DNA of 64,000 nucleotides from a candidate division WOR-3 bacterium (GTDB lineage Bacteria > Hydrothermota > Tepidihabitantia > B3-TA06). The DNA is taken from the NCBI GenBank assembly GCA_965649265.1, contig CBFGKC010000001.1, positions 296,911 to 360,910 of the forward strand, written 5' to 3'. Below, in pieces: positions 1 to 64,000 of the stretch. The translations under genes were made by a program, and so were the position numbers. The stretch's first letter is position 1. Every line of letters begins with the position of its first letter. The notes under the pieces are model-generated. The model searched no databases. It was not told where the DNA came from and saw nothing but the letters and a program-made list of their open reading frames with translations.

Positions 1-14
1 TTCAGTTTGTCAAG

Positions 15-1355
15 TCACTTTGCCCATTTCTTGCACAAATCGGGGCAAAAGAACCGCATCGCCTCCCAGGTGGCAGGGCCGCAGATGGCCTCGCCCTTTT
101 CTTCCGAAAGCCCGGCAAGAACTTTCTTTTCCCTTGGAGTCCAGAGTTCATCGTTCTTCCAGTCGTTCGGATCGGTTGTATAGAGCCTGCGATAGTAGTG
201 CTTGGTGCTGTCCTTGTCGTTGAGGTTTTTGATCGCATGGTCCTGAAAGTACCTTAAGAGCCGGTGAACGGTGTCGTAGTCAAAGACGCCCCACTTTGGT
301 TCGGGGTCGGGACCTCCGCGCCAACCCCACAGTATGCGCTGCATCTTCTCGACCCAGCCGGGGGTGTTGCGCCATAGCGAGCTGAAAGTTTTTGTGTCGC
401 GGGAAGCGAAATGAAGCTCCGGCGTCTCGAGCCTTGTTTCGCGCACTATAGCCATCCTGCGCTGGCACTTGAGGAAGTCCACGCCCGGCCACACGGTCAC
501 AGGGATATTGGTCAGATACCCTGAAGGTCCGCCGTGCATGTATGCCGTGAGCATGAAAAGGCTGTAACGGTCGGAGGACCCGCCCTGGATGTTGATGCAG
601 CCGGTTGAACCTCCGCCGACTATCGAAGCGTTGCCTTGATGGAGGTTTGTGTATTCGAGGTTTTCGTAGACATTATTTTCGTTGTACCCACGTTGCTCTG
701 CTGGTTTTCTCCAACCGTAGGTTTCCCTATTTGGTAAATTGGGATCACTACTCTTAATTGTACATGGAACAAGTGCATGATATTCAGATTTATGCATTCC
801 TCTCTTATAGATATGCTGGCCAAAGCCTATTTGCGCGGTGCCTTCTTCGTGACCGGAGTCAGAGCCGGGGTTGACGGTTGCAGGAAAGACGTGCACGTGG
901 TCGCCTGGCGTAAGAAAGTTTTTCTCCCATTTTTTAATCACCTCGTCGGTAACCCCGAGCGCAGGGTCTGCAATCACCGGTCCGGCAAGGGTCATGTCCT
1001 TGAGCCCTTCCCTTTCCGCAAAGCCTTCTACCCCTTTTTCATACTCTTTTGAGAGGTCGTAAGGCATTCTGTAGCGCAGGATAACGGCGTCGTCGAACTG
1101 GCCGAACTTGTTCTCTACGAGCTTTAAATTGGCGGTTCCGTTCTGGAGATAGCCTTCGGCATCTGCTGCTCTTACGCCTTGAAGCGCAAGGATGTTGATA
1201 TAATAATTGTCGGTCGAATAGTACGCTCCGATGTAGTTCATGAAGCCGTCAAAATAGTTCGCGGTTACTGTGCCCTCGTAGCCGAACCACAGGCCGTATA
1301 CGCTGGGATCGAGCTGGTTGTCGCCCAGGATGTTCTTGTCATTATTTTCTGCCAT
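15..1355 (-). CDS. YkuD-like (L,D-transpeptidase-fold) protein with C-terminal peptidoglycan-binding-like domain, no signal peptide
   Basis: ORF 15..1589 trimmed to the ATG at 1355, because the upstream part overlaps gene 1462..2241. The motif NLHQGNASIVGGGSTGCINI has the His...S/T-x-G-C spacing of the YkuD active site. The C-terminus (TVHRLLRYFQ...GEAICGPATWEAM) is PG_binding_1-like. It is similar block by block to 51026..52720. Confidence 0.5.
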   Translation of the reverse strand: MAENNDKNILGDNQLDPSVYGLWFGYEGTVTANYFDGFMNYIGAYYSTDNYYINILALQGVRAADAEGYLQNGTANLKLVENKFGQFDDAVILRYRMPYDLSKEYEKGVEGFAEREGLKDMTLAGPVIADPALGVTDEVIKKWEKNFLTPGDHVHVFPATVNPGSDSGHEEGTAQIGFGQHIYKRGMHKSEYHALVPCTIKSSDPNLPNRETYGWRKPAEQRGYNENNVYENLEYTNLHQGNASIVGGGSTGCINIQGGSSDRYSLFMLTAYMHGGPSGYLTNIPVTVWPGVDFLKCQRRMAIVRETRLETPELHFASRDTKTFSSLWRNTPGWVEKMQRILWGWRGGPDPEPKWGVFDYDTVHRLLRYFQDHAIKNLNDKDSTKHYYRRLYTTDPNDWKNDELWTPREKKVLAGLSEEKGEAICGPATWEAMRFFCPDLCKKWAK

Positions 1356-1461
1356 GAGGAGATTATCCGCGGATTCCTGACGCGAACCATAGAAACGGGA
1401 CTGACCATTATTTAGTATAATTCTGTGTGAATGTGCAGGATTAGCTCGGGGTAAATGCGGG

Positions 1462-2241
1462 TTAATCTTCGCTGGAGCGGTAGCGAACCCGGTCCCTTGA
1501 TATCGGGTATCTTGACCAGTCGGGATGGGGCTCGTCCATCCACACCCAATGTGCTTCGAGCCAGCGCCACCAGTCCGATGATGGTCCAAGAAACTGAAGT
1601 TTGGTCTCGCAAACGGCCGTTATGCGGTAAAGAACCTTCTTGCGCTCGAAAAAGACATAAGTGTAATACTGGAGCCAGAACTCGTTCTGGGCATAAATCA
1701 TATGCTTGTATTCGCAGAAGACCTTTGCCCGGCGGCCCCTGAAAGTGGCATCGAATGAAGTATCCCAATGGGGGTTGCGACAGGGTTGGAACCAGTACTC
1801 TAGGGGTTGTTTAACGGGCTTACCGGAAGTATCCGAAGTCAGCCGATACCAGAGAATTTCAATATACCCATCAGGCATGAATTCCCCGGAAGGTACGTAA
1901 TCAACCCTATATGAAATTTGGCCCCTCATCGAATCACCCGCGATATCGGAAGGCACAATAAATGGCGCTACATCGAAGTAGTTGTTGATATCCATGTCTA
2001 TGGGATGTACAAGTGGCAATGTGTCCGAGTCCTTAATCCAGAAGGATCTTGAATGCATAAACTCGCGGAGTTTCTCATAGTCTGGCCAAAGCTGTAAATC
2101 CTTCTCCGAGAACTCAGGCAGAATCTTTCTTCTGATCGTGGAGCCTTCCTTGGGAGTGTTCATGTTCTGAGCGGCTTCCTTCTTGCATCCGGCAGTAAGA
2201 ACGACCAGAATCACAACTATACATTTGATTACTTTCCCCAT
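1462..2241 (-). CDS. hypothetical lipoprotein
   Basis: N-terminus MGKVIKCIVVILVVLTAGC is a signal peptide plus lipobox. The ATG at 2241 lies 7 nt downstream of a TATAAT box. The longer TTG start at 2259 would fall inside the promoter. Confidence 0.6.
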   Translation of the reverse strand: MGKVIKCIVVILVVLTAGCKKEAAQNMNTPKEGSTIRRKILPEFSEKDLQLWPDYEKLREFMHSRSFWIKDSDTLPLVHPIDMDINNYFDVAPFIVPSDIAGDSMRGQISYRVDYVPSGEFMPDGYIEILWYRLTSDTSGKPVKQPLEYWFQPCRNPHWDTSFDATFRGRRAKVFCEYKHMIYAQNEFWLQYYTYVFFERKKVLYRITAVCETKLQFLGPSSDWWRWLEAHWVWMDEPHPDWSRYPISRDRVRYRSSED

Positions 2242-2248
2242 AAGGGAG

Positions 2249-2275
2249 ATTATAAACAATTTTCGCTTTTGTCAA
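2249..2275 (-). promoter_or_regulatory. sigma70-like promoter TTGACA-N15-TATAAT, 7 nt before the ATG at 2241 (leaderless)
   Basis: Minus strand reads cTTGACAaaagcgaaaattgttTATAATctcccttATG. Confidence 0.5.
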
Positions 2276-2330
2276 GAGCGGGCGGGCGGCTTGCTCGTGA
2301 AGCGACAGGGCGTCGTCCAAATCCTTACCA

Positions 2331-2358
2331 TTGACTTGACCCCACAGGGCGTTATACT
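2331..2358 (+). promoter_or_regulatory. sigma70-like promoter of metK (TTGACT-N16-TATACT)
   Basis: Plus strand reads ccaTTGACTtgaccccacagggcgtTATACT, about 50 nt upstream of the metK start. Confidence 0.55.
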
Positions 2359-2408
2359 CCCAAAAATTTTTTTAAAAAAACACGACCCTCTATGAAAGGA
2401 GGTAGTAA

Positions 2409-3572
2409 TTGGAGAAGATACTCCTTACTTCTGAGTCGGTGACCGAAGGGCACCCCGACAAGGTTTGCGATCAGATTTCAGATTCCGTGCTCGACGCAGT
2501 TCTTGCGGAAGACCCCAAGGGACGCGTCGCGTGCGAGACTTTCATCACGGTCGGCCTCGTCATCGTGGGCGGCGAAATTACCACCACCTGCTATGTTGAT
2601 CTTGCGCCGATGGTGCGCGATCTTTTAGCCGACATAGGCTACACCAATCACAAGTACGGCTTCGACGGCGCTACCTGCGCGATCCTCAATGCAATCGGCC
2701 GCCAGTCGCCCGACATAGCCCAGGGTGTCGATGTGGGCGGCGCAGGCGACCAGGGTCTCATGATAGGCTACGCCTGCAAGGAGACGCCGGAGCTCATGCC
2801 TCTTCCCATCATGCTCTCGCACAAGCTTACCCGCCGTCTTGCAGAGGTCCGCAAGCAAGGCATCCTCGCTTACCTGGGCCCGGACGGCAAGTCGCAGGTC
2901 ACGGTCGAATACGTCGACGGCAAGCCGAGCCGCATCGTGAACGTGGTCATCAGTTCCCAGCACACCGAGGAGATTCTCGACTCGTCCGGCCATCACATCA
3001 CACAGGAAGCGCGCCATGAGATAATCGAACACGTGGCCAAGCCCGTGCTTCCCAAGGAGATGATCGACGAGAACATTCGTTTCTACGTGAACCCGACAGG
3101 CAAATTCGTGATAGGCGGTCCGCAGTCCGACACCGGCATGACCGGCCGCAAGATAATCGTGGACACCTACGGCGGCCTGGCCGCGCACGGCGGCGGAGCG
3201 TTCTCGGGCAAGGATCCCTCGAAGGTCGACCGCTCGGCCACATACTTCGCCCGCTACATCGCGAAGAACGTCGTGGCAGCCGACCTTGCCGATCGCATCC
3301 AGGTCAACCTCGCGTACGTGATAGGCGAGCCCGACCCCGCGGCTGTATCCATCGAGACTCACGGTACGTCCAAGATAGACGAAGCCAAGCTCCTCGAGAT
3401 AATCAAGGCCGAGTTCGACTTCCGGCCGCGCGCGATAATCGAGAGGCTCAACCTCCTGAGACCAATATACCGCAAGACCGCATCGTACGGTCATTTCGGC
3501 CGCACCGAGGAAGAGTTCACATGGGAGCGCCTGGACGCGGTGGATTCACTCCGCAAACGCGCCGGCGTCTGA
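2409..3572 (+). CDS. metK: S-adenosylmethionine synthetase
   Basis: TTG start preceded by aaGGAGGtagtaa. N-terminus [17 protein letters not shown], plus [16 protein letters not shown] and other MetK signatures over the full length. Confidence 0.97.
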
Positions 3573-3583
3573 AAAGGAGATTC

Positions 3584-4840
3584 ATGCAATACGACGTTAA
3601 AGATTTAAAGCTTGCCGCTCAGGGCAAACTCAAGATTGAATGGGCAGGACGATTCATGCCCGTGCTCAAATTGATCCGCGAACGCTTCGAGAAGGAAAAG
3701 CCCCTCAAGGGCAAGCGGCTTGCCGCGTGCCTTCACGTCACCACCGAGACCGCCAACCTCATGCTGGTCCTCAAGGCGGGCGGCGCCCAGATACGCCTGT
3801 GCGCCTCGAACCCCCTCTCCACCCAGGACGACACCGCGGCCTCGCTCGTCAAGGACTACGGCATAGAGACCTTTGCCATCCGCGGGGTCAACAATAAGGA
3901 CTACTACAAGCACATCAACGCCGCACTCGACCTCAAGCCTCACCTGACCATGGACGACGGCGCCGACCTGGTATCCACCCTTCACTCCAAGCGCAAGGAA
4001 CTCCTCAAGAATATCGTTGGCGGAACTGAGGAGACGACCACGGGTGTCATTCGTCTTCGTGCTATGGCCAAGGAGGGGGCGCTCCAGTACCCCATCATCG
4101 CCGTGAACGACTCCGAGACCAAGTACCTCTTCGATAACCGCTACGGCACAGGCCAGTCCACGCTCGACGGCATCATCCGCGCGACCAACTTCCTCATCGC
4201 GGGTTCCACCGTCGTGGTCGCCGGCTACGGCTGGTGCGGCAAGGGCGTCGCCATGCGCGCAAAAGGCCTGGGCGCAAAGGTGATAGTCACCGAAGTCAAC
4301 CCGGTGCGCGCGCTAGAGGCCGAGATGGACGGTTTCCAGGTAATGCCGATGGTCGAGGCCGCTCCTTCGGGTGACCTCTTCGTCACGCTCACGGGCGACA
4401 TAGACGTAATCCACAAGGGCGTCTTTGCAAAAATGAAGGACGGCGCCATATTCGCGAACTCCGGCCATTTTGACGTCGAGATCAACAAGAAGGAACTCGA
4501 GGCGCTCACGACCAAGAAGCGCGAGGTTCGGCGCGAAGTCGTCGAGCACACCCTCAAGAACGGTCGCAAGGTCTACTTCCTTTCCGAGGGACGCCTCATC
4601 AACCTATCGGCCGCAGAAGGCCACCCGGCGATGGTCATGGACATGAGCTTTGCCAACCAGTCGCTCGGCTCGGAGTACATCCTCAAAAACGCCGCGAAGC
4701 TCGAGCGCAAGGTCTACTGCATTCCCGCAGAGATCGATCAGAAGATAGCGTCCATCAAACTTCGTTCCATGGGAGTCAAGATGGACAAGCTCACGCCTGC
4801 GCAGAAACACTACCTTGCCTCGTGGCAGGAAGGGACCTGA
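3584..4840 (+). CDS. ahcY: adenosylhomocysteinase
   Basis: ATG at 3584 after aaAGGAGattc. Contains the NAD-binding GYGWCGKG motif and [11 protein letters not shown], and is full-length AhcY-like. The N-terminal extension from 3521 overlaps metK and was rejected. Confidence 0.95.
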
Positions 4841-4848
4841 GGGACCTC

Positions 4849-5271
4849 ATGTCCGCAGAACCCGTAAAAGCGGTGGTTCAAAAAGTGACGGGCCTTACCC
4901 TGGCGGGTAAGGCCCGTACCGGTCACTGGACTATGATGGACACCTCCCAGGACGTAGGGGGCAGCTCCGCGGCTTCCACGCCGATGGAACTCGTCCTCAT
5001 GGCGCTGGGCGGCTGCACCGGGATGGATGTGCTCTCCATCCTCGCTAAAATGAATCAACCCGTGGAGGACTACCGCATCGAACTCGAGGGCGAGCGTTCG
5101 GACGAACACCCCAAGGTTTACACCAAGATCCGCCTCGTCCACGTCGTCAAGGGCAAGGTCGATCCGGAAAGACTCGCGCACGCAATCGAACTCTCCGAGA
5201 CCAAGTACTGTTCGGTCTCCGCGATGCTCAAAAAAGCCGTCCAGATTGAGACGTCCTACAGAATAGAATAA
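4849..5271 (+). CDS. OsmC family (peroxiredoxin-like) protein
   Basis: Contains PMELVLMALGGCTGMDV and ETKYCSVSAML, the two conserved Cys regions of OsmC/YhfA-type proteins. Start chosen at the ATG at 4849, just after the ahcY stop. Confidence 0.8.
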   Translation: MSAEPVKAVVQKVTGLTLAGKARTGHWTMMDTSQDVGGSSAASTPMELVLMALGGCTGMDVLSILAKMNQPVEDYRIELEGERSDEHPKVYTKIRLVHVVKGKVDPERLAHAIELSETKYCSVSAMLKKAVQIETSYRIE

Positions 5272-5273
5272 AA

Positions 5274-5306
5274 CCCCCCAAAAACACAGAGTGTTTTTTT
5301 TGGGGG
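5274..5306. terminator. bidirectional intrinsic terminator hairpin
   Basis: ccccccaaaaacac-aga-gtgttttttttggggg forms a perfect stem with A/T runs on both sides, between convergent genes. Confidence 0.75.
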
Positions 5307-5572
5307 CCCCTCCCTCGCATCCCGCAGAACGGTCGCAAGGTTGTTTCCTTAGTTCGTCCCTCCGAGCTTCATGTCGCAGCCATTTAATGTTTTTCCGAAC
5401 TCCGTACCGTCCACTCCACGAAATCGTCACTTCGCAAGTGTTGCGGCTTCGAGTCGGAAATCCGGTCTATCGGGGTTGGCAGCCTGAGTAGAGATAGGAG
5501 TCATGGGTATGCAAAAAAAACGGGCCGGGTTTTCACCTCAAAGCCCAGGGCGCTCGCGCACTACAAATCCAG

Positions 5573-6271
5573 TCAGAGGATGGGGGGGAGTTCCTTATGG
5601 GTCGCTTTCACCGGGGTGCTGGCCTGATCGTGACTGTTGTTGTGATTATGATTGTTGTTGTGATTGTTGCGGACGCGGTTTATCTCCGTCCGGAAGAGTG
5701 AAAGGAACGTGCGCCAGATGATCTTTACATCGAGCCCGAAGGAGCGATTCTGGATGTAGAGCATGTTGAGCCGGAACTTTTCCGGTATTATCTCGTCGAT
5801 GTACTGCTCGTCGAACTTGTGGGGATCCATGTGGCTCTCGATGTCCACGTAATGGATCTGGGCAGGCCCTGTTATCCCCGGCTTCACGGAAAGAATAACC
5901 CTCTGCCCGGCCGTGTAATGCGATACGTACTGCGGATCCTCCGGCCTCGGACCTACGATGCTCATCTGACCCAGAAACACGTTGATGAACTGCGGAAGCT
6001 CGTCAAGCTTGAGTCTGCGAAGTATAGAGCCGATCTTCGTGATGCGCGGGTCGTTGCGGTAAGTCAGCTTGGGCCCGCACTTGTCGGCGCCGTTGATCAT
6101 CGTTCTGAATTTGAAAATCTTGAAAGGTCTGCCGTCCTTGCCCACCCTGATGCCCCGGTAAAAGACGGAACCATTTGAATCGGTCTTGATTGCAAGTGCT
6201 ACAAACGGGGTAATAAGCGCAACGAGTAAAAGGCCGAGGAACGAAAGAAAGATGTCAATCACTCGTTTCAT
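5573..6271 (-). CDS. undecaprenyl-phosphate sugar phosphotransferase (bacterial sugar transferase family, PglC/WbaP C-terminal type)
   Basis: One N-terminal membrane helix, then FKFRTM, RITKIGSILRRLKLDELPQFINVFLGQMSIVGPRP. Unusual His/Asn-rich C-terminal tail. Confidence 0.9.
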   Translation of the reverse strand: MKRVIDIFLSFLGLLLVALITPFVALAIKTDSNGSVFYRGIRVGKDGRPFKIFKFRTMINGADKCGPKLTYRNDPRITKIGSILRRLKLDELPQFINVFLGQMSIVGPRPEDPQYVSHYTAGQRVILSVKPGITGPAQIHYVDIESHMDPHKFDEQYIDEIIPEKFRLNMLYIQNRSFGLDVKIIWRTFLSLFRTEINRVRNNHNNNHNHNNSHDQASTPVKATHKELPPIL

Positions 6272-6460
6272 CGGTCTCCAATTCGGGTTCCGGGCTCCAG
6301 AATATTGCCAACCCTGGGTGGCTTCTCTTCCATGCTCCAGATTATATCAAACTGGGATGACAAGTCAATCGGTTATCACATCGACGGACGAAAAACGCAT
6401 ACTTTTTTGTTTTTATAACAAAATCAGATTGCCTGCAATCGTTCTGTTTTATGAAATAAG

Positions 6461-6488
6461 TTGACAGGCGATTGAGTACGAATATCAT
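6461..6488 (+). promoter_or_regulatory. sigma70-like promoter TTGACA-N16-TATCAT
   Basis: Plus strand reads TTGACAggcgattgagtacgaaTATCATtgcgccATG. The ATG at 6495 is 6 nt after the -10 box. Confidence 0.55.
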
Positions 6489-6494
6489 TGCGCC

Positions 6495-6734
6495 ATGCAG
6501 CAAAAAAAACACCCCATAAGAACGCAGGGCGTTCTTATGGGGACCCCGGACCTCTCACCCCACGAAACCACCTCGCGCTTTCGTGAGGACCCCGAATTTT
6601 ACCTCAAAGGACTGCTTCGTACACCTTTACAGATCACAACCATTATCCTCAAACGTCCACTCCGCATTGTATACGATCTGGATAACCGTCGTCATTTCTT
6701 GTCCACCTTGAGAGTCGGTGGTGAGAGAATCTGA
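6495..6734 (+). CDS. possible leaderless upstream ORF (79 aa) or structured 5' leader of the GT2 gene
   Basis: The ATG lies 6 nt after the -10 box, the same geometry as other leaderless genes here. The region also contains strong hairpins (6512..6542 and 6571..6588). The ORF end overlaps the GT2 start by 17 nt. No recognisable protein family. Confidence 0.25.
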   Translation: MQQKKHPIRTQGVLMGTPDLSPHETTSRFREDPEFYLKGLLRTPLQITTIILKRPLRIVYDLDNRRHFLSTLRVGGERI

Positions 6735-7599
6735 GATCAGGGGTCCCCAAAAAGGGACAGAGTACCTTTTTGAGGCATTGGATATCCTCATTATTACGTG
6801 GAACTGTTCAGCCGATCTCAAACGATGCCTTGAGTCCATAAAGAAGTTTCCGCCGTCCGAGTCTTATGTCGTGACCCTCGTGGACAACGGTTCGACGGAC
6901 GACACCCTCGAGATGGTCCGGCGCGACTTCCCAGAGGTCAGGCTCATCCTCAATTCCGTCAATCGCGGTGTGGCGCCCGCACGAAACCAGGGGCTGGCAG
7001 TCACTCAATCGGAGTTCGTCATGCTCCTCGACGCCGACACGGAGATACTCGAAGGCTCGCTCGACGTCCTCCTCTCCGGAATGCGCAGCCATCCCCGTGC
7101 CGGTATTGTGGGTGCGCAGCTCCTCTATTCAGACATGACAATTCAGCCCAGCTGCAAAAGGTTGCCCGATAGAATCGCGCCCGTTTTCAACCGCCTGACA
7201 CGCCTGCCCGGTATCAAGCAAACGCGTTCGTGGCGCAATCACATGATGGCCGACTGGGATCACGGACGTGAACGAGTAGTCGATTACGTCATAGGCGCGA
7301 ACCAGCTCATCCGGACTGCCGCCTTGCGCGAGATCGGGCTTCTTGACGAACGGATATTCTACGGCCCGGAGGACATAGACTTCTGTCTGCGAATGTGGCT
7401 CGGGGGATGGCAGGTCTGGTACATTCCCCAGGCTAAGATAATCCACCACTGCGCCCGTCTCACCAAGCGCAATCCCTTCTCCCGGCTCGCCCTTCTCCAT
7501 TTCAAGGGGCTTGCCTACTTCTTCCGCAAGCACCGGCCCGAGGAGAGAGCGAGGATTCGCAGGCTTGTCTCAGTACTATCCGGCGAAACGGGCCTTTGA
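6718..7599 (+). CDS. glycosyltransferase family 2
   Basis: DILIITWNC...LVDNGSTDDT...LLDADT...GPEDIDFCLR are GT-A/GT2 signatures. GTG start without a clear SD. Confidence 0.85.
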   Translation: MVRESEIRGPQKGTEYLFEALDILIITWNCSADLKRCLESIKKFPPSESYVVTLVDNGSTDDTLEMVRRDFPEVRLILNSVNRGVAPARNQGLAVTQSEFVMLLDADTEILEGSLDVLLSGMRSHPRAGIVGAQLLYSDMTIQPSCKRLPDRIAPVFNRLTRLPGIKQTRSWRNHMMADWDHGRERVVDYVIGANQLIRTAALREIGLLDERIFYGPEDIDFCLRMWLGGWQVWYIPQAKIIHHCARLTKRNPFSRLALLHFKGLAYFFRKHRPEERARIRRLVSVLSGETGL

Positions 7600-7882
7600 G
7601 CCTGAAAAGAGACCTCCCCCCCTCCCTTCACATTTTATTTGTTGACTTTATGGACAGATTATTTGACTCGTAGAGTTAAATAATCTTCATCGGGATTCAG
7701 TTTGTGAAAAGCATCCCGGAAGTTCTGAGCAATCGAAACCACCCTTTACAGGACGTTATTTGACCTTGACATGATGCTGCATCTTTCAAGAGATCATGAG
7801 CTTACGACCCGGGGTGACAAAGCAATACTACTCTCATTATAGAAAAGGGTCACCCCCTCCACACGGGGGGGGGGAGCAAGTT

Positions 7883-8647
7883 CTACTTGGACGGGGGCTG
7901 CCAGCTGTGTACGATGGTTAGGGTGTCGGATGGATAGGACAGGATGGAGTCCCTGAAGGCATAGATCATGTAGTAACGGGTATCGCCGTCGCGCTGGCAG
8001 TTGAACTTGTAGTAAGCTGAATCAAGGGCTGCCGGCTCCACTCCGCCGTCTCCCGAAGGGTCCCAGTTGCGGCCGGTGCCGTCGAAATTATCCATGTAAG
8101 TTACGAATTCAAGGCTTGCCGGAGCATACAGGAGATAGTAGAGATGACTGGAGGTGTCGGGCGGTATCCAAAAAAGTTCCACCGTATCCTTTAAGAGGGG
8201 GGACCTGTTTCGCAGACTGTCGGGGGCCTGGGGACGAGGGTCGTCAAGCCCGCTTTCAGGCGTCACCTCGAGCGTGTCCGAGTAACCCTCGGCTTCAGGG
8301 TTCGTGAAGATGGCGAATATGGCGTGAACAATGTACTTATAAGTCTTTCCATTCTCAGCAGTTGTGTCCGTCCATGACCACGTTGCCCTGAGAGGATTTA
8401 TCGGTCCAAACTGGTCAATCTCCTCGAAATCGCCGTCTCCTTCGGCTCGCAGCAGCTTGAAATGCCCGAGCATGCCTCCGTATGTTAAAAGCACGTCGTT
8501 CGTTAACCAGAACTGCACCGTTACTCTCGAATCGCCGGGAAGGGCTTTTGTCCAGAGAAAGGGCTCAACCTGAGGGGTCGTGCACGATGTGTAAACAAGG
8601 GATAAAACCACAAGCATTAACGCCGAGCATCGCACTAAAATCTTCAT
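7883..8647 (-). CDS. hypothetical lipoprotein
   Basis: MKILVRCSALMLVVLSLVYTSC is a signal peptide plus lipobox. The ATG at 8647 is 7 nt after a TATTCT -10 box. The longer ORF to 8755 was rejected. Confidence 0.6.
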   Translation of the reverse strand: MKILVRCSALMLVVLSLVYTSCTTPQVEPFLWTKALPGDSRVTVQFWLTNDVLLTYGGMLGHFKLLRAEGDGDFEEIDQFGPINPLRATWSWTDTTAENGKTYKYIVHAIFAIFTNPEAEGYSDTLEVTPESGLDDPRPQAPDSLRNRSPLLKDTVELFWIPPDTSSHLYYLLYAPASLEFVTYMDNFDGTGRNWDPSGDGGVEPAALDSAYYKFNCQRDGDTRYYMIYAFRDSILSYPSDTLTIVHSWQPPSK

Positions 8648-8654
8648 AATATCC

Positions 8655-8682
8655 AGAATACTCATGAAACGCAAAAGGTCAA
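8655..8682 (-). promoter_or_regulatory. sigma70-like promoter TTGACC-N16-TATTCT, 7 nt before the ATG at 8647 (leaderless)
   Basis: Minus strand reads cTTGACCttttgcgtttcatgagTATTCTggatattATG. Confidence 0.5.
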
Positions 8683-8706
8683 GTTTTTCCTTCAATAATA
8701 ACCCTC

Positions 8707-8734
8707 TTGACAAGAGGGGAAAGAACTCTATACT
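8707..8734 (+). promoter_or_regulatory. sigma70-like promoter TTGACA-N16-TATACT upstream of the outer-membrane trio operon
   Basis: Plus strand reads cTTGACAagaggggaaagaactcTATACT, about 250 nt upstream of 8988. Confidence 0.5.
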
Positions 8735-8987
8735 AATACGTAGAAGAGGTTGCATGCGCGAGTCGGATCGTCTCCCTTCTTCAACATGCAGCCAGGAAAT
8801 TCGGGCTTTCTAGGGTAGCCCGCAAAAATGGCAGGTTATTAAGATGTGTGCATGTAAAAAAGTCAATGCGTCTCGTGAAAAAGGAGGTGCATTAACCTCT
8901 GCAATGAAGAGAAGTGTTCTCGATTATTTTCCAGAATGTCAAATCAATAATAAAATAAACTCTCAGCCCAAGATTAGGAGGTTGAGT

Positions 8988-11900
8988 ATGAAAAGCAATG
9001 TAAGGAGCGTCTGGCTCGGCCTTTGCCTTCTCGTGATACCCGGTCTTTTAATGGCCGGAATCACCGGCAAGGTTGCGGGAAGAGTTACAGACGATGCATC
9101 ACGTCAGCCGCTTCCCGGGGTTAACGTAATAATCCAGGGAACGGATATAGGAACCGCCACAGAAGCAGACGGTTCCTTCTCCCTCGCAAACGTTCCGGTC
9201 GGAACCTACAAGGTTGAGTTTTCAATGCTTGGTTACCAGACCGTGGTCGTGAGCGGAGTGAGCGTTACAGCCGACAAGGTGACGAGCGTGAACGCCAAAC
9301 TCAAACTGGGTTCAATCGAAATGCCTATTCAGTACGTTACCGCTCAAAAGGATGCCATTACAAAAGACCCTAACGTCGGTAAGATAACGTCCGGTAACCA
9401 GATAAGAACAACGGCTGGCATTTCGAACTACAACGACGTTGTAGCTCTTGCCGCCGGCGCCACAACGACGGGCAGCGGCAACTCGGGCGGTCTTCACATC
9501 CAGGGCGGACGAACCAACGAGATGGTCTACGTGGTTGACGGCATCAACGCCAACGACCCCGTGACCGGTCAGTCGGGTGTGTACATAGACAATACAGCCA
9601 TCCAGGAGATGACGATCAACACCGGTAGCTTCAACGCCGAGTACGGCGACGCCATGTCGGGCGTGGTCAACATCGTTACCCGTGAGGGTGCCGATCGCTT
9701 CAAGGCCGGCGTCGAATACGAGACCGATGCGCACCTGAGACTCAGCGACAATCCGGTTCAGTATCCCAACCCCGACATGTGGCACAACAAGGTTTCGCTT
9801 TCGGTTTCTGGCCCCTTCTGGGGATTAGGCGCTTCCGATTCAACCAGGTCAAGGATCAACAGCCCTTCGTTCTACATCTCGGGAAATCTTCTCGAACACG
9901 AGGACAGGTTGGTCTTCAGCGATCAGCACCGCAAGAACGGCACGCTCAAGCTTACGTGGCGTCCTGTCACAGGCGGTCCCAAGTTCACTCTTTCCGGAAA
10001 CTACTCCGACCAGTGGTATCACGCCTACGTACACGGCATGTCCAAGGGAATCTGGCTCGACGAGTTCGGACCCAGAGTCAAGAACACCAACTATCAGTTG
10101 AACCTTAAGGTCAACGGATCGATAGGCGGCAAGGACTCATCGCGCACCAAGTCTTCTCAAAGCCTTGCTTATACGGTTAACGTGGGGACATTCAACACCC
10201 AGCGCAAGGTTTCTTACATGGACGGTGCGAACTACAACGATTTTCGCATGGTAGGAAGACAGCTGATTCCGTGGGTTGGTTGGGCTTACAACTATACCTG
10301 GTATGAATCCAATCCCGATGTTCCCGGCGATTCAATGCTGAACAGGATTTACAATCCCGACTCTATGAATTTCCACCTTCCGGACTCCATCTTTGCATAT
10401 GTCAACGGAAGCGGTGATTCGGTGTTCATCAATATCATGGATCGCTACAATAAAGTGACCTCTGATCCCGACTCGGCGGTCTGGCTCTATTACAACGAGT
10501 TCATTTCGCAGAACGGCTACTTCTACCCAGGCGACAATAACTTTAACTGGTTCTCGTGGGAGGAGCAGCTTGAGGCGTACAACGAGCGCTGGTACTCGAT
10601 CAACGAGTGGCGTCCGACAATAGATGCCACCGGGGATACGGTAGGCGTCCACTACCATCTTTTCGATTTCGAGCGTTACCAGAAATACTATGATTTATGG
10701 AAGAACTGGAAAGATCCTCTTAATCCCGATGCGAAGAACCCTTACGATGACAGTCTCGAGACGTCGGGAAACATGTACTATGTGCGCTACAACTCCGATC
10801 CCCTGTTCAATCGCTTCAGCTACTATTTTGTTCCGTACTGGGAAAGCAGATCGACAACGAAGTACATCGCCGACGCATCCATCGACTGGGCACCTAACAA
10901 GCAGCATTGGGCCCGCTTCGGCGTCGTAGGCAATTACCATATGCTGGACTACTCGAGCATCCAGTTCGTAAACGAAAACCCCTACTCCGACAACTATCAC
11001 AAAGAACCGATCATTGCTGCGGCCTATGCCCAGGATAAATTCGAACTTGAGGATCTTCTCCTGAACTTCGGCCTCCGCTTCGATTACTTTGATCCTGCGT
11101 CCGAGTACTATATTGACCCCGAGAACGTTGATCTCGGGACCGCTAAGGCTCCGGCCAAATACCAGTTGAGTCCCAGACTTTCCCTGTCGTTCTCGGTATC
11201 CGAGAAAGCGAGCATGTATGCCTCTTACGGTCATTTCTTCCAACCGGTGGAATTGGGAGAGCTTTACCAAAACCTTAACGGTGATCTCTCAACAGGTGTG
11301 CCGCTTCTTGGAAACCCCAACCTTCCTCCTCTGAAGACTATCTTCTACCAGGCCGGTTTTACACAAGCTCTTTCACAGACTTTCTCCCTCGATCTGAAGG
11401 CATATTACAAGGATCAGGAGAACCTTCTTGCCACTCGTCAGGTGAACACGATCTACAAAGGAAAGCTTGCTTCGTACACGATCTACTCCATTGAAGATTT
11501 CGCGAAAATCAAGGGAGTGGATTTAACCGTTAACGGAGGAACCCTTAACAACGTCCTCGCCGGAACGGTCACGTATTCCTACATGGATGCCAAGGGTACG
11601 GGTTCCTCGGGCAGAGAATTCTACTACAGATATCGCGGCACCGCTCTTAATCAGCCCAAGCACGAGTATCCTCTGGAGTTCGACGTGACCCACTCGGTTA
11701 AGGCAGGCTTGAACCTATCTTCACCGCAAGATATGGAATCGAAGATTCTCAAGAACATGAACCTCAACGTTCAGTTTAACTATGCATCAGGCCCTCCCTA
11801 CTGGGCCTCAGACTCTCGCGGTAACCCTCTTCCATTGGGCAGCAAGCGCCAGCCCGGGACAAAAACCGTCAACGCCAAGCTTGAGAGGCTGTTCTTCTTG

Positions 11901-12188
11901 ACCAAGGATCAGAAACTCAGCATGAGCGTTTACATAGACGTTCAGAACGTCTTCAACTGGGTCAATGCGAATCAGGTTTACAGCACCACAGGCAAGCCCG
12001 ATGATCCAGGCGGCAGTCCCACCTACCAGGCGAACAACTACCGCAATTATGCCCTGTATGGTTTCAATTCCGAAGTCGAATACTGGCAGGCCGATGTTGC
12101 GGATTGGAAGAAATTCTACTCCGAAAATCCCAACATGTTTGGCGATCCGCGGATAATTAACTTCGGCCTTCGCTTTAACTTTAACTAG
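8988..12188 (+). CDS. TonB-dependent-receptor-like outer membrane protein with N-terminal carboxypeptidase-regulatory-like domain
   Basis: ATG at 8988 after AGGAGGttgagt. Signal peptide, then GKVAGRVTD...PLPGVNVIIQGT...GSFSLANVPVGTYKVEF (CarbopepD_reg-like), then a plug-like LHIQGGRTNEMVYVVDGINANDP and a long beta-rich C-terminus. Confidence 0.8.
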   Translation: MKSNVRSVWLGLCLLVIPGLLMAGITGKVAGRVTDDASRQPLPGVNVIIQGTDIGTATEADGSFSLANVPVGTYKVEFSMLGYQTVVVSGVSVTADKVTSVNAKLKLGSIEMPIQYVTAQKDAITKDPNVGKITSGNQIRTTAGISNYNDVVALAAGATTTGSGNSGGLHIQGGRTNEMVYVVDGINANDPVTGQSGVYIDNTAIQEMTINTGSFNAEYGDAMSGVVNIVTREGADRFKAGVEYETDAHLRLSDNPVQYPNPDMWHNKVSLSVSGPFWGLGASDSTRSRINSPSFYISGNLLEHEDRLVFSDQHRKNGTLKLTWRPVTGGPKFTLSGNYSDQWYHAYVHGMSKGIWLDEFGPRVKNTNYQLNLKVNGSIGGKDSSRTKSSQSLAYTVNVGTFNTQRKVSYMDGANYNDFRMVGRQLIPWVGWAYNYTWYESNPDVPGDSMLNRIYNPDSMNFHLPDSIFAYVNGSGDSVFINIMDRYNKVTSDPDSAVWLYYNEFISQNGYFYPGDNNFNWFSWEEQLEAYNERWYSINEWRPTIDATGDTVGVHYHLFDFERYQKYYDLWKNWKDPLNPDAKNPYDDSLETSGNMYYVRYNSDPLFNRFSYYFVPYWESRSTTKYIADASIDWAPNKQHWARFGVVGNYHMLDYSSIQFVNENPYSDNYHKEPIIAAAYAQDKFELEDLLLNFGLRFDYFDPASEYYIDPENVDLGTAKAPAKYQLSPRLSLSFSVSEKASMYASYGHFFQPVELGELYQNLNGDLSTGVPLLGNPNLPPLKTIFYQAGFTQALSQTFSLDLKAYYKDQENLLATRQVNTIYKGKLASYTIYSIEDFAKIKGVDLTVNGGTLNNVLAGTVTYSYMDAKGTGSSGREFYYRYRGTALNQPKHEYPLEFDVTHSVKAGLNLSSPQDMESKILKNMNLNVQFNYASGPPYWASDSRGNPLPLGSKRQPGTKTVNAKLERLFFLTKDQKLSMSVYIDVQNVFNWVNANQVYSTTGKPDDPGGSPTYQANNYRNYALYGFNSEVEYWQADVADWKKFYSENPNMFGDPRIINFGLRFNFN

Positions 12189-12205
12189 GTCGAAGGAGGA
12201 ATACA

Positions 12206-15200
12206 ATGCAAAAAAGATTGCTTACTCTGGGGCTTGCGGCTCTGGCTTTTCTCGTGGTTCCTCTCCAGGCCATGTGGAATGACCCAAGCGTAAAGCTTGC
12301 TCCCCAGATTAATACCAATAACCACTTGTTGACGACGAGAATAACGGACCAACCGGCCTTGTGGTGGAACATATGGTGGATTGACGTCGGTGATGTATCC
12401 GACTTTTGCATCAGCAACACACTGCAAGGCGGTGTGTTTGCCAGGCATCCGTTGGACGTGCACCCTTACGAGGGTTTGTATGTAATCCCTTCAATCACCG
12501 AGGATCTGGACCGGGGATCGAATGCCGAATACCCTAAAGGATCCGGGCAATACTACAACTACGCCTGGGGTCTTTGGGTTGGAAGCATGTATCCCACAGG
12601 TAAAGGGAAAAGTCCCAATGTTTCCAAATGCGCTTACAATACCGATTTGGGCGCAATGTCCGCTCCGGAGATGCAGGACGGCGGCGGCATTGGCGACGCA
12701 AGCAGGATCGGTTTGTATTTCAGTGACCAGGTGATCCCCAAGGGGTACGGCTTCTCCGGAGAAGGCGGCAACCTGTTTGCCGATCCGGGTACTACCCCTC
12801 TGAGTTACCAGGTAAAATGGCCGTTTGCCGATTCCACCGGTATCAATCCCAAAAGACGCGCCCTGGGCATGTCAGAACTTAACCCAGACAACGGCGACGT
12901 GGTTTCCATGCAGGATACGTATGCTTGCGCCGGAGACTGGATTCCAGTTGGTGATGCCAGAGGAATCTGGATAATGTCTACCGGGCCTTACGACGTTTGG
13001 GGCCAGGGTCTTCGTATAGAACAGAGAACCTACGCCTGGAATTACGAATACAACAATTCTGTCATCTTCATTAACTACAAGATACGCAACATGAACGACT
13101 TTGCGCTGGATTCGGTGTACTTCTCCTTCTTTATGGATAATGATATCGGATCCGGTGGAACCAACCCCGGGGATGACGGTTTCTGGGACGACCTTATCGG
13201 TTTCGACCAGAATCTCAACATGGGTTACACATATGACGCAAACGGTTCGGAAGCAGGCTGGGTAACACCTGCCGGTTACATCGGCGCTATCTTTCTTGAA
13301 ACCCCCGAGGACATAGGCTTGACGGGCCTCGAGACATGGCAGAATGCCACCGATCAGGTGATTGACAACCTCGGCACGGACAGCATAAAGTATGTCTACA
13401 TGACTTCCCAGAATTACGTGACCTGGGACAATCCTACGGATGTACGCCAGCTGATGAACTGCGGTCCGTACATGCAGCTTCTACCGAACGAAGAAGTTAA
13501 TCTGACGGTTGCGGTAATTCTGGCATACTCCCTCGACGAACTCAGGGCAAAAGCCAAGATTGCCAAGATACAGTACGACAACGGTTATTTCGGTTACACT
13601 CCTCCACCTAACCCCAAGCTTTCCATAGTTCCTGGAGACAGTACGGTCTATGTGACCTGGTCTGCAGACCCCGAAAGCTTTGTTGATCCGATGAGTAAGC
13701 AGAAGACATTCGAAGGATACAGGGTTTATAGAAGTCTCTCCGGCCTTTCGGGAACCTGGGATCTGAAGGGCGATTACGATCTTTCTGAATCCAAGAACCC
13801 TGATACCGTTGTTGCCAAACACAGTGTAGGACCGAGCAAGGCCACTATAAAGTTTGAAAAGGTTCTCAATACAACCGAGCTGTCAAAACTGGGATTCAGC
13901 AACAACACCTACACAATAACCTTCCAGCCTGATACCGTAGATACTTATTACATTGTGTACGACGTCGGAGAGCAGAAGGTTCTTAACTATAATGAAGCCG
14001 CTAAATCGGAAGGCGGATTCTGTGTTCTTGACAGTGTAGATGGTTTGGCCAAGCAGCTTCCTGCCGGTAAAGTCTATTACCCTTACACCTCGGGTGACGT
14101 CATTTTAATTGACGGTGCCCAGTTCGTTATCGCCGACGGCGTAAGCGGAGAGCCGGGATCGATCCTCAAACCATGGTACGGGGATCAGTTCACCATAAAG
14201 ACCTACACGGCGGAAGCCATCGGCGGCCAGGCAGGCATAAGACACTATTATCTTGATGAAGACGTCAAGAACGGGCAGATATACTATTACTCGGTAACCT
14301 CTTATTCAAGGCCTCAGCCCACAGAGAACGTAGGTTCGCTTGAGGGAGGTAAAACCGGGCAGACATACTGGGCAGTTCCCCGCAGCAACCCCTTGGGTTG
14401 GCAGGAAGCAAGCGCTGAAAAGGCAAGGCGTGTTGCCGGCAGCGGAAACGCCCTTGTGATTGACAGCGTAATATCGCCGGACCAGGTTACCGGGCACGAG
14501 TATGAGGTCGGCTTCCGCGGCGTATACGATACGCTGATCCAGGACACCATCGTTAAGTACGCCTATTTCAAGGATGTAACCGACAACAAGATACTTCTAG
14601 ACAATTACACCGTTCGTTCCGGTACATTGAGCGGCCCTATAATTGATGGAGTGCTTGTTCAGGTTGCAGCCGTTACCATGGACACCCTGGATCTCGAAAC
14701 GCAGATGGATACTCTTAAGACGGGCTGGTTGAGCAGACCTTCAGGCACCAATCTCGACTTCAAGGTCGAATGGCCTCAATCTACAGCAGGCAAGCCGGTT
14801 CCAAGGAGCTACGATTTTATTTGTGAAGTCGTTGATAGTGCGAGAGATGCCCTTAATAGACTCTGCAAATTCAAAGTGAAACGATACGACAATAATCAAA
14901 GTGTGCCGTTTTTATGGGGAAATGAGTCCAGTCCCGAAATCAGAAGCGGTTCACAGCTAACCATCTACTATCCTACTTTCGTTAAAGAGAACAATGCTTT
15001 CACCCTTTCCTTCATAGATACGATCATGCAAATCGATACAACCATTAACGGTGCGGACACTAATTACTATGACACCGTAAAGATAGCCAAATATCCTAAG
15101 ACCGGCGACAAGTTCCTTATCAAGGTTCTTAAACCCACTACCACAGCAGACCTGTTCCGCTTCCAGACCACTAAAGCCTCCATCGACGAAAATGACACGA

Positions 15201-15514
15201 CACGCACTCTTGCCGATATCAGAGTGGTTCCCAACCCCTACTACATCAGAGCTGCCTGGGATAGAACCCAGTATGACAGACACATTCTGTTCCAGAATCT
15301 GCCGATGAAGTGTACAATTCGATTATTCAGTTCGGCAGGGCTGCTGATTCGTACAATCAAGCATGACGGGACAGGCCTTACCGGGAAAGCGGGTTCCGAA
15401 GAGTGGAATCTGCTTACTGAGGAAGGTCTCGACTGCACGAGTGGATTGTATATATGGCAGGTTGAAACAGAGGATGGCAGAAAAGCCCTTGGCAAATTTG
15501 CCATCGTAAGGTAA
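12206..15514 (+). CDS. large secreted protein with T9SS-type C-terminal sorting domain
   Basis: RBS aaGGAGGaataca, signal peptide MQKRLLTLGLAALAFLVVPLQA. The C-terminal ~90 aa (VVPNPY...CTIRLFSSAGLLIRTI...SGLYIWQVETEDGRKALGKFAIVR) resemble the other CTDs in this window. Confidence 0.7.
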   Translation: MQKRLLTLGLAALAFLVVPLQAMWNDPSVKLAPQINTNNHLLTTRITDQPALWWNIWWIDVGDVSDFCISNTLQGGVFARHPLDVHPYEGLYVIPSITEDLDRGSNAEYPKGSGQYYNYAWGLWVGSMYPTGKGKSPNVSKCAYNTDLGAMSAPEMQDGGGIGDASRIGLYFSDQVIPKGYGFSGEGGNLFADPGTTPLSYQVKWPFADSTGINPKRRALGMSELNPDNGDVVSMQDTYACAGDWIPVGDARGIWIMSTGPYDVWGQGLRIEQRTYAWNYEYNNSVIFINYKIRNMNDFALDSVYFSFFMDNDIGSGGTNPGDDGFWDDLIGFDQNLNMGYTYDANGSEAGWVTPAGYIGAIFLETPEDIGLTGLETWQNATDQVIDNLGTDSIKYVYMTSQNYVTWDNPTDVRQLMNCGPYMQLLPNEEVNLTVAVILAYSLDELRAKAKIAKIQYDNGYFGYTPPPNPKLSIVPGDSTVYVTWSADPESFVDPMSKQKTFEGYRVYRSLSGLSGTWDLKGDYDLSESKNPDTVVAKHSVGPSKATIKFEKVLNTTELSKLGFSNNTYTITFQPDTVDTYYIVYDVGEQKVLNYNEAAKSEGGFCVLDSVDGLAKQLPAGKVYYPYTSGDVILIDGAQFVIADGVSGEPGSILKPWYGDQFTIKTYTAEAIGGQAGIRHYYLDEDVKNGQIYYYSVTSYSRPQPTENVGSLEGGKTGQTYWAVPRSNPLGWQEASAEKARRVAGSGNALVIDSVISPDQVTGHEYEVGFRGVYDTLIQDTIVKYAYFKDVTDNKILLDNYTVRSGTLSGPIIDGVLVQVAAVTMDTLDLETQMDTLKTGWLSRPSGTNLDFKVEWPQSTAGKPVPRSYDFICEVVDSARDALNRLCKFKVKRYDNNQSVPFLWGNESSPEIRSGSQLTIYYPTFVKENNAFTLSFIDTIMQIDTTINGADTNYYDTVKIAKYPKTGDKFLIKVLKPTTTADLFRFQTTKASIDENDTTRTLADIRVVPNPYYIRAAWDRTQYDRHILFQNLPMKCTIRLFSSAGLLIRTIKHDGTGLTGKAGSEEWNLLTEEGLDCTSGLYIWQVETEDGRKALGKFAIVR

Positions 15515-15525
15515 TGGAGGAAACG

Positions 15526-16626
15526 ATGAAGCTAAATAAGCGACTCCTTATCGTGACTATCGTGGGGCTGGCGCTGGCAATTACGCCAATGGCGGCCCGT
15601 CTGGGAGGCGCGGGCTCGTCGGCCGCTTTCCTCTCTATGGGCGGCGGTGCGCGTCCTATAGCCATGGGCTGCGCCTACACCGCACTGGCTGAAGGACCCG
15701 ACGCTCTGTTCTGGAATCCGGCAGGAATAGCCACCGCGGCGTCCCCGCAGGCTTCTTTCGGGCAGGCGATCCTTTTCGCCGGGATGCTTGAGGAAAACCT
15801 TGCCGGGGCATTCCCACTCGATCAGTCGAGCGCCCTAGGTGTCCAGGTTCTGGCTCATCTTTCGGGTCAGATAGAAATAACGACTTACGACCAACCGCAG
15901 GGAACAGGCCGGTACTACAGCGCTAACAATTACGCTGTCGGAGTCACGTACGCTCGCCAGATGACCGACAAGTTCTCCGCCGGTTTTACCGTAAAGCTGA
16001 TCGATCTGACTCTGGATCAGGTATCCGCCGTGGGCATTGCCTTTGACGCCGGCGCCACTTACAGGATAGACTTCAACAATCTCAGACTCGGATTTGCGAT
16101 TCAGAACTTCGGCCCCGACATGCGCTACGACGGCAGTCCTCTGGATTTCCTCACACACAAAGATACGCTTCAGACCGATGATATCCCTTCCAGCTATCTC
16201 TCGGAACCCTTCAGGCTTCCGTTCACCTTCGCTGGCGGCGCGGCCATTGACCTGGTTGAACCCGACAGCGTCGGAAGCGGATCACGCCTGACCCTTGCCG
16301 CGGACTTCTTTCATCTTTCAGACCAGTCCGCAAAGGGTGCCCTCGGTCTTGAATACGGTCTTAACGACATGTTCTTCCTGCGCTTCGGATTCGGAATCAA
16401 CACGGCTCCGGAACTTTCAAGCGATACCGCGGATTCCACTGCCCCGCCTATTGACGCAGCGACAATACTCAGAGAAGTTTTGTCAAACCGCAACGACCGC
16501 GGCCCGTCAGCCGGGCTCGGCGTTAAAATTCCTTTAGGAGATTATAAGCTGGCTGTAGACTACAGCTTCGAGTGGCACTGGTATCTTACACCCGTGCATC
16601 GTGCTTCTATTGGAATAAACTTCTAA
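15526..16626 (+). CDS. PorV/PorQ-like outer-membrane beta-barrel protein
   Basis: ATG at 15526 after GGAGGaaacg. Signal peptide, then GARPIAMGCAYTALAEGPDALFWNPAGIA, which is typical of PorV/PorQ-type (FadL-like) barrels. C-terminal aromatic residue. Confidence 0.6.
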   Translation: MKLNKRLLIVTIVGLALAITPMAARLGGAGSSAAFLSMGGGARPIAMGCAYTALAEGPDALFWNPAGIATAASPQASFGQAILFAGMLEENLAGAFPLDQSSALGVQVLAHLSGQIEITTYDQPQGTGRYYSANNYAVGVTYARQMTDKFSAGFTVKLIDLTLDQVSAVGIAFDAGATYRIDFNNLRLGFAIQNFGPDMRYDGSPLDFLTHKDTLQTDDIPSSYLSEPFRLPFTFAGGAAIDLVEPDSVGSGSRLTLAADFFHLSDQSAKGALGLEYGLNDMFFLRFGFGINTAPELSSDTADSTAPPIDAATILREVLSNRNDRGPSAGLGVKIPLGDYKLAVDYSFEWHWYLTPVHRASIGINF

Positions 16627-16645
16627 AGTCTCGTTTACAGAATTA

Positions 16646-16674
16646 ACCCCCGGGGGGCCTTGTTAAGGCCCCCC
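16646..16674 (+). terminator. GC-rich hairpin after the trio operon
   Basis: ggggggcc-ttgttaa-ggcccccc is a perfect 8-bp stem with no clear U-tract. Confidence 0.4.
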
Positions 16675-16842
16675 ATTACTTGGATCGGGAGGTCAATAAA
16701 ATGAATCACGAGGATTTAAACATCTGTTGCAAGAGATTATTTCAAAGCGGCTAATGGAAACTTTTAACATTATTTTTTCGTCTTAAAAGCAAGCATCCAA
16801 GAACCGAGGGAAACCATTCCCGTCCACTGTTGATGTTAAACC

Positions 16843-18153
16843 TTGATCAGTTCTTGGTGTCTAAAAGAGCAAAAGGAGCTTAAGATCAGTAACATATTAA
16901 AACTTGGCATATGGCTTTCCGTTTTGTCCACCGGGTTGATGGCTCAGAAGATCACCCTTAAAGAAGCGATTGAGACCGCGCTCAAGGAAAGCATATCGGC
17001 CGATCAGGCAAAACTGGAGAAGGTTCAGGGCACAGAAGCCCTGGTGGAAGGATTCGCAGGCTTTCTTCCCCGTTTATCAGCTTCCACCTCGAGCTCCTCA
17101 ACATCTCTGGACAGCATCGGCTCGGGTTCATGGTCGTCCCAGGTTTCCGTGGCACAGCCCGTAGTGGATGCCACAGCCATTATCGGTCTGGTCTCAGGAA
17201 TCAACCAGAACACAATGTATCGCAAGGAGTCAGTGCAAACGCTCTCCAAGCTGGTCGTAGACGTCGAAAAGTCCTACTATGACCTTGCGAAATCGGAGGC
17301 GCTTGTTTTAAGCGCAGATAAGGCATATAAAAGGGCCGAGGAGTCGGAGAGGGTTGTGAAAAAGAGATTTGAGCTCGGCGACGCCGGCAAGGCGGAAGCG
17401 TTGCAGGCCGAGGCCGCAACCCTTTCGGCGCAGATGCAGCTCACTCTGGCGGAGGGTCAGCTCAAGGACGCAAGGACTCATCTTTCAGACCTGATGAACG
17501 GCAGATACCAGGAAAGCGCGCTCGAAGCCGAGGAGCTGGCCGAACCGGAGAAACCTGATTCGTTGCCGACCACCGTGGTTTCGAACGAATTGCTGAAAAA
17601 TAATCCCGATCTTGAGGTTCTAAAATTCCAGACCCGGTCGTCGAGTATAAGTGTCTGGAATGCGTGGGCTGCGGTTTTGCCGTCGCTTTCGATATCTGCA
17701 GGCAAAACTTTCGTCCAGGACGGAGCCATTCCCGACCTCGCTCAGTGGGATGACGTTCCCACAGGTTACGGGATTTCAATCAGCATACCGTTTATAGATA
17801 TTCCTTCACGAGCGATAGCAATTAGTCGAGCACATATCACTCGAAGGCAGGCGCGTCTTGCTCAGGCATCCCAGGAGCTTACTGTAAAGGAACTTCTTTC
17901 GACTCTTCTTTACACCCAGAAAGTCTCGTATCAGAGTTTCGAGTTTGCCAAAAAGAGCGAGGACCTTGCCAGAGAGAATTACAACATTACAATCAAAAGT
18001 TATGAGCTGGGAGCTTCTTCGATAGTTGAACTCATGCAAGCCCAGGCGGATCTTGCAGAAGCGGAGCGTTCGCTTTCCGAAGCCAAGGCGAATTACTGGT
18101 CGAGCCGCGCAGATTTAAATTACGTTCTGGGCCGCTCACTGGAGGCAAGATGA
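16843..18153 (+). CDS. TolC-family outer membrane efflux protein
   Basis: ITLKEAIETALKES..., two coiled repeat halves, C-terminal ANYWSSRADLNYVLG. The start is uncertain (TTG at 16843). Confidence 0.8.
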   Translation: MISSWCLKEQKELKISNILKLGIWLSVLSTGLMAQKITLKEAIETALKESISADQAKLEKVQGTEALVEGFAGFLPRLSASTSSSSTSLDSIGSGSWSSQVSVAQPVVDATAIIGLVSGINQNTMYRKESVQTLSKLVVDVEKSYYDLAKSEALVLSADKAYKRAEESERVVKKRFELGDAGKAEALQAEAATLSAQMQLTLAEGQLKDARTHLSDLMNGRYQESALEAEELAEPEKPDSLPTTVVSNELLKNNPDLEVLKFQTRSSSISVWNAWAAVLPSLSISAGKTFVQDGAIPDLAQWDDVPTGYGISISIPFIDIPSRAIAISRAHITRRQARLAQASQELTVKELLSTLLYTQKVSYQSFEFAKKSEDLARENYNITIKSYELGASSIVELMQAQADLAEAERSLSEAKANYWSSRADLNYVLGRSLEAR

Positions 18154-19349
18154 ACAAGAAGAGACGCCGACTGGGGCTCTGGATAGGCATTGGAGCCGGA
18201 GCAGCGGTCGTCGCGCTTATAGTAATACTCAACATCATATCCAAGGGAAACAAAGCACCCGAGGTACAAACCCAGGTTATCTCCTACTCACGGATCGTAT
18301 CCACTGTTTCTGCAACCGGCGAACTGAAGGCCAAGAGCCAGGTCGACATATCTGCTGAAATGGTAGCGCGCGTTCGCAAGCTTTACGTCCAGGAAGGCGA
18401 TTTCGTCAGGCAAGGGCAGCTCTTGTGCCAGCTTGACGACGATAACAGCCGTTCGAGCCTGAATTTGTCGGAGGCGCAGTTCCAGAAAGCGCTCTCGGAG
18501 TACGAAAGGGGGAAGAAGCTCTACGCCGACAGCCTCATCTCCACCGCCCAGTTCGAGAGTCTCAAGACCTCTTACGAGGTCGCAAAGGCTCAAGTCGACC
18601 AGAGCCGCGATGCACTTTCCAAAACGAGGATCTACTCGCCCATTTCCGGCAGGATCGTCCAGCTTAACGTGAAAGAGGGGGAGACGGTCATGATGGGGAC
18701 GATGAACAACGCCGGAACGGTGATGATGACTGTCGCAGATCTTTCGGAAATGCAGGCCGACGTGGATGTTGACGAGTCCGACGTCGCATCCATAAAGATA
18801 GGCGACGAGGCCATAATCACCCTTGACGCCTTCCCGGATACATCCTTCAAGGCCAGGGTCTTCTCGATAGGTTATATGCCTACCACGACTACAACGACCA
18901 CTTCGACCACGGGCGTAACCGACTTCGAGACCGTTTTGGACATAATAGATGTCGATCCACTGCAGCGTCCGGGGATGACCGTATCCTCTCAGATTACTGC
19001 GGCGGTCCGCGACTCGGCGCTCGCCTGCCCTCTCCAGGCGGTAGGCAGGCGCGACGTTGGAGGACGCTCGGTCGAGACCGTGTTCTTGCTCGAGAACGGC
19101 AAGGCAAAGCTCGTAGAGATTGAGACTGGAATATCCGACGGCCTTTCAATTGAAATCACGAAAGGTCTTAAACCAGGTCAGAAGATAATCGCAGGTCCTT
19201 ACAAGGTTCTGAGAACCCTCAAGGACGGTGAAGAGGTCAAAACCAAGAAAGAGGAACCACAATGGCAGAAAGGCCAACCAGGGGCGCAACCGCAGCAAGA
19301 GCCAGGATCAGGGCAGCAGCGGAGCGTCCGGATCCGGATCGGTCACTGA
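18150..19349 (+). CDS. efflux periplasmic adaptor (HlyD/MacA family)
   Basis: ATGA overlap with the TolC gene. One N-terminal TM helix, then GELKAKSQVDISAE...GDFVRQGQLLCQLD, a coiled hairpin and a beta-barrel region. Confidence 0.85.
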   Translation: MNKKRRRLGLWIGIGAGAAVVALIVILNIISKGNKAPEVQTQVISYSRIVSTVSATGELKAKSQVDISAEMVARVRKLYVQEGDFVRQGQLLCQLDDDNSRSSLNLSEAQFQKALSEYERGKKLYADSLISTAQFESLKTSYEVAKAQVDQSRDALSKTRIYSPISGRIVQLNVKEGETVMMGTMNNAGTVMMTVADLSEMQADVDVDESDVASIKIGDEAIITLDAFPDTSFKARVFSIGYMPTTTTTTTSTTGVTDFETVLDIIDVDPLQRPGMTVSSQITAAVRDSALACPLQAVGRRDVGGRSVETVFLLENGKAKLVEIETGISDGLSIEITKGLKPGQKIIAGPYKVLRTLKDGEEVKTKKEEPQWQKGQPGAQPQQEPGSGQQRSVRIRIGH

Positions 19350-20005
19350 TCCGGCTCGAGGAAATCTCCAAGGTTTACGACGGCGGTAGTGTGGCCGTCA
19401 ACGCCCTCTCGGGAATTAATCTCGATATCCACAAGGGCGAATACGTGGCCATAATGGGGCCCTCGGGCTCGGGAAAATCGACCCTCATGCACATCATAGG
19501 GTGTCTGGATACCCCCACTTCCGGTCTCTATCATCTCAAGGGACAGGAGATATCGAAATACGACAACGACCAGCTTGCGCGAGTGCGTAACCGTGAGGTA
19601 GGCTTCATCTTCCAGAGCTTCAACCTTCTTCCGCGTTTGACCGCTTCACAGAACGTGGAGATTCCGCTTCTCTACTCCTCCGTTCCCACCGACGAGAGGG
19701 AGGAGAGGGTCAAAGAGATGCTTGCGAAAGTCGGGCTTGCCGACCGCGGTCATCACAGGCCGAACGCCCTTTCCGGTGGCGAATCGCAGCGCGTGGCCAT
19801 AGCCAGGGCGCTCGCAAACCACCCGTCGATAATCCTTGCAGACGAGCCTACAGGTAATCTGGACTCGAAGACTGAGGAAGAGATAATGAAACTTCTCGAC
19901 GACCTTAACGCTCAGGGTGTGACAATAATAGTCGTTACCCATGACGAGAGCGTGGCAAAGCACTCAAGGCGCATAATACGGCTGCGCGACGGGGTTATAG
20001 TATGA
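19262..20005 (+). CDS. ABC transporter ATP-binding protein (MacB/LolD type)
   Basis: Walker [10 protein letters not shown], signature LSGGESQR, Walker B ILADEPT. The canonical N-terminus [11 protein letters not shown] begins at CTG 19346, overlapping the adaptor stop, so the true start is probably near 19346 rather than the ATG at 19262. Confidence 0.9.
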
Positions 20006-21252
20006 ACTTCTTTTCCCAGCTCAAGATGGCCACTGTTTCGCTTCGTTACAACAAGAGCCGTTCGTTTCTCACGACCCTCGGGATAATCATCGGCGTTATG
20101 ACCGTTATTGCCATCCTCTCCCTTCTTCAGGCGCTCAACAACAAAATCACGAGCGAGTTTTCCGCTCTCGGTACAAACACCATCTATATTCAAAAAATGG
20201 AATGGATGATGGGGGGGCCAGGCCGCAGGCCCGATTTTGACGAGATTCGCAAACGTCCCAATTTCAAGATCGAGGATGCGGAGTCGCTTTCAAAGCTCTC
20301 CACCGTTCAGGTGGCGGTTCCGGTAATCTCGAGAGACGTGGGTACTCTAAAGAGATTCGGCAGCGAGGCCGATAACTGCGAGCTTGAAGGTACTACCGAG
20401 GGCGCGGACCTGACCGAGAACCTTGTGCTGGCAGAGGGCCGTTTCATCAATCGCGACGACGCCATTCACCGCAGGATGGTCTGCGTCATAGGCTCCTACA
20501 TCGCCGATAATCTTTTCGGCACTGAAGACCCGATCGGCAAGACGCTTGACGTCGACAACCACCGCTACCTTATAGTCGGCACGCTTGAAGAAAAGGGTGC
20601 CATGTTCGGCTCGAGCATGGATAACAGGGTTATCGTACCCATCACGACTTATCTCAAGTACAGTCCGCAGCCCCGTGGATTCCAGGCGGTTTTCGGCGGT
20701 ATCTCGATTGAGGTGCTGCCCAAGAAGAGCGTCAACATGGATAAAGCCCTCGAAGACGTGGAGGAGAGGATGCGGCTGATACGTGGTTTGCGCTATGACC
20801 AGGACGACAACTTCGGGCTCAACACCCAGCAGATGCTTCTCACGTCGGTCAAGAGCATCACGAGCGTAGCGTGGCTCGTGATGGTCGGCGTTGCGGCCAT
20901 CTCCCTCATAGTCGGCGGCATCGGGATCATGAACACCATGCTCGTTTCCGTTGCCGAACGCACCAGGGAGATAGGTATTCGCAAATCCGTAGGGGCGCGG
21001 GACGTGGACATCCTGTGGCAGTTCCTGCTCGAATCGGTGGTGCTTTCCATGCTGGGCGGGGCGATAGGAATAGTACTCGGCCTTGGAATTGCCCTTCTTG
21101 CCTCGGGGCTTTTTAAACTCGAAGCTACTGCTCCCTGGTGGACAATAATCCTGGGCTTCGGTTTCTCCGCGGCGGTAGGTATCTTCTTCGGCATCTACCC
21201 GGCGCAGAAGGCGGCAAAGCTCAACCCCATAAACGCCATTCGCTACGAGTAA
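20002..21252 (+). CDS. ABC transporter permease (MacB/FtsX family)
   Basis: ATGA overlap. N-terminal TM helix, large periplasmic domain, and a C-terminal FtsX-type 3-TM region with REIGIRKSVGA. Confidence 0.9.
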   Translation: MNFFSQLKMATVSLRYNKSRSFLTTLGIIIGVMTVIAILSLLQALNNKITSEFSALGTNTIYIQKMEWMMGGPGRRPDFDEIRKRPNFKIEDAESLSKLSTVQVAVPVISRDVGTLKRFGSEADNCELEGTTEGADLTENLVLAEGRFINRDDAIHRRMVCVIGSYIADNLFGTEDPIGKTLDVDNHRYLIVGTLEEKGAMFGSSMDNRVIVPITTYLKYSPQPRGFQAVFGGISIEVLPKKSVNMDKALEDVEERMRLIRGLRYDQDDNFGLNTQQMLLTSVKSITSVAWLVMVGVAAISLIVGGIGIMNTMLVSVAERTREIGIRKSVGARDVDILWQFLLESVVLSMLGGAIGIVLGLGIALLASGLFKLEATAPWWTIILGFGFSAAVGIFFGIYPAQKAAKLNPINAIRYE

Positions 21253-21486
21253 TGCCGCTCAGGAAGTAGTCCTGTATAATCAATAACCCGTTGTACCGTC
21301 CGCGGCGCCGAGGGAATGCTCCAGGTCCGGCTCCTATTTGGTGAAGATTGATTTAGCAAGGTCGGCGGGTAACCCCGGCCCATTTCGAATCCATGTGCCA
21401 CAATTCTTTATTTCGTAAGAATGTCCGCAAAGATCACCTTCAATCGAACCAGGGGGGAGGGGGGCTGTTTTAGGTCAGGTAAGTTG

Positions 21487-22425
21487 TTAAAAGGCGAGTC
21501 TGGACTTCTTTTTGTCCGCCGGCGGTGCCGCCTTCTTCTCCTCGGACTTTGGCTGTTCCACGGGCTGCGGCTTAGGCTGAGATTTCTCCTCGACTCTGGG
21601 CTGAGGTTTTTGTTCTTCGGGCTTCGATTGCGGCTGCGGCTCGATTCTCGGCGGCTGTGTCGTGGTTACCGTTTCCTGGACAGGTTTGGGTTTCGGCTGC
21701 TCTATCTGGGCGCCGCCTGCCCTCAGGCGCTGCTCGTTCAGCTCAAGAATCTGACCTTCTAGCTCGTGAATTCGGCGCTCCAGTGCAGAAATCTTGGCTC
21801 CTATGGCCGGCGAATTCTTCAACTCCTCCCACGTCTTCTGTTCGAGCTGCCCCTCCATGGCCTTAAGTTCGTCGTGCTTCAGCTTGACCCTGTCTCTATC
21901 TTCCCTTAGCTCCGCGATCTCGCGCTCGAGATGAGTTTTTTCCTTGATGGCCATCTCCATCGCTGAGTGCTCGCGCCTCAAGTATTCTAAACGCTTGTTG
22001 ATGTCCTGTTCCTCCCTCTCAAGGGTTCGGAGCTTGGCCTCGGTCATGGAGAGCTCGCGCCGCCGCTTCTCGACCGTTTCCTGTGAGATGTAGTCGGGAT
22101 GACCGGGTGCTATGGTTCCTTCGGGCGGTTTCGTACGGCGTATGACTTCGTTTTCCACAAGGCTACCTTGATCTTTAATATCATCCTTGCCTTTTGCAGC
22201 CTCGCCGCGATCCATTTTTTCCCAAACTGTCTTCTGGTCCACGGGAGGTTTCTTCTCAGGTTCCTTACGTGGTTCCGTTGAACTCATCTTGCCGAATTTG
22301 CGTTCTAGCTCCTTAAGCTTTTCCAGGTCCTCCGGATTTGCCTGTACTTCCTTCTTCTCCTCGGGCTGTTTCTCCGGTTTCTTCTCCGGCAGCTCTTTTT
22401 CGTTCTTTGGTGTAAATTTCGGCAT
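21487..22425 (-). CDS. coiled-coil protein with Lys/Glu/Pro-rich low-complexity termini
   Basis: 312-aa ORF with PEKKPEKQPEEKKE at the N-terminus, central heptad-like ELSMTEAKLRTLEREEQDINKRLEYL..., and QPKPKP/EEQKPQPR at the C-terminus. No TM segment. Confidence 0.55.
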   Translation of the reverse strand: MPKFTPKNEKELPEKKPEKQPEEKKEVQANPEDLEKLKELERKFGKMSSTEPRKEPEKKPPVDQKTVWEKMDRGEAAKGKDDIKDQGSLVENEVIRRTKPPEGTIAPGHPDYISQETVEKRRRELSMTEAKLRTLEREEQDINKRLEYLRREHSAMEMAIKEKTHLEREIAELREDRDRVKLKHDELKAMEGQLEQKTWEELKNSPAIGAKISALERRIHELEGQILELNEQRLRAGGAQIEQPKPKPVQETVTTTQPPRIEPQPQSKPEEQKPQPRVEEKSQPKPQPVEQPKSEEKKAAPPADKKKSRLAF

Positions 22426-22431
22426 ACTTAT

Positions 22432-22459
22432 AGAATAGTGATAAATCGGCGATAGTCAA
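22432..22459 (-). promoter_or_regulatory. sigma70-like promoter TTGACT-N16-TATTCT, 6 nt before the ATG at 22425 (leaderless)
   Basis: Minus strand reads cTTGACTatcgccgatttatcacTATTCTataagtATG. Confidence 0.5.
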
Positions 22460-22536
22460 GAGGGTGCAGACAAGCAACGCAACTTTTTATAAAATTCCTA
22501 ATCCTGAAAACCAACTCGCTCGAATTGGTGAAAAGG

Positions 22537-22564
22537 TTGCATGACATGCAGATATACGTAAACT
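22537..22564 (+). promoter_or_regulatory. sigma70-like promoter TTGCAT-N16-TAAACT, 5 nt before the ATG at 22570 (leaderless)
   Basis: Plus strand reads gTTGCATgacatgcagatatacgTAAACTaatcaATG. Confidence 0.45.
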
Positions 22565-22569
22565 AATCA

Positions 22570-23961
22570 ATGTCAGTTCAAATAAAGTTCCTCGGGGCTG
22601 CGGGAAGCGTTACAGGCTCCAAGTTTATCCTCCGCACAAAAAAAGAGTCTCTTCTGACCGAATTCGGGCTGGTCCAGGGGCATCGTAAACAGGCGTTCGA
22701 GGAAAACAGCACCGTCTCTCAGGAAGCCCTGAAGACCGGCGCCATGCTGCTTTCTCACGCCCACCTTGACCATTCGGGGAACATCCCGAGGCTCGTAAGC
22801 CACGGATACAAGAGGACCATTTACGCGACTGGCGGCACAATTGACCTTGCGAAAATAATGCTTCTTGACTCCGCCGAGATCCAGACGCGCGACGTTGAGT
22901 ACGTCAACAAGAAGAACCTTAAGCGAGGCGAGCCTCCGGTGGAGCCTCTTTACACCACAGAGGACGTCGAAGCCGCGCTCGAGAGCTTTTCGGCCCTGCA
23001 ATACCGCGCAAGCTCCGAGATCCTTCCGGGAATCGCCGCAACTCTTTACGACGCCGGACATATTCTGGGCTCCGCCCAGATTCTATACGAGACAGAAGGT
23101 CAAAGAATACTTTTCACGGGTGACCTTGGCCGCTCGAACCTGCCCGTAGTGCGCGATCCGGAGCACGTTCCTTCTCCCGATATCATCATTTGCGAATCCA
23201 CTTACGGCAATCGTGTTCACAAGCCGCTCGCCGAGGCAAAAGAGCGGCTGGCTGAAATCCTCGTTCGTGCATGCAGCAGAAGAGCAAAGATCCTGGTGCC
23301 GGCGTTCGCCGTCGGGCGAACCCAGTCCCTCGTGCTGGTCATGCACGAGTTGATGGATGAGGGAAGGCTGCCGGCGATGCCTTTTTGGGTCGATTCGCCT
23401 CTTTCCCTCGAGGCCACGCAGGTCTTCGAGAGACATCCGGAATGCTTTGACGCGGAAACTGCCGACTTCCTCAAGAGAAGAGAAGATCCGTTCGGATTCT
23501 CGAGACTCAAGTACGTGAAGACGGTCGATGAATCAAAGGCTCTCAACGAAATCGAGGGACCTTGCGTCATTATAGCCTCTTCAGGAATGTGCGAAGGAGG
23601 CCGGGTTGTTCACCACCTTAAGAAAATAATACCCGATTCGAATAATCTCCTTCTCCTCACCGGACACCAGGCCGAGGGGACACTCGGAAGGCGCATATTG
23701 GAAGGTGCCGAAATTGTTCGCCTCTTCGGGGAGGAGTATCCCTTGAACTGTGAGGTCGAGGTTCTTAACGAATACTCCGCGCACGCGGATAAAAACGACC
23801 TCCTCAATTTTTTCAAGGGGTACGACCCGGGAAAGGTCAAACAGGTCTTTCTCGTGCACGGCGAAGCCGATCAGAGCGAGGCTCTCGCGCTTTCCCTCGC
23901 CGAACTCGGTTACTCGTACGTGACTGTTCCCACGGTCGGAAAGGATTATGAAATCGCCTGA
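22570..23961 (+). CDS. MBL-fold beta-CASP family RNA-metabolising hydrolase
   Basis: HAHLDHSGNIP (HxHxDH), later AGHILGSA, and ESTYG...VPAFAVGRTQ, typical of beta-CASP. C-terminal HGE motif. Confidence 0.85.
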   Translation: MSVQIKFLGAAGSVTGSKFILRTKKESLLTEFGLVQGHRKQAFEENSTVSQEALKTGAMLLSHAHLDHSGNIPRLVSHGYKRTIYATGGTIDLAKIMLLDSAEIQTRDVEYVNKKNLKRGEPPVEPLYTTEDVEAALESFSALQYRASSEILPGIAATLYDAGHILGSAQILYETEGQRILFTGDLGRSNLPVVRDPEHVPSPDIIICESTYGNRVHKPLAEAKERLAEILVRACSRRAKILVPAFAVGRTQSLVLVMHELMDEGRLPAMPFWVDSPLSLEATQVFERHPECFDAETADFLKRREDPFGFSRLKYVKTVDESKALNEIEGPCVIIASSGMCEGGRVVHHLKKIIPDSNNLLLLTGHQAEGTLGRRILEGAEIVRLFGEEYPLNCEVEVLNEYSAHADKNDLLNFFKGYDPGKVKQVFLVHGEADQSEALALSLAELGYSYVTVPTVGKDYEIA

Positions 23962-24886
23962 AGAAAAGAAAGACCCCCTCCTGGAGGAGTTTCTGAACTA
24001 TCTCACCGCAGAGAGGGGGTTATCCGCGAACTCCACCGAGGCCTACGCAAGGGATCTCGTGCAGTTCGGGACTTTCCTTCAGAGTGCAGGCTCCTCATTC
24101 CGCGCGGTGACGTCCGGCACAATCAGGCAGTATCTCGGACGTATGGACGAGGCCGGTCTCGAGCCGCGATCGGCGGCGCGTAAGCTCTCCGCCATCCGCA
24201 TGTTCCTGCGTTATCTCAACGACACCGGAAAGATAGCGGGCGACCCTGGCGAAAACGTGTCCGGACCGCGCCTTGGCCGAAAGCTGCCCGAAGTCCTTTC
24301 CCCTGAAGAGGTGGAAAGAATCCTGGCCGCCGCACAGCGCTCTCAGGCGTCCTCGAAGAGTGAGAAAGCCACGGCGCTTGCCGCGCGCGACTGGGCGATG
24401 CTCGAGGTCATCTACGGTGCCGGCCTTCGCATTTCCGAACTCACCGGCCTGCATCTGGGAGACTTGTATCTTGCAGACGGATTCATACGCGTGATCGGTA
24501 AGGGCGATAAGGAAAGGGTGGTGCCTCTTGGTGAGCCGGCAATTCGCTCGCTCAGACGCTACATCGATACCGCAAGGTCTTCGCTCACCACGGCAAAGGG
24601 CGGGGTACGCGATATCGTATTCCTCAATACCCGCGGGTCGGGGCTTTCCAGAATGGGCGCATGGAAGATAATTCGTTTCTACGTTCAGGCAGCCGGGATA
24701 AAGTCCCACGTTACCCCGCACACGTTTCGCCACTCGTTCGCGACGCACCTCCTTGAGGGAGGCGCGGACCTTCGCGCCGTGCAGGAGATGCTTGGACATT
24801 CGAGCATCACGACTACCGAAATCTACACTCATGTGGATCGTTCGTATCTTCGCGAGGTCTACAGAAGTTTTCACCCCAGGGCATAA
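23948..24886 (+). CDS. xerD: site-specific tyrosine recombinase XerD
   Basis: LEEFLNYLTAERGLSANSTEAYARDL at the N-terminus. Catalytic region GLRISEL...HTFRHSFATHLLEGGADLRAVQEMLGHSSITTTEIYTHV. Confidence 0.88.
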   Translation: MKSPEEKKDPLLEEFLNYLTAERGLSANSTEAYARDLVQFGTFLQSAGSSFRAVTSGTIRQYLGRMDEAGLEPRSAARKLSAIRMFLRYLNDTGKIAGDPGENVSGPRLGRKLPEVLSPEEVERILAAAQRSQASSKSEKATALAARDWAMLEVIYGAGLRISELTGLHLGDLYLADGFIRVIGKGDKERVVPLGEPAIRSLRRYIDTARSSLTTAKGGVRDIVFLNTRGSGLSRMGAWKIIRFYVQAAGIKSHVTPHTFRHSFATHLLEGGADLRAVQEMLGHSSITTTEIYTHVDRSYLREVYRSFHPRA

Positions 24887-24898
24887 GGTTTCTCTGTC

Positions 24899-25273
24899 AT
24901 GAGCGGATTTCTTACCGACGACGAATTCGACTCCATCGTCCGAGAAGTAATAGAAGGCCTTCCGCAGGAGTTCAGGGACGCGCTTGACGAACGCAACATA
25001 GTCATAGCCGTGAAAGATATGCCCGACAGTGCCGACCCTCCCGACTTCATGCGAGGAAGGGTTCTGGGATTCTACCACGGAGTTCCGCTGCGTCGGAGGG
25101 GAGGGGACGGTCACGCCTTGTGGCCCGACAGGATAGTCATCTACAAATCCCTGATCGAACGCTACTCATCCACCCCCGACCAGGCGCGAGAGCTGCTGCG
25201 CCGCGTGGTCTTCCACGAGATAGGGCACTTCTTCGGCCTCTCGGACGAGGAGCTGCGCCGACTGGGATACTGA
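24899..25273 (+). CDS. zincin-like metallopeptidase family protein (DUF1025-like)
   Basis: C-terminal VVFHEIGHFFGLSDEEL (HExxH). Confidence 0.7.
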   Translation: MSGFLTDDEFDSIVREVIEGLPQEFRDALDERNIVIAVKDMPDSADPPDFMRGRVLGFYHGVPLRRRGGDGHALWPDRIVIYKSLIERYSSTPDQARELLRRVVFHEIGHFFGLSDEELRRLGY

Positions 25274-25279
25274 TAAATC

Positions 25280-25308
25280 CCCGGAAAATCAACCGGTGAT
25301 TTTCCGGG
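25280..25308 (+). terminator. hairpin after 24899..25273
   Basis: cccggaaaatca-accgg-tgattttccggg is a 12-bp perfect stem with no strong U-tract. Confidence 0.45.
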
Positions 25309-25490
25309 AACCCCTGATCTTGCACAAAAAAGGCGTCGCATCTTGATGGGATCTCTATCTTAACACCCTATAAATAATGCGCCTGAATCTCGATTTAAAT
25401 TGGGTCGATTATCATCCGAAAAGAGATTGACAAATCCACTGGAACAACATATCATCGTCAGCTGTCATTTTCCATCAAGGAGGTTCGCAG

Positions 25491-25973
25491 ATGAAATTAA
25501 TCTTCAGGTATCGAATCCTAATTTTACTCGTCCTGTTCTTTGTTGCGCCGTTCATCGTAAGGGCCGAATCGGCTTCATACAAAATAGCTTCTGTTAAGGC
25601 GTATCTTTTCTACAACCACTCCGGTTCTTTCTCCGAGAACGTAATAGACAATCCCGATTTCGTCTTCTGGAACGCGATAATCGGTGAGGGATCGGCAAAA
25701 GAGCCGTCGGACGCCGTCTTTGTAGACGTGGAGATCGAGGGACCTCCGGGTTCCTATGAATCAAGAAACATCCAACTTGAAGTTTCCGAGGCCGGGCAGG
25801 CTGTCCTTAAAAAGTCACTTGATATCGGTATTCTGAGTGATGAGGGGAGTTACCACGCCGGTTTCTGGCTTTACGAAACCGGATGCGCTCCGGTAAAACT
25901 TATCGTGAAAATCCTGGGCCAGGACGAGGAAGAGAAGATAGTAAAAGAAATACCTTTTGCCTGTGGGGAATAA
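25491..25973 (+). CDS. hypothetical secreted protein
   Basis: RBS aAGGAGGttcgcag. Signal peptide MKLIFRYRILILLVLFFVAPFIVRA. Confidence 0.55.
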   Translation: MKLIFRYRILILLVLFFVAPFIVRAESASYKIASVKAYLFYNHSGSFSENVIDNPDFVFWNAIIGEGSAKEPSDAVFVDVEIEGPPGSYESRNIQLEVSEAGQAVLKKSLDIGILSDEGSYHAGFWLYETGCAPVKLIVKILGQDEEEKIVKEIPFACGE

Positions 25974-25981
25974 ATGAACCT

Positions 25982-26010
25982 CCATAAAAAATGCAGGGCA
26001 TTTTTTATGG
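25982..26010 (+). terminator. hairpin after 25491..25973
   Basis: ccataaaaaatg-caggg-cattttttatgg is a 12-bp perfect stem. Confidence 0.4.
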
Positions 26011-26061
26011 GAGACCCCAATTTAAACTCCGTCAAAACACGTAGTGTTTTGGCGGAGAGCA

Positions 26062-26100
26062 TAAAAAAATCCCGCGAATCGAGTAATCACGACTCGCGGG
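26062..26100 (-). terminator. intrinsic terminator of tRNA-Leu
   Basis: Minus strand has a cccgcgagtcg...cgattcgcggg hairpin followed by attttttta. Confidence 0.6.
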
Positions 26101-26107
26101 AATAAAG

Positions 26108-26189
26108 TGCCGGGGGCGGGATTTGAACCCGCACGGAGTTACCCATACGCCCCTCAAACGTACGTGTCTGCCATTTTCACCACCCCGGC
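26108..26189 (-). tRNA. tRNA-Leu (anticodon GAG)
   Basis: Reverse complement GCCGGGGTGGTGAAAATGGCAGACACGTACGTTTGAGGGGCGTATGGGTAACTCCGTGCGGGTTCAAATCCCGCCCCCGGCA. It has a 7-bp acceptor stem, anticodon stem TACGT/GCGTA with loop TTGAGGG, a long variable arm, and T-arm GCGGG-TTCAAAT-CCCGC. Confidence 0.9.
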
Positions 26190-26199
26190 GTCGGACGTA

Positions 26200-26227
26200 A
26201 ATATAACCAGGAGGAGCCAAAAGTCAA
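26200..26227 (-). promoter_or_regulatory. sigma70-like promoter of tRNA-Leu (TTGACT-N16-TATATT)
   Basis: Minus strand reads gcTTGACTtttggctcctcctggtTATATTtacgtccgacGCCGGGG. Confidence 0.6.
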
Positions 26228-26266
26228 GCCCTTATGAACGACGTCCGGCCTCTCAGAGCCAAGCCC

Positions 26267-26308
26267 CTTGACAACATCCAGAAGAGAAGTATGCTTTGAT
26301 ATTAAGAA
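26267..26308 (+). repeat. 42-bp direct repeat, copy A (contains promoter TTGACA-N16-TATGCT)
   Basis: cttgacaacatccagaagagaagtatgctttgatattaagaa is identical to 28582..28623. Confidence 0.95.
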
Positions 26309-26405
26309 TTCGAGTTAACATAGAAGGGAGGTGATAAGTACATCACCCAAACAACAAACAATGAGGAGGGCTAAATAAAGAAGAAGGAGTGAAAGGAGAA
26401 ATTCA

Positions 26406-28433
26406 ATGAAAAGCATTATATCGGAAGTAATGGTGACCATTGTGTTACTCATGGCGGACTCTGTCAAGCTTCAAGCGATTGAGGTATCTGAAAACTTAAG
26501 AGAACGAGTTGCTATGCCTCAACTGGATCTTTGGAGTTCTCGTAATCCGGGAAAAAACATGGAAATCGAACAAAACAGTATATTAGGTAATATATCTTCT
26601 GCAACCAACGTCCTTCCTGGGTTATTGATTATCTACGCACCAAATTGTGTATGGCATCATAATACAGAAGATGGTCTGTCTTGGCTAGATGGATTCATAA
26701 ATTGGAAAAAAGCCATGGGGTATCACGTTGATACTGTTTGTTTAGGAGCAATTCCGAGTATCAATCTACTTGCGCCTAATACCAATGATGTAGATGATGT
26801 CAAAGAGTATATTCAGCTCTGGTATGCAACTAACCATGAAATCACATGTGACCCCAAATACGTTCTTCTGATCGGAGATGCATTTAGTGTTCCGTATAAC
26901 CCTGTTGATCCGGAACTTATTGACCCGACTGTTGCACAAAAAGCCGATTCAAGTCATATGCCAACCTATGCTGGGTACACTCGACCTGCGGGATTACCTC
27001 CATCGAATAATGAGACTGATGATATTTACGATGATTTTTATTACCAACTTTTGAGTGGTGAAGATGATGAACCAGACATAGCAATTGGACGCTGGTGTAC
27101 CAGGAATCCTGTGGACTTTCGTTACTGGGTTGCAAGGCAAATCAATTTCTACGAAGCCTATCCTTCAAGTAATTGGGACTGCGATCGTTTGTTGTTTGTT
27201 GCAAGCAAAGCCGTGATAAATCTAATAACAATGAAGAGTGTTAAAGAAAACATTCGAACAAGTTTTGTTCCTAGCTACATCGTGACTGAAGCATATGGAG
27301 TAGATGGTGCAACAAATAACGATATTTGCAATGCCTTAAACACAAACCGTGGTGTAGGGGTTGTGAACTATCTTGGTCACGGGAGTACTAACTCTTGGTG
27401 GAACTGGAATTTGTCAAGTCAATCATTTACAACTGCAAACATATCAGCTTTAGCTAATTGGGATATGTGTCCAGTTGTTTTTTCAACGGCATGTTATACT
27501 GGTGATTTTGTTAGTGCACATGTCATTTCTTCGGAAGAATGTATGGCTGAGGCGTGGACTCGTAGTAGATATGAGGAATTAGGCGCGGTTGCGGCCTTTG
27601 GCTCGGGCCAAATGGGGCCAGGTTTACCTGATACCCTTGTTGATGTTAAGATATTTGAAGCCTTGTATGCTACAGCCCCCAAGAACTGTGGCGATGCTAT
27701 AAAGTCAGCTCAGACTTATCTTGTTGAGAACAACGGTACTTTAGCCCCTTTTGGACTCTATTTAGCAAGAATCTACAATTATTTTGGCGACCCTACGCTA
27801 GATGTATGGCGTGACGAACCCGTTAAAGCCACTCTTGCATACACTCTTGACTATGTAACCGGAGAAATGGAATTCGAAGTCAGGCGAGAGAGCGACAATG
27901 TACCCGTACCTGGGGCTTTGGTTTGCATTTGGAACTCTCAATATCACTGGATAAATCATACAGACATTGCAGGAAAAGCTCAGTTTCCTTTTCCAACCGG
28001 TATATACGGTACGTTTAAAGTTACCGCAACGAATCAGACCGGTCCTATCTGCATCAAACCTGTTGGTATAAGTTTCAATTGCTCCCCTTCTCTGCATTCA
28101 AATCATCCAGGCACGGAAGAATCCGAAGCAAAAGTGATAGAATGGAATTTGGGTTCAATCAATCCTAATCCGTTTTTTTCTACCACAACGATTTCTTATT
28201 CGGTAGGTGGTACAGCTGGTTCAGCGGACCCCCAACCTATGGTTCTGAGCATCTTCGATGTATCAGGGCGACACGTCAGGCAATTGGTTAAAGAGCAGAA
28301 AACCCCAGGAAGCTATCAGGTAACCTGGAATGGCCGCGATGAAAAAGGTTCCATATGCCCTAAAGGGATTTACCTGGTGCGGATGTATTGTAAGGAATTC
28401 TACGCCAAAGAGTGTATAGTTTTCCTTAGATGA
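26406..28433 (+). CDS. peptidase C25 (gingipain-like cysteine protease) with T9SS-type C-terminal sorting domain
   Basis: RBS gaAAGGAGaaattca. VVNYLGHGSTNSWW (catalytic His region) and VVFSTACYTGDF (catalytic Cys region). C-terminus NPNPFFSTTTISYSV...LSIFDVSGRHVRQLV...GIYLVRMY...IVFLR. The gene is visibly AT-richer than its surroundings. Confidence 0.75.
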   Translation: MKSIISEVMVTIVLLMADSVKLQAIEVSENLRERVAMPQLDLWSSRNPGKNMEIEQNSILGNISSATNVLPGLLIIYAPNCVWHHNTEDGLSWLDGFINWKKAMGYHVDTVCLGAIPSINLLAPNTNDVDDVKEYIQLWYATNHEITCDPKYVLLIGDAFSVPYNPVDPELIDPTVAQKADSSHMPTYAGYTRPAGLPPSNNETDDIYDDFYYQLLSGEDDEPDIAIGRWCTRNPVDFRYWVARQINFYEAYPSSNWDCDRLLFVASKAVINLITMKSVKENIRTSFVPSYIVTEAYGVDGATNNDICNALNTNRGVGVVNYLGHGSTNSWWNWNLSSQSFTTANISALANWDMCPVVFSTACYTGDFVSAHVISSEECMAEAWTRSRYEELGAVAAFGSGQMGPGLPDTLVDVKIFEALYATAPKNCGDAIKSAQTYLVENNGTLAPFGLYLARIYNYFGDPTLDVWRDEPVKATLAYTLDYVTGEMEFEVRRESDNVPVPGALVCIWNSQYHWINHTDIAGKAQFPFPTGIYGTFKVTATNQTGPICIKPVGISFNCSPSLHSNHPGTEESEAKVIEWNLGSINPNPFFSTTTISYSVGGTAGSADPQPMVLSIFDVSGRHVRQLVKEQKTPGSYQVTWNGRDEKGSICPKGIYLVRMYCKEFYAKECIVFLR

Positions 28434-28451
28434 TAAATAGATAATGGAGCA

Positions 28452-28489
28452 AAAAGGAGTAGGCAGAGTTTCCGCATACTCCTTTTTTG
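28452..28489 (+). terminator. intrinsic terminator of the C25 peptidase gene
   Basis: aaaaggagta-(15-nt loop)-tactcctttt followed by ttg. Confidence 0.65.
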
Positions 28490-28581
28490 TAAGTAGTTGA
28501 CTTGAGATGGTGAATTCCAACAAAGCGTAACTATATTAAAGGTCGTACGTTTTAGACAGCTAAAAGTTAATGATTGAACCA

Positions 28582-28623
28582 CTTGACAACATCCAGAAGA
28601 GAAGTATGCTTTGATATTAAGAA
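28582..28623 (+). repeat. 42-bp direct repeat, copy B (promoter of 28663..29766)
   Basis: Identical to 26267..26308, and about 40 nt upstream of AGGAGGtgcacgATG. Confidence 0.95.
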
Positions 28624-28662
28624 CACAAGCAAGTTTTAATCGAGCACGTTAGGAGGTGCACG

Positions 28663-29766
28663 ATGAAAAAAGCCTTTGTGGCAGCGTTAGGATTCGCGGG
28701 GTTGGTCTTTGTTGGAGTGTTCGGCATGCTGGCCTGCCAGCAGGCTGATACTGTAGCCCCGCAGATTGCAGACTTTACTGTCGAAGAGACCGGAACAGGC
28801 CCATCATACGTTTGGGCTGACAGCATAAAAGGTACGGTACTCGTAAGCGTTTCGGCCACCGATAACGTAGGCGTGGATAAGGTAATATTCTTTGTGAACG
28901 ATATGGACAGTATAGGCGTAGGTGAACCACTGACCAAGCCTGACAGTCTGACCAGCACGTACCAGTACAAATGGGACACCAAACTCCTTCAGGACAGCGT
29001 TCGGTATTCCATTTGCGCAAGGGTTTACGATGCGGCCGGAAACGTGACCAAATCCGAAGTTAAGAGCTATCTCGTTCGCGTTCCCAACTCTCCTCCGGAT
29101 ACAGCCGATGTTTTAGCCCCTGTAACGGAGGATTCAACTCAGTATGCCCGCATCACCTTTCAGTGGATTGGCAGCGATCCGGATGTACTACCTTCGCAGC
29201 TCGATAAGCTTACATACGATGTTTACTTGGACACCAACGGCAATTCATCCTCGAACCTTATTAAGGTAAATACGGCTCCGATACCGAACAGAGATACTAC
29301 TACGTGGGCGACCGGACAGCTGCAGAATTTCTATCTCAGACCAGAGACATATTACTACTGGCGAGTTGTTACTATTGATCCATACGGCAAGACAACCCCG
29401 ACTCAGATTCTCAGGTTCAAGAGAAGTACAAATACTCAACCGGCAGGCGGTACCCCATCCCTGCCGGCCGATACCAGTGAAATCTTCAGGCCGCAAGGAG
29501 ATTCCCTGCAACTTCGCTGGTCTCTTGGTGATCCAGACAGCGATAGAGTTAAGGTTGACATTTACTTCGGTCCAGATCCCGGAACAGCCATCAAGGCTTC
29601 AGATCTTCCGATGATCGCATCCAATTACGATGGTGTTACCAAATGGGTCAAGCTTACTTCCGACACAGCCTATGCCTGGAGAGTCGTAGGAAGAGACATG
29701 TGGGGCCTTTCAAGGGATTCATCGGTTCTCGATCCCTGGAAATTCAAGGTAAAAAGCACTAAATAA
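28663..29766 (+). CDS. hypothetical lipoprotein with Ig/FN3-like repeats
   Basis: MKKAFVAALGFAGLVFVGVFGMLAC lipobox. Repeated beta-rich modules (YYWRV..., AYAWRVVGRD). Confidence 0.55.
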   Translation: MKKAFVAALGFAGLVFVGVFGMLACQQADTVAPQIADFTVEETGTGPSYVWADSIKGTVLVSVSATDNVGVDKVIFFVNDMDSIGVGEPLTKPDSLTSTYQYKWDTKLLQDSVRYSICARVYDAAGNVTKSEVKSYLVRVPNSPPDTADVLAPVTEDSTQYARITFQWIGSDPDVLPSQLDKLTYDVYLDTNGNSSSNLIKVNTAPIPNRDTTTWATGQLQNFYLRPETYYYWRVVTIDPYGKTTPTQILRFKRSTNTQPAGGTPSLPADTSEIFRPQGDSLQLRWSLGDPDSDRVKVDIYFGPDPGTAIKASDLPMIASNYDGVTKWVKLTSDTAYAWRVVGRDMWGLSRDSSVLDPWKFKVKSTK

Positions 29767-29784
29767 AAGAAAAAGTTTTTCAAT

Positions 29785-29819
29785 AAAAGAGCGGCCCCTT
29801 GGGCCGCTCTTTTATTTTT
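29785..29819. terminator. bidirectional intrinsic terminator
   Basis: aaaagagcggccc-ctt-gggccgctctttt is a 10-bp GC-rich stem flanked by A and T runs, between convergent genes. Confidence 0.8.
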
Positions 29820-29830
29820 GATAAATCGAC

Positions 29831-30304
29831 TCAGAAATAAAACCGGAATCCGATGCCGCCGCCGAACGCGAATGCGGGATTAGGGTACACGATAACGAGC
29901 GGATCTACTTCCGCATAGAAGCTTATGGGTTTGTAAATATACTCCAATCCTACAGGTATCCTGGCCGCAAAAACCACTCCTCCCGGTTCGTTATCCACAG
30001 ATGCGTAGGCGAGCATGTCCCCTCCTCCTCCCGCGTATGCGGCAAGAGAACCATTAGGGACTCCTTTTATCGGGAAATGGTAAAGATAACCTGCCTGGAT
30101 TTCAAGCCAGCTCGAGGCGAAATCCCAACCCACTGTGGCATCCAAGGCGCTTCTTGGCGCAAGCCAGTACTTTGCACATATCCCGGTCGGCTTTCCTAGA
30201 ACTAATCCCAAGCCGAATCTGCCGTGGGTAAAATCTTCAGGCCGGGCTTGAATTGCAGTAAGAGCTATTATCAAAGTCAATAATGGAATGGATATTCTTT
30301 TCAT
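29831..30304 (-). CDS. small outer-membrane beta-barrel protein (predicted)
   Basis: Signal peptide MKRISIPLLTLIIALTAIQA, alternating beta-strand pattern, C-terminal GGGIGFRFYF. Confidence 0.55.
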   Translation of the reverse strand: MKRISIPLLTLIIALTAIQARPEDFTHGRFGLGLVLGKPTGICAKYWLAPRSALDATVGWDFASSWLEIQAGYLYHFPIKGVPNGSLAAYAGGGGDMLAYASVDNEPGGVVFAARIPVGLEYIYKPISFYAEVDPLVIVYPNPAFAFGGGIGFRFYF

Positions 30305-30404
30305 CTGACCTCCGAAAGTTAGTACTACTAGAATAACCGAGGAACAAATATTGTCAACTGTTTAAAAGCCGCATCGGTCAGTCTCCATGTGAAATGGAAC
30401 CGGC

Positions 30405-30432
30405 TTGACATCCAGTTCTTAACGAGTATGCT
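30405..30432 (+). promoter_or_regulatory. sigma70-like promoter TTGACA-N16-TATGCT, 6 nt before the ATG at 30439 (leaderless)
   Basis: Plus strand reads cTTGACAtccagttcttaacgagTATGCTaacatcATG. Confidence 0.55.
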
Positions 30433-30438
30433 AACATC

Positions 30439-31761
30439 ATGAGAAAGCAAGGCTTGGGGCTTGCCGGAAAGCTCATTATCATTTTCAGCATCCTTTTCGG
30501 ACTCCTTCTGGGAGGTGTGCTTCTCATCTCCATACTTTTCTTCGGCCAGGCAAAAGAACGTGATGCAAGTTACCGTGTCGTGGATGTCATCAATTCCATT
30601 CACCTTGCACGCAAGCGGATGGATGACAATGAACTCAAAACTTACCTCTCCGAGCTTTTCTCCACCAGGTTTCGTGCCGAGGGATACGACCTCGATATAG
30701 TAGAAATAACCATCCGTGAGGGCGACAAGATATTGCGCTCGAGGCGCGATGGAGCATCCTTATCCAAGATTCAGCGCTTCCATACGGAAATCCGCGACCC
30801 GCGCACGAAAGAGGTTCTTTACACAATAGACCTCTCTTACTCTCTTTTGAACCTGGAGCGGGGCATATGGGAGTTGGTGTGGCGAATTGCGGTGGTCGGG
30901 GGCGGAGCTTTTCTCCTGGGAATAATCCTGATCCTGTTCTTCGCGCGAAGCAGCACCGAGCACCTTCGTACACTGGCGGCGGCAATGCAGGAGGCGGGAT
31001 CGGGGAACCTCGGGGCAAGGGTTGACATACGTTCATCGGACGAAGTCGGGATTCTCGGGGACAAATTCAACTGGATGATGCACGGGCTCGAAGAGGGTGA
31101 GTTCGTGAAGAACATCTTCAAGCGATACGTCACGAGGCAGGTTGCGGAAAAGATTCTTGCCGACAAGGACGTCGTGCACCTGAAGGGCGACAGGCTCGAG
31201 ATATCCATTCTTTTCGCCGATATCCGAGGTTTCACGCGCCTCTCGCAAACCATGACCCCGGAGGAGATCATCGCGCTACTGAATTACTACTTCACCCCGA
31301 TCATCGACGTCATCATAGAAAACGAAGGCGTGCTGGACAAGTTCATCGGCGACGGATTCCTTGCCTTCTGGAACGCACCGCTTCCCCAGCAGGATCACTC
31401 ATTGCGGGCTTGCAAAGCGGCCATCGAGATACATAAGGCCGTAGCCCGGACGAATCTTGCACGCGAGAACGAGGGCAAGGTGCCTATAAAGATGGGCATG
31501 GGAATTCACTCGGGTACGGCCATAGCCGGGAACATAGGTTCGGCGCGCAGAATGGAATATACCATCATCGGAGAAAGCGTCAACTTCGCGGAAAGACTCG
31601 AGGAAGCCGCGGAGCGAGGCGAGATTATTGTCTCCCAGCGAGTAAAGGATCTTGTCGGCGAGAGGCTTTCCTTCAGGAGCCGCAAGATTAAAATAGCGGA
31701 CTACGGGGAGCAGGAGATTGAAGTTTTTGAAATCCTTGAATCAAAGGAGGCCGGGCAATGA
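30439..31761 (+). CDS. membrane-anchored HAMP-domain class III adenylate/guanylate cyclase
   Basis: Two TM segments, a HAMP-like LRTLAAAMQEAGSGNLGARVDIRSSDEVGILGDKFNWM, then ISILFADIRGFTRLS...DKFIGDGFLAFWNAP...GIHSGTAIAGNIGS. Confidence 0.88.
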   Translation: MRKQGLGLAGKLIIIFSILFGLLLGGVLLISILFFGQAKERDASYRVVDVINSIHLARKRMDDNELKTYLSELFSTRFRAEGYDLDIVEITIREGDKILRSRRDGASLSKIQRFHTEIRDPRTKEVLYTIDLSYSLLNLERGIWELVWRIAVVGGGAFLLGIILILFFARSSTEHLRTLAAAMQEAGSGNLGARVDIRSSDEVGILGDKFNWMMHGLEEGEFVKNIFKRYVTRQVAEKILADKDVVHLKGDRLEISILFADIRGFTRLSQTMTPEEIIALLNYYFTPIIDVIIENEGVLDKFIGDGFLAFWNAPLPQQDHSLRACKAAIEIHKAVARTNLARENEGKVPIKMGMGIHSGTAIAGNIGSARRMEYTIIGESVNFAERLEEAAERGEIIVSQRVKDLVGERLSFRSRKIKIADYGEQEIEVFEILESKEAGQ

Positions 31762-32279
31762 GGAAATATTTTCCTTTCCTTGCAATCGGAATTGTTGCCT
31801 TTCTATCGGGAACGACATGCGGTGAGAAGCGAAACGACGATGCGATCGTGGTAATAATCGAGGATGCGACAATCGACGATACGAACACCGAACATCCACG
31901 CGACACGATCACTCCCAGAAGGGATACAACGGTTACACCCAGAGATACCGACGTGCACGTTACCCCTCCCGTCGAAAGACGAAAGACGACGCTGACCGGT
32001 GCCGTGGCGCTTCTCAAGCTCGACCTTGAACGAAAGGATTCGGGACGTCTTCTTAAACATACCGCCTCCCTGATCACTTCCGTTGAAAAGGAGCTTTCGA
32101 AATCACTTTCGAGCGAACGCAAGCGTGCGCTCAACCTCTTTTCTCTCAAGCTTTCGAGCTTGAAGAGGGAGGTGACACTCCTTAACCCCGACAAGGACAT
32201 ACCCTCCACAAAGGTTCCCATGCTTGAATCCAAAATAGAGGAGCTTGAATCCATCGCCCGCAGGATTGAGAACAAATAG
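31758..32279 (+). CDS. hypothetical lipoprotein
   Basis: ATGA overlap with the cyclase gene. MRKYFPFLAIGIVAFLSGTTC lipobox. Helical, charged C-terminal half. Confidence 0.5.
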   Translation: MRKYFPFLAIGIVAFLSGTTCGEKRNDDAIVVIIEDATIDDTNTEHPRDTITPRRDTTVTPRDTDVHVTPPVERRKTTLTGAVALLKLDLERKDSGRLLKHTASLITSVEKELSKSLSSERKRALNLFSLKLSSLKREVTLLNPDKDIPSTKVPMLESKIEELESIARRIENK

Positions 32280-32391
32280 TAGTTTCCACCCCCCCTGTAT
32301 AACCTTGGTTGCCGCCGCCAGATTACGTTAACCGGAAAGGCGTGATACCGATACCCCCTGATATGTCTTTGAAAATCTCCCGAATGCAAAC

Positions 32392-33438
32392 CTATTTCTG
32401 TTTGGCCGCCTGGGCTGTAAGGTTATCCACTATAGCCTTAACGTCCCAGGTCCTCAGCACATGGTCGTCGCCGCCCGTGTAGAGTTTTGTGCCGTCTCGT
32501 GAAAGGGCGATGCCTCGTATTGCTTCGTCATTCATTTTGAATCTTCCCATCTCCGAGACCCCGACGGTAAAGATACCCTTTTGAATCTCGGTGGTGTCGG
32601 AGGGACTCGTGATCTTGAGAAACACTATCTGCCCGGAGCCGTCAGCCGCTATCAACGTTTTCTTATCCGCAAGGAAGGCGAGCCCAAGCACGTTCTTGAG
32701 GTCGCTTTCGTACCAGCCGATCGAGTTTAAGGGTTCGGTGTTCCAGACCTTGACGAGGTTGTTGGTGCCGCCTGCCGCGAACATGGTGCCGTCCGGGGTA
32801 AATGCCATTGCGTTGATGTAGCCGTTGGATTCCTTGGTCTTGAACGAAACACTGTCAGTAACGTCTGCAATGAAAAGAAAGCTGTCCCTGCCTGCGGTAT
32901 AGAGGATATCCGAAGACGGCCTGAATGCCAGCGCGGTTACGACTCCCTCATGTCCGTCGAACTCGCCGAAGCGCTCTCTCTTTGCAACGTCCCATATGTC
33001 CACCATCTTGTCCGCAAAACCCACAGCAAGGTACTTACCGTCAGATGAGAAATCGACGTTGGTCACCGGACCCTGGAACACGACGACCGAATCGATAAGC
33101 TGGCCGGTTATCGCGTCGTCGATAGTAAAGACCTCGTCTGCCGAGGCTGTGGCAAGGAGCTTGCCGTCCGGAGAAAAAGCCACGTCGTTGATTATGTGGC
33201 GGTGCTTTCGTATCTCCCTTACGGGCTTGTGGGCCGATGGGTCCCAAATGGCCACAAGGCTGTCTGAGAAACCCAGGGCCAGGTTACCCGTAGCCGGGTC
33301 AACTGCGATGGCGGTAATTCTTCCCGGAAAAGTGTCGGCCGACACCGGACTTCCCTTGAATGTGACGTGAAGCGGCTTGGCGGATTGACATCCGGCGAGT
33401 GTTGCCACGATGGCCGCGCACACTAGAAACCTTTTCAT
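32392..33438 (-). CDS. WD40-repeat lipoprotein
   Basis: MKRFLVCAAIVATLAGC lipobox. Repeated ...VAFSPDGKLLATAS..., ...DFSSDGKYLAVG...VDIWD, ...GGDDHVLRTWD. Confidence 0.8.
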   Translation of the reverse strand: MKRFLVCAAIVATLAGCQSAKPLHVTFKGSPVSADTFPGRITAIAVDPATGNLALGFSDSLVAIWDPSAHKPVREIRKHRHIINDVAFSPDGKLLATASADEVFTIDDAITGQLIDSVVVFQGPVTNVDFSSDGKYLAVGFADKMVDIWDVAKRERFGEFDGHEGVVTALAFRPSSDILYTAGRDSFLFIADVTDSVSFKTKESNGYINAMAFTPDGTMFAAGGTNNLVKVWNTEPLNSIGWYESDLKNVLGLAFLADKKTLIAADGSGQIVFLKITSPSDTTEIQKGIFTVGVSEMGRFKMNDEAIRGIALSRDGTKLYTGGDDHVLRTWDVKAIVDNLTAQAAKQK

Positions 33439-33451
33439 CGAAAACCTCCGG

Positions 33452-34534
33452 TTAACGTTTTATCTTGACTAATAATACCGCTGAAACTCCCAAAAACAAG
33501 AGGTTCGGAAGCCACGCCGCAAGCCAGCCTGGAAGGGTGCCGTTGTAACCGAAGGCCCTGGATGCCTGTATGGAACCCCAGAAAAGAAAGCTCAGCAAAA
33601 GCCCTATACCTATCCCGAGGGTAATATTGCTCTTGCGCAAAAGGCTGGCCGCCGAAAGGGAGATCAGGGTCACGATAATAATTATCAAAGGGGACGAAAA
33701 CCTGAAGTGAAACTCAACCAGTTCCTCCGAAACGCTGCTGCCTGCGGCGGTCCGTCGTTTAATGTATTCCGCGAGCTCCGTAAAGAGCATCTCGTTCACC
33801 CTCTTTACCCTGCCGCCCAGCTCTCCAGGGGGCTCGGCTACCTCGGCAAGCGGTCTTTCCTTGAAAACCTCGTAGGAAACCTCATCCCCGTCGAACGTAG
33901 TGATTTCTACGTTTGTGCCTTTCCACCCGCCCTTTTGAGAATAGCGGGCGCGGTCAATCCTGAATGTCCTCTGAATGGAGCGTTTGGGTCCGAACTCCCA
34001 TATCTTCCAGTCCGACGCGGTGCTGTCTCTCATGTTGAGCTGCTTGATTGAGTACAGCCTTCCGCTCGCGGAAAGATAAGTGGTTTCGTACACGACAACC
34101 GGCCTGTTCAGTGAACGATGTTCTATCTTTTCTTCCTTGTATTCCAGGAAGCGTGTCATGACCCTGGTCGAAACGAATTCATTAACGAAAAAGGAAGCGA
34201 GGGCAATTACCGAGGCCGCCGAAAGGAGCGGGGCGAATATCCTGAAAAGATCCACGCCCGATGCAAGCAAGGGCACCAACTCGTTTGAGCGTATCAGTCT
34301 GCCGAAGGTCAGAAAGATGCCCATTGCACAGCCTACCGGAAGCAGGAGGCTTATCGTTTGAGGCAGGTCGTAAACGTAGTAGGTTATGATCTGCAAGGCA
34401 TTCGCCTTGTAGTTTATGAAATAGGTCATCCTCTCGATTAGATTAATGAGATCGTAAATAAGAACCACGCACGCGAGGCCGAGGAGCGAGAAGAGCAGGA
34501 ATTCTGCCACCAGAAAACGGTCGAAACGTTTCAT
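33452..34534 (-). CDS. LptF/LptG family LPS export permease
   Basis: MKRFDRFLVAEFL N-terminus, typical YjgP/YjgQ topology. ATGA overlap with the upstream paralogue. The extension to 34639 was rejected. Confidence 0.8.
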   Translation of the reverse strand: MKRFDRFLVAEFLLFSLLGLACVVLIYDLINLIERMTYFINYKANALQIITYYVYDLPQTISLLLPVGCAMGIFLTFGRLIRSNELVPLLASGVDLFRIFAPLLSAASVIALASFFVNEFVSTRVMTRFLEYKEEKIEHRSLNRPVVVYETTYLSASGRLYSIKQLNMRDSTASDWKIWEFGPKRSIQRTFRIDRARYSQKGGWKGTNVEITTFDGDEVSYEVFKERPLAEVAEPPGELGGRVKRVNEMLFTELAEYIKRRTAAGSSVSEELVEFHFRFSSPLIIIIVTLISLSAASLLRKSNITLGIGIGLLLSFLFWGSIQASRAFGYNGTLPGWLAAWLPNLLFLGVSAVLLVKIKR

Positions 34535-35724
34535 AATCGAAACCTCTTTAAAAGAAGCGAATTTTCGAAGAACACCTCCCCGAATATCTCGGCCGTAAAG
34601 GGTAACATTACCAGGTTCGGCAGCCACATGGCCAGCCACGCGTCTATTCTTCCGCCCTTCGCGAGTTTCTCCCCCCCTATGACTAGAATGTAATAAAAAG
34701 CGAAGAAAACGAGGCTCAGGACGATCGCGAGGCCGATTCCTCCCCTTCGGAGTTTGCCGCCGAGTGAGGCGCCGAAGAACAGGAAAAGTATCGTCGCGAC
34801 TGCAAAAGCAAGGGATTTGTGAATTTCCACGTTGAGAACGTTTATCCTCGCCTTTGACGTTTTAATCCTTCTCTCAAGTTCCTTCTTTTGGAGTTCATTC
34901 CTGGCCGCTGCAAGCTCTTTCTCTGTAGCGGCGATTTGTTTCTTATTGTTTTCGATCTCCTTCATAAGCAGGGGGAGGGTCATCTCTCTCTCTGATCTGT
35001 AGCTCCGGTTGCTTCTTATAAGCTCGGTGTTGAGCTCGAGATTTATAACCTGTGTGTCGGATCTTATCCTCCTGTAGCTTTCGCCAGCCAGTTCATGGGT
35101 TTCGGCTTTATAGAGAGTCATTACGATGTAGCGTTCGTCCGGTGTAACCTCAAGGGTACCCTCCGGTGCCGTTATGAGCGCGGTATTCTTCACCGAAACC
35201 ATCACGTCGTAGATTTTTGAATGGCGTTCGTCCATAGAACCTATGTAAATGCTGTAACCGGGGAAACCTTCGTTGAACAATCCTTCCTCGAGTTTCACGG
35301 AGGGCTTTTTGCTTGAAACGTCGGCAAGCATGTTGCGTTCCCGGTGGTTGGACTCCGGCAAAACGTAGAGATTAAAAAAAGCCATCAGGCCGGCAAGGAG
35401 GAGTGTCAGGACGAGAACCGGGAAAAAAGTGTCCACAAGTCTCACGCCTGCCGAACGCAGCGCGACTATCTCGTTATCCTGTGACAGCCTGCCGAACGTC
35501 ATCATGGAGCCCGACATTGTCGCAAGAGGTACCGACATGGCCATTACGAAAGGCAACGCGTAAAGCAGAATTTCGAATACGTACTGAGCTTCTATTCCCT
35601 TGGTTATGATCAAATTCAGGAGAAGGAAGAGCTGGTCCATGAGGAACACGCCGGTCAGAACCGACCATGACAGGAGAACGGGGACAATGAATTGCCCCAG
35701 GATGTAGCGAGAGAAGATTCGCAT
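34531..35724 (-). CDS. LptF/LptG family LPS export permease
   Basis: MRIFSRYILGQFIVPVL N-terminus, a periplasmic beta-jellyroll region, and C-terminal TM helices. Confidence 0.8.
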   Translation of the reverse strand: MRIFSRYILGQFIVPVLLSWSVLTGVFLMDQLFLLLNLIITKGIEAQYVFEILLYALPFVMAMSVPLATMSGSMMTFGRLSQDNEIVALRSAGVRLVDTFFPVLVLTLLLAGLMAFFNLYVLPESNHRERNMLADVSSKKPSVKLEEGLFNEGFPGYSIYIGSMDERHSKIYDVMVSVKNTALITAPEGTLEVTPDERYIVMTLYKAETHELAGESYRRIRSDTQVINLELNTELIRSNRSYRSEREMTLPLLMKEIENNKKQIAATEKELAAARNELQKKELERRIKTSKARINVLNVEIHKSLAFAVATILFLFFGASLGGKLRRGGIGLAIVLSLVFFAFYYILVIGGEKLAKGGRIDAWLAMWLPNLVMLPFTAEIFGEVFFENSLLLKRFRL

Positions 35725-35768
35725 GGATTAATGATAACGAGCACACAAGTGCGTGTCAACGCAGCAAG

Positions 35769-35797
35769 TTGACATTGATACCAAATCCTCATAGAAT
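35769..35797 (+). promoter_or_regulatory. sigma70-like promoter TTGACA-N17-TAGAAT upstream of wecB
   Basis: Plus strand reads agTTGACAttgataccaaatcctcaTAGAAT. Confidence 0.5.
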
Positions 35798-35923
35798 TAC
35801 TTCCTGTGCTGAAGGATAATTCATTCGAGAACAAGAAAGAATCTTGCGCCGTTACTCCGATTCTGCCGTCGAGCACGCGAAGGGAGAAGTAGAACCGTTG
35901 TCGGCGGTGTCTTGATACCCGAT

Positions 35924-37006
35924 ATGAAAATAGTCTCGATTGTCGGGGCAAGGCCCCAGTTTATCAAAGCGGCGATGCTTTCCAGGGTGATTGGCGGAGA
36001 AAGCGATATCAGGCACGTCCAGCTTCACACCGGTCAGCACTACAGCCCCGAGATGACGCGGATTTTGTTCAACGATCTCGATTACCATCCCGATTACGAT
36101 CTGGGTGTCGGCTCCGGCAGTCATGCCGTTCAGACCGGCCGGGCGATGATCGGAATAGAAGAAGCTCTCGTGAAAGAGAAGCCGAGTCTCGTCGTTATCT
36201 ACGGAGATACAAACACAACGTTAGCCGGTGCGCTTGCCGCCTCCAAACTCCAAATTCCCATAGCTCACGTGGAGGCGGGGCTGAGAAGCTTTAACCGTAG
36301 GATGCCCGAGGAGATAAACCGCATAGTCGCGGATTCGTTATCCGATCTCCTTTTCTGCCCGACTGAAAACGCGCTTAACAATCTCCGCAAGGAAGGAAGA
36401 GGGGAGGGAGTCACGAACACTGGTGACATTCTTCTCGACACGCTCGAACTCTTTCTGCCTGTGGCCCGTGAGTCGTCAGGCATTATTGAGCGCCTTTCCC
36501 TTAAGAACGAATCTTTCTGGCTTTTGACCATGCACAGGCCCGCAAACGTTGACGAGGAATGTGATCTTAAAGAAGTGCTCGCTGCGCTTGCCGAGACTCG
36601 ACACCCCAAGATAATCTTTCCAAGCCATCCGCGAACGGCCGAGACCCTCCGGCGGGTTCCCGAAAAGGATAAAAAACACATAGAGATAATTCCCCCCGTT
36701 TCGTATCATGACGTTCTCCTGCTCGAGGAGAATGCGGAACTGATACTCACCGATTCCGGTGGTGTCCAGAGGGAAGCGTATTTTCTATCCCGCCCGTGCC
36801 TTACTCTTCGCGAGGAGACCGAGTGGCCGGAGACGCTTGAAAAGGGATGGAACAAACTGGTTGGTTCTTCAAGAGAGGGAATAAAAAAAGGGATTGAATC
36901 TTTAAGCAAGCCTCGCGCAAAACCGGATTTGAAGGCGTTTGGAGGAGGCAATGCAGGTTTAGCCATGGTTGAAGAAATAAAAAAAACTGCAAGAATCGTG
37001 AAGTAA
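35924..37006 (+). CDS. wecB: UDP-N-acetylglucosamine 2-epimerase (non-hydrolysing)
   Basis: MKIVSIVGARPQFIKAAML..., VIYGDTNTTLAGALAA, HVEAGLRSFN, and DSGGVQREA, over the full length. Confidence 0.9.
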   Translation: MKIVSIVGARPQFIKAAMLSRVIGGESDIRHVQLHTGQHYSPEMTRILFNDLDYHPDYDLGVGSGSHAVQTGRAMIGIEEALVKEKPSLVVIYGDTNTTLAGALAASKLQIPIAHVEAGLRSFNRRMPEEINRIVADSLSDLLFCPTENALNNLRKEGRGEGVTNTGDILLDTLELFLPVARESSGIIERLSLKNESFWLLTMHRPANVDEECDLKEVLAALAETRHPKIIFPSHPRTAETLRRVPEKDKKHIEIIPPVSYHDVLLLEENAELILTDSGGVQREAYFLSRPCLTLREETEWPETLEKGWNKLVGSSREGIKKGIESLSKPRAKPDLKAFGGGNAGLAMVEEIKKTARIVK

Positions 37007-38559
37007 TGAAAATAGCGGACCTCAAGACTCTTTCGAAAGACACCCTTATCTACGGAATAGGTAACGCCAGCAACCGTCTTGTCCAGGTGCTTCTTGCACC
37101 TATCTACGCCGCCTATCTTTCTGCCGACCGTTTCGGCATACGTTCATTGACAATTGCCCTGTATGGAATATTGCAAATTTTAATCGTTCTGGGTCTGGAT
37201 CAGGGTGTAATTGCTGATTATTACGAAACCAGGGACCTGGAGGATCGCAGAAGAGTGGTGTCTACGGGATTTACCTTCAGTGTTATCAGTTCGTTCCTGA
37301 TCGGGGGATTGACGTTTCTTCTTGCAACGCCTGTTGCTCAGCTAATGGGCATAGATCCTGTTGAAGGCACCCCGATATTAAGGTTATTCTCAATTTACAC
37401 AATCCTGACACCTCCTACTTTTGTATTTCTATCCTTCTTGAGAAGTGATCGTCATCCGTGGACATACAGCATTTTCAGTTTCCTTAAAAGCCTGGTTCGG
37501 GTGGCCCTTATTGCCGTATTCCTGATTCTTCTGAAACGCGAACTGAGGGGCGTTTTTGAAGCCGAAGCGATTCTTGCGGTGATTTTCTTTCCCGTTCTCG
37601 TCCTGACCGTCTACATTTACACCAGAGGTATCAAATTCTCCTTTAAAAACCTGTGGAGTATGATCAAGTATTCCTTACCGCTGATTCCTACCGCTGCTTT
37701 CATGTGGATTAGAAATCTCAGCGACAGATTTCTCATAAAGCTCTATTTGACCCAGACCGATGTAGGTGTTTTTTCATTTGCCGTGAATTTCCCAAATGTC
37801 CTGTCTTTTCTTATCGTCGTTCCTCTTTCACTTGCCTGGGTACCGTATGCGTTTTCAATAAAGGACAGGCCTGACCTCCCTAGTTTCATATCGCGCGTCC
37901 TTACTTATTTCTTGTTCATAGCGGGATGGGCGCTGGTGGTCCTGGGGGGACCGAGTTACGAATTCCTTAGAGTCATAGCTAAGCGTCCGGAGTACTGGCA
38001 GGGAACGACTCTTATTCCGGTACTGCTTCTGGGGGTGTGTTTTTATGGTGTTCACTATATTATTGCTACGCCGTGTAATCTTGCCCGCAAGACTATTTAT
38101 TTCACAATCGCCACCTTGATATCATCGGTCGTAAGTGTAGTAGCAAACGTGCTCCTTTTACCAGCTGTAGGCCTTTTCGGATCCGCCTTGGCTTCACTTA
38201 TATCTTACTTCGCGATGTTCCTGCCCATGTACTTTTTCAGCCGCCGCTTGATGAAAATTCAATACGAGACAAAACGGATAACCATTGTTTCGATTGTGTC
38301 CGTGCTTGTTACGACCATAATTTTTTTGTGGCAACCCGGCGATACATTTACGAGCCAGATGATAAGCAAGCTGGGCGGCGCGTGGCTTGTAAACAACTGG
38401 TACGTTTCTTCGCTGACCGGAGCCCTTGTTATTAAAATTGTGGCTGGCAGTATACTCTATGTGGGACTGGTTTTAGTCTCGGGATTTCTATTACCTTCCG
38501 AACGAGAGGTAATAAGAAAGAAACTCTTGCCGAAAAAGCTGAGAAAGAACCAGGGTTAG
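37006..38559 (+). CDS. polysaccharide flippase (Wzx/MOP superfamily)
   Basis: 517 aa with 12 or more predicted TM helices. N-terminus SKDTLIYGIGNASNRLVQVLLAPIY is typical of oligosaccharide flippases. Confidence 0.7.
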   Translation: MKIADLKTLSKDTLIYGIGNASNRLVQVLLAPIYAAYLSADRFGIRSLTIALYGILQILIVLGLDQGVIADYYETRDLEDRRRVVSTGFTFSVISSFLIGGLTFLLATPVAQLMGIDPVEGTPILRLFSIYTILTPPTFVFLSFLRSDRHPWTYSIFSFLKSLVRVALIAVFLILLKRELRGVFEAEAILAVIFFPVLVLTVYIYTRGIKFSFKNLWSMIKYSLPLIPTAAFMWIRNLSDRFLIKLYLTQTDVGVFSFAVNFPNVLSFLIVVPLSLAWVPYAFSIKDRPDLPSFISRVLTYFLFIAGWALVVLGGPSYEFLRVIAKRPEYWQGTTLIPVLLLGVCFYGVHYIIATPCNLARKTIYFTIATLISSVVSVVANVLLLPAVGLFGSALASLISYFAMFLPMYFFSRRLMKIQYETKRITIVSIVSVLVTTIIFLWQPGDTFTSQMISKLGGAWLVNNWYVSSLTGALVIKIVAGSILYVGLVLVSGFLLPSEREVIRKKLLPKKLRKNQG

Positions 38560-38588
38560 CTAATCCAGGGCATTGGCCCAAAGGAAAA

Positions 38589-39359
38589 TCAACTATTTTG
38601 CTTTTCCTGGGAGGCAGAGGATACTTTTCTGTAAAAATGCTTTATCCGCGGGAAGACTTTTACGAGAAAAACAACGGCTAAACCGAAGTAATAAAAGGTA
38701 GTGACTCCCCACGGGTGGGGAAATGGATGGAAAAACAAGTCAAATCCAAGCGTAAGCAGCATAAAAACATATACCGATTCCATTCGTGAAAAAAACCCAA
38801 GCCATCTTTTTATGGTCCCGAGTGGTTGGGATTGATTGGATTTCTCGTTCGCAACGGGATAGAACTGAAGGATCGTATCTACTGCGGTGTGATGGAAAAG
38901 ATTCGATAGCACTAAAACCGCCATAGCGATCAAAATAAAAATTAAATTGCTGCGTAAGTATAAACCGATTCCTGCTCCCATTAAAAGGGCAGTTTCTGTA
39001 ATATAATGCACAATGTGGTCAAGAGGTTCTCCGACGGGAGAAAACTTTTTTTTGGAACGTGCAAGTTCACCATCTACGCAGTCCAGAAGATAAAGCAGAT
39101 GGTATGCGAAGATACCCAAAAAAGCCAGGGTGTAGGAGGGGGTTGCAAGGAGGATGCCGCCTGCTATACCGACGATAAGCATAGTCCATGTTACTGCATT
39201 TGGAGTAACCGGGGTTCTGGCTAAAAGCCACGTAAGATATGGAGAAAGATGCCTGAAAAAATACCATGCGAGCCATGATTCCTGGGATTTTGGTTTTTGG
39301 GCGTTTTGCCGAATGTATTTTATAGTGATTTTTATTTCATTCGATTTCTGTTTTTCCAT
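38589..39359 (-). CDS. CDP-alcohol phosphatidyltransferase family protein (divergent last motif residue)
   Basis: DCVDGELARSKKKFSPVGEPLDHIVH matches D-x2-DG-x2-AR-x8-G-x3-D-x3-(D), except that His replaces the final Asp. Multi-TM. Confidence 0.75.
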   Translation of the reverse strand: MEKQKSNEIKITIKYIRQNAQKPKSQESWLAWYFFRHLSPYLTWLLARTPVTPNAVTWTMLIVGIAGGILLATPSYTLAFLGIFAYHLLYLLDCVDGELARSKKKFSPVGEPLDHIVHYITETALLMGAGIGLYLRSNLIFILIAMAVLVLSNLFHHTAVDTILQFYPVANEKSNQSQPLGTIKRWLGFFSRMESVYVFMLLTLGFDLFFHPFPHPWGVTTFYYFGLAVVFLVKVFPRIKHFYRKVSSASQEKQNS

Positions 39360-39385
39360 GGTCCAGAATCTATCTTCTTGAATAT

Positions 39386-40426
39386 TTATTTTCCACTATA
39401 AGCCTCTTCGTATGCTTTTTTAATATCTTCGGGACTGACTTTATCGAGTACTGTGGTTCTTCCTGGTCGTGTCAGAGGTGCCTTTTTGATTAGCTTCAGG
39501 AATTCATTATATCCCAGTTTCAGTTCACCGGGCGAGGATAACAACGAATTCACTTTTAGAAACTCTTTTTGTCTCGATTGAGATGTTTCTTTTTGCAGGA
39601 GAGTCGTGAAAATAGAAAACATCGCGACTTGTTCGCCGTGCAGCGACTTTCCAGGGTACAACTCGTCCAGGGCGTGGCTTAGGAGATGTTCTGAACCGCT
39701 GCAAGGTCTGCTGGTGCCGGCAATTCCCATGGCGATTCCCGAGAGTACGAGACCCTCGGCCAGAGTTCGCAAAAAAGCTCCGTTCTCGAAATCGACGGTT
39801 TTGAAAGCCAGTAATTCCATTGCCGGTTTCCGGGAAAGCATGGCGGATACTGCATCGTAGTGCTCTTGTACCCTTTGGTAGGCAAAAAACCAGTCGTTGG
39901 TTGCCGAAATGTTCGAAATCAAATCACCCACGCCGGCTTTCAGATTCTGCCGTGGTGCTGTGGCGACGATGCCAAGATCCACAAGCACGGCCGTGGGCAT
40001 GTTGACCCCCACGCTTCTTGTTCCTTTTCTAAAACGTATAACCGCTACGGGAGAAGATATTCCATCGTTCGAGAGAGAAGTAGGAATGCTGACGACTGGG
40101 AGAATCCTCCGCGACCCGGTAAATTTGGAAACATCGACAACTTTTCCTCCCCCGACGCCTATTAAAACGTCCGGGCGTTTATTCTCGACAATCTGCTCAA
40201 GCTCTTCCACCTGGGGATAGGAGTTGTTTTCGATGAGGCAGATGTGAGGCTCTTCAAAACCTGAACTGACCTTCTCGGCAAGATGTTTTGTGTCACGCAT
40301 GGTGACGAGAAGAGGCTTCTTGAAAAGCAGGTTGGATTCGCAGAGCAGACTGTGCGCTTTGTGGAGCAAGTCGTCTTCGATCCTTACAAGAATCGGCAAC
40401 GTAACACTGCTTCCGAAGATAGGCAT
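39386..40426 (-). CDS. Fe-ADH_2 family dehydrogenase, sn-glycerol-1-phosphate dehydrogenase-like (EgsA/AraM type)
   Basis: GVGGGKVVDVSK nucleotide loop, IPTSLSNDGISSPVAVI, GVGDLISN, SGSEHLLSHALD, and HGEQVA. These are in the same order and form as G1PDH/AraM metal and substrate motifs. Confidence 0.6.
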   Translation of the reverse strand: MPIFGSSVTLPILVRIEDDLLHKAHSLLCESNLLFKKPLLVTMRDTKHLAEKVSSGFEEPHICLIENNSYPQVEELEQIVENKRPDVLIGVGGGKVVDVSKFTGSRRILPVVSIPTSLSNDGISSPVAVIRFRKGTRSVGVNMPTAVLVDLGIVATAPRQNLKAGVGDLISNISATNDWFFAYQRVQEHYDAVSAMLSRKPAMELLAFKTVDFENGAFLRTLAEGLVLSGIAMGIAGTSRPCSGSEHLLSHALDELYPGKSLHGEQVAMFSIFTTLLQKETSQSRQKEFLKVNSLLSSPGELKLGYNEFLKLIKKAPLTRPGRTTVLDKVSPEDIKKAYEEAYSGK

Positions 40427-41152
40427 CTAATTTTCTTCTTTATCAATACCACGTGCCGTACTGTCAGCACGGGCCAGGTCTTCATGGGTGTCTATTTCTA
40501 TCCATGGTAGGCCTTTAGTGCTAAGAGAAAAAATTGGTGCGTCGTGAAGTATACCGGCTATGGCATTTTCGTACCATACCCCGGTATTACCGTTAGAAAT
40601 CATCTTGTCTATTTCCGCAAAAAGTGACCGGGAGAAGTCTTTTCCAAATTTCGCCAACCCGATGTATTCGCCGCCGCTTTCCTTTGGATCAAGGGTCTTG
40701 GAGATGGCTGTGATCCGCGAGTTACCGTCAAGCATTACTTTCATTTCCTCTTCTGCAAGTGGGTGGATATCATCCACGACGAGAAGGTTCCCTCTTTTAT
40801 CCTCAAGGAGATTGAAAAGAAGGTTTGGATGAAACAGTACGTCGCAGTTCAAAAGCAGGAAGTCCGCTCCACGCAGCTCGTTTCTTGCCAGCCATAGCGA
40901 GTAGATGTTATTCGTCGTTTTGTAGAGCTCGTTGTTGATGAAGTTGCAGTTATGGGCATACGGGAACAATGTTGAAGCCTGATGGCCCGATAAAACGATT
41001 ATATCTTCAGGTTCGAGACCGGCTGTGTATATGGCTTTCAGCGAACGCTCAAACAGGGTCCTCCCCCCCACGTCCAGCAGTGCCTTGGGTTTTTCGATCG
41101 TAATCGGGTGAAGCCTGCGGCCTTCACCTGCCGCCAGTATTATCGCTTTCAT
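40427..41152 (-). CDS. LicC-like phospho-alcohol nucleotidyl(cytidylyl)transferase
   Basis: MKAIILAAGEGRRLHPITIEKPKALLDVGG and TNNIYSLWLA resemble LicC/IPCT-type NTP transferases. Confidence 0.7.
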   Translation of the reverse strand: MKAIILAAGEGRRLHPITIEKPKALLDVGGRTLFERSLKAIYTAGLEPEDIIVLSGHQASTLFPYAHNCNFINNELYKTTNNIYSLWLARNELRGADFLLLNCDVLFHPNLLFNLLEDKRGNLLVVDDIHPLAEEEMKVMLDGNSRITAISKTLDPKESGGEYIGLAKFGKDFSRSLFAEIDKMISNGNTGVWYENAIAGILHDAPIFSLSTKGLPWIEIDTHEDLARADSTARGIDKEEN

Positions 41153-41816
41153 TTTTTACCTTTGCGAGTTTAATTTTGATGACAAGTGTTGTTATTCCGT
41201 AAAGCAAGCTTGCAATGCAGATTGAGTAAGTGGGTAAGTGGGGTATGAGCCATGCCAAAAGCGGACCCAGGAAAAGCAAGAAAAACTGTTCGTCGAAAGC
41301 CGTGTATAAAGAACCCACACGGGGGATGATTCGTTTCTCGAAAGGGGCTGGCGGATAGGTGTTATTTTTCGGAGGGATATGATGAGCGACAAGATGGATA
41401 ATGTAATGAAAAACCAGTCCCCCGCATGTTATAAGCAACCAGACCAGCCCGAACTGCCGGAAAATTCCCCACCCCAGAGCAACATACGCAAGATTCGATC
41501 TTACGAAATCGACCAAGGGATCAAGCTTGCGGCCGAATTCGGTTTGTTTTTTTGTAAGCCTTGCCAGTTTGCCGTCGGTGCAGTCCAGTATCCATGAGAA
41601 TTGAAAACACAGAGCCCCGAAGAGCAGGGACAATCCATCACCCAGCCAGAAAAAATAAAATGAAGCGAAACCTGGCACCAGACTTGACAACGTGACCGCG
41701 ATGGGGTGAATGCCGGTTTTTGAAAGCAACCTGGCCAGCGGTGTAGCTACCGGATCTGCAAACAGAACCGTACTCCAGGCGTCTGTTTCCTTGACGAAAG
41801 AGGATCTAGGCTCCAT
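41124..41816 (-). CDS. CDP-alcohol phosphatidyltransferase family protein
   Basis: Complete motif DCTDGKLARLTKKQTEFGRKLDPLVD. Multi-TM. Confidence 0.8.
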   Translation of the reverse strand: MEPRSSFVKETDAWSTVLFADPVATPLARLLSKTGIHPIAVTLSSLVPGFASFYFFWLGDGLSLLFGALCFQFSWILDCTDGKLARLTKKQTEFGRKLDPLVDFVRSNLAYVALGWGIFRQFGLVWLLITCGGLVFHYIIHLVAHHIPPKNNTYPPAPFEKRIIPRVGSLYTAFDEQFFLLFLGPLLAWLIPHLPTYSICIASLLYGITTLVIKIKLAKVKNESDNTGGR

Positions 41817-41907
41817 GTAAGTGAAGTCTATCTATTTTGCATGTAGTGTCAATGAGAATCCGGGAAGTGTACGACCGGATGATCTTATCAAAAGCTTAAC
41901 CAAGCTA

Positions 41908-41936
41908 TTGAAAAAGAGCAAGAGCATTCGTATAAT
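41908..41936 (+). promoter_or_regulatory. sigma70-like promoter TTGAAA-N17-TATAAT
   Basis: Plus strand reads aTTGAAAaagagcaagagcattcgTATAATtattgggATG. Confidence 0.5.
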
Positions 41937-41943
41937 TATTGGG

Positions 41944-41991
41944 ATGAATCATAAAAATCGAATTGAACTCGCCGTAAGGAAAATTAATTGA
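41944..41991 (+). CDS. possible leaderless 15-codon upstream ORF coupled to the GT4 gene
   Basis: The ATG is 7 nt after TATAAT. The ORF encodes MNHKNRIELAVRKIN, and its stop TGA overlaps the TTG start of 41988..43181 (TTGA). Confidence 0.25.
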   Translation: MNHKNRIELAVRKIN

Positions 41992-43181
41992 GAGTGAATA
42001 AAGCTGAAGAATCTCCGCACATTGTAATGTTGGCTCCTTTTTTCCCTCCTTACAAGGGAGCGGTTTCTTCGCGCCTGGAATCGTTTGCAAGATACTGGAC
42101 GCGGTTCGCGACGGTAACAGTTATTACCACAGAGGCATCAAAAGAACCTGAAACTTATCGCCGAATCGTGATTCCTCTGGCGAAGTGGCGTTTTGATTTT
42201 CTTAAGATGCCTTACCGTTTCCCCGCACTTCTTCGACAGGTGAAAAGAATTTCTCCAGATATCCTTTTCGCAAGCATCCCTCCGGTCTGGCCGCTCCTTG
42301 AAGCTCATTTCCTGAGTAAACGTCTGGGTTTGCCTTTGACTGTAGACGTCAGGGATTTGCCTACATCCACGTATCCCATCGATAAAGTGTTTTCTGTTCG
42401 TAGGGGATTTAACCTTTTAGCACAAACACTTTCACGATATTTGTTGAGGAAAAAAAGGGGAGCGGTTACAGTTACTGAATGCGTATTAGATCAGTTGAGA
42501 GAATTTGCAGACATATCTGGATTCAAAGGGTGGGTCATCAGAAACGGTAGTGAGATAGAGCATTTCAAGAGATCACGCACCGCCGGGAAAAAGTATGACA
42601 TAGTTTATTCAGGAACATTTATACTTGTGAGGAATCCCAAGTCAATCTTCAAATATTTGCTTACTCTACGTGAGCTGTTTCCTCAAGTAAAAGTGCTGTT
42701 TCTTGTGGATTTCGTCGACAAAAAAATCGAGGAACAGTTTCGTACCGACCTTAAAAAACATTCAATGGAAGAGAACGTAGATTTCCAGGATATGACTTCC
42801 ACAGAGAGAATCCCGGAATTCCTTGGTCGCGCGAGATTGGGACTTGATTCTCTCGTGTCATCAAGTCACACGTACAAGGGTGCTGTCAGCGCAAAGGACT
42901 ATGAATATCTTGCTGCAGGCTTGCCCGTGGTGGGGCTAATAGATCCAGATTTCTACGTCGAAACCAGGCGTATTATCTCTGATAACGCAGTGGGGATACT
43001 CGATCCAGATCCTTTAAGCCTCGCGCGTAAGACCGCGGAATTACTTAAGAATCCCTTACGTTTGAAGGAGATGTCCGACAAAGCGCGGAAGGTGGGTGAA
43101 CGTTTCGACCGCAAACTTCTCGCGGAGGAGTATTATCGAAAAGTCATTCTTCCAGCCTGGAGGAGATTCAGCGCAGGATAA
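41988..43181 (+). CDS. glycosyltransferase family 4 (GT-B)
   Basis: IVMLAPFFPPYKG N-terminus. C-terminal E-x7-E-like region with sugar-nucleotide binding (KDYEYLAAGLPVVG). Start uncertain: TTG at 41988 or ATG at 42027. Confidence 0.7.
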   Translation: MRVNKAEESPHIVMLAPFFPPYKGAVSSRLESFARYWTRFATVTVITTEASKEPETYRRIVIPLAKWRFDFLKMPYRFPALLRQVKRISPDILFASIPPVWPLLEAHFLSKRLGLPLTVDVRDLPTSTYPIDKVFSVRRGFNLLAQTLSRYLLRKKRGAVTVTECVLDQLREFADISGFKGWVIRNGSEIEHFKRSRTAGKKYDIVYSGTFILVRNPKSIFKYLLTLRELFPQVKVLFLVDFVDKKIEEQFRTDLKKHSMEENVDFQDMTSTERIPEFLGRARLGLDSLVSSSHTYKGAVSAKDYEYLAAGLPVVGLIDPDFYVETRRIISDNAVGILDPDPLSLARKTAELLKNPLRLKEMSDKARKVGERFDRKLLAEEYYRKVILPAWRRFSAG

Positions 43182-44871
43182 TAACCCTCTGACAGGAAGC
43201 TTTTCCCGCCGATTCCAGCCTTACAAAATAAACGCCGCCTGAAAACCGAGAGACGTCGAGGTTCAAGAATCTTTGTTCCGCACTCACGGGCTGCTTTACT
43301 ATCAATGAACCTGTGATGTCGTAGATGCTGATTGCACCTTGGGAACCTGCAGGAATCGAGTAAGCGACAGACAAGCCTCTTTTGTTTATCGAGTTCACTT
43401 TCAATGTCGGATTCCATGTCGCTTCGGGCGCAACCTCCTCCACGCCCTCTTGAGCGAGGCAGTTTATCCCGACGCGGAGTGTGTTATTCGCCGGGTTTTC
43501 ATCCTGGGGGTGCGAAACGGAAATAACGAGAACGGCGGTGTCCGGAACCGTCCAGTTTTCTTTCATGATAATGGTGTCCGACTCCAGAAAGCCGAGATCA
43601 GTCGTCCACGAACCCGAGGCACTGCCGGAAAGCGTCAGCTGAACGCCGTTCAAGGGGTCCCGGCCGTAATTTGTCACAATCGCCTCGAGATCGATCATTG
43701 TTCCCTTTTGAATCTCGTCTCCGTTGCGTATGCCTCTAAGCTCGAGAACGCCGGCGTCCTTGTCGTAAACCTTGCCTATCAGCCTGTCGAGCCCCATCAT
43801 TGCCAGGTACGATGTGACCCAGCACATGTCTATCGTATCTGCGTCCTGAGTCGTGGCCATTATGCCGCCGTCGTTATCGGTGTCGTACGAAAGAAGCTTG
43901 TTTGTGAGCCAGAGGTGATGTCTCTTGTAAGTGGTGTCGTGCGAAATGTCGTACATGGCTCCTTGTCCGTTTGCGTAGGCTACGTTCCACGAGTTGTCCC
44001 ACGAGTAATAGTCGACATTTTGCCAGACCTGGAAGGTATCGAGGTAAGATCCGTTCTCACTGATCCACTGCTTTCCGCGCGCCGTATCACTCTGAAAGGT
44101 CGAGTTGCAGAATCCCCACATCATTGTGCCTGCCGACATCGCCCAGTACTCTTCCTTCAAAACGACCTCAGGCGTTCGCCACTTCATCCATGAGATTATC
44201 GAATCGGACACGGCACAGGCGGTGTCCAGGGCTTCCTGGTCGTCATTTTCCACTCCGTATTTGTAAAGCCAGCCCGCGCACCAGCCCATAACATGACGGT
44301 CCAGCACTGCCCATTTATTCAAGCGCGGCGTTGCCACTTTCATGAATCGTGCGCACGAGTCCCTGTACCAGGTCCAGTTTTCGTCACCGTAAACACGGCG
44401 GTATCGCTCTTCGGCGGCTATACCCCACGCGCAGTTGTGGGAGGGATAGTATTGACCTGTTTGTGACTCCTCTTTCCATGCGGGAAAGCGGTTGCAGTAT
44501 TGCCAGGCCTTGTCGATATTCTTTCTGTATCTTGCCGTGTCGCCGGTTAATTCGCCGTATCGCGACCACACCCATATGGCCTCCTGGGTGTTGTCGGTCT
44601 GAATCACGGGTCTCAAAGGACCCGTTTCGGCCTCGATCATTCCGCCGTCGTCAACAGAGTCCGCATCGTCCAGCTGCCATAGAGCAATGAAGTCGGCGAT
44701 CTGGCGAAACTCGAACAAATAGTTGAATCTGAGTCTTGTGGGATCGGTGGTGTCTGCCGCTAGATTGGGATGACAGGGCAAACCCGGATATTGTCCTTCG
44801 CGAACGGGTGCGGTCGCCCACAATGCCGATATCGCCCCAAATCCTGCAACTAACAATACAAACCTTTTCAT
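43168..44871 (-). CDS. secreted protein with T9SS-type C-terminal sorting domain
   Basis: RBS GGAGG. Signal peptide MKRFVLLVAGFGAISALWA. C-terminus LSVAYSIPAGSQGAISIYDITGSLIVKQ...GGVYFVRLESAGKASCQRVIILR. Confidence 0.65.
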   Translation of the reverse strand: MKRFVLLVAGFGAISALWATAPVREGQYPGLPCHPNLAADTTDPTRLRFNYLFEFRQIADFIALWQLDDADSVDDGGMIEAETGPLRPVIQTDNTQEAIWVWSRYGELTGDTARYRKNIDKAWQYCNRFPAWKEESQTGQYYPSHNCAWGIAAEERYRRVYGDENWTWYRDSCARFMKVATPRLNKWAVLDRHVMGWCAGWLYKYGVENDDQEALDTACAVSDSIISWMKWRTPEVVLKEEYWAMSAGTMMWGFCNSTFQSDTARGKQWISENGSYLDTFQVWQNVDYYSWDNSWNVAYANGQGAMYDISHDTTYKRHHLWLTNKLLSYDTDNDGGIMATTQDADTIDMCWVTSYLAMMGLDRLIGKVYDKDAGVLELRGIRNGDEIQKGTMIDLEAIVTNYGRDPLNGVQLTLSGSASGSWTTDLGFLESDTIIMKENWTVPDTAVLVISVSHPQDENPANNTLRVGINCLAQEGVEEVAPEATWNPTLKVNSINKRGLSVAYSIPAGSQGAISIYDITGSLIVKQPVSAEQRFLNLDVSRFSGGVYFVRLESAGKASCQRVIILR

Positions 44872-44944
44872 GACTGTGCCTCCTAGACGCTATCCTAATC
44901 CATGCGCACGGCTTTGTCAAGCTGGAGTCTTGCGCCCTCCCCAC

Positions 44945-44970
44945 CAAAAAAAGGGCGGCTTACGCCGCCC
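44945..44970 (-). terminator. intrinsic terminator of 45001..45726
   Basis: Minus strand reads gggcggc-gtaa-gccgccc followed by ttttttt. Confidence 0.75.
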
Positions 44971-45000
44971 ACAGTCAAATTTCTCGAAAGTGCAAGGCTA

Positions 45001-45726
45001 TTAAATCGTTACAGTGTATGTCAGATCAAAGGCTTCACCGTCGCAAGTGCCCTTGAAATTCAATACGTGGGATCCGGTGGGGATAAGAACGGTTCCGCCG
45101 TCAATGACATAGTCCTGAGTGGTGTAATTCTGATCGGCTGTCCTCGCGCCTTTTTCAGCATTATCTGTAAAGGAATTATACCCGGGCACCGTGATGGTGA
45201 AGGAAGATAATGTCACGTCGTAATTAAACGAATACGTATAAGCAACATGGTATCCGCCGTAGCTCGTTGCGCCTGACGCCGCGACGGCCAATGGTTCAAC
45301 AAATATGGCCATGGAAATCTCGCCCACGTCGGTCATCTTTCCGTCCTCTACGGTCAGCTTCTGTCCGCCCTCGCCGGGTTTGTATGTCCCGCCGTAAACG
45401 CCGACAAGATCACCGCCTGATACCTCGCCGTCACCGTCCATGTCTTTCCAGGCCAGAAGATAGTAGTAGCCCGTAAGAACGTCCTCGAGTTTGAAATCGG
45501 CATTGCTAAGGTCGCTACCGCTGGACTCGGATTGACCTATCTTGACCGGATCGCCGGTAAGATCCGAAGTCTCATAAAGCTCTATCCGCGCGTTTCGCAC
45601 GTCGCCGGTTTGACCCGGTTCGAGTATCAATGAACCCTTGACGCCCGTTGAGCCGAAAATACTGCACCCTGCAAATATAGCCGCGAGAAACACCGCTGAA
45701 CCAAGAAGAACGAGCTTCTTTGTCAT
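45001..45726 (-). CDS. hypothetical lipoprotein
   Basis: MTKKLVLLGSAVFLAAIFAGC lipobox. DMDGDGEVSGGD is a Ca-binding-like loop. Confidence 0.6.
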   Translation of the reverse strand: MTKKLVLLGSAVFLAAIFAGCSIFGSTGVKGSLILEPGQTGDVRNARIELYETSDLTGDPVKIGQSESSGSDLSNADFKLEDVLTGYYYLLAWKDMDGDGEVSGGDLVGVYGGTYKPGEGGQKLTVEDGKMTDVGEISMAIFVEPLAVAASGATSYGGYHVAYTYSFNYDVTLSSFTITVPGYNSFTDNAEKGARTADQNYTTQDYVIDGGTVLIPTGSHVLNFKGTCDGEAFDLTYTVTI

Positions 45727-45759
45727 TTCTCCTCCTTGAGGAATTTGGATGTTTTCCTA

Positions 45760-45787
45760 AGTATAGAAGAGTTGTTCAACAAGTCAA
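45760..45787 (-). promoter_or_regulatory. sigma70-like promoter TTGACT-N16-TATACT (leadered, RBS AAGGAGGAG)
   Basis: Minus strand reads gTTGACTtgttgaacaactcttcTATACTtagg...aaggaggagaaATG. Confidence 0.55.
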
Positions 45788-45801
45788 CACAACGTTCTGC
45801 T

Positions 45802-46551
45802 TCAATCCTTCACCCGTTCTCCTTCTTCAGTCCCGACTGACACCTGCTCAATGCCGGTCCGGTAGTCGGGGAAGGCGTAGATGACCTTTCCTTTCAGCTT
45901 CGAACCGCTCTTCTGGAACGCCTTCATGACGAGGATGCCGTCCTGCGGGAAACCCATGACGATTACCCCGTCCACCGTCACCACCTCGTCCGTCGTGTTC
46001 GAACCGTCCTCGTACACCGCCTTGGCGCGGTATCCCTCTCCCTCCTTTTCTATCGTCAGGCGATACATGTATGCTTCCTCATCTCCCACATCGGCGGAGC
46101 TGATGTCGTAGACGCCCGAGAAATCCTTGCTCGAAGGCTCAAGTCTTTTAGCATTCTTGCTCGACTCGTACGCGTACTCTCCATCCTCAACCCAAAGCCC
46201 GGTAATCCCCGAATCCTGTTTTTTGTAGATTCCCACGATGCCGTCCTCGCCTTGGGTGTACGCGCAAAGGCAGCCCGAAAGCTCCACGCCTCGTGCACTC
46301 TCGCTTCCGGGATAGACCCATTCGAGGTTATAGTATTTACCTTCCTTCTTGATGACGAGGTCGATATCATCGTAGCCTTCTCCCGACACCGCGTATTTCC
46401 CGCTGAAATCAGTCGGGCGAGAACGCGTTTCCTCTACTTGGCCGGTTCCCGTCGACCCACGGCCTCCGTTGTCGGAGACCGCGCAGCAGCCTGCGAGGAG
46501 GCCTATCGCGGCAAAGGCGGTAACGCGTCTGAATATACGGAAATCTCTCAT
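45802..46551 (-). CDS. GCC-lipobox lipoprotein, tandem paralogue 4
   Basis: LLAGCCAVS lipobox with two Cys. Two internal DFSG-x-Y...G-x-Y...(I/L)Y/F...G-x-L-x-G modules. Paralogous to the three genes upstream. Confidence 0.65.
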   Translation of the reverse strand: MRDFRIFRRVTAFAAIGLLAGCCAVSDNGGRGSTGTGQVEETRSRPTDFSGKYAVSGEGYDDIDLVIKKEGKYYNLEWVYPGSESARGVELSGCLCAYTQGEDGIVGIYKKQDSGITGLWVEDGEYAYESSKNAKRLEPSSKDFSGVYDISSADVGDEEAYMYRLTIEKEGEGYRAKAVYEDGSNTTDEVVTVDGVIVMGFPQDGILVMKAFQKSGSKLKGKVIYAFPDYRTGIEQVSVGTEEGERVKD

Positions 46552-46589
46552 AAAAGTCTCTCCTTGTTTGATATTTCATAAATCGGACT

Positions 46590-47354
46590 CTACTCCTTTT
46601 CGCCCTTCTCCGTTCCTGTAACAACCTCTTCTTCGCCCGATTCATCGTTATAATACGAGTAAAAGAACTTGCCTTCAAGCTTCGAACCGCTCTTCTGAAA
46701 CGCCTTTGTCACGAGGCTCCCGCCCACCGGGAATCCCATGACTATTATTCTATCGACCGCAAGGGCGTCCCCGGTTACGGCACTTCCGTCCTCGAAGAAC
46801 TCGGTCGCCTTGTACGCGCCCCCGTTCTTCTTAAGGGTCAGGGTATAGGTATAGCTTTCACCGGCGGTGGCGTCAAGCGCCTCGACGGAATAAGAGCCCG
46901 AGAAGTCGTGGTTCGAAGGCTCGAGCGGTTCGGCTCCCTCGCTCATATCGTACACGTATTCGCCTTCTGCGAACCACAGTCCCGCTATGCCGTCTTCCTG
47001 TCTTCTATATATCCCGACGGCACCCTCCTCCCCCGGCGTGGAGGTGCAAAGGTATCTTCCAAGCTCCACGCCCGTGGCGAACCAAGGTTCGCTTGCGGGC
47101 ACGCCCCACTTGAGACTGTAATATTCACCCTCCTTCCTGATCACGAGCAAGAGATCCTCGTACTCCTCGTTCACCATCTCGTACCTGCCGGCGAAGCTTC
47201 TCGATGAGGTTCGCGAATCGTCATCTCTGGGCTTTGTTCTTGTGGTACGGGTGTTCTCGCCTCCTTCCCCGCGCGATAGCAGTCCGCAGCAGCCCGCGAC
47301 TAATGCGCTCATAATCACAGCGGTTAAGACCTTAACTATACGACAGCTCCTCAT
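46590..47354 (-). CDS. GCC-lipobox lipoprotein, tandem paralogue 3
   Basis: LVAGCCGLLSRGEGG. Same two-module architecture. C-terminus ...MGFPVGGSLVTKAFQKSGSKLEGKFFYSYY. Confidence 0.65.
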   Translation of the reverse strand: MRSCRIVKVLTAVIMSALVAGCCGLLSRGEGGENTRTTRTKPRDDDSRTSSRSFAGRYEMVNEEYEDLLLVIRKEGEYYSLKWGVPASEPWFATGVELGRYLCTSTPGEEGAVGIYRRQEDGIAGLWFAEGEYVYDMSEGAEPLEPSNHDFSGSYSVEALDATAGESYTYTLTLKKNGGAYKATEFFEDGSAVTGDALAVDRIIVMGFPVGGSLVTKAFQKSGSKLEGKFFYSYYNDESGEEEVVTGTEKGEKE

Positions 47355-47379
47355 GATTTCCTCCTTGCATTCTTATTAG

Positions 47380-48147
47380 TTATTCTTTTTCGGCTATCTC
47401 GCCGTTAGAAAATAAATGCTCCTTGCGCTCCACGTCGTCGTATTCGGTATAAAAGTACCAGCCGTCGAGCTTGGAGCCTTCCACTTTGTAAATCCTGACC
47501 GTGATGCTGCCGCCGACGCCTACCCCGGAGCAAAAGTAATCACCCGAAGCGATACCTGCGGCGGTGAGCGTGGGTTCCTCCTCGGAGTTCCAGTAGACCT
47601 TATAGGTTTGCCCAGTGCGTCTGATGTAATAAGTCTGTTCGTACCCCTCTCCCTCCCCGTCGAAACCTATCACGCTGTATTTTCCCGAAAGATCGCGAAC
47701 GGAGGGCCTCAAGGCACTCGCGCCCGGCGAGCGCTCGGTGAAGTAAGCGTCACCCTCCAGGTTCGTAAAAATTCCCGTGAGCTTCGAGCCCTGTTTTTTG
47801 TAAAATCCGAAGATGCCTGGTTCCCTCTCGCTCTCTACTGCAAGCACATCCTCCCCCTCATAGGCGAAGCCGGAGCCGCTCCACGTCTCTCCGTCCTCGG
47901 TCTCCCACTTGAGCTTGTAGCCCTTCTCGAACCTCTTGATAGTCAGGGTGTATGTCGGACCCTCGCCTTGGTAGACCTCGTATGTGCCTGTGAAGTCACC
48001 GCTGTCCTTGTTGTCGGTAGTTTTCCGGGATACGCTTTTCCCGACTTCCCGCTCGTTACCCTCCTCTCCTTGTGACAAAAGCCCGCAGCAGCCGGTCAGT
48101 GCAAGCGCCGCGGCGATCATGAAAGTAAAGAACGTCTTTTTTTTCAT
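47380..48147 (-). CDS. GCC-lipobox lipoprotein, tandem paralogue 2 (most divergent)
   Basis: Start chosen at the ATG at 48147 (MKKKTFFTFMIAAALALTGCCGLLSQGEEG, RBS AAGGAG). The longer ORF to 48264 overlaps paralogue 1. Confidence 0.65.
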   Translation of the reverse strand: MKKKTFFTFMIAAALALTGCCGLLSQGEEGNEREVGKSVSRKTTDNKDSGDFTGTYEVYQGEGPTYTLTIKRFEKGYKLKWETEDGETWSGSGFAYEGEDVLAVESEREPGIFGFYKKQGSKLTGIFTNLEGDAYFTERSPGASALRPSVRDLSGKYSVIGFDGEGEGYEQTYYIRRTGQTYKVYWNSEEEPTLTAAGIASGDYFCSGVGVGGSITVRIYKVEGSKLDGWYFYTEYDDVERKEHLFSNGEIAEKE

Positions 48148-48175
48148 TTCTAGACTCCTTCGATTATAAGCACGT

Positions 48176-48919
48176 TCACTCGCGAGAGGCCTTTTCGCTG
48201 CCCAGAGACACCTTATCCTCGCCCTCCTCCTCATCATAGTAGCTGTAGAAGAATTTTCCATCAAGGCGCGAGCCCTTCATCTGGAACAACTTGACTACCA
48301 TGCTCCCGCCTATCGGAAAGCCCATGATTATGACGTCATCACAAGCGAAGCCGAAACCCTCCACGCTCGAACCGTCGTCGAAGCTCTCCACGGCCTTGTA
48401 CAAATCGCCTGAACGCACAAGCCGCAGGGTGTAGTCGTATTTCTCGCCGGTCTCTTGATCGCGGCTTACAGCGCTGTAGGTGCCCGAAAAGCTGCGGCTC
48501 GAAGGCTCTAAAGGCTCTGCTCCCGCGGTAGTATCGAAGGCAGAAACTTGCTCGCCGTCGCTCCAGAGCGCCGAGAGATTCTTGCCGTCAAGCTTGTATA
48601 TACCAAGCGTTGCGTCTTCCCCTCCCTCGCAAACGCCAAGGTAATTGCCGAGCACGACGCCGTAGGCAAACCACGGCTCGCTCTCCGGTTCTGACCACTC
48701 GAGACGGTAATAACCGCCGTGCTTTGTTATTTCGAGTGTCAGATCCTCGAAGTTAGGGTCTTCAATTTCGTAGCTTCCGGCGAAATCCGCCGGCCTGGAT
48801 GTGCGTTTCGTCTCCTTCGCTGCGTCGGAGCCGGATGACGATTCGTTGTCACCTTGAGACAAAAGCCCGCAGCAGCCCATCACCGCGAGCGCAATCATCA
48901 AGAAAAAGAGTTTCCTCAT
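48176..48919 (-). CDS. GCC-lipobox lipoprotein, tandem paralogue 1
   Basis: MRKLFFLMIALAVMGCCGLLSQGDNE, RBS AAGGAGGAAC. Same two-module architecture. Confidence 0.65.
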   Translation of the reverse strand: MRKLFFLMIALAVMGCCGLLSQGDNESSSGSDAAKETKRTSRPADFAGSYEIEDPNFEDLTLEITKHGGYYRLEWSEPESEPWFAYGVVLGNYLGVCEGGEDATLGIYKLDGKNLSALWSDGEQVSAFDTTAGAEPLEPSSRSFSGTYSAVSRDQETGEKYDYTLRLVRSGDLYKAVESFDDGSSVEGFGFACDDVIIMGFPIGGSMVVKLFQMKGSRLDGKFFYSYYDEEEGEDKVSLGSEKASRE

Positions 48920-48947
48920 GAGTTCCTCCTTGTTTGGTTTTGCCGTA

Positions 48948-48975
48948 GGATAGTCCGCAGCTCGGGTATGTCAAG
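48948..48975 (-). promoter_or_regulatory. sigma70-like promoter TTGACA-N16-TATCCT of the lipoprotein array
   Basis: Minus strand reads cTTGACAtacccgagctgcggacTATCCTacggc...aaggaggaactcATG. Confidence 0.5.
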
Positions 48976-49089
48976 GCTCAGGGCGCTCCGGTTCCTCGAA
49001 CTTTCGGAAATACCTTGGGTAGGGCGTTGATCATAACCACCGGGGAATGGCAGTTTTGTCGATTTATGAGTAGGGCTGGGGGGGAGGGG

Positions 49090-49731
49090 CTACTTCGGCC
49101 TGAAGGTCTCCTCGACCGCGCGCTCAAGCTCGGCGATGCGGTCGGGGTAGTGATCGGGACCGACGGTTTCGCCCTCGGTGTAATAGATGTAAGTGGTTGA
49201 AAGACAAGTTATTCTGAAATCGAGCTTGTTAGTCGAGATGATATAGTTCGTAAAGGAACCGCTTTCGTGATCGGCGCCGTCGCAAGCATACACCCACCAC
49301 TTGCCGCGAATGCGGTATGCTTCATTGCCGTTGACAGTTATCTTCTGAAACCCCGAGGTATCGTAGGAGATGTAACCGCCGTAGTTGTACAATGGTCGCG
49401 GGACCAGGGTATCGCTTGCTATATGCGGAAACCAATAAACTAAAATATAATCATTTGGGACATCAACCCAGATATTATCGCTAGTTGAAGAATAATGTTT
49501 AACAACACCGGTTTCTTCATTTTTATAGCCGTAAGTCTTATTTGACGGCATATAATAAGGAATAAGCGAAGAATCTTTTTCGACGTCTGCCCCGTTAAAA
49601 CCGTTATCTCGAAAAAAGGGATCTAGGGGACAAGAAACGTTAGTGAACTCCTTCCACTCGCTGTATCCTTGCGGAAGCTTAGGGAACTCAGGCGGATACC
49701 AGATGCCTGATAAGAGAAGTAAAACGCCCAC
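49090..49731 (-). CDS. small protein, cassette copy 2 (candidate cognate/immunity-like partner)
   Basis: 213 aa, paralogue of 50343..50990. Shared features are the WxP..P+LP N-terminus, DFRITC, and the EETF(K/R)PK C-terminus. GTG start 5 nt after TATACT. Confidence 0.55.
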   Translation of the reverse strand: MGVLLLLSGIWYPPEFPKLPQGYSEWKEFTNVSCPLDPFFRDNGFNGADVEKDSSLIPYYMPSNKTYGYKNEETGVVKHYSSTSDNIWVDVPNDYILVYWFPHIASDTLVPRPLYNYGGYISYDTSGFQKITVNGNEAYRIRGKWWVYACDGADHESGSFTNYIISTNKLDFRITCLSTTYIYYTEGETVGPDHYPDRIAELERAVEETFRPK

Positions 49732-49736
49732 ACGAA

Positions 49737-49764
49737 AGTATACCCCTGACTACATAGTTGTCAA
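49737..49764 (-). promoter_or_regulatory. sigma70-like promoter TTGACA-N16-TATACT, 5 nt before the GTG at 49731
   Basis: Minus strand reads cTTGACAactatgtagtcaggggTATACTttcgtGTG. The sequence is homologous to 50996..51023. Confidence 0.55.
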
Positions 49765-49771
49765 GACCCGC

Positions 49772-50323
49772 TTACGGTCGGAAAGGCCTCTGTAGCCACG
49801 GGCACTCAGGTTGAGGAACAGGCTCTATGTTGAAGCCTCCCAGTTCCAAAAGGTCCCAGGTCACCGGTCCGCATATCCACTGGTTGCGCTCCCACATGAG
49901 TTCGTTGCGGTTGATGTCCACGGCTTGCAGCTGCACGGCTCCGTCTCCCAAAAGCACGAAACAAATAAGCTGAAAGTTCCGCAGTGCGGCAGCGGTATCG
50001 TTTCCAAAGACGTCGTCCTCATCCGCTCTTACTAGCTCCGGGTACTGCATGTATGCGGGTATAAATAGGGGGTAATCACGGTGCAACCTGTTCCGCTCAA
50101 GAGTGAACAAATCCTCTATCTCGTGCCTTGCATCATTGAAAGCGGTGATATAATCTATTCTGTTGTTCAAAGCCCTTTGCATCCGGTGAACCCACTGCTC
50201 GCCGTTCTCGCCGGGCCTCAGAACGGTTTGCACGTCTGTTGCGCCAATCTGCAAAACGGGCTTGAACGCAATGAGGCCGATGCTTTCAAGATGGAGCCTG
50301 TACAACGACCACGCGTCCCACAC
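49772..50323 (-). CDS. orphan copy of the PG-binding-like C-terminal module of 51026..52720
   Basis: 183 aa. It aligns from VWDAWSLYRLHLESIGLIAFKP to the end of the 564-aa protein. 122 of 140 nt are identical between 50191..50330 and 51553..51692. Only a GTG start, with no SD. May be silent. Confidence 0.45.
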   Translation of the reverse strand: MWDAWSLYRLHLESIGLIAFKPVLQIGATDVQTVLRPGENGEQWVHRMQRALNNRIDYITAFNDARHEIEDLFTLERNRLHRDYPLFIPAYMQYPELVRADEDDVFGNDTAAALRNFQLICFVLLGDGAVQLQAVDINRNELMWERNQWICGPVTWDLLELGGFNIEPVPQPECPWLQRPFRP

Positions 50324-50342
50324 GATGACGGGGGAGGGGGGA

Positions 50343-50990
50343 TTATTTTGGTTTAAAAGTCTCCTCTATCACCTGTTCGAGTATGGTGTTGTGGTCAGGA
50401 TAAGTATTGATTTGCTCATCCTCGTGAGAATAGCTGTAAAGCATAGTAGTACAAGTTATTCTGAAATCGTAAGTTTTAGAAGGTATAAAATAAGTAGTAT
50501 ATGAGCCTACCCACTGACTACCCCAGTCACATTGTCCTGCCCAAAACCAACCTCTCTGACGGCAGGCTATATTCTCAGATATGCTTATAGTGTCGAGAAG
50601 CGTGTCTTTCGATAGGAAGAGGGCCCATGAGTGCCAATACGAGTGAAGAGGCAAAAGAATATTATAAATATCAACTGAATCAGTTTGATGTTTTGTCCAC
50701 CGAATATAAATGTCTCCATATCCCCAGTTGTTTTTTAACCAAATAGAAGTATCCGTGACATAATGAACGAATCCTGATAAAGAATCACCACCACTATATA
50801 TTTCCTTAAGGTTAACCTCAGTTAAAGCAAAAGGTTTATAAGAGATGGTTTCATAGCTAGAGATTCCCAGTAACGGTTTGTAAAAACCTGGGTCGTACTT
50901 TTGCCAAGAGGTATAGTCTTCAGGAGGTTCAGGTAGACGGGGCGCTTTTGAAGGTAGCCATGTATTAAGCAAAAGAATTACAAAAGACAC
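50343..50990 (-). CDS. small protein, cassette copy 1 (candidate cognate/immunity-like partner)
   Basis: 215 aa, AT-rich, paralogue of 49090..49731. GTG start 5 nt after TATACT. Confidence 0.55.
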   Translation of the reverse strand: MSFVILLLNTWLPSKAPRLPEPPEDYTSWQKYDPGFYKPLLGISSYETISYKPFALTEVNLKEIYSGGDSLSGFVHYVTDTSIWLKNNWGYGDIYIRWTKHQTDSVDIYNILLPLHSYWHSWALFLSKDTLLDTISISENIACRQRGWFWAGQCDWGSQWVGSYTTYFIPSKTYDFRITCTTMLYSYSHEDEQINTYPDHNTILEQVIEETFKPK

Positions 50991-50995
50991 CCAAA

Positions 50996-51023
50996 AGTAT
51001 ACCCTTGGCTACATACTTGTCAA
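50996..51023 (-). promoter_or_regulatory. sigma70-like promoter TTGACA-N16-TATACT, 5 nt before the GTG at 50990
   Basis: Minus strand reads cTTGACAagtatgtagccaagggTATACTtttggGTG. The -35 box starts 3 nt after the stop of 51026..52720. Confidence 0.55.
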
Positions 51024-51025
51024 GC

Positions 51026-52720
51026 TTACTCTCGTTCAGGTTCCTGCCAGGGTGGGCGAAGAGGGTTTCCTGGATCAGGTGCGAACCAGGGCCACTGGGG
51101 AAACCTTTGTTCTGCCGGCCGGGGGGCGATGAGTACGTTGAAGGTTCTTGACTCCAGAAGCTCCCACGTTACTGGACCGCAAACCCACTGGTTGCGTTCC
51201 CATATAAGTTCGTTGCGGTTGATATTTGTGCCAATCTCCAAGTCGGCATTTTCTAAAAGAACGTAACATGCGAGTTGAAAGGTCCTCAATGCAGCTGCTG
51301 TGGCATTTCCGAATATCATTGCTTCTCCGTTTTCTCCGTCCAGAGGGATTTCGTTCATTTCAGGTAAAACCATATTCTGTGGGATGAACAATCTCCATTC
51401 GTTAATCCTTGCTCTTGCTTGTTCATCTTGCTGATCTCTTTGTTGATTGTTGTAGAGTTGATTTCGAAAAGTATTAAAAGTCCGCTCTATTGAATCCTTG
51501 TAGGGTTGTAAAATCCGAATCCTTGCATTCAAGGCTTGCTGCATTCTATCTACCCACTGCTCGCCGTTCTCGCCTGGCCTTAGTTCGACTCGTACATCTG
51601 CTGCGCCAATCTGTAAAATGGGCTTGAATGCAATGAGGCCGATGCTTTCAAGATGGAGCCTATACAAAGACCACGCATCCCATACGATAACGTTGAACCT
51701 AGGTTGATTCGTAATCGGCTCGGGGGGATCAATTCTTAACCAACTACTGCCAGTGAGCGTATCCCCTCCGAATATTTCATCGTAGATTGTTGAGGGATTT
51801 GATGCAACTTGTGATCCAGCTATTAATGCACATCCTCTTGACCATGTAGAAATTGGGTTTTGTGGTTTAGGTCCCGCATGAATCTGAATCTGGCTGGGTG
51901 CGTTGGGGTCGCTTTCATTAAAGAAAGTATATTGCGTTATCAAGGAATTGTTATTTAATCTTCCAAAGTCAGTAATTCTTGTACCTCTAACCGCTTCGCC
52001 GCCATTAATATTCAAGCAAGGATATGGGGGATAATTAGGTCCGTGTCCACCCCACGTAGCATAGTAATTTCCGCTTCCGATACAGGCTGCCCATTTTTCT
52101 TGAATCGCATTAATCCCTGGATTAATTGAGCCAAGCAATGGTCTTATGTGTGGATTGCCTAGAGAATCCTGCCAAACCAAAATTATAGTGTCGGTCATTC
52201 GGTCAACAACGTTATCTGCAAGTTCAAGCCAGCAGCGGTTGTCCTCGATTCCGCTCGTTTCGACTCTCCGGCGCTTGCCGGCCAGATCAAGCCGGTCTAC
52301 TTCCGTCTCAATGTCCCTTGCCCTTTGCCTGAACTGCTGTACTATCGCGTTGCTCGAGTTCACAATGTTCCGGCAACCAGTCGAGATGAAATCCAGATAA
52401 CTATTTTGCCCATGGGGAACAAGCTCCCGATAAAGTGAAGGGTCCTTCTTAAGAATTTCTGTTATCAGTGTCCAGGTTGTATCAAACAATCCTGGAACCT
52501 GCGTTTTATAGTCGTGCAGCGCGTCGTAATCCATTATCATGGGTTCGAGTTGATCCTGTGTGCTTATCGCAAGACCGCTGTAGACAGGTTTTGCACCGCG
52601 CAGTTCTATGATGTTTATCTGGTTTGCCCCGGTGTCAAAGGGCATATTCATTCTTCGTGCAAAGTTAGACAAAAGCTCGTAAGTAACTTCAAATCTTTGA
52701 TCCCTTCCATTGAACAACAT
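51026..52720 (-). CDS. YkuD-like (L,D-transpeptidase-fold) protein with C-terminal peptidoglycan-binding-like module, no signal peptide
   Basis: Start chosen at the ATG at 52720 (GGAGGttttgaagATG), directly after the upstream stop. IQIHAGPKPQNPISTWSRGCALIAG has the His...S-x-G-C spacing. The C-terminus carries GENGEQWVDRMQQALN...FGNATAAALRTFQ...VCGPVTWELL. Confidence 0.55.
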   Translation of the reverse strand: MLFNGRDQRFEVTYELLSNFARRMNMPFDTGANQINIIELRGAKPVYSGLAISTQDQLEPMIMDYDALHDYKTQVPGLFDTTWTLITEILKKDPSLYRELVPHGQNSYLDFISTGCRNIVNSSNAIVQQFRQRARDIETEVDRLDLAGKRRRVETSGIEDNRCWLELADNVVDRMTDTIILVWQDSLGNPHIRPLLGSINPGINAIQEKWAACIGSGNYYATWGGHGPNYPPYPCLNINGGEAVRGTRITDFGRLNNNSLITQYTFFNESDPNAPSQIQIHAGPKPQNPISTWSRGCALIAGSQVASNPSTIYDEIFGGDTLTGSSWLRIDPPEPITNQPRFNVIVWDAWSLYRLHLESIGLIAFKPILQIGAADVRVELRPGENGEQWVDRMQQALNARIRILQPYKDSIERTFNTFRNQLYNNQQRDQQDEQARARINEWRLFIPQNMVLPEMNEIPLDGENGEAMIFGNATAAALRTFQLACYVLLENADLEIGTNINRNELIWERNQWVCGPVTWELLESRTFNVLIAPRPAEQRFPQWPWFAPDPGNPLRPPWQEPERE

Positions 52721-52722
52721 CT

Positions 52723-53346
52723 TCAAAACCTCCATTCGTATTTCAGGTTTACGTGGAGCCCCCTTGTGTCGAGCCGGGGGCCAAGGCTCGCGCCGCGCCA
52801 GGTTAAGCGGGCCTCGGCGTAGGGCACAATCCGCGATGCCGTGCTGTCGCCCCAGAGCCGCGCCTCCGTGCCCAGCGAGACCGCGAAACGCGGCACATCC
52901 CTCAGGCTCTTCACGAAGAAACCCTCGCCCTTGGTGGAGATCGAAAACCGCTCACCCACATCGTACGAATACTCCCTGACGGTCGCCGAACCCGTCCATT
53001 TGCTCTGGCCAAGGCTGTCAGTTGCAAGGACCGGCAGAAGGCTCGTAAATGACACTCGATCTTTCGCATAATCGAGATTTATGATGCTCTCGGGCCAGCG
53101 TCCCCAGAGCGTCTCCGGCTTAATTGTGTCTTTGAAAATTACAACCGTCTCGGCAGGAACGTCCTTCCATATCACCCGTTCGTACCAGCGGAGCACGGTG
53201 TCCCTGACGATTTCCTTGATCCGAAGCGTGTCGCGGACCGTAATTTGACCGGTAGTTTTTCCTGCGCGGCACCGCAGGCCTGCTATAAACGCCGTCGCTA
53301 TAAGCACTAACGACGCGAACAGAGTAATCCAATCCCTCAATTTCAT
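52723..53346 (-). CDS. membrane-anchored beta-rich protein of unknown function
   Basis: N-terminal TM helix MKLRDWITLFASLVLIATAFIAGL, beta-rich remainder ending ...NLKYEWRF. First gene of the minus-strand array. Confidence 0.5.
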   Translation of the reverse strand: MKLRDWITLFASLVLIATAFIAGLRCRAGKTTGQITVRDTLRIKEIVRDTVLRWYERVIWKDVPAETVVIFKDTIKPETLWGRWPESIINLDYAKDRVSFTSLLPVLATDSLGQSKWTGSATVREYSYDVGERFSISTKGEGFFVKSLRDVPRFAVSLGTEARLWGDSTASRIVPYAEARLTWRGASLGPRLDTRGLHVNLKYEWRF

Positions 53347-53495
53347 ATGCTATTATCCTCCAATCCCTGACGCGCGCCATAGAAATCTGCTATGATATTA
53401 TATGCTCTATAAAGAGTAGTTTCTTCTTTAAATTACTCTCCAACCTCAACAAATGCTGCGAATTTCTTCGGGGACCCCCTGCTTCCTACCCCTGC

Positions 53496-53523
53496 TTGAT
53501 TAATCGAGAAAGTGGATTATCCT
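53496..53523 (+). promoter_or_regulatory. sigma70-like promoter TTGATT-N16-TATCCT, 7 nt before the ATG at 53531 (leaderless)
   Basis: Plus strand reads cTTGATTaatcgagaaagtggatTATCCTcagaataATG. Confidence 0.45.
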
Positions 53524-53530
53524 CAGAATA

Positions 53531-54028
53531 ATGTCAAAGGTCGTCAAGTACAAAGTCCTCAAATTGAAACCCATAGGCGTAGTCCATTCAGCGTACACCG
53601 ATCCCGCCGATATCCACCCCCTGCGCTCGCGCTCGACAAAGGGAACCATCGAAATCTTCCCAGAATTCTCCAAGGGTCTCAAAGATATTGAGGGCTTCTC
53701 CCACCTTTACATTATCTGGGCATTCCATCAGTCCGCCGGTTACAAGCTTCTGACCTCCCCCCTGCTCGCGCCCAAAACCAGGCGCGGTGTGTTCGCGACG
53801 CGCAGCCCTCATCGCCCCAACCCTATTGCGATCACGGTCGCCAAGCTCCTCGGCCGCAAAGGCCGCATCCTCGAGATCAAAGGTCTTGACATGATTGACG
53901 GTACGCCCGTTCTCGACGTCAAACCGTACACTCCGCGCGACCGCAAATCCAAAATTCGCATCGGCTGGCTCGGAGAAATCGAAAAAAACTCTAAGCTAAC
54001 TCGCAGACGAAAGATTAGCGGAGCTTAA
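53531..54028 (+). CDS. trmO: tRNA (t6A37-N6)-methyltransferase TrmO (TsaA/YaeB family)
   Basis: IGVVHS...EGFSHLYIIWAFH...RSPHRPNPIAITVAKLL...LDMIDGTPVLDVKPY. Confidence 0.85.
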   Translation: MSKVVKYKVLKLKPIGVVHSAYTDPADIHPLRSRSTKGTIEIFPEFSKGLKDIEGFSHLYIIWAFHQSAGYKLLTSPLLAPKTRRGVFATRSPHRPNPIAITVAKLLGRKGRILEIKGLDMIDGTPVLDVKPYTPRDRKSKIRIGWLGEIEKNSKLTRRRKISGA

Positions 54029-55544
54029 CTATCTTCAAAAGCTTTCCTTTTCCTCCCCCATGCACTTTGAGAAAATAGGACCCGGAAGGCAGCGTCGTTC
54101 CGTTCTCGCCTCTGCCGTCCCAGGAGATCTTTACAATGCCTTTGCCAGGGTTAAGGGTCCCGAAGCTCGCGATCAGCCTGCCCGATGCGTCGTATATGCG
54201 GGGTTCGGTCATCTCTGAAGGGTCTAGGGATATCTCGAGACTTATCTTTGTCGAGAAGGGGTTGGGTGTTGCCGTTATTAGTCTCGAAAATTCTTCAGGT
54301 TGTTCGACCACACCCGGGATAGCTGCGGACGTGTCGCAAAAGTAGAACGCGGCCCAGTATCCCCCAGGATTTATGCTATCCAGACAATTTTGGGTCCACA
54401 CCGCGTGAATTCTCATCAGGTTGTCAATAACAAGATTGGGTGAAGTAGTGCCTTGTGTAGGGTCTTGTGATTCGCCTATCGTTAAGAGTTTAGTCCAGGT
54501 CTCTCCACAGTCGGTGCTGTGGGCGATGTATGTGTTGCCGTCGGCGCATATGAGCACGGCAACAAGATTATCGCGTGCGGCAATCTCCGCAGAATATTTC
54601 TTCGAGATGGTCGAATCCGCCGTGAAAAGATTTTTTTCTTTCCAGGTCAGACCTCGATCGGTCGAGGAGGCGAAGCAAAACGTCGTAGAACTGTCCCACA
54701 ACGCGTAGTACGCGTCCGCACCGCGTTCCAGATCCAGGTTTGTATAAAGATCATTCAAGGCCTTGGTTTTCGGTTTCTCGCCGTCAGGATAGCGTTCCGG
54801 CCCCCATGTCTGGCCGGCGTGTGTGGACGTAATCATGACCAGTCTCGCCGTGACCGTATCCCAGGGCATGTCTGGATCGGAATGGTAAAGGTTCTTTGTC
54901 AATACTCCCACCTCCTGACCTTTGGCGGCTAAGGCCGCAGGCATGGCTGATGCCGTGTCGGGCATGAGCAATGAGGGCTCGCTCCATGTATTGCCCTTGT
55001 CGCTTGAGGAGATAAAATAGATTTTCGATTTCATGTAGGTGTCACGGTGATCTGTCCACGCCAGGTAGAGGTTGCCATCGCCGTAGCTCATGTAACAACT
55101 CTGCGGTATTGCCGGGCTCACCGCCCTGTCAACGATCCTTTTCGGCGCGCTCCATGTGTTTCCGCCGTCACTTGAGGAACAAAACGATATTCCCCGGTTT
55201 ATGTGAACGAAAGACATGTAGATATTACCCGTGGAATCAGCCACAAGGGCTGCCGAAGTTGCGGTGTCGGAGCCGAAAACGACGGGTGAAGGTTTACTCC
55301 AGCTTTCGCCCAGGTCACAGGTGTAAAGAGAGCTAACCGAATAGTTCGTGAGGTCACTAAGAAAGAGTAAAACGGTTCTTCCCTTTGTGTCAGGTGCCAA
55401 TACCCCTTTTATATTAACAGAATTACCGCATCCGCCGCTGTATCGGACACCGGGAATCTCCCTGCCCTGCTCCTTTGTTCCCACAAGGCCGAAGGCAATC
55501 GAGCTTAATAAAAGCATGCCTGTAAACTCTAACACCTTTTTCAT
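54015..55544 (-). CDS. BNR/Asp-box repeat (sialidase-fold) protein with T9SS-type C-terminal sorting domain
   Basis: Asp-boxes SSSDGGNTWS, SSSDKGNTWS, STDRGLTWK and STDCGETWT. C-terminus TPNPFSTKISLEISL...RIYDASGRLIASF...SGSYFLKVHGGGKGKLLKIVKLR. Confidence 0.8.
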   Translation of the reverse strand: MKKVLEFTGMLLLSSIAFGLVGTKEQGREIPGVRYSGGCGNSVNIKGVLAPDTKGRTVLLFLSDLTNYSVSSLYTCDLGESWSKPSPVVFGSDTATSAALVADSTGNIYMSFVHINRGISFCSSSDGGNTWSAPKRIVDRAVSPAIPQSCYMSYGDGNLYLAWTDHRDTYMKSKIYFISSSDKGNTWSEPSLLMPDTASAMPAALAAKGQEVGVLTKNLYHSDPDMPWDTVTARLVMITSTHAGQTWGPERYPDGEKPKTKALNDLYTNLDLERGADAYYALWDSSTTFCFASSTDRGLTWKEKNLFTADSTISKKYSAEIAARDNLVAVLICADGNTYIAHSTDCGETWTKLLTIGESQDPTQGTTSPNLVIDNLMRIHAVWTQNCLDSINPGGYWAAFYFCDTSAAIPGVVEQPEEFSRLITATPNPFSTKISLEISLDPSEMTEPRIYDASGRLIASFGTLNPGKGIVKISWDGRGENGTTLPSGSYFLKVHGGGKGKLLKIVKLR

Positions 55545-55569
55545 GGCGCTTTCCTCCTTTGAAACTCTG

Positions 55570-57131
55570 CTACTTAAGCTTGATGACCTTTAAAAGCTCT
55601 GTTCTGTCACCGCTTCTTGCGCGAATGAAGTACAATCCATCAGGAACCATCGCTGCGCTCTCGTCTGTGCCGTCCCAGTACAGACAGGACCCCCTCCTCC
55701 CCTCCGTCGCGATATTCTTTACTATTCGTCCTGACGCGTCGTATACGGCAATGTAAATCGGCCTGTCCTGTTCATGCACTATTTTTAAATCAAGGCGATT
55801 CGCGAAAAGGTTCGCAGACGCAAACACCAGAGGTCTGCCAACAGTTTCGACAGGCTCTTCAACGACTCCGGTCGTCGGCTGCATATAGTAGAACATCGCC
55901 TTGACTTTCGCTGTCGAGTCAAGTATCTGCGACCATACAGCGTGAATCCTGTAGTATTTGTCTATGGCCAGTCTGGGATCGCCGGTGCCACCGACATCGC
56001 CGATCCTGTTCGTAGGCGCCTTGCTCAGAAGCATTGACTCATTAAAGGTTTTACCCCAGTCTATGCTGTACTCAAGCAATACCTTGTTGTCCATGCATGA
56101 AAGGACGGCCATGACACTGTCTCTTGTCGAAAATTCCGTCTTGCCGTAATTCTCCTTTTCATTTTCTGGTTGAATTGCCCTGACCTTACTCCAGTGCCAT
56201 CCCCTGTCCTTTGTAGAGAAGACGAATGTGATTCTTGTGCTATCGCAGACTACGTAGTCCGCCGTGCGGCCCAGTTCTAGATCTAACGAGTTGTAATCGT
56301 CGCCAACGTACATGTCGCCATTGTATTTGAAATCCTTGCCTGTAGGCGAGCGGTTTTCTGTCCAGGTCTGTCCGTAATCGCTGGAATTGATGTAGCAGGT
56401 GCGGTTTGCTGGATACTCGTATTCGTTCATGGTTGATACTTCGGGCCAGATAAGAGATACCCTTGATCCCAGGGCGTCCATCTCAAGACCACGAATGGAA
56501 ACCGTATCTTCACAGATTGCCATTGGCGGGTTCCAGCTTGCGCCCATGTTGTCGGAAAGCATGAGCATGATTCTACGCGTGGCCGACGAAATACGGCTAT
56601 TTCCCTTAGGGATACAAACCCAGGCGACGTAAAGCTTGCCTGTCGTAGCGCTGATGGAGGGATAATGAGGGAAAACAGGGAGCAGGGAATCCTCTGCAGG
56701 CGGCTCGACGACGAGCGTTACGGGCGCGCTCCAATGCTCGCCGCCGTCGGCAGATTTCATGAAAAGAATGCCAGAGCTTGCATCATGCCATACATAATAA
56801 AGGTTTCCTTCCTCGTCCGAGGTCAGGTCATTCCAATTGCACGGCTTGGGGTGCTGTAGTCCTGGAACCAGGTCTTGCCGGAGTCAAAAGAATGCAGCAT
56901 CCACGCCGGGGCCTGTAGTTCTGGCCCGATGTATTCTTGCGGTGTCACCACAAGATGGAGTCTTAGCTCCGAATCTATCGCGAAGGCCTTGCCGGCAAAT
57001 TGAAGGGAGATGGCCGGGTTCATACCATCTGTGTTATACCGTGAGTTGGGTATCTCGATGACGCCATCCATGCCAATCAACCCTGAAACAAAGACCAGCA
57101 AAGACATGAAAACTTTCAAGGATTCTCGCAT
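55570..57131 (-). pseudogene. BNR-repeat T9SS-CTD protein paralogue interrupted by a frameshift near 56830-56880
   Basis: The N-terminal ORF (57131..56823) has an RBS, a signal peptide and SFDSGKTW. It ends in frame A. Frame B is open from 56883 and reads ...NWNDLTSDEEGNLYYVWHDASSGILFMKSADGGEHWS, continuing to the CTD at 55570. Confidence 0.6.
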
Positions 57132-57240
57132 TTGAACCTCCTCGCGGTACTCCTCGAATATATACCTCGTAGTATTATTGTAAGCCCTGCGCAAAACATG
57201 TCAGTATACCTCGGGTTCCTGGCTTACAAGTCTAACCTGC

Positions 57241-57268
57241 TTGACAACTTCGGTTGTTGCGTTAAAGT
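57241..57268 (+). promoter_or_regulatory. sigma70-like promoter TTGACA-N16-TAAAGT, 5 nt before the ATG at 57274 (leaderless)
   Basis: Plus strand reads cTTGACAacttcggttgttgcgtTAAAGTtccatATG. The TTG that opens ORF 57241 is the -35 box itself. Confidence 0.5.
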
Positions 57269-57273
57269 TCCAT

Positions 57274-58038
57274 ATGCACGCTCTCGCGGTGTTTATTATG
57301 ATACTTACTCAGTCAGCCTCGATTTCATGGCAGCGAGAGGCGTTTGATTGGGGCTCCATCGGTCTTATGGGAGCGGGCGGTTTGGCGTTCAGCCGCAGGG
57401 GTCCTTTTTTCGACACACCTCTGATCCCGGGCCCGGGTGACAAGCCTTATCTTGAGGAGCGAGTCTCCGATCCATGGGTTTACGCATCCATGCTGGCAAC
57501 CGCAGGCGCGGTCTCGCTTCTTCCGAATCAGGACGGCTGGCTCAACGAGCGAAGCTATCGGCATCTCAAGGGTTCGCTTCTGGCTATAACCTCCGGGTAC
57601 TTCATTAAGGAACTGGCCAAGGACGTAGTAGGCAGGCCTCGGCCCGATTACTACGACCGACTTGCGAAGGGTATAGGGCTCGATGAGGCAAGGGATAGCT
57701 GGCCTTCCGGTCATGCAACGCATTTCGCTACTGCCGCCACCTACCTCTCCCTCTTAACCTGGGATGAGTGGCGTTCGAGCGATCCCTGGGCGATTACGGC
57801 AAAAACCGGTATCACTGCCATTCTCGCCGGAACCTGGGCCTGGGTCTCGTACACGCGCATTGCCGACAACCGTCATTACCCTGGCGATGTCATCGCAGGC
57901 AGTATTCTGGGCGCCGGAACAGCACTGTTAGGCTATTCCTACGAACAGTGGTGGGGAAGACCGAAAACAACTGCACTTGGCTGTTCTTTCCTTGAGATTT
58001 CACCTTTTTCTATAACACTAGTTCGAATGAATTTTTGA
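57274..58038 (+). CDS. PAP2-family phosphatase
   Basis: KDVVGRPRPDY, SWPSGHATH, and YTRIADNRHYPGDVIAG are the three PAP2 motifs. Confidence 0.85.
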   Translation: MHALAVFIMILTQSASISWQREAFDWGSIGLMGAGGLAFSRRGPFFDTPLIPGPGDKPYLEERVSDPWVYASMLATAGAVSLLPNQDGWLNERSYRHLKGSLLAITSGYFIKELAKDVVGRPRPDYYDRLAKGIGLDEARDSWPSGHATHFATAATYLSLLTWDEWRSSDPWAITAKTGITAILAGTWAWVSYTRIADNRHYPGDVIAGSILGAGTALLGYSYEQWWGRPKTTALGCSFLEISPFSITLVRMNF

Positions 58039-58114
58039 TTTTTAGTGTTATTGATATCAAAACCAATAAGTGTTCATTTGTTTTATTTAGGTTTCGTATC
58101 GGGCTTTTACCCTC

Positions 58115-58142
58115 TTGACACGTCCCGCTTTGCCCCTATACT
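58115..58142 (+). promoter_or_regulatory. sigma70-like promoter of tRNA-Gly (TTGACA-N16-TATACT)
   Basis: Plus strand reads cTTGACAcgtcccgctttgccccTATACT, 24 nt upstream of the tRNA. Confidence 0.6.
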
Positions 58143-58166
58143 TTTAGAAGAGAGAAGTACAGTACT

Positions 58167-58239
58167 GCGGATGTAGCTCAGTTGGTAGAGCACAGGCTTC
58201 CCAAGCCTGTGGCCGCGGGTTCAAATCCCGTCGTCCGCT
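58167..58239 (+). tRNA. tRNA-Gly (anticodon CCC)
   Basis: GCGGATGTAGCTCAGTTGGTAGAGCACAGGCTTCCCAAGCCTGTGGCCGCGGGTTCAAATCCCGTCGTCCGCT. Anticodon stem CAGGC/GCCTG with loop TTCCCAA. Discriminator U. Confidence 0.92.
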
Positions 58240-58278
58240 TCTGGCGTTGTTATGTGACGCAATTAATATGGAGGCTGA

Positions 58279-59040
58279 ATGGTACAATTCGTTTTAGCAG
58301 TATTTCTTGCTTGCGGCTTAGGGATGAAAGTGGAGTGGAGCGAGCTTAGTATCCATTTTTTCGGTCCGGTGGATATGGCGAGCGATTCACTTTACGCGAG
58401 CGAACTGAAGGTAAGTCTTGATTCGCTTTTGTTGGCGACACCTCTTGATGCCGAGCGCACATTAGGTGACGCCGTGCGTCGTTCAAATGATGCACGTAAC
58501 TATTTCCTGACCGCCCTCGCTTATCCGCAGGTTGTTTCTACCCGTTACTCCACATCCGGCGAGGTTCAGAACGAATACGCTATAAGCCTGTTCGGTCCGT
58601 TTCTTGAGGATTTCATACCGCATTCGAATTACGCAAGCGCATCCGAGAATCCGGATTCCCTTAACGGGAGCGGATTGGAATCGCAGTCTTCGATACCTGT
58701 TACAGGTTTCGTCATCGACGCCCGCGGCATAGGTTTCAACCCCGCAATATTTCCTCGAATCGTTGATCCGCAAGGGAACGTTATCCTGGATGCCGGAAGA
58801 GTAAACCGCGCGCAGGTGATGGAAGAAGGTTACGTTCGATATGCATATTCCCCGCGTGAGGTTCTAGAGACCAGGGAACTCGGTCTGAATCCCTTAAGAA
58901 TAGTTGCCGAGCGCGCCGAAGGGCGCAATCGTTCGAATCTTGTGCTCAACTACGACGATGCAAATCGGATTACGTCGTCAGCCTTGAACCTCCGGCTTCT
59001 ATCGGAGTGCCGGGTAATTATCATTATAGACCGTAACTGA
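58279..59040 (+). CDS. hypothetical exported protein
   Basis: RBS tGGAGGctga. Hydrophobic N-terminus MVQFVLAVFLACGLG. No recognisable motifs. Confidence 0.5.
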   Translation: MVQFVLAVFLACGLGMKVEWSELSIHFFGPVDMASDSLYASELKVSLDSLLLATPLDAERTLGDAVRRSNDARNYFLTALAYPQVVSTRYSTSGEVQNEYAISLFGPFLEDFIPHSNYASASENPDSLNGSGLESQSSIPVTGFVIDARGIGFNPAIFPRIVDPQGNVILDAGRVNRAQVMEEGYVRYAYSPREVLETRELGLNPLRIVAERAEGRNRSNLVLNYDDANRITSSALNLRLLSECRVIIIIDRN

Positions 59041-59170
59041 GGATTTGGTCCCGCACACAACTTTAAGCATGAAGGAGGTGGAGGGGTATTTTTTTGCATA
59101 CTCAACATAAAAAAACAGAGAAACTTCAACCCCTCTCTTTATCATTTGATTGTTGGGTTTTTCGGGAGGG

Positions 59171-59413
59171 TTAGTTGGGCTTTTTTGTTTCAGTCGCCTT
59201 TGTGCTTAGTTGTTTGGGGCCTTCACCGCTTTTGCGTTTGTAATCGGTTTCGTAGAATCCAGAACCTTTGAACACGATTCCGGACCCGCCGCCGATAAGA
59301 CGTTCGACCTGACCGCCGCATTCCGGGCACTTCTTAAGGGGTTTTTCCGTCATATCCTGAAAGTAGTCGAAGCGGAAATCGCATTTTTTGCAGTGGTATT
59401 CGTATGTAGGCAT
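59171..59413 (-). CDS. FmdB-family zinc-ribbon protein
   Basis: MPTYEYHCKKCDFRF...CPECGG is the CxxC...CxxC zinc-ribbon signature. Confidence 0.85.
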   Translation of the reverse strand: MPTYEYHCKKCDFRFDYFQDMTEKPLKKCPECGGQVERLIGGGSGIVFKGSGFYETDYKRKSGEGPKQLSTKATETKKPN

Positions 59414-59511
59414 AAGATGTAAATTATAGGTCGTCAGACCGCGGTGTCAAGTTGACATTTCCGTTTTCGGGAAGAAAATACTTGTTTAAACCAAACAGAG
59501 GAGGAAAAACT

Positions 59512-61089
59512 ATGATAGGTTTATTTTTGATGCTGGTTTCGTCAGCCGACTGCGGGGCACTGGACGTTATTGCCCTGGGGTCAATTGAATCGAGGCACGC
59601 TTTTGTTGATTCGCTCTCGAGTGCTGACAAAGCAGGTACGGCTCAAATGCTTGTCGATGCCTTGGCATGCGAATCCGAACAGACGAGGATGTTTGCCGCG
59701 GAGGCACTCGGTTATCTGCGTGATCCGTCTGCAACAGGTTCGCTCGTTAAAGCCCTCTTGTCTCCTTCGGTCGGTGTTCGCTACGAGGCGGCGTGGGCAC
59801 TTGGACTTCTGAAAGACACTTCGGCAGTCGAGCCTCTCATAAAGGCATTGTTCAGCGAAGCGGCACCGGTGCGGACAAATGCTGCATGGTCGCTGGGCGA
59901 AATAGGCGACAAGCGTGCGGTAACGTCTCTCATGAAAGCGCTCGACGATCCCGACGGCAGAGTGAGAGAAAACTCCATAGAGGCGCTCGGAAAGCTTGGT
60001 GCAGGCGAGGCTGTTGACGTTTTGATGAGCAGGGCGACGACGACTAAGGGGTCTGAGAAAACCAAAACCCTTATTGCCCTTGCGATGATTGTTGATGCCA
60101 GATCCGCGTCAATGATCGCTCAGGCCGCTGCAGATCAATCGACAGCACAGAGACCGCTTCTCGTCGAGGCTCTGGGTAAAATCGCCGATACCTCATCTGT
60201 CCCCGTTCTCATATCCCTCCTCTCCGATCCCATGTGGTCGGTTCGTGCAAAAGCGGCCTGGTCGCTGGGGCAGATCGGTGACAAGCGGGCCCTTGATCCG
60301 CTTCTTTCCGCGGCACTCGACTCAAAACCCGAAGTGAGGCAGTCGGTTTTCCAGGCCCTGGGCTGGCTGGAAGAGATCAAGGCCGAGGATGCGCTTATCA
60401 GCGGTCTCGCGGACGCCAACGTTCTCTGTGTTATGAGCGCCGCTCATGCTCTGGGAGTTCTCGGGAGCAAGAAGGCGGTGGAGCCTCTGGCAAAACTGCT
60501 TTCCGACAAATCGGCGCAAGTCCGGCTGGAGGCCGTGTTCGCGCTGGGAGCTATCGGCGATCCGTCCGCCGCAACAAATATCCGCCCGCTGCTTTCCGAT
60601 GCCGCCTGGGAGGTAGAAGGGGCAGCGGTGAGGGCTCTCGGAAGGCTTCACGACACCGCGTCAGTCGAGCTTCTCGGTACCGTTCTTGCCCACAACTTCT
60701 GGAACATCAGACTCGAAGGCGTGAAGGCGCTTGGTTTCATCGGTTCCGCGAAAGCACTTCCAATGCTCGAAAGATATTACAATGATGAGCACACGGATAC
60801 GAGGCTCTGGGCACGTCTTGCGGCAATCAAGCTGGGAGGAGATCCGGAAAAGTTGATATCCTCACTAACGAACGAGAAACCTTCCCGTGAGGTGCTTGAA
60901 GTGGCAAGCTTGCTTGCCGGAAAGAGCGATACCCTTGGTCAGTGGCAGGGAGACTTGGACGATGAAAGACTCGATCTCCTCCTCCTCCTTCACACCCCTG
61001 GGGCACGAACTCTTCTCGAGAAATTACCCGTGCCTGCGGACAAATGGCTGTTGAAGGAGAAACGGCTTATTACTCTTCGTCAGTGGTAG
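59512..61089 (+). CDS. HEAT-repeat (PBS-lyase-type) protein
   Basis: ATG at 59512 after aGAGGAGGaaaaact. About 12 repeats of the form VR..AAWALG.IGD.RA..PL..AL.D. Confidence 0.8.
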   Translation: MIGLFLMLVSSADCGALDVIALGSIESRHAFVDSLSSADKAGTAQMLVDALACESEQTRMFAAEALGYLRDPSATGSLVKALLSPSVGVRYEAAWALGLLKDTSAVEPLIKALFSEAAPVRTNAAWSLGEIGDKRAVTSLMKALDDPDGRVRENSIEALGKLGAGEAVDVLMSRATTTKGSEKTKTLIALAMIVDARSASMIAQAAADQSTAQRPLLVEALGKIADTSSVPVLISLLSDPMWSVRAKAAWSLGQIGDKRALDPLLSAALDSKPEVRQSVFQALGWLEEIKAEDALISGLADANVLCVMSAAHALGVLGSKKAVEPLAKLLSDKSAQVRLEAVFALGAIGDPSAATNIRPLLSDAAWEVEGAAVRALGRLHDTASVELLGTVLAHNFWNIRLEGVKALGFIGSAKALPMLERYYNDEHTDTRLWARLAAIKLGGDPEKLISSLTNEKPSREVLEVASLLAGKSDTLGQWQGDLDDERLDLLLLLHTPGARTLLEKLPVPADKWLLKEKRLITLRQW

Positions 61090-61188
61090 CAGGTTTTACG
61101 TTTTATCAAAGGTTGGGGAAGTAGTCCTTAGTAAGGAAGGAACACGGGGGTTGGCACGAACCAGGTGTCGTAAATCCCAGGTCAGTTT

Positions 61189-61230
61189 TAAAAAAAGCCT
61201 TGTCTGACTTTTTTAAGGTCAGACAAGGCT
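61189..61230 (-). terminator. intrinsic terminator of tRNA-Gln
   Basis: 13-bp perfect stem agccttgtctgac/gtcagacaaggct, followed on the minus strand by ttttttt. Confidence 0.8.
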
Positions 61231-61237
61231 TTGGAAG

Positions 61238-61308
61238 CTGGGGGACAGGGACTCGAACCCCGATTAACTGATCCAGAGTCAGTCGTCCTGCCATTAGACG
61301 ATCCCCCA
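61238..61308 (-). tRNA. tRNA-Gln (anticodon CTG)
   Basis: Reverse complement TGGGGGATCGTCTAATGGCAGGACGACTGACTCTGGATCAGTTAATCGGGGTTCGAGTCCCTGTCCCCCAG. Anticodon stem ACTGA/TCAGT with loop CTCTGGA. U1-A72 is typical of bacterial tRNA-Gln. Confidence 0.9.
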
Positions 61309-61319
61309 AGATCATGCAA

Positions 61320-61347
61320 ATTATAAGAAACCGTCCCGGAAAGTCAA
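61320..61347 (-). promoter_or_regulatory. sigma70-like promoter of tRNA-Gln (TTGACT-N16-TATAAT)
   Basis: Minus strand reads cTTGACTttccgggacggtttctTATAATttgcatgatcTTGGGGG. Confidence 0.65.
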
Positions 61348-61385
61348 GCAAGTGGAATATTGAGATCGACGCGGTCTCGGACTCG

Positions 61386-61414
61386 TTGACAAGGCCTCTC
61401 TTGTTCTTTAGAAT
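61386..61414 (+). promoter_or_regulatory. sigma70-like promoter TTGACA-N17-TAGAAT, 5 nt before the GTG at 61420
   Basis: Plus strand reads gTTGACAaggcctctcttgttcttTAGAATtataaGTG. Confidence 0.5.
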
Positions 61415-61419
61415 TATAA

Positions 61420-62640
61420 GTGTCTGGTTTATTGCGTCTTGGTTTCTTTAACCACGCGCGCTATTATTCTGATGGTTTCAAAATAGTAACCTACTCATCT
61501 GCTTCCCGATTTCTGAAATCGCTCGAAGAATATGGCATTTTACTTGCCAGTGTTTGCGCTTCTCTAACTCGTTCTGAAGAACTTATTGGCGAGTCTTCTT
61601 CCGGGTTTGCATTGGAAGATGCCGTCAGATTCTTCCCTTTGCCTGCATGGCGGGATCTTGAGAATCAACTTAGAATAATGCCTTTCAAGTGGAGAGAAAT
61701 TTCGCATACTGTCAAACTCTTCGTCGCATCTTCGGATGTTCTCTGGGTACGCGGTCCGACTCCCTTGCTTGAGCTTATACTGAATGAGGCTCGCAGTCAA
61801 AACAAACCGGTTGTGGTTCACATGGCCGGAAATATCCGCGGGTTATGGAGAAGCACTAAGCATAAGGGACAGTTAAAAAGGGTACTTGTCCGTGCTGTCT
61901 CCGAGGTCCTCCACCGCAGATTCCGGAAGGCTCTGCATAGCGAAGCAGTGCTCGCTACTGGCCCTGAACTCGTTGATCTTTACTCGGGTGTAGACAAGAA
62001 AGCGGTGCCTTTCGTAGACAACCTGGTCGATTTACCGGTATCCCTCACTCCTGCCAGAACAAACCAAGGAAGGCTTCTTTTCGTAGGGCGTGTCGATCAC
62101 GGAAAGGGATTGTTTGTTACATTGAAAGCCTTGAAGAGGATAAAAGATGGGGGGAGGAGGGTTTCGCTCTTCATAGTCGGTAACGGACCGATCGTTGATA
62201 TTTTGAAAAAAGAAGCCGTTGCTCTTGATGTTGAGGATATGATAAAATGGCGTGGTTTTGTACCCTACGGAGACGAACTCGATCGGGAATACAAGGAGAG
62301 TCATGCACTTATTCTTCCCTCGGAATCAACGGAGGGCTTCCCAAGGGTAATTCTTGAGGCTTGGGCGAAGGGGGTACCTGTTATAGCCTCAAATATAGGT
62401 GGAATTTCTCGAATAATTACAAACGGTCGTGACGGTATTCTTGTTCCTCCCTCCGACGATATGGCCCTGGCTGCAGCTATCCTGCAACTTATTACAAGCG
62501 ATAAGCTTAGAACCAGAATTGTTGAAGGCGCTCGTGAGTCATTAAAACCCTGGACGCTTCGTAATCAGTCTTTCGTGGCTGCGCAGACCTTAAAAGAAGC
62601 CTATAACAGGGCCTATAAAAGCCCAAAAACCTTTTTTTAG
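61420..62640 (+). CDS. glycosyltransferase family 4 (GT-B)
   Basis: LLFVGRVDHGKG...LILPSESTEGFPRVILEAWAKGVPVIASNIGGISRIITNGRDGILV (E-x7-E region). Confidence 0.85.
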   Translation: MSGLLRLGFFNHARYYSDGFKIVTYSSASRFLKSLEEYGILLASVCASLTRSEELIGESSSGFALEDAVRFFPLPAWRDLENQLRIMPFKWREISHTVKLFVASSDVLWVRGPTPLLELILNEARSQNKPVVVHMAGNIRGLWRSTKHKGQLKRVLVRAVSEVLHRRFRKALHSEAVLATGPELVDLYSGVDKKAVPFVDNLVDLPVSLTPARTNQGRLLFVGRVDHGKGLFVTLKALKRIKDGGRRVSLFIVGNGPIVDILKKEAVALDVEDMIKWRGFVPYGDELDREYKESHALILPSESTEGFPRVILEAWAKGVPVIASNIGGISRIITNGRDGILVPPSDDMALAAAILQLITSDKLRTRIVEGARESLKPWTLRNQSFVAAQTLKEAYNRAYKSPKTFF

Positions 62641-62645
62641 CACTC

Positions 62646-62673
62646 TTGACATCTTTGAAATAAGCCCTAATAT
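62646..62673 (+). promoter_or_regulatory. sigma70-like promoter TTGACA-N16-TAATAT upstream of fbp
   Basis: Plus strand reads cTTGACAtctttgaaataagcccTAATAT, about 40 nt before AGGAGGactgATG. Confidence 0.55.
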
Positions 62674-62712
62674 CTATAAAATTTTAGAACTGAAATCGAT
62701 TTAGGAGGACTG

Positions 62713-63804
62713 ATGAATGGAAAGATAACCCTCTCCGTCATCAAGGCCGATATCGGTGGGTACGTAGGTCACTCGTCATCTCATCCTGAGGTGATGGCAA
62801 AGGCCGAAGCCCTGCTCGATGCAGCCAAACGTGACGGCAAGATAATAGATTTTTCCGTACTTGCCTGCGGTGACGATCTTGAATTAATAATGACGCATAC
62901 CAAGGGCGTTGACAATGACGCTGTTCACAAGCTTGCCTGGGACATATTCGTTGAAGGCACAGAGGTAGCAAAGAAACTCAAGCTGTATGGTGCAGGACAG
63001 GACCTTCTGGCCGACGCTTTCTCGGGAAACGTCAAGGGTATGGGACCCGGATGCGCGGAGATGGAGATAGAGGAACGCAAGAGCGAACCTGTGTTAATCT
63101 TCATGGCCGACAAGACCTCTCCCGGGGCTTGGAATTATCCCTTGTACAAGATATTCGCCGATCCCTTCAACACCGCCGGCCTCGTAATCGATCAGACCAT
63201 GCACGACGGCTTCATCTTCGAGGTAAGCGATCCCTATGCAGGCAAGATGGTAAAACTGTCCACACCTGAGGAGAGTTACGATCTCCTTGCTCTCATCGGG
63301 AGCCACGAGCATTACATCATCGACGCCATCTACAAGAAGGATGGTACGATAGCGGCAAAAGCCTCGACCCAGAAGCTTGCCCTAATCGCCGGCAAGTACG
63401 TGGGCAAGGACGACCCCGTCCTGATCGTACGTGCCCAGTCCGGCCTTCCCGCGGTCGGCGAGGTGATGGAGCCGTTCAGCTTCCCACACATCGTCTCCGG
63501 ATGGATGCGCGGTTCACACAACGGCCCCATAATGCCTGTGAGCTTCAAACAGGCGACGCCTACACGTTTTGACGGCCCTCCTCGCGTGATAGCGGCAGGA
63601 TTCCAGCTTGCCGAGGGCAAGCTTATCGGACCTCGTGACATGTTCGACGACCCGTCGTATGATCGCTCACGTGCAATGGCGAACGAGATTGCCGACTACA
63701 TGCGCCGTCATGGTCCGTTTGAACCGGGAAGGCTGCCCAAGGAAGACATGGAATACACAACACTTCCGCACGTGCTTGAGAAGCTTAAGGGCAGGTTCTC
63801 CTAG
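62713..63804 (+). CDS. fbp: fructose-1,6-bisphosphate aldolase/phosphatase (class V, archaeal-type bifunctional)
   Basis: ITLSVIKADIGGYVGHSSSHPE at the N-terminus, ~363 aa, and conserved blocks throughout (MADKTSPGAWN, GWMRGSHNGPIMPV). Confidence 0.88.
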   Translation: MNGKITLSVIKADIGGYVGHSSSHPEVMAKAEALLDAAKRDGKIIDFSVLACGDDLELIMTHTKGVDNDAVHKLAWDIFVEGTEVAKKLKLYGAGQDLLADAFSGNVKGMGPGCAEMEIEERKSEPVLIFMADKTSPGAWNYPLYKIFADPFNTAGLVIDQTMHDGFIFEVSDPYAGKMVKLSTPEESYDLLALIGSHEHYIIDAIYKKDGTIAAKASTQKLALIAGKYVGKDDPVLIVRAQSGLPAVGEVMEPFSFPHIVSGWMRGSHNGPIMPVSFKQATPTRFDGPPRVIAAGFQLAEGKLIGPRDMFDDPSYDRSRAMANEIADYMRRHGPFEPGRLPKEDMEYTTLPHVLEKLKGRFS

Positions 63805-64000
63805 TGTTTTCAAGGAAGAACGTCCGGTCTGCGGCCGCAAAGAAGCTTGAACTCGAAGAAGGCTTGTGGCTAAAGTGCGAAAGCTGCGGGGAGATACTTT
63901 ACCGCCGCGAGCTTGAGCAGGCATACTGGATATGCCCGAAGTGTAATTTCCACTTCAGGGTAGGCCATAAAACTTATATAAAGTTACTTCTCGACGAAGA
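63805..64000 (+). CDS. accD: acetyl-CoA carboxylase carboxyltransferase beta subunit, N-terminal part (runs off the window)
   Basis: GTG immediately after the fbp stop. EGLWLKCESCGEILYRRELEQAYWICPKCNFHFRVG is the AccD zinc-finger N-terminus. Confidence 0.8.

Follow-up and report, generated by a model that had tools for sequence, protein, structure and literature searches.

A chromosomal cassette of a lysin-like enzyme and separately promoted small genes that may encode a polymorphic bacteriolytic effector with immunity arrays

On the chromosome of an uncultured Gram-negative-type bacterium, we found a cassette of three kinds of genes: a gene for a membrane-anchored, beta-rich protein, a gene for a cell-wall-lysin-like enzyme whose tail is swappable, and genes, promoted separately, for small variable proteins (Table 1). 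By comparing the 64,000-nucleotide stretch of DNA analysed here (the window) with 12 related loci, we arrive at the reading that the cassette may encode a polymorphic bacteriolytic effector with arrays of periplasmic immunity proteins, evolving by cassette displacement; we give this reading a probability of about 0.45. An ORF check recovered, all on the minus strand, every open reading frame listed in an earlier note on this DNA, and the toxin/immunity-like architecture proposed there is strengthened by the promoters, arrays and displaced remnants seen across genomes.

Table 1. Features of the cassette and of related genes in the window
Feature	Position	Strand	Basis or remark
207-aa protein	52723..53346	(-)	ORF list; anchor and beta-rich
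Large protein, 564 aa	51026..52720	(-)	no signal peptide; split catalytic domain and C-terminal PG_binding_1-like module
Catalytic domain, N-terminal segment (about residues 9-47)	52580..52696	(-)	by-eye match to family consensus
Helical insertion, about 110 aa (residues 50-158)	52247..52573	(-)	AF2 model; splits catalytic domain
Catalytic core (residues 160-350)	51671..52243	(-)	hhalign against canonical family
C-module 1, 'long' middle type	51029..51691	(-)	split PG_binding_1 and Pro-rich tail
Promoter of small gene A	50996..51023	(-)	TTGACA-N16-TATACT, 11/12 match
Small protein A, 215 aa, immunity-like	50343..50990	(-)	ORF; paralogy with B
Orphan C-module 2, 'short' middle type	49772..50335	(-)	homology from VIVWDAW
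Promoter of small gene B	49737..49764	(-)	TTGACA-N16-TATACT, 11/12 match
Small protein B, 213 aa	49090..49731	(-)	deeply divergent paralog of A
Distant enzyme paralog P0006, 446 aa	15..1355	(-)	profile E 4.8e-123
259-aa lipoprotein	1462..2241	(-)	signal peptide ...VVLTAGC; tentative small-protein relative

The conserved gene order is the N-anchored beta-rich protein, the enzyme, and then one to at least four deeply divergent small genes. The arrays contain two small genes in the window and in L001, three in L010 and at least four in L011, and the proteins within an array are only 25-40% identical. Between the small genes of three lineages (window/L006, L001 and L011) lie displaced remnants of the C-terminal module. 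In the window and in L006 the orphan module is complete; in L001 a 38-codon stump remains (8143-8343), which matches the L005 region of tail, promoter and small gene at 89.7% nucleotide identity; and L011 has a stump of 85 aa, which is foreign in type (P0019-like). Read from the sequences, the comparison of related loci shows a pattern of displacement.

Small genes A and B had been described as paralogs, and indeed their products are 30% identical (E 7e-23; 30-32% across comparisons). Orthologs of small protein A are 76% identical in L006 (dN/dS 0.18) and 59% identical in L005 and as the second small protein (s2) of L001. Each of the two genes has the promoter of its own that had been claimed, 5 nt before its GTG, and these two elements are the best promoter matches in the region; the second TTGACA, formerly placed 2-3 nt past the upstream stop, actually lies 7 nt after the stop codon of the orphan. 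Across the 12 loci and the window, a near-consensus promoter with a 5-8 nt spacer before the ATG or GTG precedes 20 small-gene starts; it recurs ahead of all small genes of the 12 loci and is conserved 5' of the small genes in L001, L003-L011 and L014. Both hexamers, and also their distance from the start codon, are kept where the enzymes are just 32-38% identical, whereas the spacer sequences differ. This proximity to the start codon implies leaderless mRNAs; strong Shine-Dalgarno (SD) sites are found in half of the other window genes.

Small protein A has a Pro-rich PxLPxxY..W motif behind a short hydrophobic N-terminus. In most small proteins the N-terminus comprises 9-15 uncharged hydrophobic residues, which is not a canonical signal peptide and argues against export; canonical lipoprotein signal peptides precede the PxLPxxY..W motif in the third small protein of L010 and in the 259-aa protein of the window. 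The small proteins are probably periplasmic, either exported or tethered there. The 259-aa gene has a TTGACA-N15-TATAAT promoter at 2275-2249, 7 nt before its ATG, and its product aligns weakly with the small-protein family over 172 co-linear columns (hhalign, E 7.5e-4, probability 25%), so that it may tentatively be regarded as a distant member. Regarding base composition, the AT-richness reported earlier applies to small gene A (GC 0.389), the large gene (0.455-0.476) and small gene B (0.47), compared to a window average of 0.512, but not to the orphan module (0.543). The GC content of the 207-aa gene is 0.575, and the low values of the enzyme and small gene A relative to the orphan and the 207-aa gene fit an expressed cassette that arrived more recently.

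The likeliest start of the large gene is the ATG at 52720, with GGAGG 8 nt upstream. Its protein contains the active-site-like motif pointed out before, IQIHAGPKPQNPISTWSRGCALIAG, and in the five-member close family the residues H281, S294, G296 and C297 of this region are invariant. D177 and H226 are further invariant residues of the catalytic core, whose last strand is FNVIVWDAW. A search of 5.8 billion clusters gave only four close homologs, and an exhaustive profile search returned 222 relatives. By hhalign, the core (A1) matches a canonical family (A6) with a probability of 98.1% (E 7.8e-14); this family comprises more than 7000 unannotated, phage-lysin-like proteins of about 200 aa, whose invariant positions include an Asp, two His and Ser-x-Gly-Cys. 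The N-terminal segment forms a helix and the first strand, 'NQINIIELRGAKPV'; visual comparison pairs it with the consensus of the family, 'LIxxLxxKGYxxFxxPYxLNIVGVR'. NQINIIELRG of the large protein corresponds to the LNIVGVR strand of the family, which places the N-terminus in the catalytic domain; the relatives P0007, P0009 and P0013 carry the same N-terminus. The helices of the insertion (residues 55-156) are modelled with a pLDDT of 76-92 by AF2 in the window protein; P0007, P0009 and P0013 lack the insertion or have a short form of it, and P0008 and P0010 have a longer one.

The catalytic domain had been proposed to adopt the YkuD L,D-transpeptidase fold, and this proposal does not hold. 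PF03734 matched none of the window proteins or of the relatives scanned, and the family profile aligned with E. coli LdtB at a probability of 0.09% by hhalign, over just 13 columns that surround the Cys. For the window protein itself the model is poor (pLDDT 64), and the confident model is only that of the homolog P0052 (pLDDT 95.9); Foldseek gave no significant PDB match for it, and no LD-transpeptidase, Csd6 or Tlde1 stands among the 50 PDB matches listed. We therefore rejected membership of the enzyme in YkuD, the likeness being confined to the His...Ser-x-Gly-Cys motif, and the Tlde1/Tldi1 precedent consequently loses its support.

The 207-aa protein has an N-terminal hydrophobic anchor (residues 6-24), a beta-rich remainder and a C-terminal end, ...LKYEWRF, that resembles an outer-membrane beta-signal. 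It matched no family in Pfam, NCBIfam or PADLOC, is 57-60% identical to its counterparts in L001, L002 and L003, and has homologs 5' of the large gene also in L009, L010, L011 and L014. The SD sequence of the large gene sits inside the final codons of the 207-aa gene, and by this layout the two genes are translationally coupled. One could regard the whole as an endogenous envelope-remodelling module, consisting of a housekeeping or conditional autolysin or peptidoglycan-editing enzyme, a 207-aa membrane partner, and small periplasmic regulators or inhibitors that arose by ordinary paralog duplication. The locus is chromosomal and syntenic beside trmO and BNR genes in L001 and L003/4, all cassette parts are under purifying selection, and the duplication is old (dS about 1). 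Furthermore, T6SS, T7SS, CDI and phage-tail genes are absent from the window, and no secretion or delivery domain was found on the large protein; both results count against an effector. However, the enzyme has no export signal, so that neither Sec nor Tat could take it to its own sacculus. At least four paralogs as divergent as those of L011, each with its own promoter, would be unusual for housekeeping regulators, as would displaced C-terminal stumps of foreign type for a housekeeping locus, and a close family of about five members among the 5.8 billion clusters also speaks against this explanation, which we consider unlikely.

The earlier suggestion of an endolysin-like enzyme suits the catalytic domain, since members of the canonical family match PHROG 33083 'endolysin', but not the locus: this is part of the chromosome, keeps its synteny across genomes and is free of phage genes in its vicinity. 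The family is common in phages: tblastn identified 24 phage records, including crAss-like, Bacteroides and P2-like phages, BFVD gave matches, and one member is a phage protein named 'Lysin'. PG_binding_1 is fused to the domain in 28 of 73 relatives, and fusions to PG_binding_3, LysM, SPOR and a VgrG3-like C-terminus also occur. From these fusions and the phage annotation, we infer that the catalytic family acts on peptidoglycan. Many members end in a C-terminal TM helix, a layout also described for the endolysin of phage Enc34 (PMC8943055). The paralog at the start of the window, P0006, proved to be real (22% identical, E 2e-6), and it shares the catalytic residues (H...STGC) and ends in a PG_binding-like C-terminus. 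A phage lysis module that had been domesticated for explosive lysis, vesicle formation or the release of public goods would contain the enzyme as endolysin and the membrane proteins as holin-, spanin- or antiholin-like partners, and the absence of a signal peptide would agree with holin-dependent endolysins. Nevertheless, neither the window nor the related loci contain phage structural, integrase or holin-like genes, a viral_contigs scan gave no relative of the large protein, and the only PHROG match of any window protein is a weak one of P0006 to PHROG 3000. In addition, the 207-aa and small proteins differ from holins and spanins in size and topology, and lysis cassettes are not known to carry arrays of divergent, separately promoted paralogs. 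Such an origin appears quite improbable.

The C-terminus had been described as a split PG_binding_1 domain, which agrees with hhalign against the PG_binding_1 domains of relatives (probability 93.3%, E 2.6e-7), although by Pfam alone it is below threshold. Two insertions, one of about 60 aa and the other of about 20 aa, split the domain in C-module 1. The modules are mosaics: types of head, middle and tail occur in different combinations among genomes, with identities of 75-94% for the head and 26-47% for the middle. The 'long' middle adjoins an A-type small gene in two genomes, and the 'short' middle adjoins two different small-gene types; pairing is therefore not one-to-one, which counts against an effector with cognate immunity. 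Variation concentrated in the middle of a binding-type module beside a constant catalytic part, with module and small gene travelling as a unit, would also be expected of a specificity cassette, in which targeting or receptor binding falls to the module and the small protein is the cognate factor for its assembly or its partner, the two being exchanged together like the tail-fibre C-termini and chaperones of phages and tailocins. On the other hand, at least one small protein and its probable distant relative have a lipoprotein signal peptide, and as the enzyme is cytoplasmic at synthesis, the small protein is unlikely to act as its chaperone before export. Immunity genes typically have promoters that are separate and apparently constitutive, as in colicin and CDI operons, and the extra small genes without C-modules in L010 and L011 better fit immunity hoarding. 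We hold this explanation to be very improbable.

The tandem duplication reported earlier is exact in its numbers: 50191-50330 and 51553-51692 share 122 of 140 nucleotides, and a repeat search returned repeats of 165 nt (83%), 90 nt (79%) and 54 nt (78%). The correct codon phase places the module starts at 51691 and 50335. From VIVWDAW onward, the protein sequences of the two modules are 51% identical (E 4e-63); the longest exact match is 32 nt. Synonymous sites have nearly saturated (dS 0.98), and this genome therefore shows no sign of recent swapping, which again weighs against the effector reading. The orphan had been seen to lack an SD sequence, and it also lacks a promoter; its sole start codon is the GTG at 50323. 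Relative to the copy in a related genome, its dN/dS is nevertheless 0.107 at dS 0.64, and by this estimate the orphan module is under purifying selection. In another explanation, effector or immunity biology plays no part: the duplication would simply be an old tandem one, with a decaying, non-functional orphan and promoters kept by duplication alone. This would agree with the lack of expression signals and with L006, where the same orphan at the same place is interrupted by a 65-nt insertion with an in-frame stop, but it has very little chance of being right given the purifying selection, the promoter conservation across divergent enzymes and the independent recurrence of stumps in L001 and L011.

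For the effector reading, the mechanism would be as follows. The effector would be synthesised in the cytoplasm without a signal peptide, with a Cys/His(/Asp) catalytic domain and a PG_binding_1 domain carrying variable insertions, and would cut or remodel peptidoglycan once in a periplasm. The 207-aa protein may be its conserved partner, possibly in export or release. Each immunity candidate would be transcribed alone from its near-consensus sigma-70 promoter, leaderless and independent of the effector operon, and the small proteins, once exported, would neutralise the enzyme in the periplasm. Classical polymorphic toxins present the reverse case, which counts against this reading: here the binding-type domain varies and not the catalytic domain. 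New specificities, in the pattern that the related loci show, come in as a block of C-terminal module and small gene; the incoming block takes the place of the resident 3' end, and the old module, whole or as a stump, is pushed downstream together with the old small gene.

The minus strand carries, from 53346 to 49090, a run of five consecutive ORFs, which are listed below together with the segments of the large protein.

Coordinates of the cassette ORFs and of the segments of the large protein
Feature	Position	Strand	Description
207-aa protein	52723-53346	-	ORF
Large protein, 564 aa	51026-52720	-	ORF, counted from the ATG with GGAGG 8 nt upstream
Small protein A, 215 aa	50343-50990	-	ORF
Orphan, equivalent of the final third of the large protein	49772-50335	-	ORF, earliest start codon GTG at 50323
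Small protein B, 213 aa	49090-49731	-	ORF
Split catalytic domain of the large protein, first part	residues ~9-47		N-terminal helix and first strand (..NQINIIELRG..)
Insertion in the large protein	residues 50-158		helical, ~110 aa, length variable among relatives
Catalytic core of the large protein	residues 160-350		last strand FNVIVWDAW

The earlier note had described the end of the large gene and the following small gene as a tandem duplication, with 122 of 140 nucleotides identical between 50191-50330 and 51553-51692, and this count was exactly reproduced. Three co-linear direct repeats of 165 nt (83% identity), 90 nt (79%) and 54 nt (78%) are present; the orphan shares 51% identity with the C-terminus of the large protein (E 4e-63), with homology starting exactly at VIVWDAW as claimed, and small A and small B are indeed paralogous (30% identical, E 7e-23). 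Similarly, the proposed TTGACA-N16-TATACT element is present 5 nt ahead of the GTG of each small gene, and these two elements are the top promoter matches of the region (11/12). The distance of 2-3 nt claimed between upstream stop codon and promoter does not hold for the second element, whose TTGACA lies 7 nt past the stop of the orphan. The suggested AT-richness applies to small A (GC 0.389) and the large gene (0.455-0.476) and not to the orphan (0.543), relative to a window average of 0.512; by GC content, this suggests a later arrival of the large gene and small A, after that of the orphan and small B. Between the heads of C1 (the C-terminal module of the large protein) and C2 (the orphan copy), dS is 0.98, dN 0.07 and pS 0.55, and exact matches extend to at most 32 nt. 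Recent gene conversion was rejected as the source of the 83% identical heads because their synonymous sites are near saturation, and the head similarity reflects protein constraint instead. Searches of the cassette proteins against Pfam, NCBIfam, PHROGs and PADLOC gave no match above threshold; the sole PHROGs match, to phrog_3000 (E 0.005), belongs to the 446-aa second enzyme paralog (P0006, 15-1355).

A plausible-looking, motif-based assignment of the large protein to the YkuD fold (His...Ser-x-Gly-Cys) is corrected here, as it failed each test applied (HMM, motif, structure and profile). At E<=1, the PF03734 HMM matches neither the large protein nor the orphan nor the 446-aa paralog; scans of 73 relatives at E<=0.01 and of 10 more at E<=1 were likewise negative. 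For the large protein, NCBIfam and PDB sequence and profile searches were empty, and PDB queries with the alignments A1, A4, A6 and A7 returned nothing meaningful. When the 120-sequence family profile was compared by hhalign with one E. coli LdtB sequence (not a YkuD profile), the probability was 0.09% and E was 0.61, over 13 columns around the Cys. The published LD-transpeptidase active-site motif is HXX14-17-(S/T)HGCh (PMC9638812). The large protein reads H281-x12-S294-R-G-C297-A, compared with H-x12-S-A-G-C-Q in the family consensus; the order of His, Ser, Gly and Cys agrees with the published motif, but the His before Gly-Cys is missing and the spacing is shorter. The likeness to YkuD lies at the level of the motif only, and the precedent that had been drawn from Tlde1/Tldi1-type effectors falls with the assignment.

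The large protein belongs instead to a family with few close and many distant members. A word-indexed search of 5.8 billion clusters yielded no more than four close homologs, at 42-55% identity. With an exhaustive profile search, 222 relatives came up, the majority matching residues 165-325 only, and a search with the core profile reached more than 7000 proteins of ~200 aa, which carry no Pfam domain and almost all of which are called 'hypothetical'. The family consensus reads LNIVGVR..NKFDD..TTDPG..GTAIL..GQY..H.G.Y.AL.Q..RD.DRN..FGINIHKAG..WSAGCQVF, and in a 125-sequence alignment the invariant Asp, two His and Ser-x-Gly-Cys correspond to D177, H226, H281, S294, G296 and C297 of the large protein. 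Between the window family and this lysin-like Cys/His family, hhalign gives 98.1% with an E-value of 7.8e-14, and on this profile evidence their homology is solid. PHROG matches among 26 relatives are to PHROG 3000 (unknown function) in 23 and to PHROG 33083 ('endolysin') in 20. Family members are encoded by crAss-like, Bacteroides and P2-like Pseudoalteromonas phages, with the annotation hypothetical, and 28 of 73 relatives are fused to PG_binding_1, with further fusions to PG_binding_3, LysM and SPOR. Because of these endolysin matches, the phage occurrence and the wall-domain fusions, a role as a wall-directed Cys/His enzyme is well supported by association. Other fusions in this set of catalytic-domain relatives (P0022-P0080, alignment A3) are a caspase domain (Peptidase_C14) in six of 73, a VgrG3-like T6SS spike C-terminus in one and a class I chitinase domain in one.

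The AF2 model of the window protein itself, built from 6 sequences, has a pLDDT of 64 (~45 in the core), and its Foldseek matches are noise. The fold was examined through P0052, a canonical family member and a homolog that is tied to the window protein through the hhalign match; its model, from 120 sequences, has a pLDDT of 95.9 and a pTM of 0.92. Against 350,542 PDB chains, Foldseek found no match to this model at E<=0.001 and none at E<0.01; the top match is 4xxt (E 0.034, TM 0.36, probability 0.75), and the 50 listed matches include no Ldt, Csd6 or Tlde1 structure. In BFVD, which holds predicted viral protein structures, the model matches family members only, one of them named 'Lysin'. The P0052/A6 family may thus represent an undescribed peptidoglycan-hydrolase fold; many of its members end in a C-terminal TM helix. 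The catalytic family is unnamed in Pfam, NCBIfam and PADLOC, is without a PDB match, and in PHROGs is of unknown function or endolysin. An annotation of a phage in which HHpred was used on neighbouring genes likewise kept the family member 'hypothetical', and a non-exhaustive literature check found no paper on the family. When short members were aligned to the full-length protein by MAFFT, the N- and C-terminal segments of the family were misplaced. The N-terminus of the large protein belongs to the fold and so leaves no space for a signal peptide, and since the core ends in FNVIVWDAW, the boundary of the duplication is also a domain boundary.

The C-terminal module had been described as a PG_binding_1 domain split by an insertion, and this is borne out by profile comparison, though not by the Pfam threshold. 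PF01471 matches stay below the gathering threshold, at 12-16 bits (E 0.017-0.23) compared with 23 bits; they occur in seven proteins (the orphan and the relatives P0003, P0004, P0007, P0009, P0010 and P0019), always on the DG.FG..T..AL..FQ segment, and the full-length large protein has none. Eleven C-modules compared by hhalign with seven canonical PG_binding_1 domains from relatives gave 93.3% and an E-value of 2.6e-7. The split domain is supported because the alignment covers all three helices (G..V..LQ..L / DG.FG..T..A...FQ / G..T...L), with two insertions of ~60 and ~20 aa, the first of which is absent in P0019. Among five orthologs, identity is 43-60% in the N-terminal part, 62-94% in the head of the module, 26-47% in its middle and 0-76% in its tail, and the types of head, middle and tail are reassorted among genomes. 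For example, C1 of the window combines head H1 with a long middle and tail T1, P0003 combines head H3 with a short middle and T1, and P0002 and P0004 are 94% identical in the head and 26% in the middle. In each of the two genomes that allow the comparison, the small gene beside a 'long' middle is of type A. The variable region is PG_binding_1-like, and the Cys/His catalytic domain is found in the N-terminal part, which is constant.

In the related loci, the starts of the small genes are preceded by TTGACA-N15-18-TATA(C/A)T-like hexamers, with the ATG or GTG 5-8 nt later. The starts examined were two each in L006, L001 and L010, four in L011 and one each in L003/L004, L005, L007, L008/L009 and L014; the hexamers and their spacing are kept among loci, and the spacer sequences vary. 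The same promoter type occurs elsewhere in the genome, for example ahead of tRNA-Gly at 58115, and strong SD sites precede 20 of 42 genes, about half. The simplest reading of these sequences is that a dedicated promoter yields a leaderless mRNA for each small gene. The arrays hold two small genes in the window and L001, three in L010 and at least four in L011, with 25-40% identity within one array and 59-98% between same-type orthologs across genomes.

The N-termini of the small proteins consist of an uncharged hydrophobic stretch of 9-15 residues followed by a Pro-rich PxLPxxY..W motif; the exception is the third small protein of L010 (s3), which has a canonical lipoprotein signal (..MSLALC) and a linker ahead of this motif. 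A 259-aa lipoprotein (..VLTAGC) encoded at 1462-2241 (minus strand), upstream of the second enzyme paralog, aligns co-linearly with the small-protein family (172 columns, E 7.5e-4, probability 25%) and is tentatively assigned to it. Because of the hydrophobic N-termini, the L010 s3 signal and this lipoprotein, the small proteins are likely extracytoplasmic. The small partner gene is expressed separately and probably constitutively, with a probably periplasmic product. The lipoprotein gene has TTGACA-N15-TATAAT at 2249-2275 (minus strand), only 7 nt ahead of its ATG, and given this short gap leaderless expression seems to be a family trait; the same arrangement is found in L007, a relative of the second enzyme paralog, downstream of its enzyme.

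The loci L001-L014 were retrieved via exact-protein look-ups; scans of genome, metagenome and viral contig collections gave no relative of the large protein. L001 and L003/4 show synteny with the window and share its neighbouring trmO, and L001 also the BNR/T9SS-CTD gene. In all loci that include the flank, a homolog of the 207-aa protein (ending ...Y(E/T)WRF) abuts or overlaps the start of the enzyme, which is followed by one or more small genes, and this layout holds even in loci with enzymes only 32-38% identical. In L006, from a genome 86% identical to the window at the nucleotide level, the enzyme end, promoter, small A, orphan and promoter follow in the same order, and the orphan is now interrupted, as an insertion of 65 nt brings in a GC hairpin and an in-frame stop. 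This insertion (~1195-1260) carries the hairpin GCGCCGCC-AGA-GGCGGCG and is possibly a miniature mobile or REP-like element. A programmed +1 frameshift that would fuse small A to the orphan was ruled out by a 1-nt indel in the C-rich linker of L006.

Displaced modules are also found in other loci. The L001 enzyme has the 'short' middle, and a 38-codon stump ending ...WICGWKLLEAVEFIIRGPFDIDATEYFPDTGMMQ at its stop codon lies between the two small genes of L001, at 8143-8343. The stump, the following promoter and the small-gene start are 89.7% identical in nucleotides to their counterpart in L005, whose enzyme is of the 'long' type, and L001 and L005 share 98% identity in their downstream small genes. 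In L011, a foreign P0019-like C-module stump of 85 aa lies between small genes 1 and 2 (3208-3465). The orphan or displaced C-modules in the window, L006, L001 and L011 are each followed by a small gene. Through the arrays, the promoters and the displaced stumps, the comparative loci support and extend the polymorphic toxin/immunity-like architecture that had been proposed from the window.

The genes around the cassette encode TrmO, BNR/T9SS-CTD proteins, MacAB-TolC, glycosyltransferases and similar proteins. No trafficking domain or linked secretion apparatus was found, and the cassette proteins match no family in Pfam, NCBIfam or PADLOC. Directly downstream, at 45001-48919 (minus strand), lie five tandem paralogous lipoprotein genes (241-294 aa; signals ending ..GCCG/..GCCA; no Pfam match), four of them with a strong AAGGAG(G) SD, and a homolog is found at the same position in the syntenic L001 (9120-9878). 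A BNR-repeat protein at 54015-55544 (minus strand) has a C-terminal FlgD_ig domain, possibly a T9SS-type sorting tail, and a sub-threshold Pfam match to the T6SS immunity protein Tli3 (26.9 compared with 27 bits), which is probably generic beta-propeller similarity. Further Por_Secre_tail or FlgD_ig C-terminal domains are encoded at 26406-28433 (plus strand) and at 43168-44871 and 55570-56760 (both minus strand), including a gingipain-like C25 peptidase. Together with the sigma-70-like promoters and the strong SD sites, these domains suggest a diderm that has a T9SS and whose promoter usage lies outside that of classical Bacteroidota.

The cassette is best filed among polymorphic effector/immunity loci. 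That it is a bacteriolytic effector with immunity arrays is given a probability of roughly 45%, because its constant and replaceable regions, separate partner gene, divergent arrays and displaced stumps fit the evolution of polymorphic loci; the enzyme would then cleave peptidoglycan, the small proteins would neutralise it in the periplasm, and the 207-aa protein might have a role in export. Polymorphic toxin/immunity loci (CDI, Rhs, Maf and LXG) evolve through such patterns, and orphan or displaced C-terminal modules are found in CdiA-CT/CdiI, Rhs-CT/RhsI, MafB and LXG loci. Like them, the cassette has a membrane beta-protein followed by a large protein and a small variable gene, a constant N-terminal and a replaceable C-terminal region, a conserved junction (here VIVWDAW...) where homology resumes, displaced C-termini, whole or truncated, each followed by a small gene, and arrays of extra small genes. 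Unlike them, its replaceable part is PG_binding_1-like and its enzymatic domain is constant, its duplicated heads are old (dS ~1) rather than near-identical, and its large protein, of 564 aa, is without a signal peptide, TPS, PAAR, VgrG, LXG or Rhs-repeat region. In place of an Omp85/CdiB transporter, an N-anchored protein of 207 aa is encoded upstream.

Colicin- and pyocin-type operons combine a signal-less toxin, an immunity gene with its own promoter and a modular recombining architecture. The cassette shares the signal-less large protein, the separately promoted small gene and the modular recombining layout; unlike in such operons, the enzyme domain is N-terminal, so that the order is reversed, a gene for a lysis or release lipoprotein cannot be recognised, and the location is chromosomal and syntenic instead of plasmid-borne. 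As in T6SS effector/immunity pairs that target peptidoglycan, among them Tlde1/Tldi1 (PMC9638812), a signal-less, putatively peptidoglycan-directed Cys enzyme adjoins a probably periplasmic small protein; the local His...Ser-x-Gly-Cys resembles the LD-transpeptidase motif, and one catalytic-family relative is fused to a VgrG3-like C-terminus. In contrast to those pairs, the 64 kb around the cassette contain no T6SS genes, and Arg or Ala, not His, precedes Gly-Cys in the cassette family.

Several observations count against the effector reading: no delivery domain and no secretion or phage genes are present in the 64 kb, the variable part is a binding domain and not the catalytic domain, and a textbook signal peptide is missing in most of the small proteins. 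An endogenous autolysin with regulators, a less likely reading, would be compatible with the missing secretion genes; the divergent arrays and displaced stumps are on the side of the effector reading. A domesticated lysis module is a further, unlikely rival. With the phage endolysins of PHROG 3000/33083 the window enzyme shares the catalytic domain family, the missing signal peptide and, among relatives, the frequent fusion to cell-wall-binding domains. Unlike the phage copies, the window enzyme is chromosomal and syntenic in non-phage surroundings, and the ~110-aa insertion, the split PG_binding_1, the 207-aa partner and the separately promoted small genes are absent at the phage copies examined. 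A prophage lysis cassette is not supported; no phage structural, lysis or integration genes were seen in the window or in L001-L014, and the viral-contig scan gave no relative. Variation concentrated in a wall-binding module would also suit a specificity module with a partner factor, an unlikely reading that the arrays of extra small genes speak against. Plain decaying duplication would fit the interrupted orphan of L006, but dN/dS between L006 and the window is 0.107 for the orphan, at dS 0.64 (0.18 for small A), so the orphan has been under coding constraint.

Within the effector reading, a fuller version, an undescribed interbacterial weapon in uncultured diderm bacteria with all of its parts in place, is considered unlikely. 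The weapon would use a peptidoglycan-degrading domain common to thousands of phage lysins, with a fold that has no solved representative, and its delivery or release would be aided by a dedicated ~200-aa beta-rich envelope protein, as a minimal two-partner-like system. Producers would be guarded by arrays of periplasmic immunity proteins translated from leaderless mRNAs, and specificity would be diversified by swapping the peptidoglycan-binding module rather than the toxic domain.

Whatever reading holds, the lysin-like family of more than 7000 members is a target for structure work, enzymology and endolysin discovery. If the effector/immunity reading is true, the cassette would represent a new class among polymorphic antibacterial systems, with a catalytic domain at its base that curated libraries leave unnamed. 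Its logic would be unusual, as a constant enzyme is combined with a swappable wall-binding module and with immunity genes on leaderless transcripts, and it would come from a poorly studied lineage.
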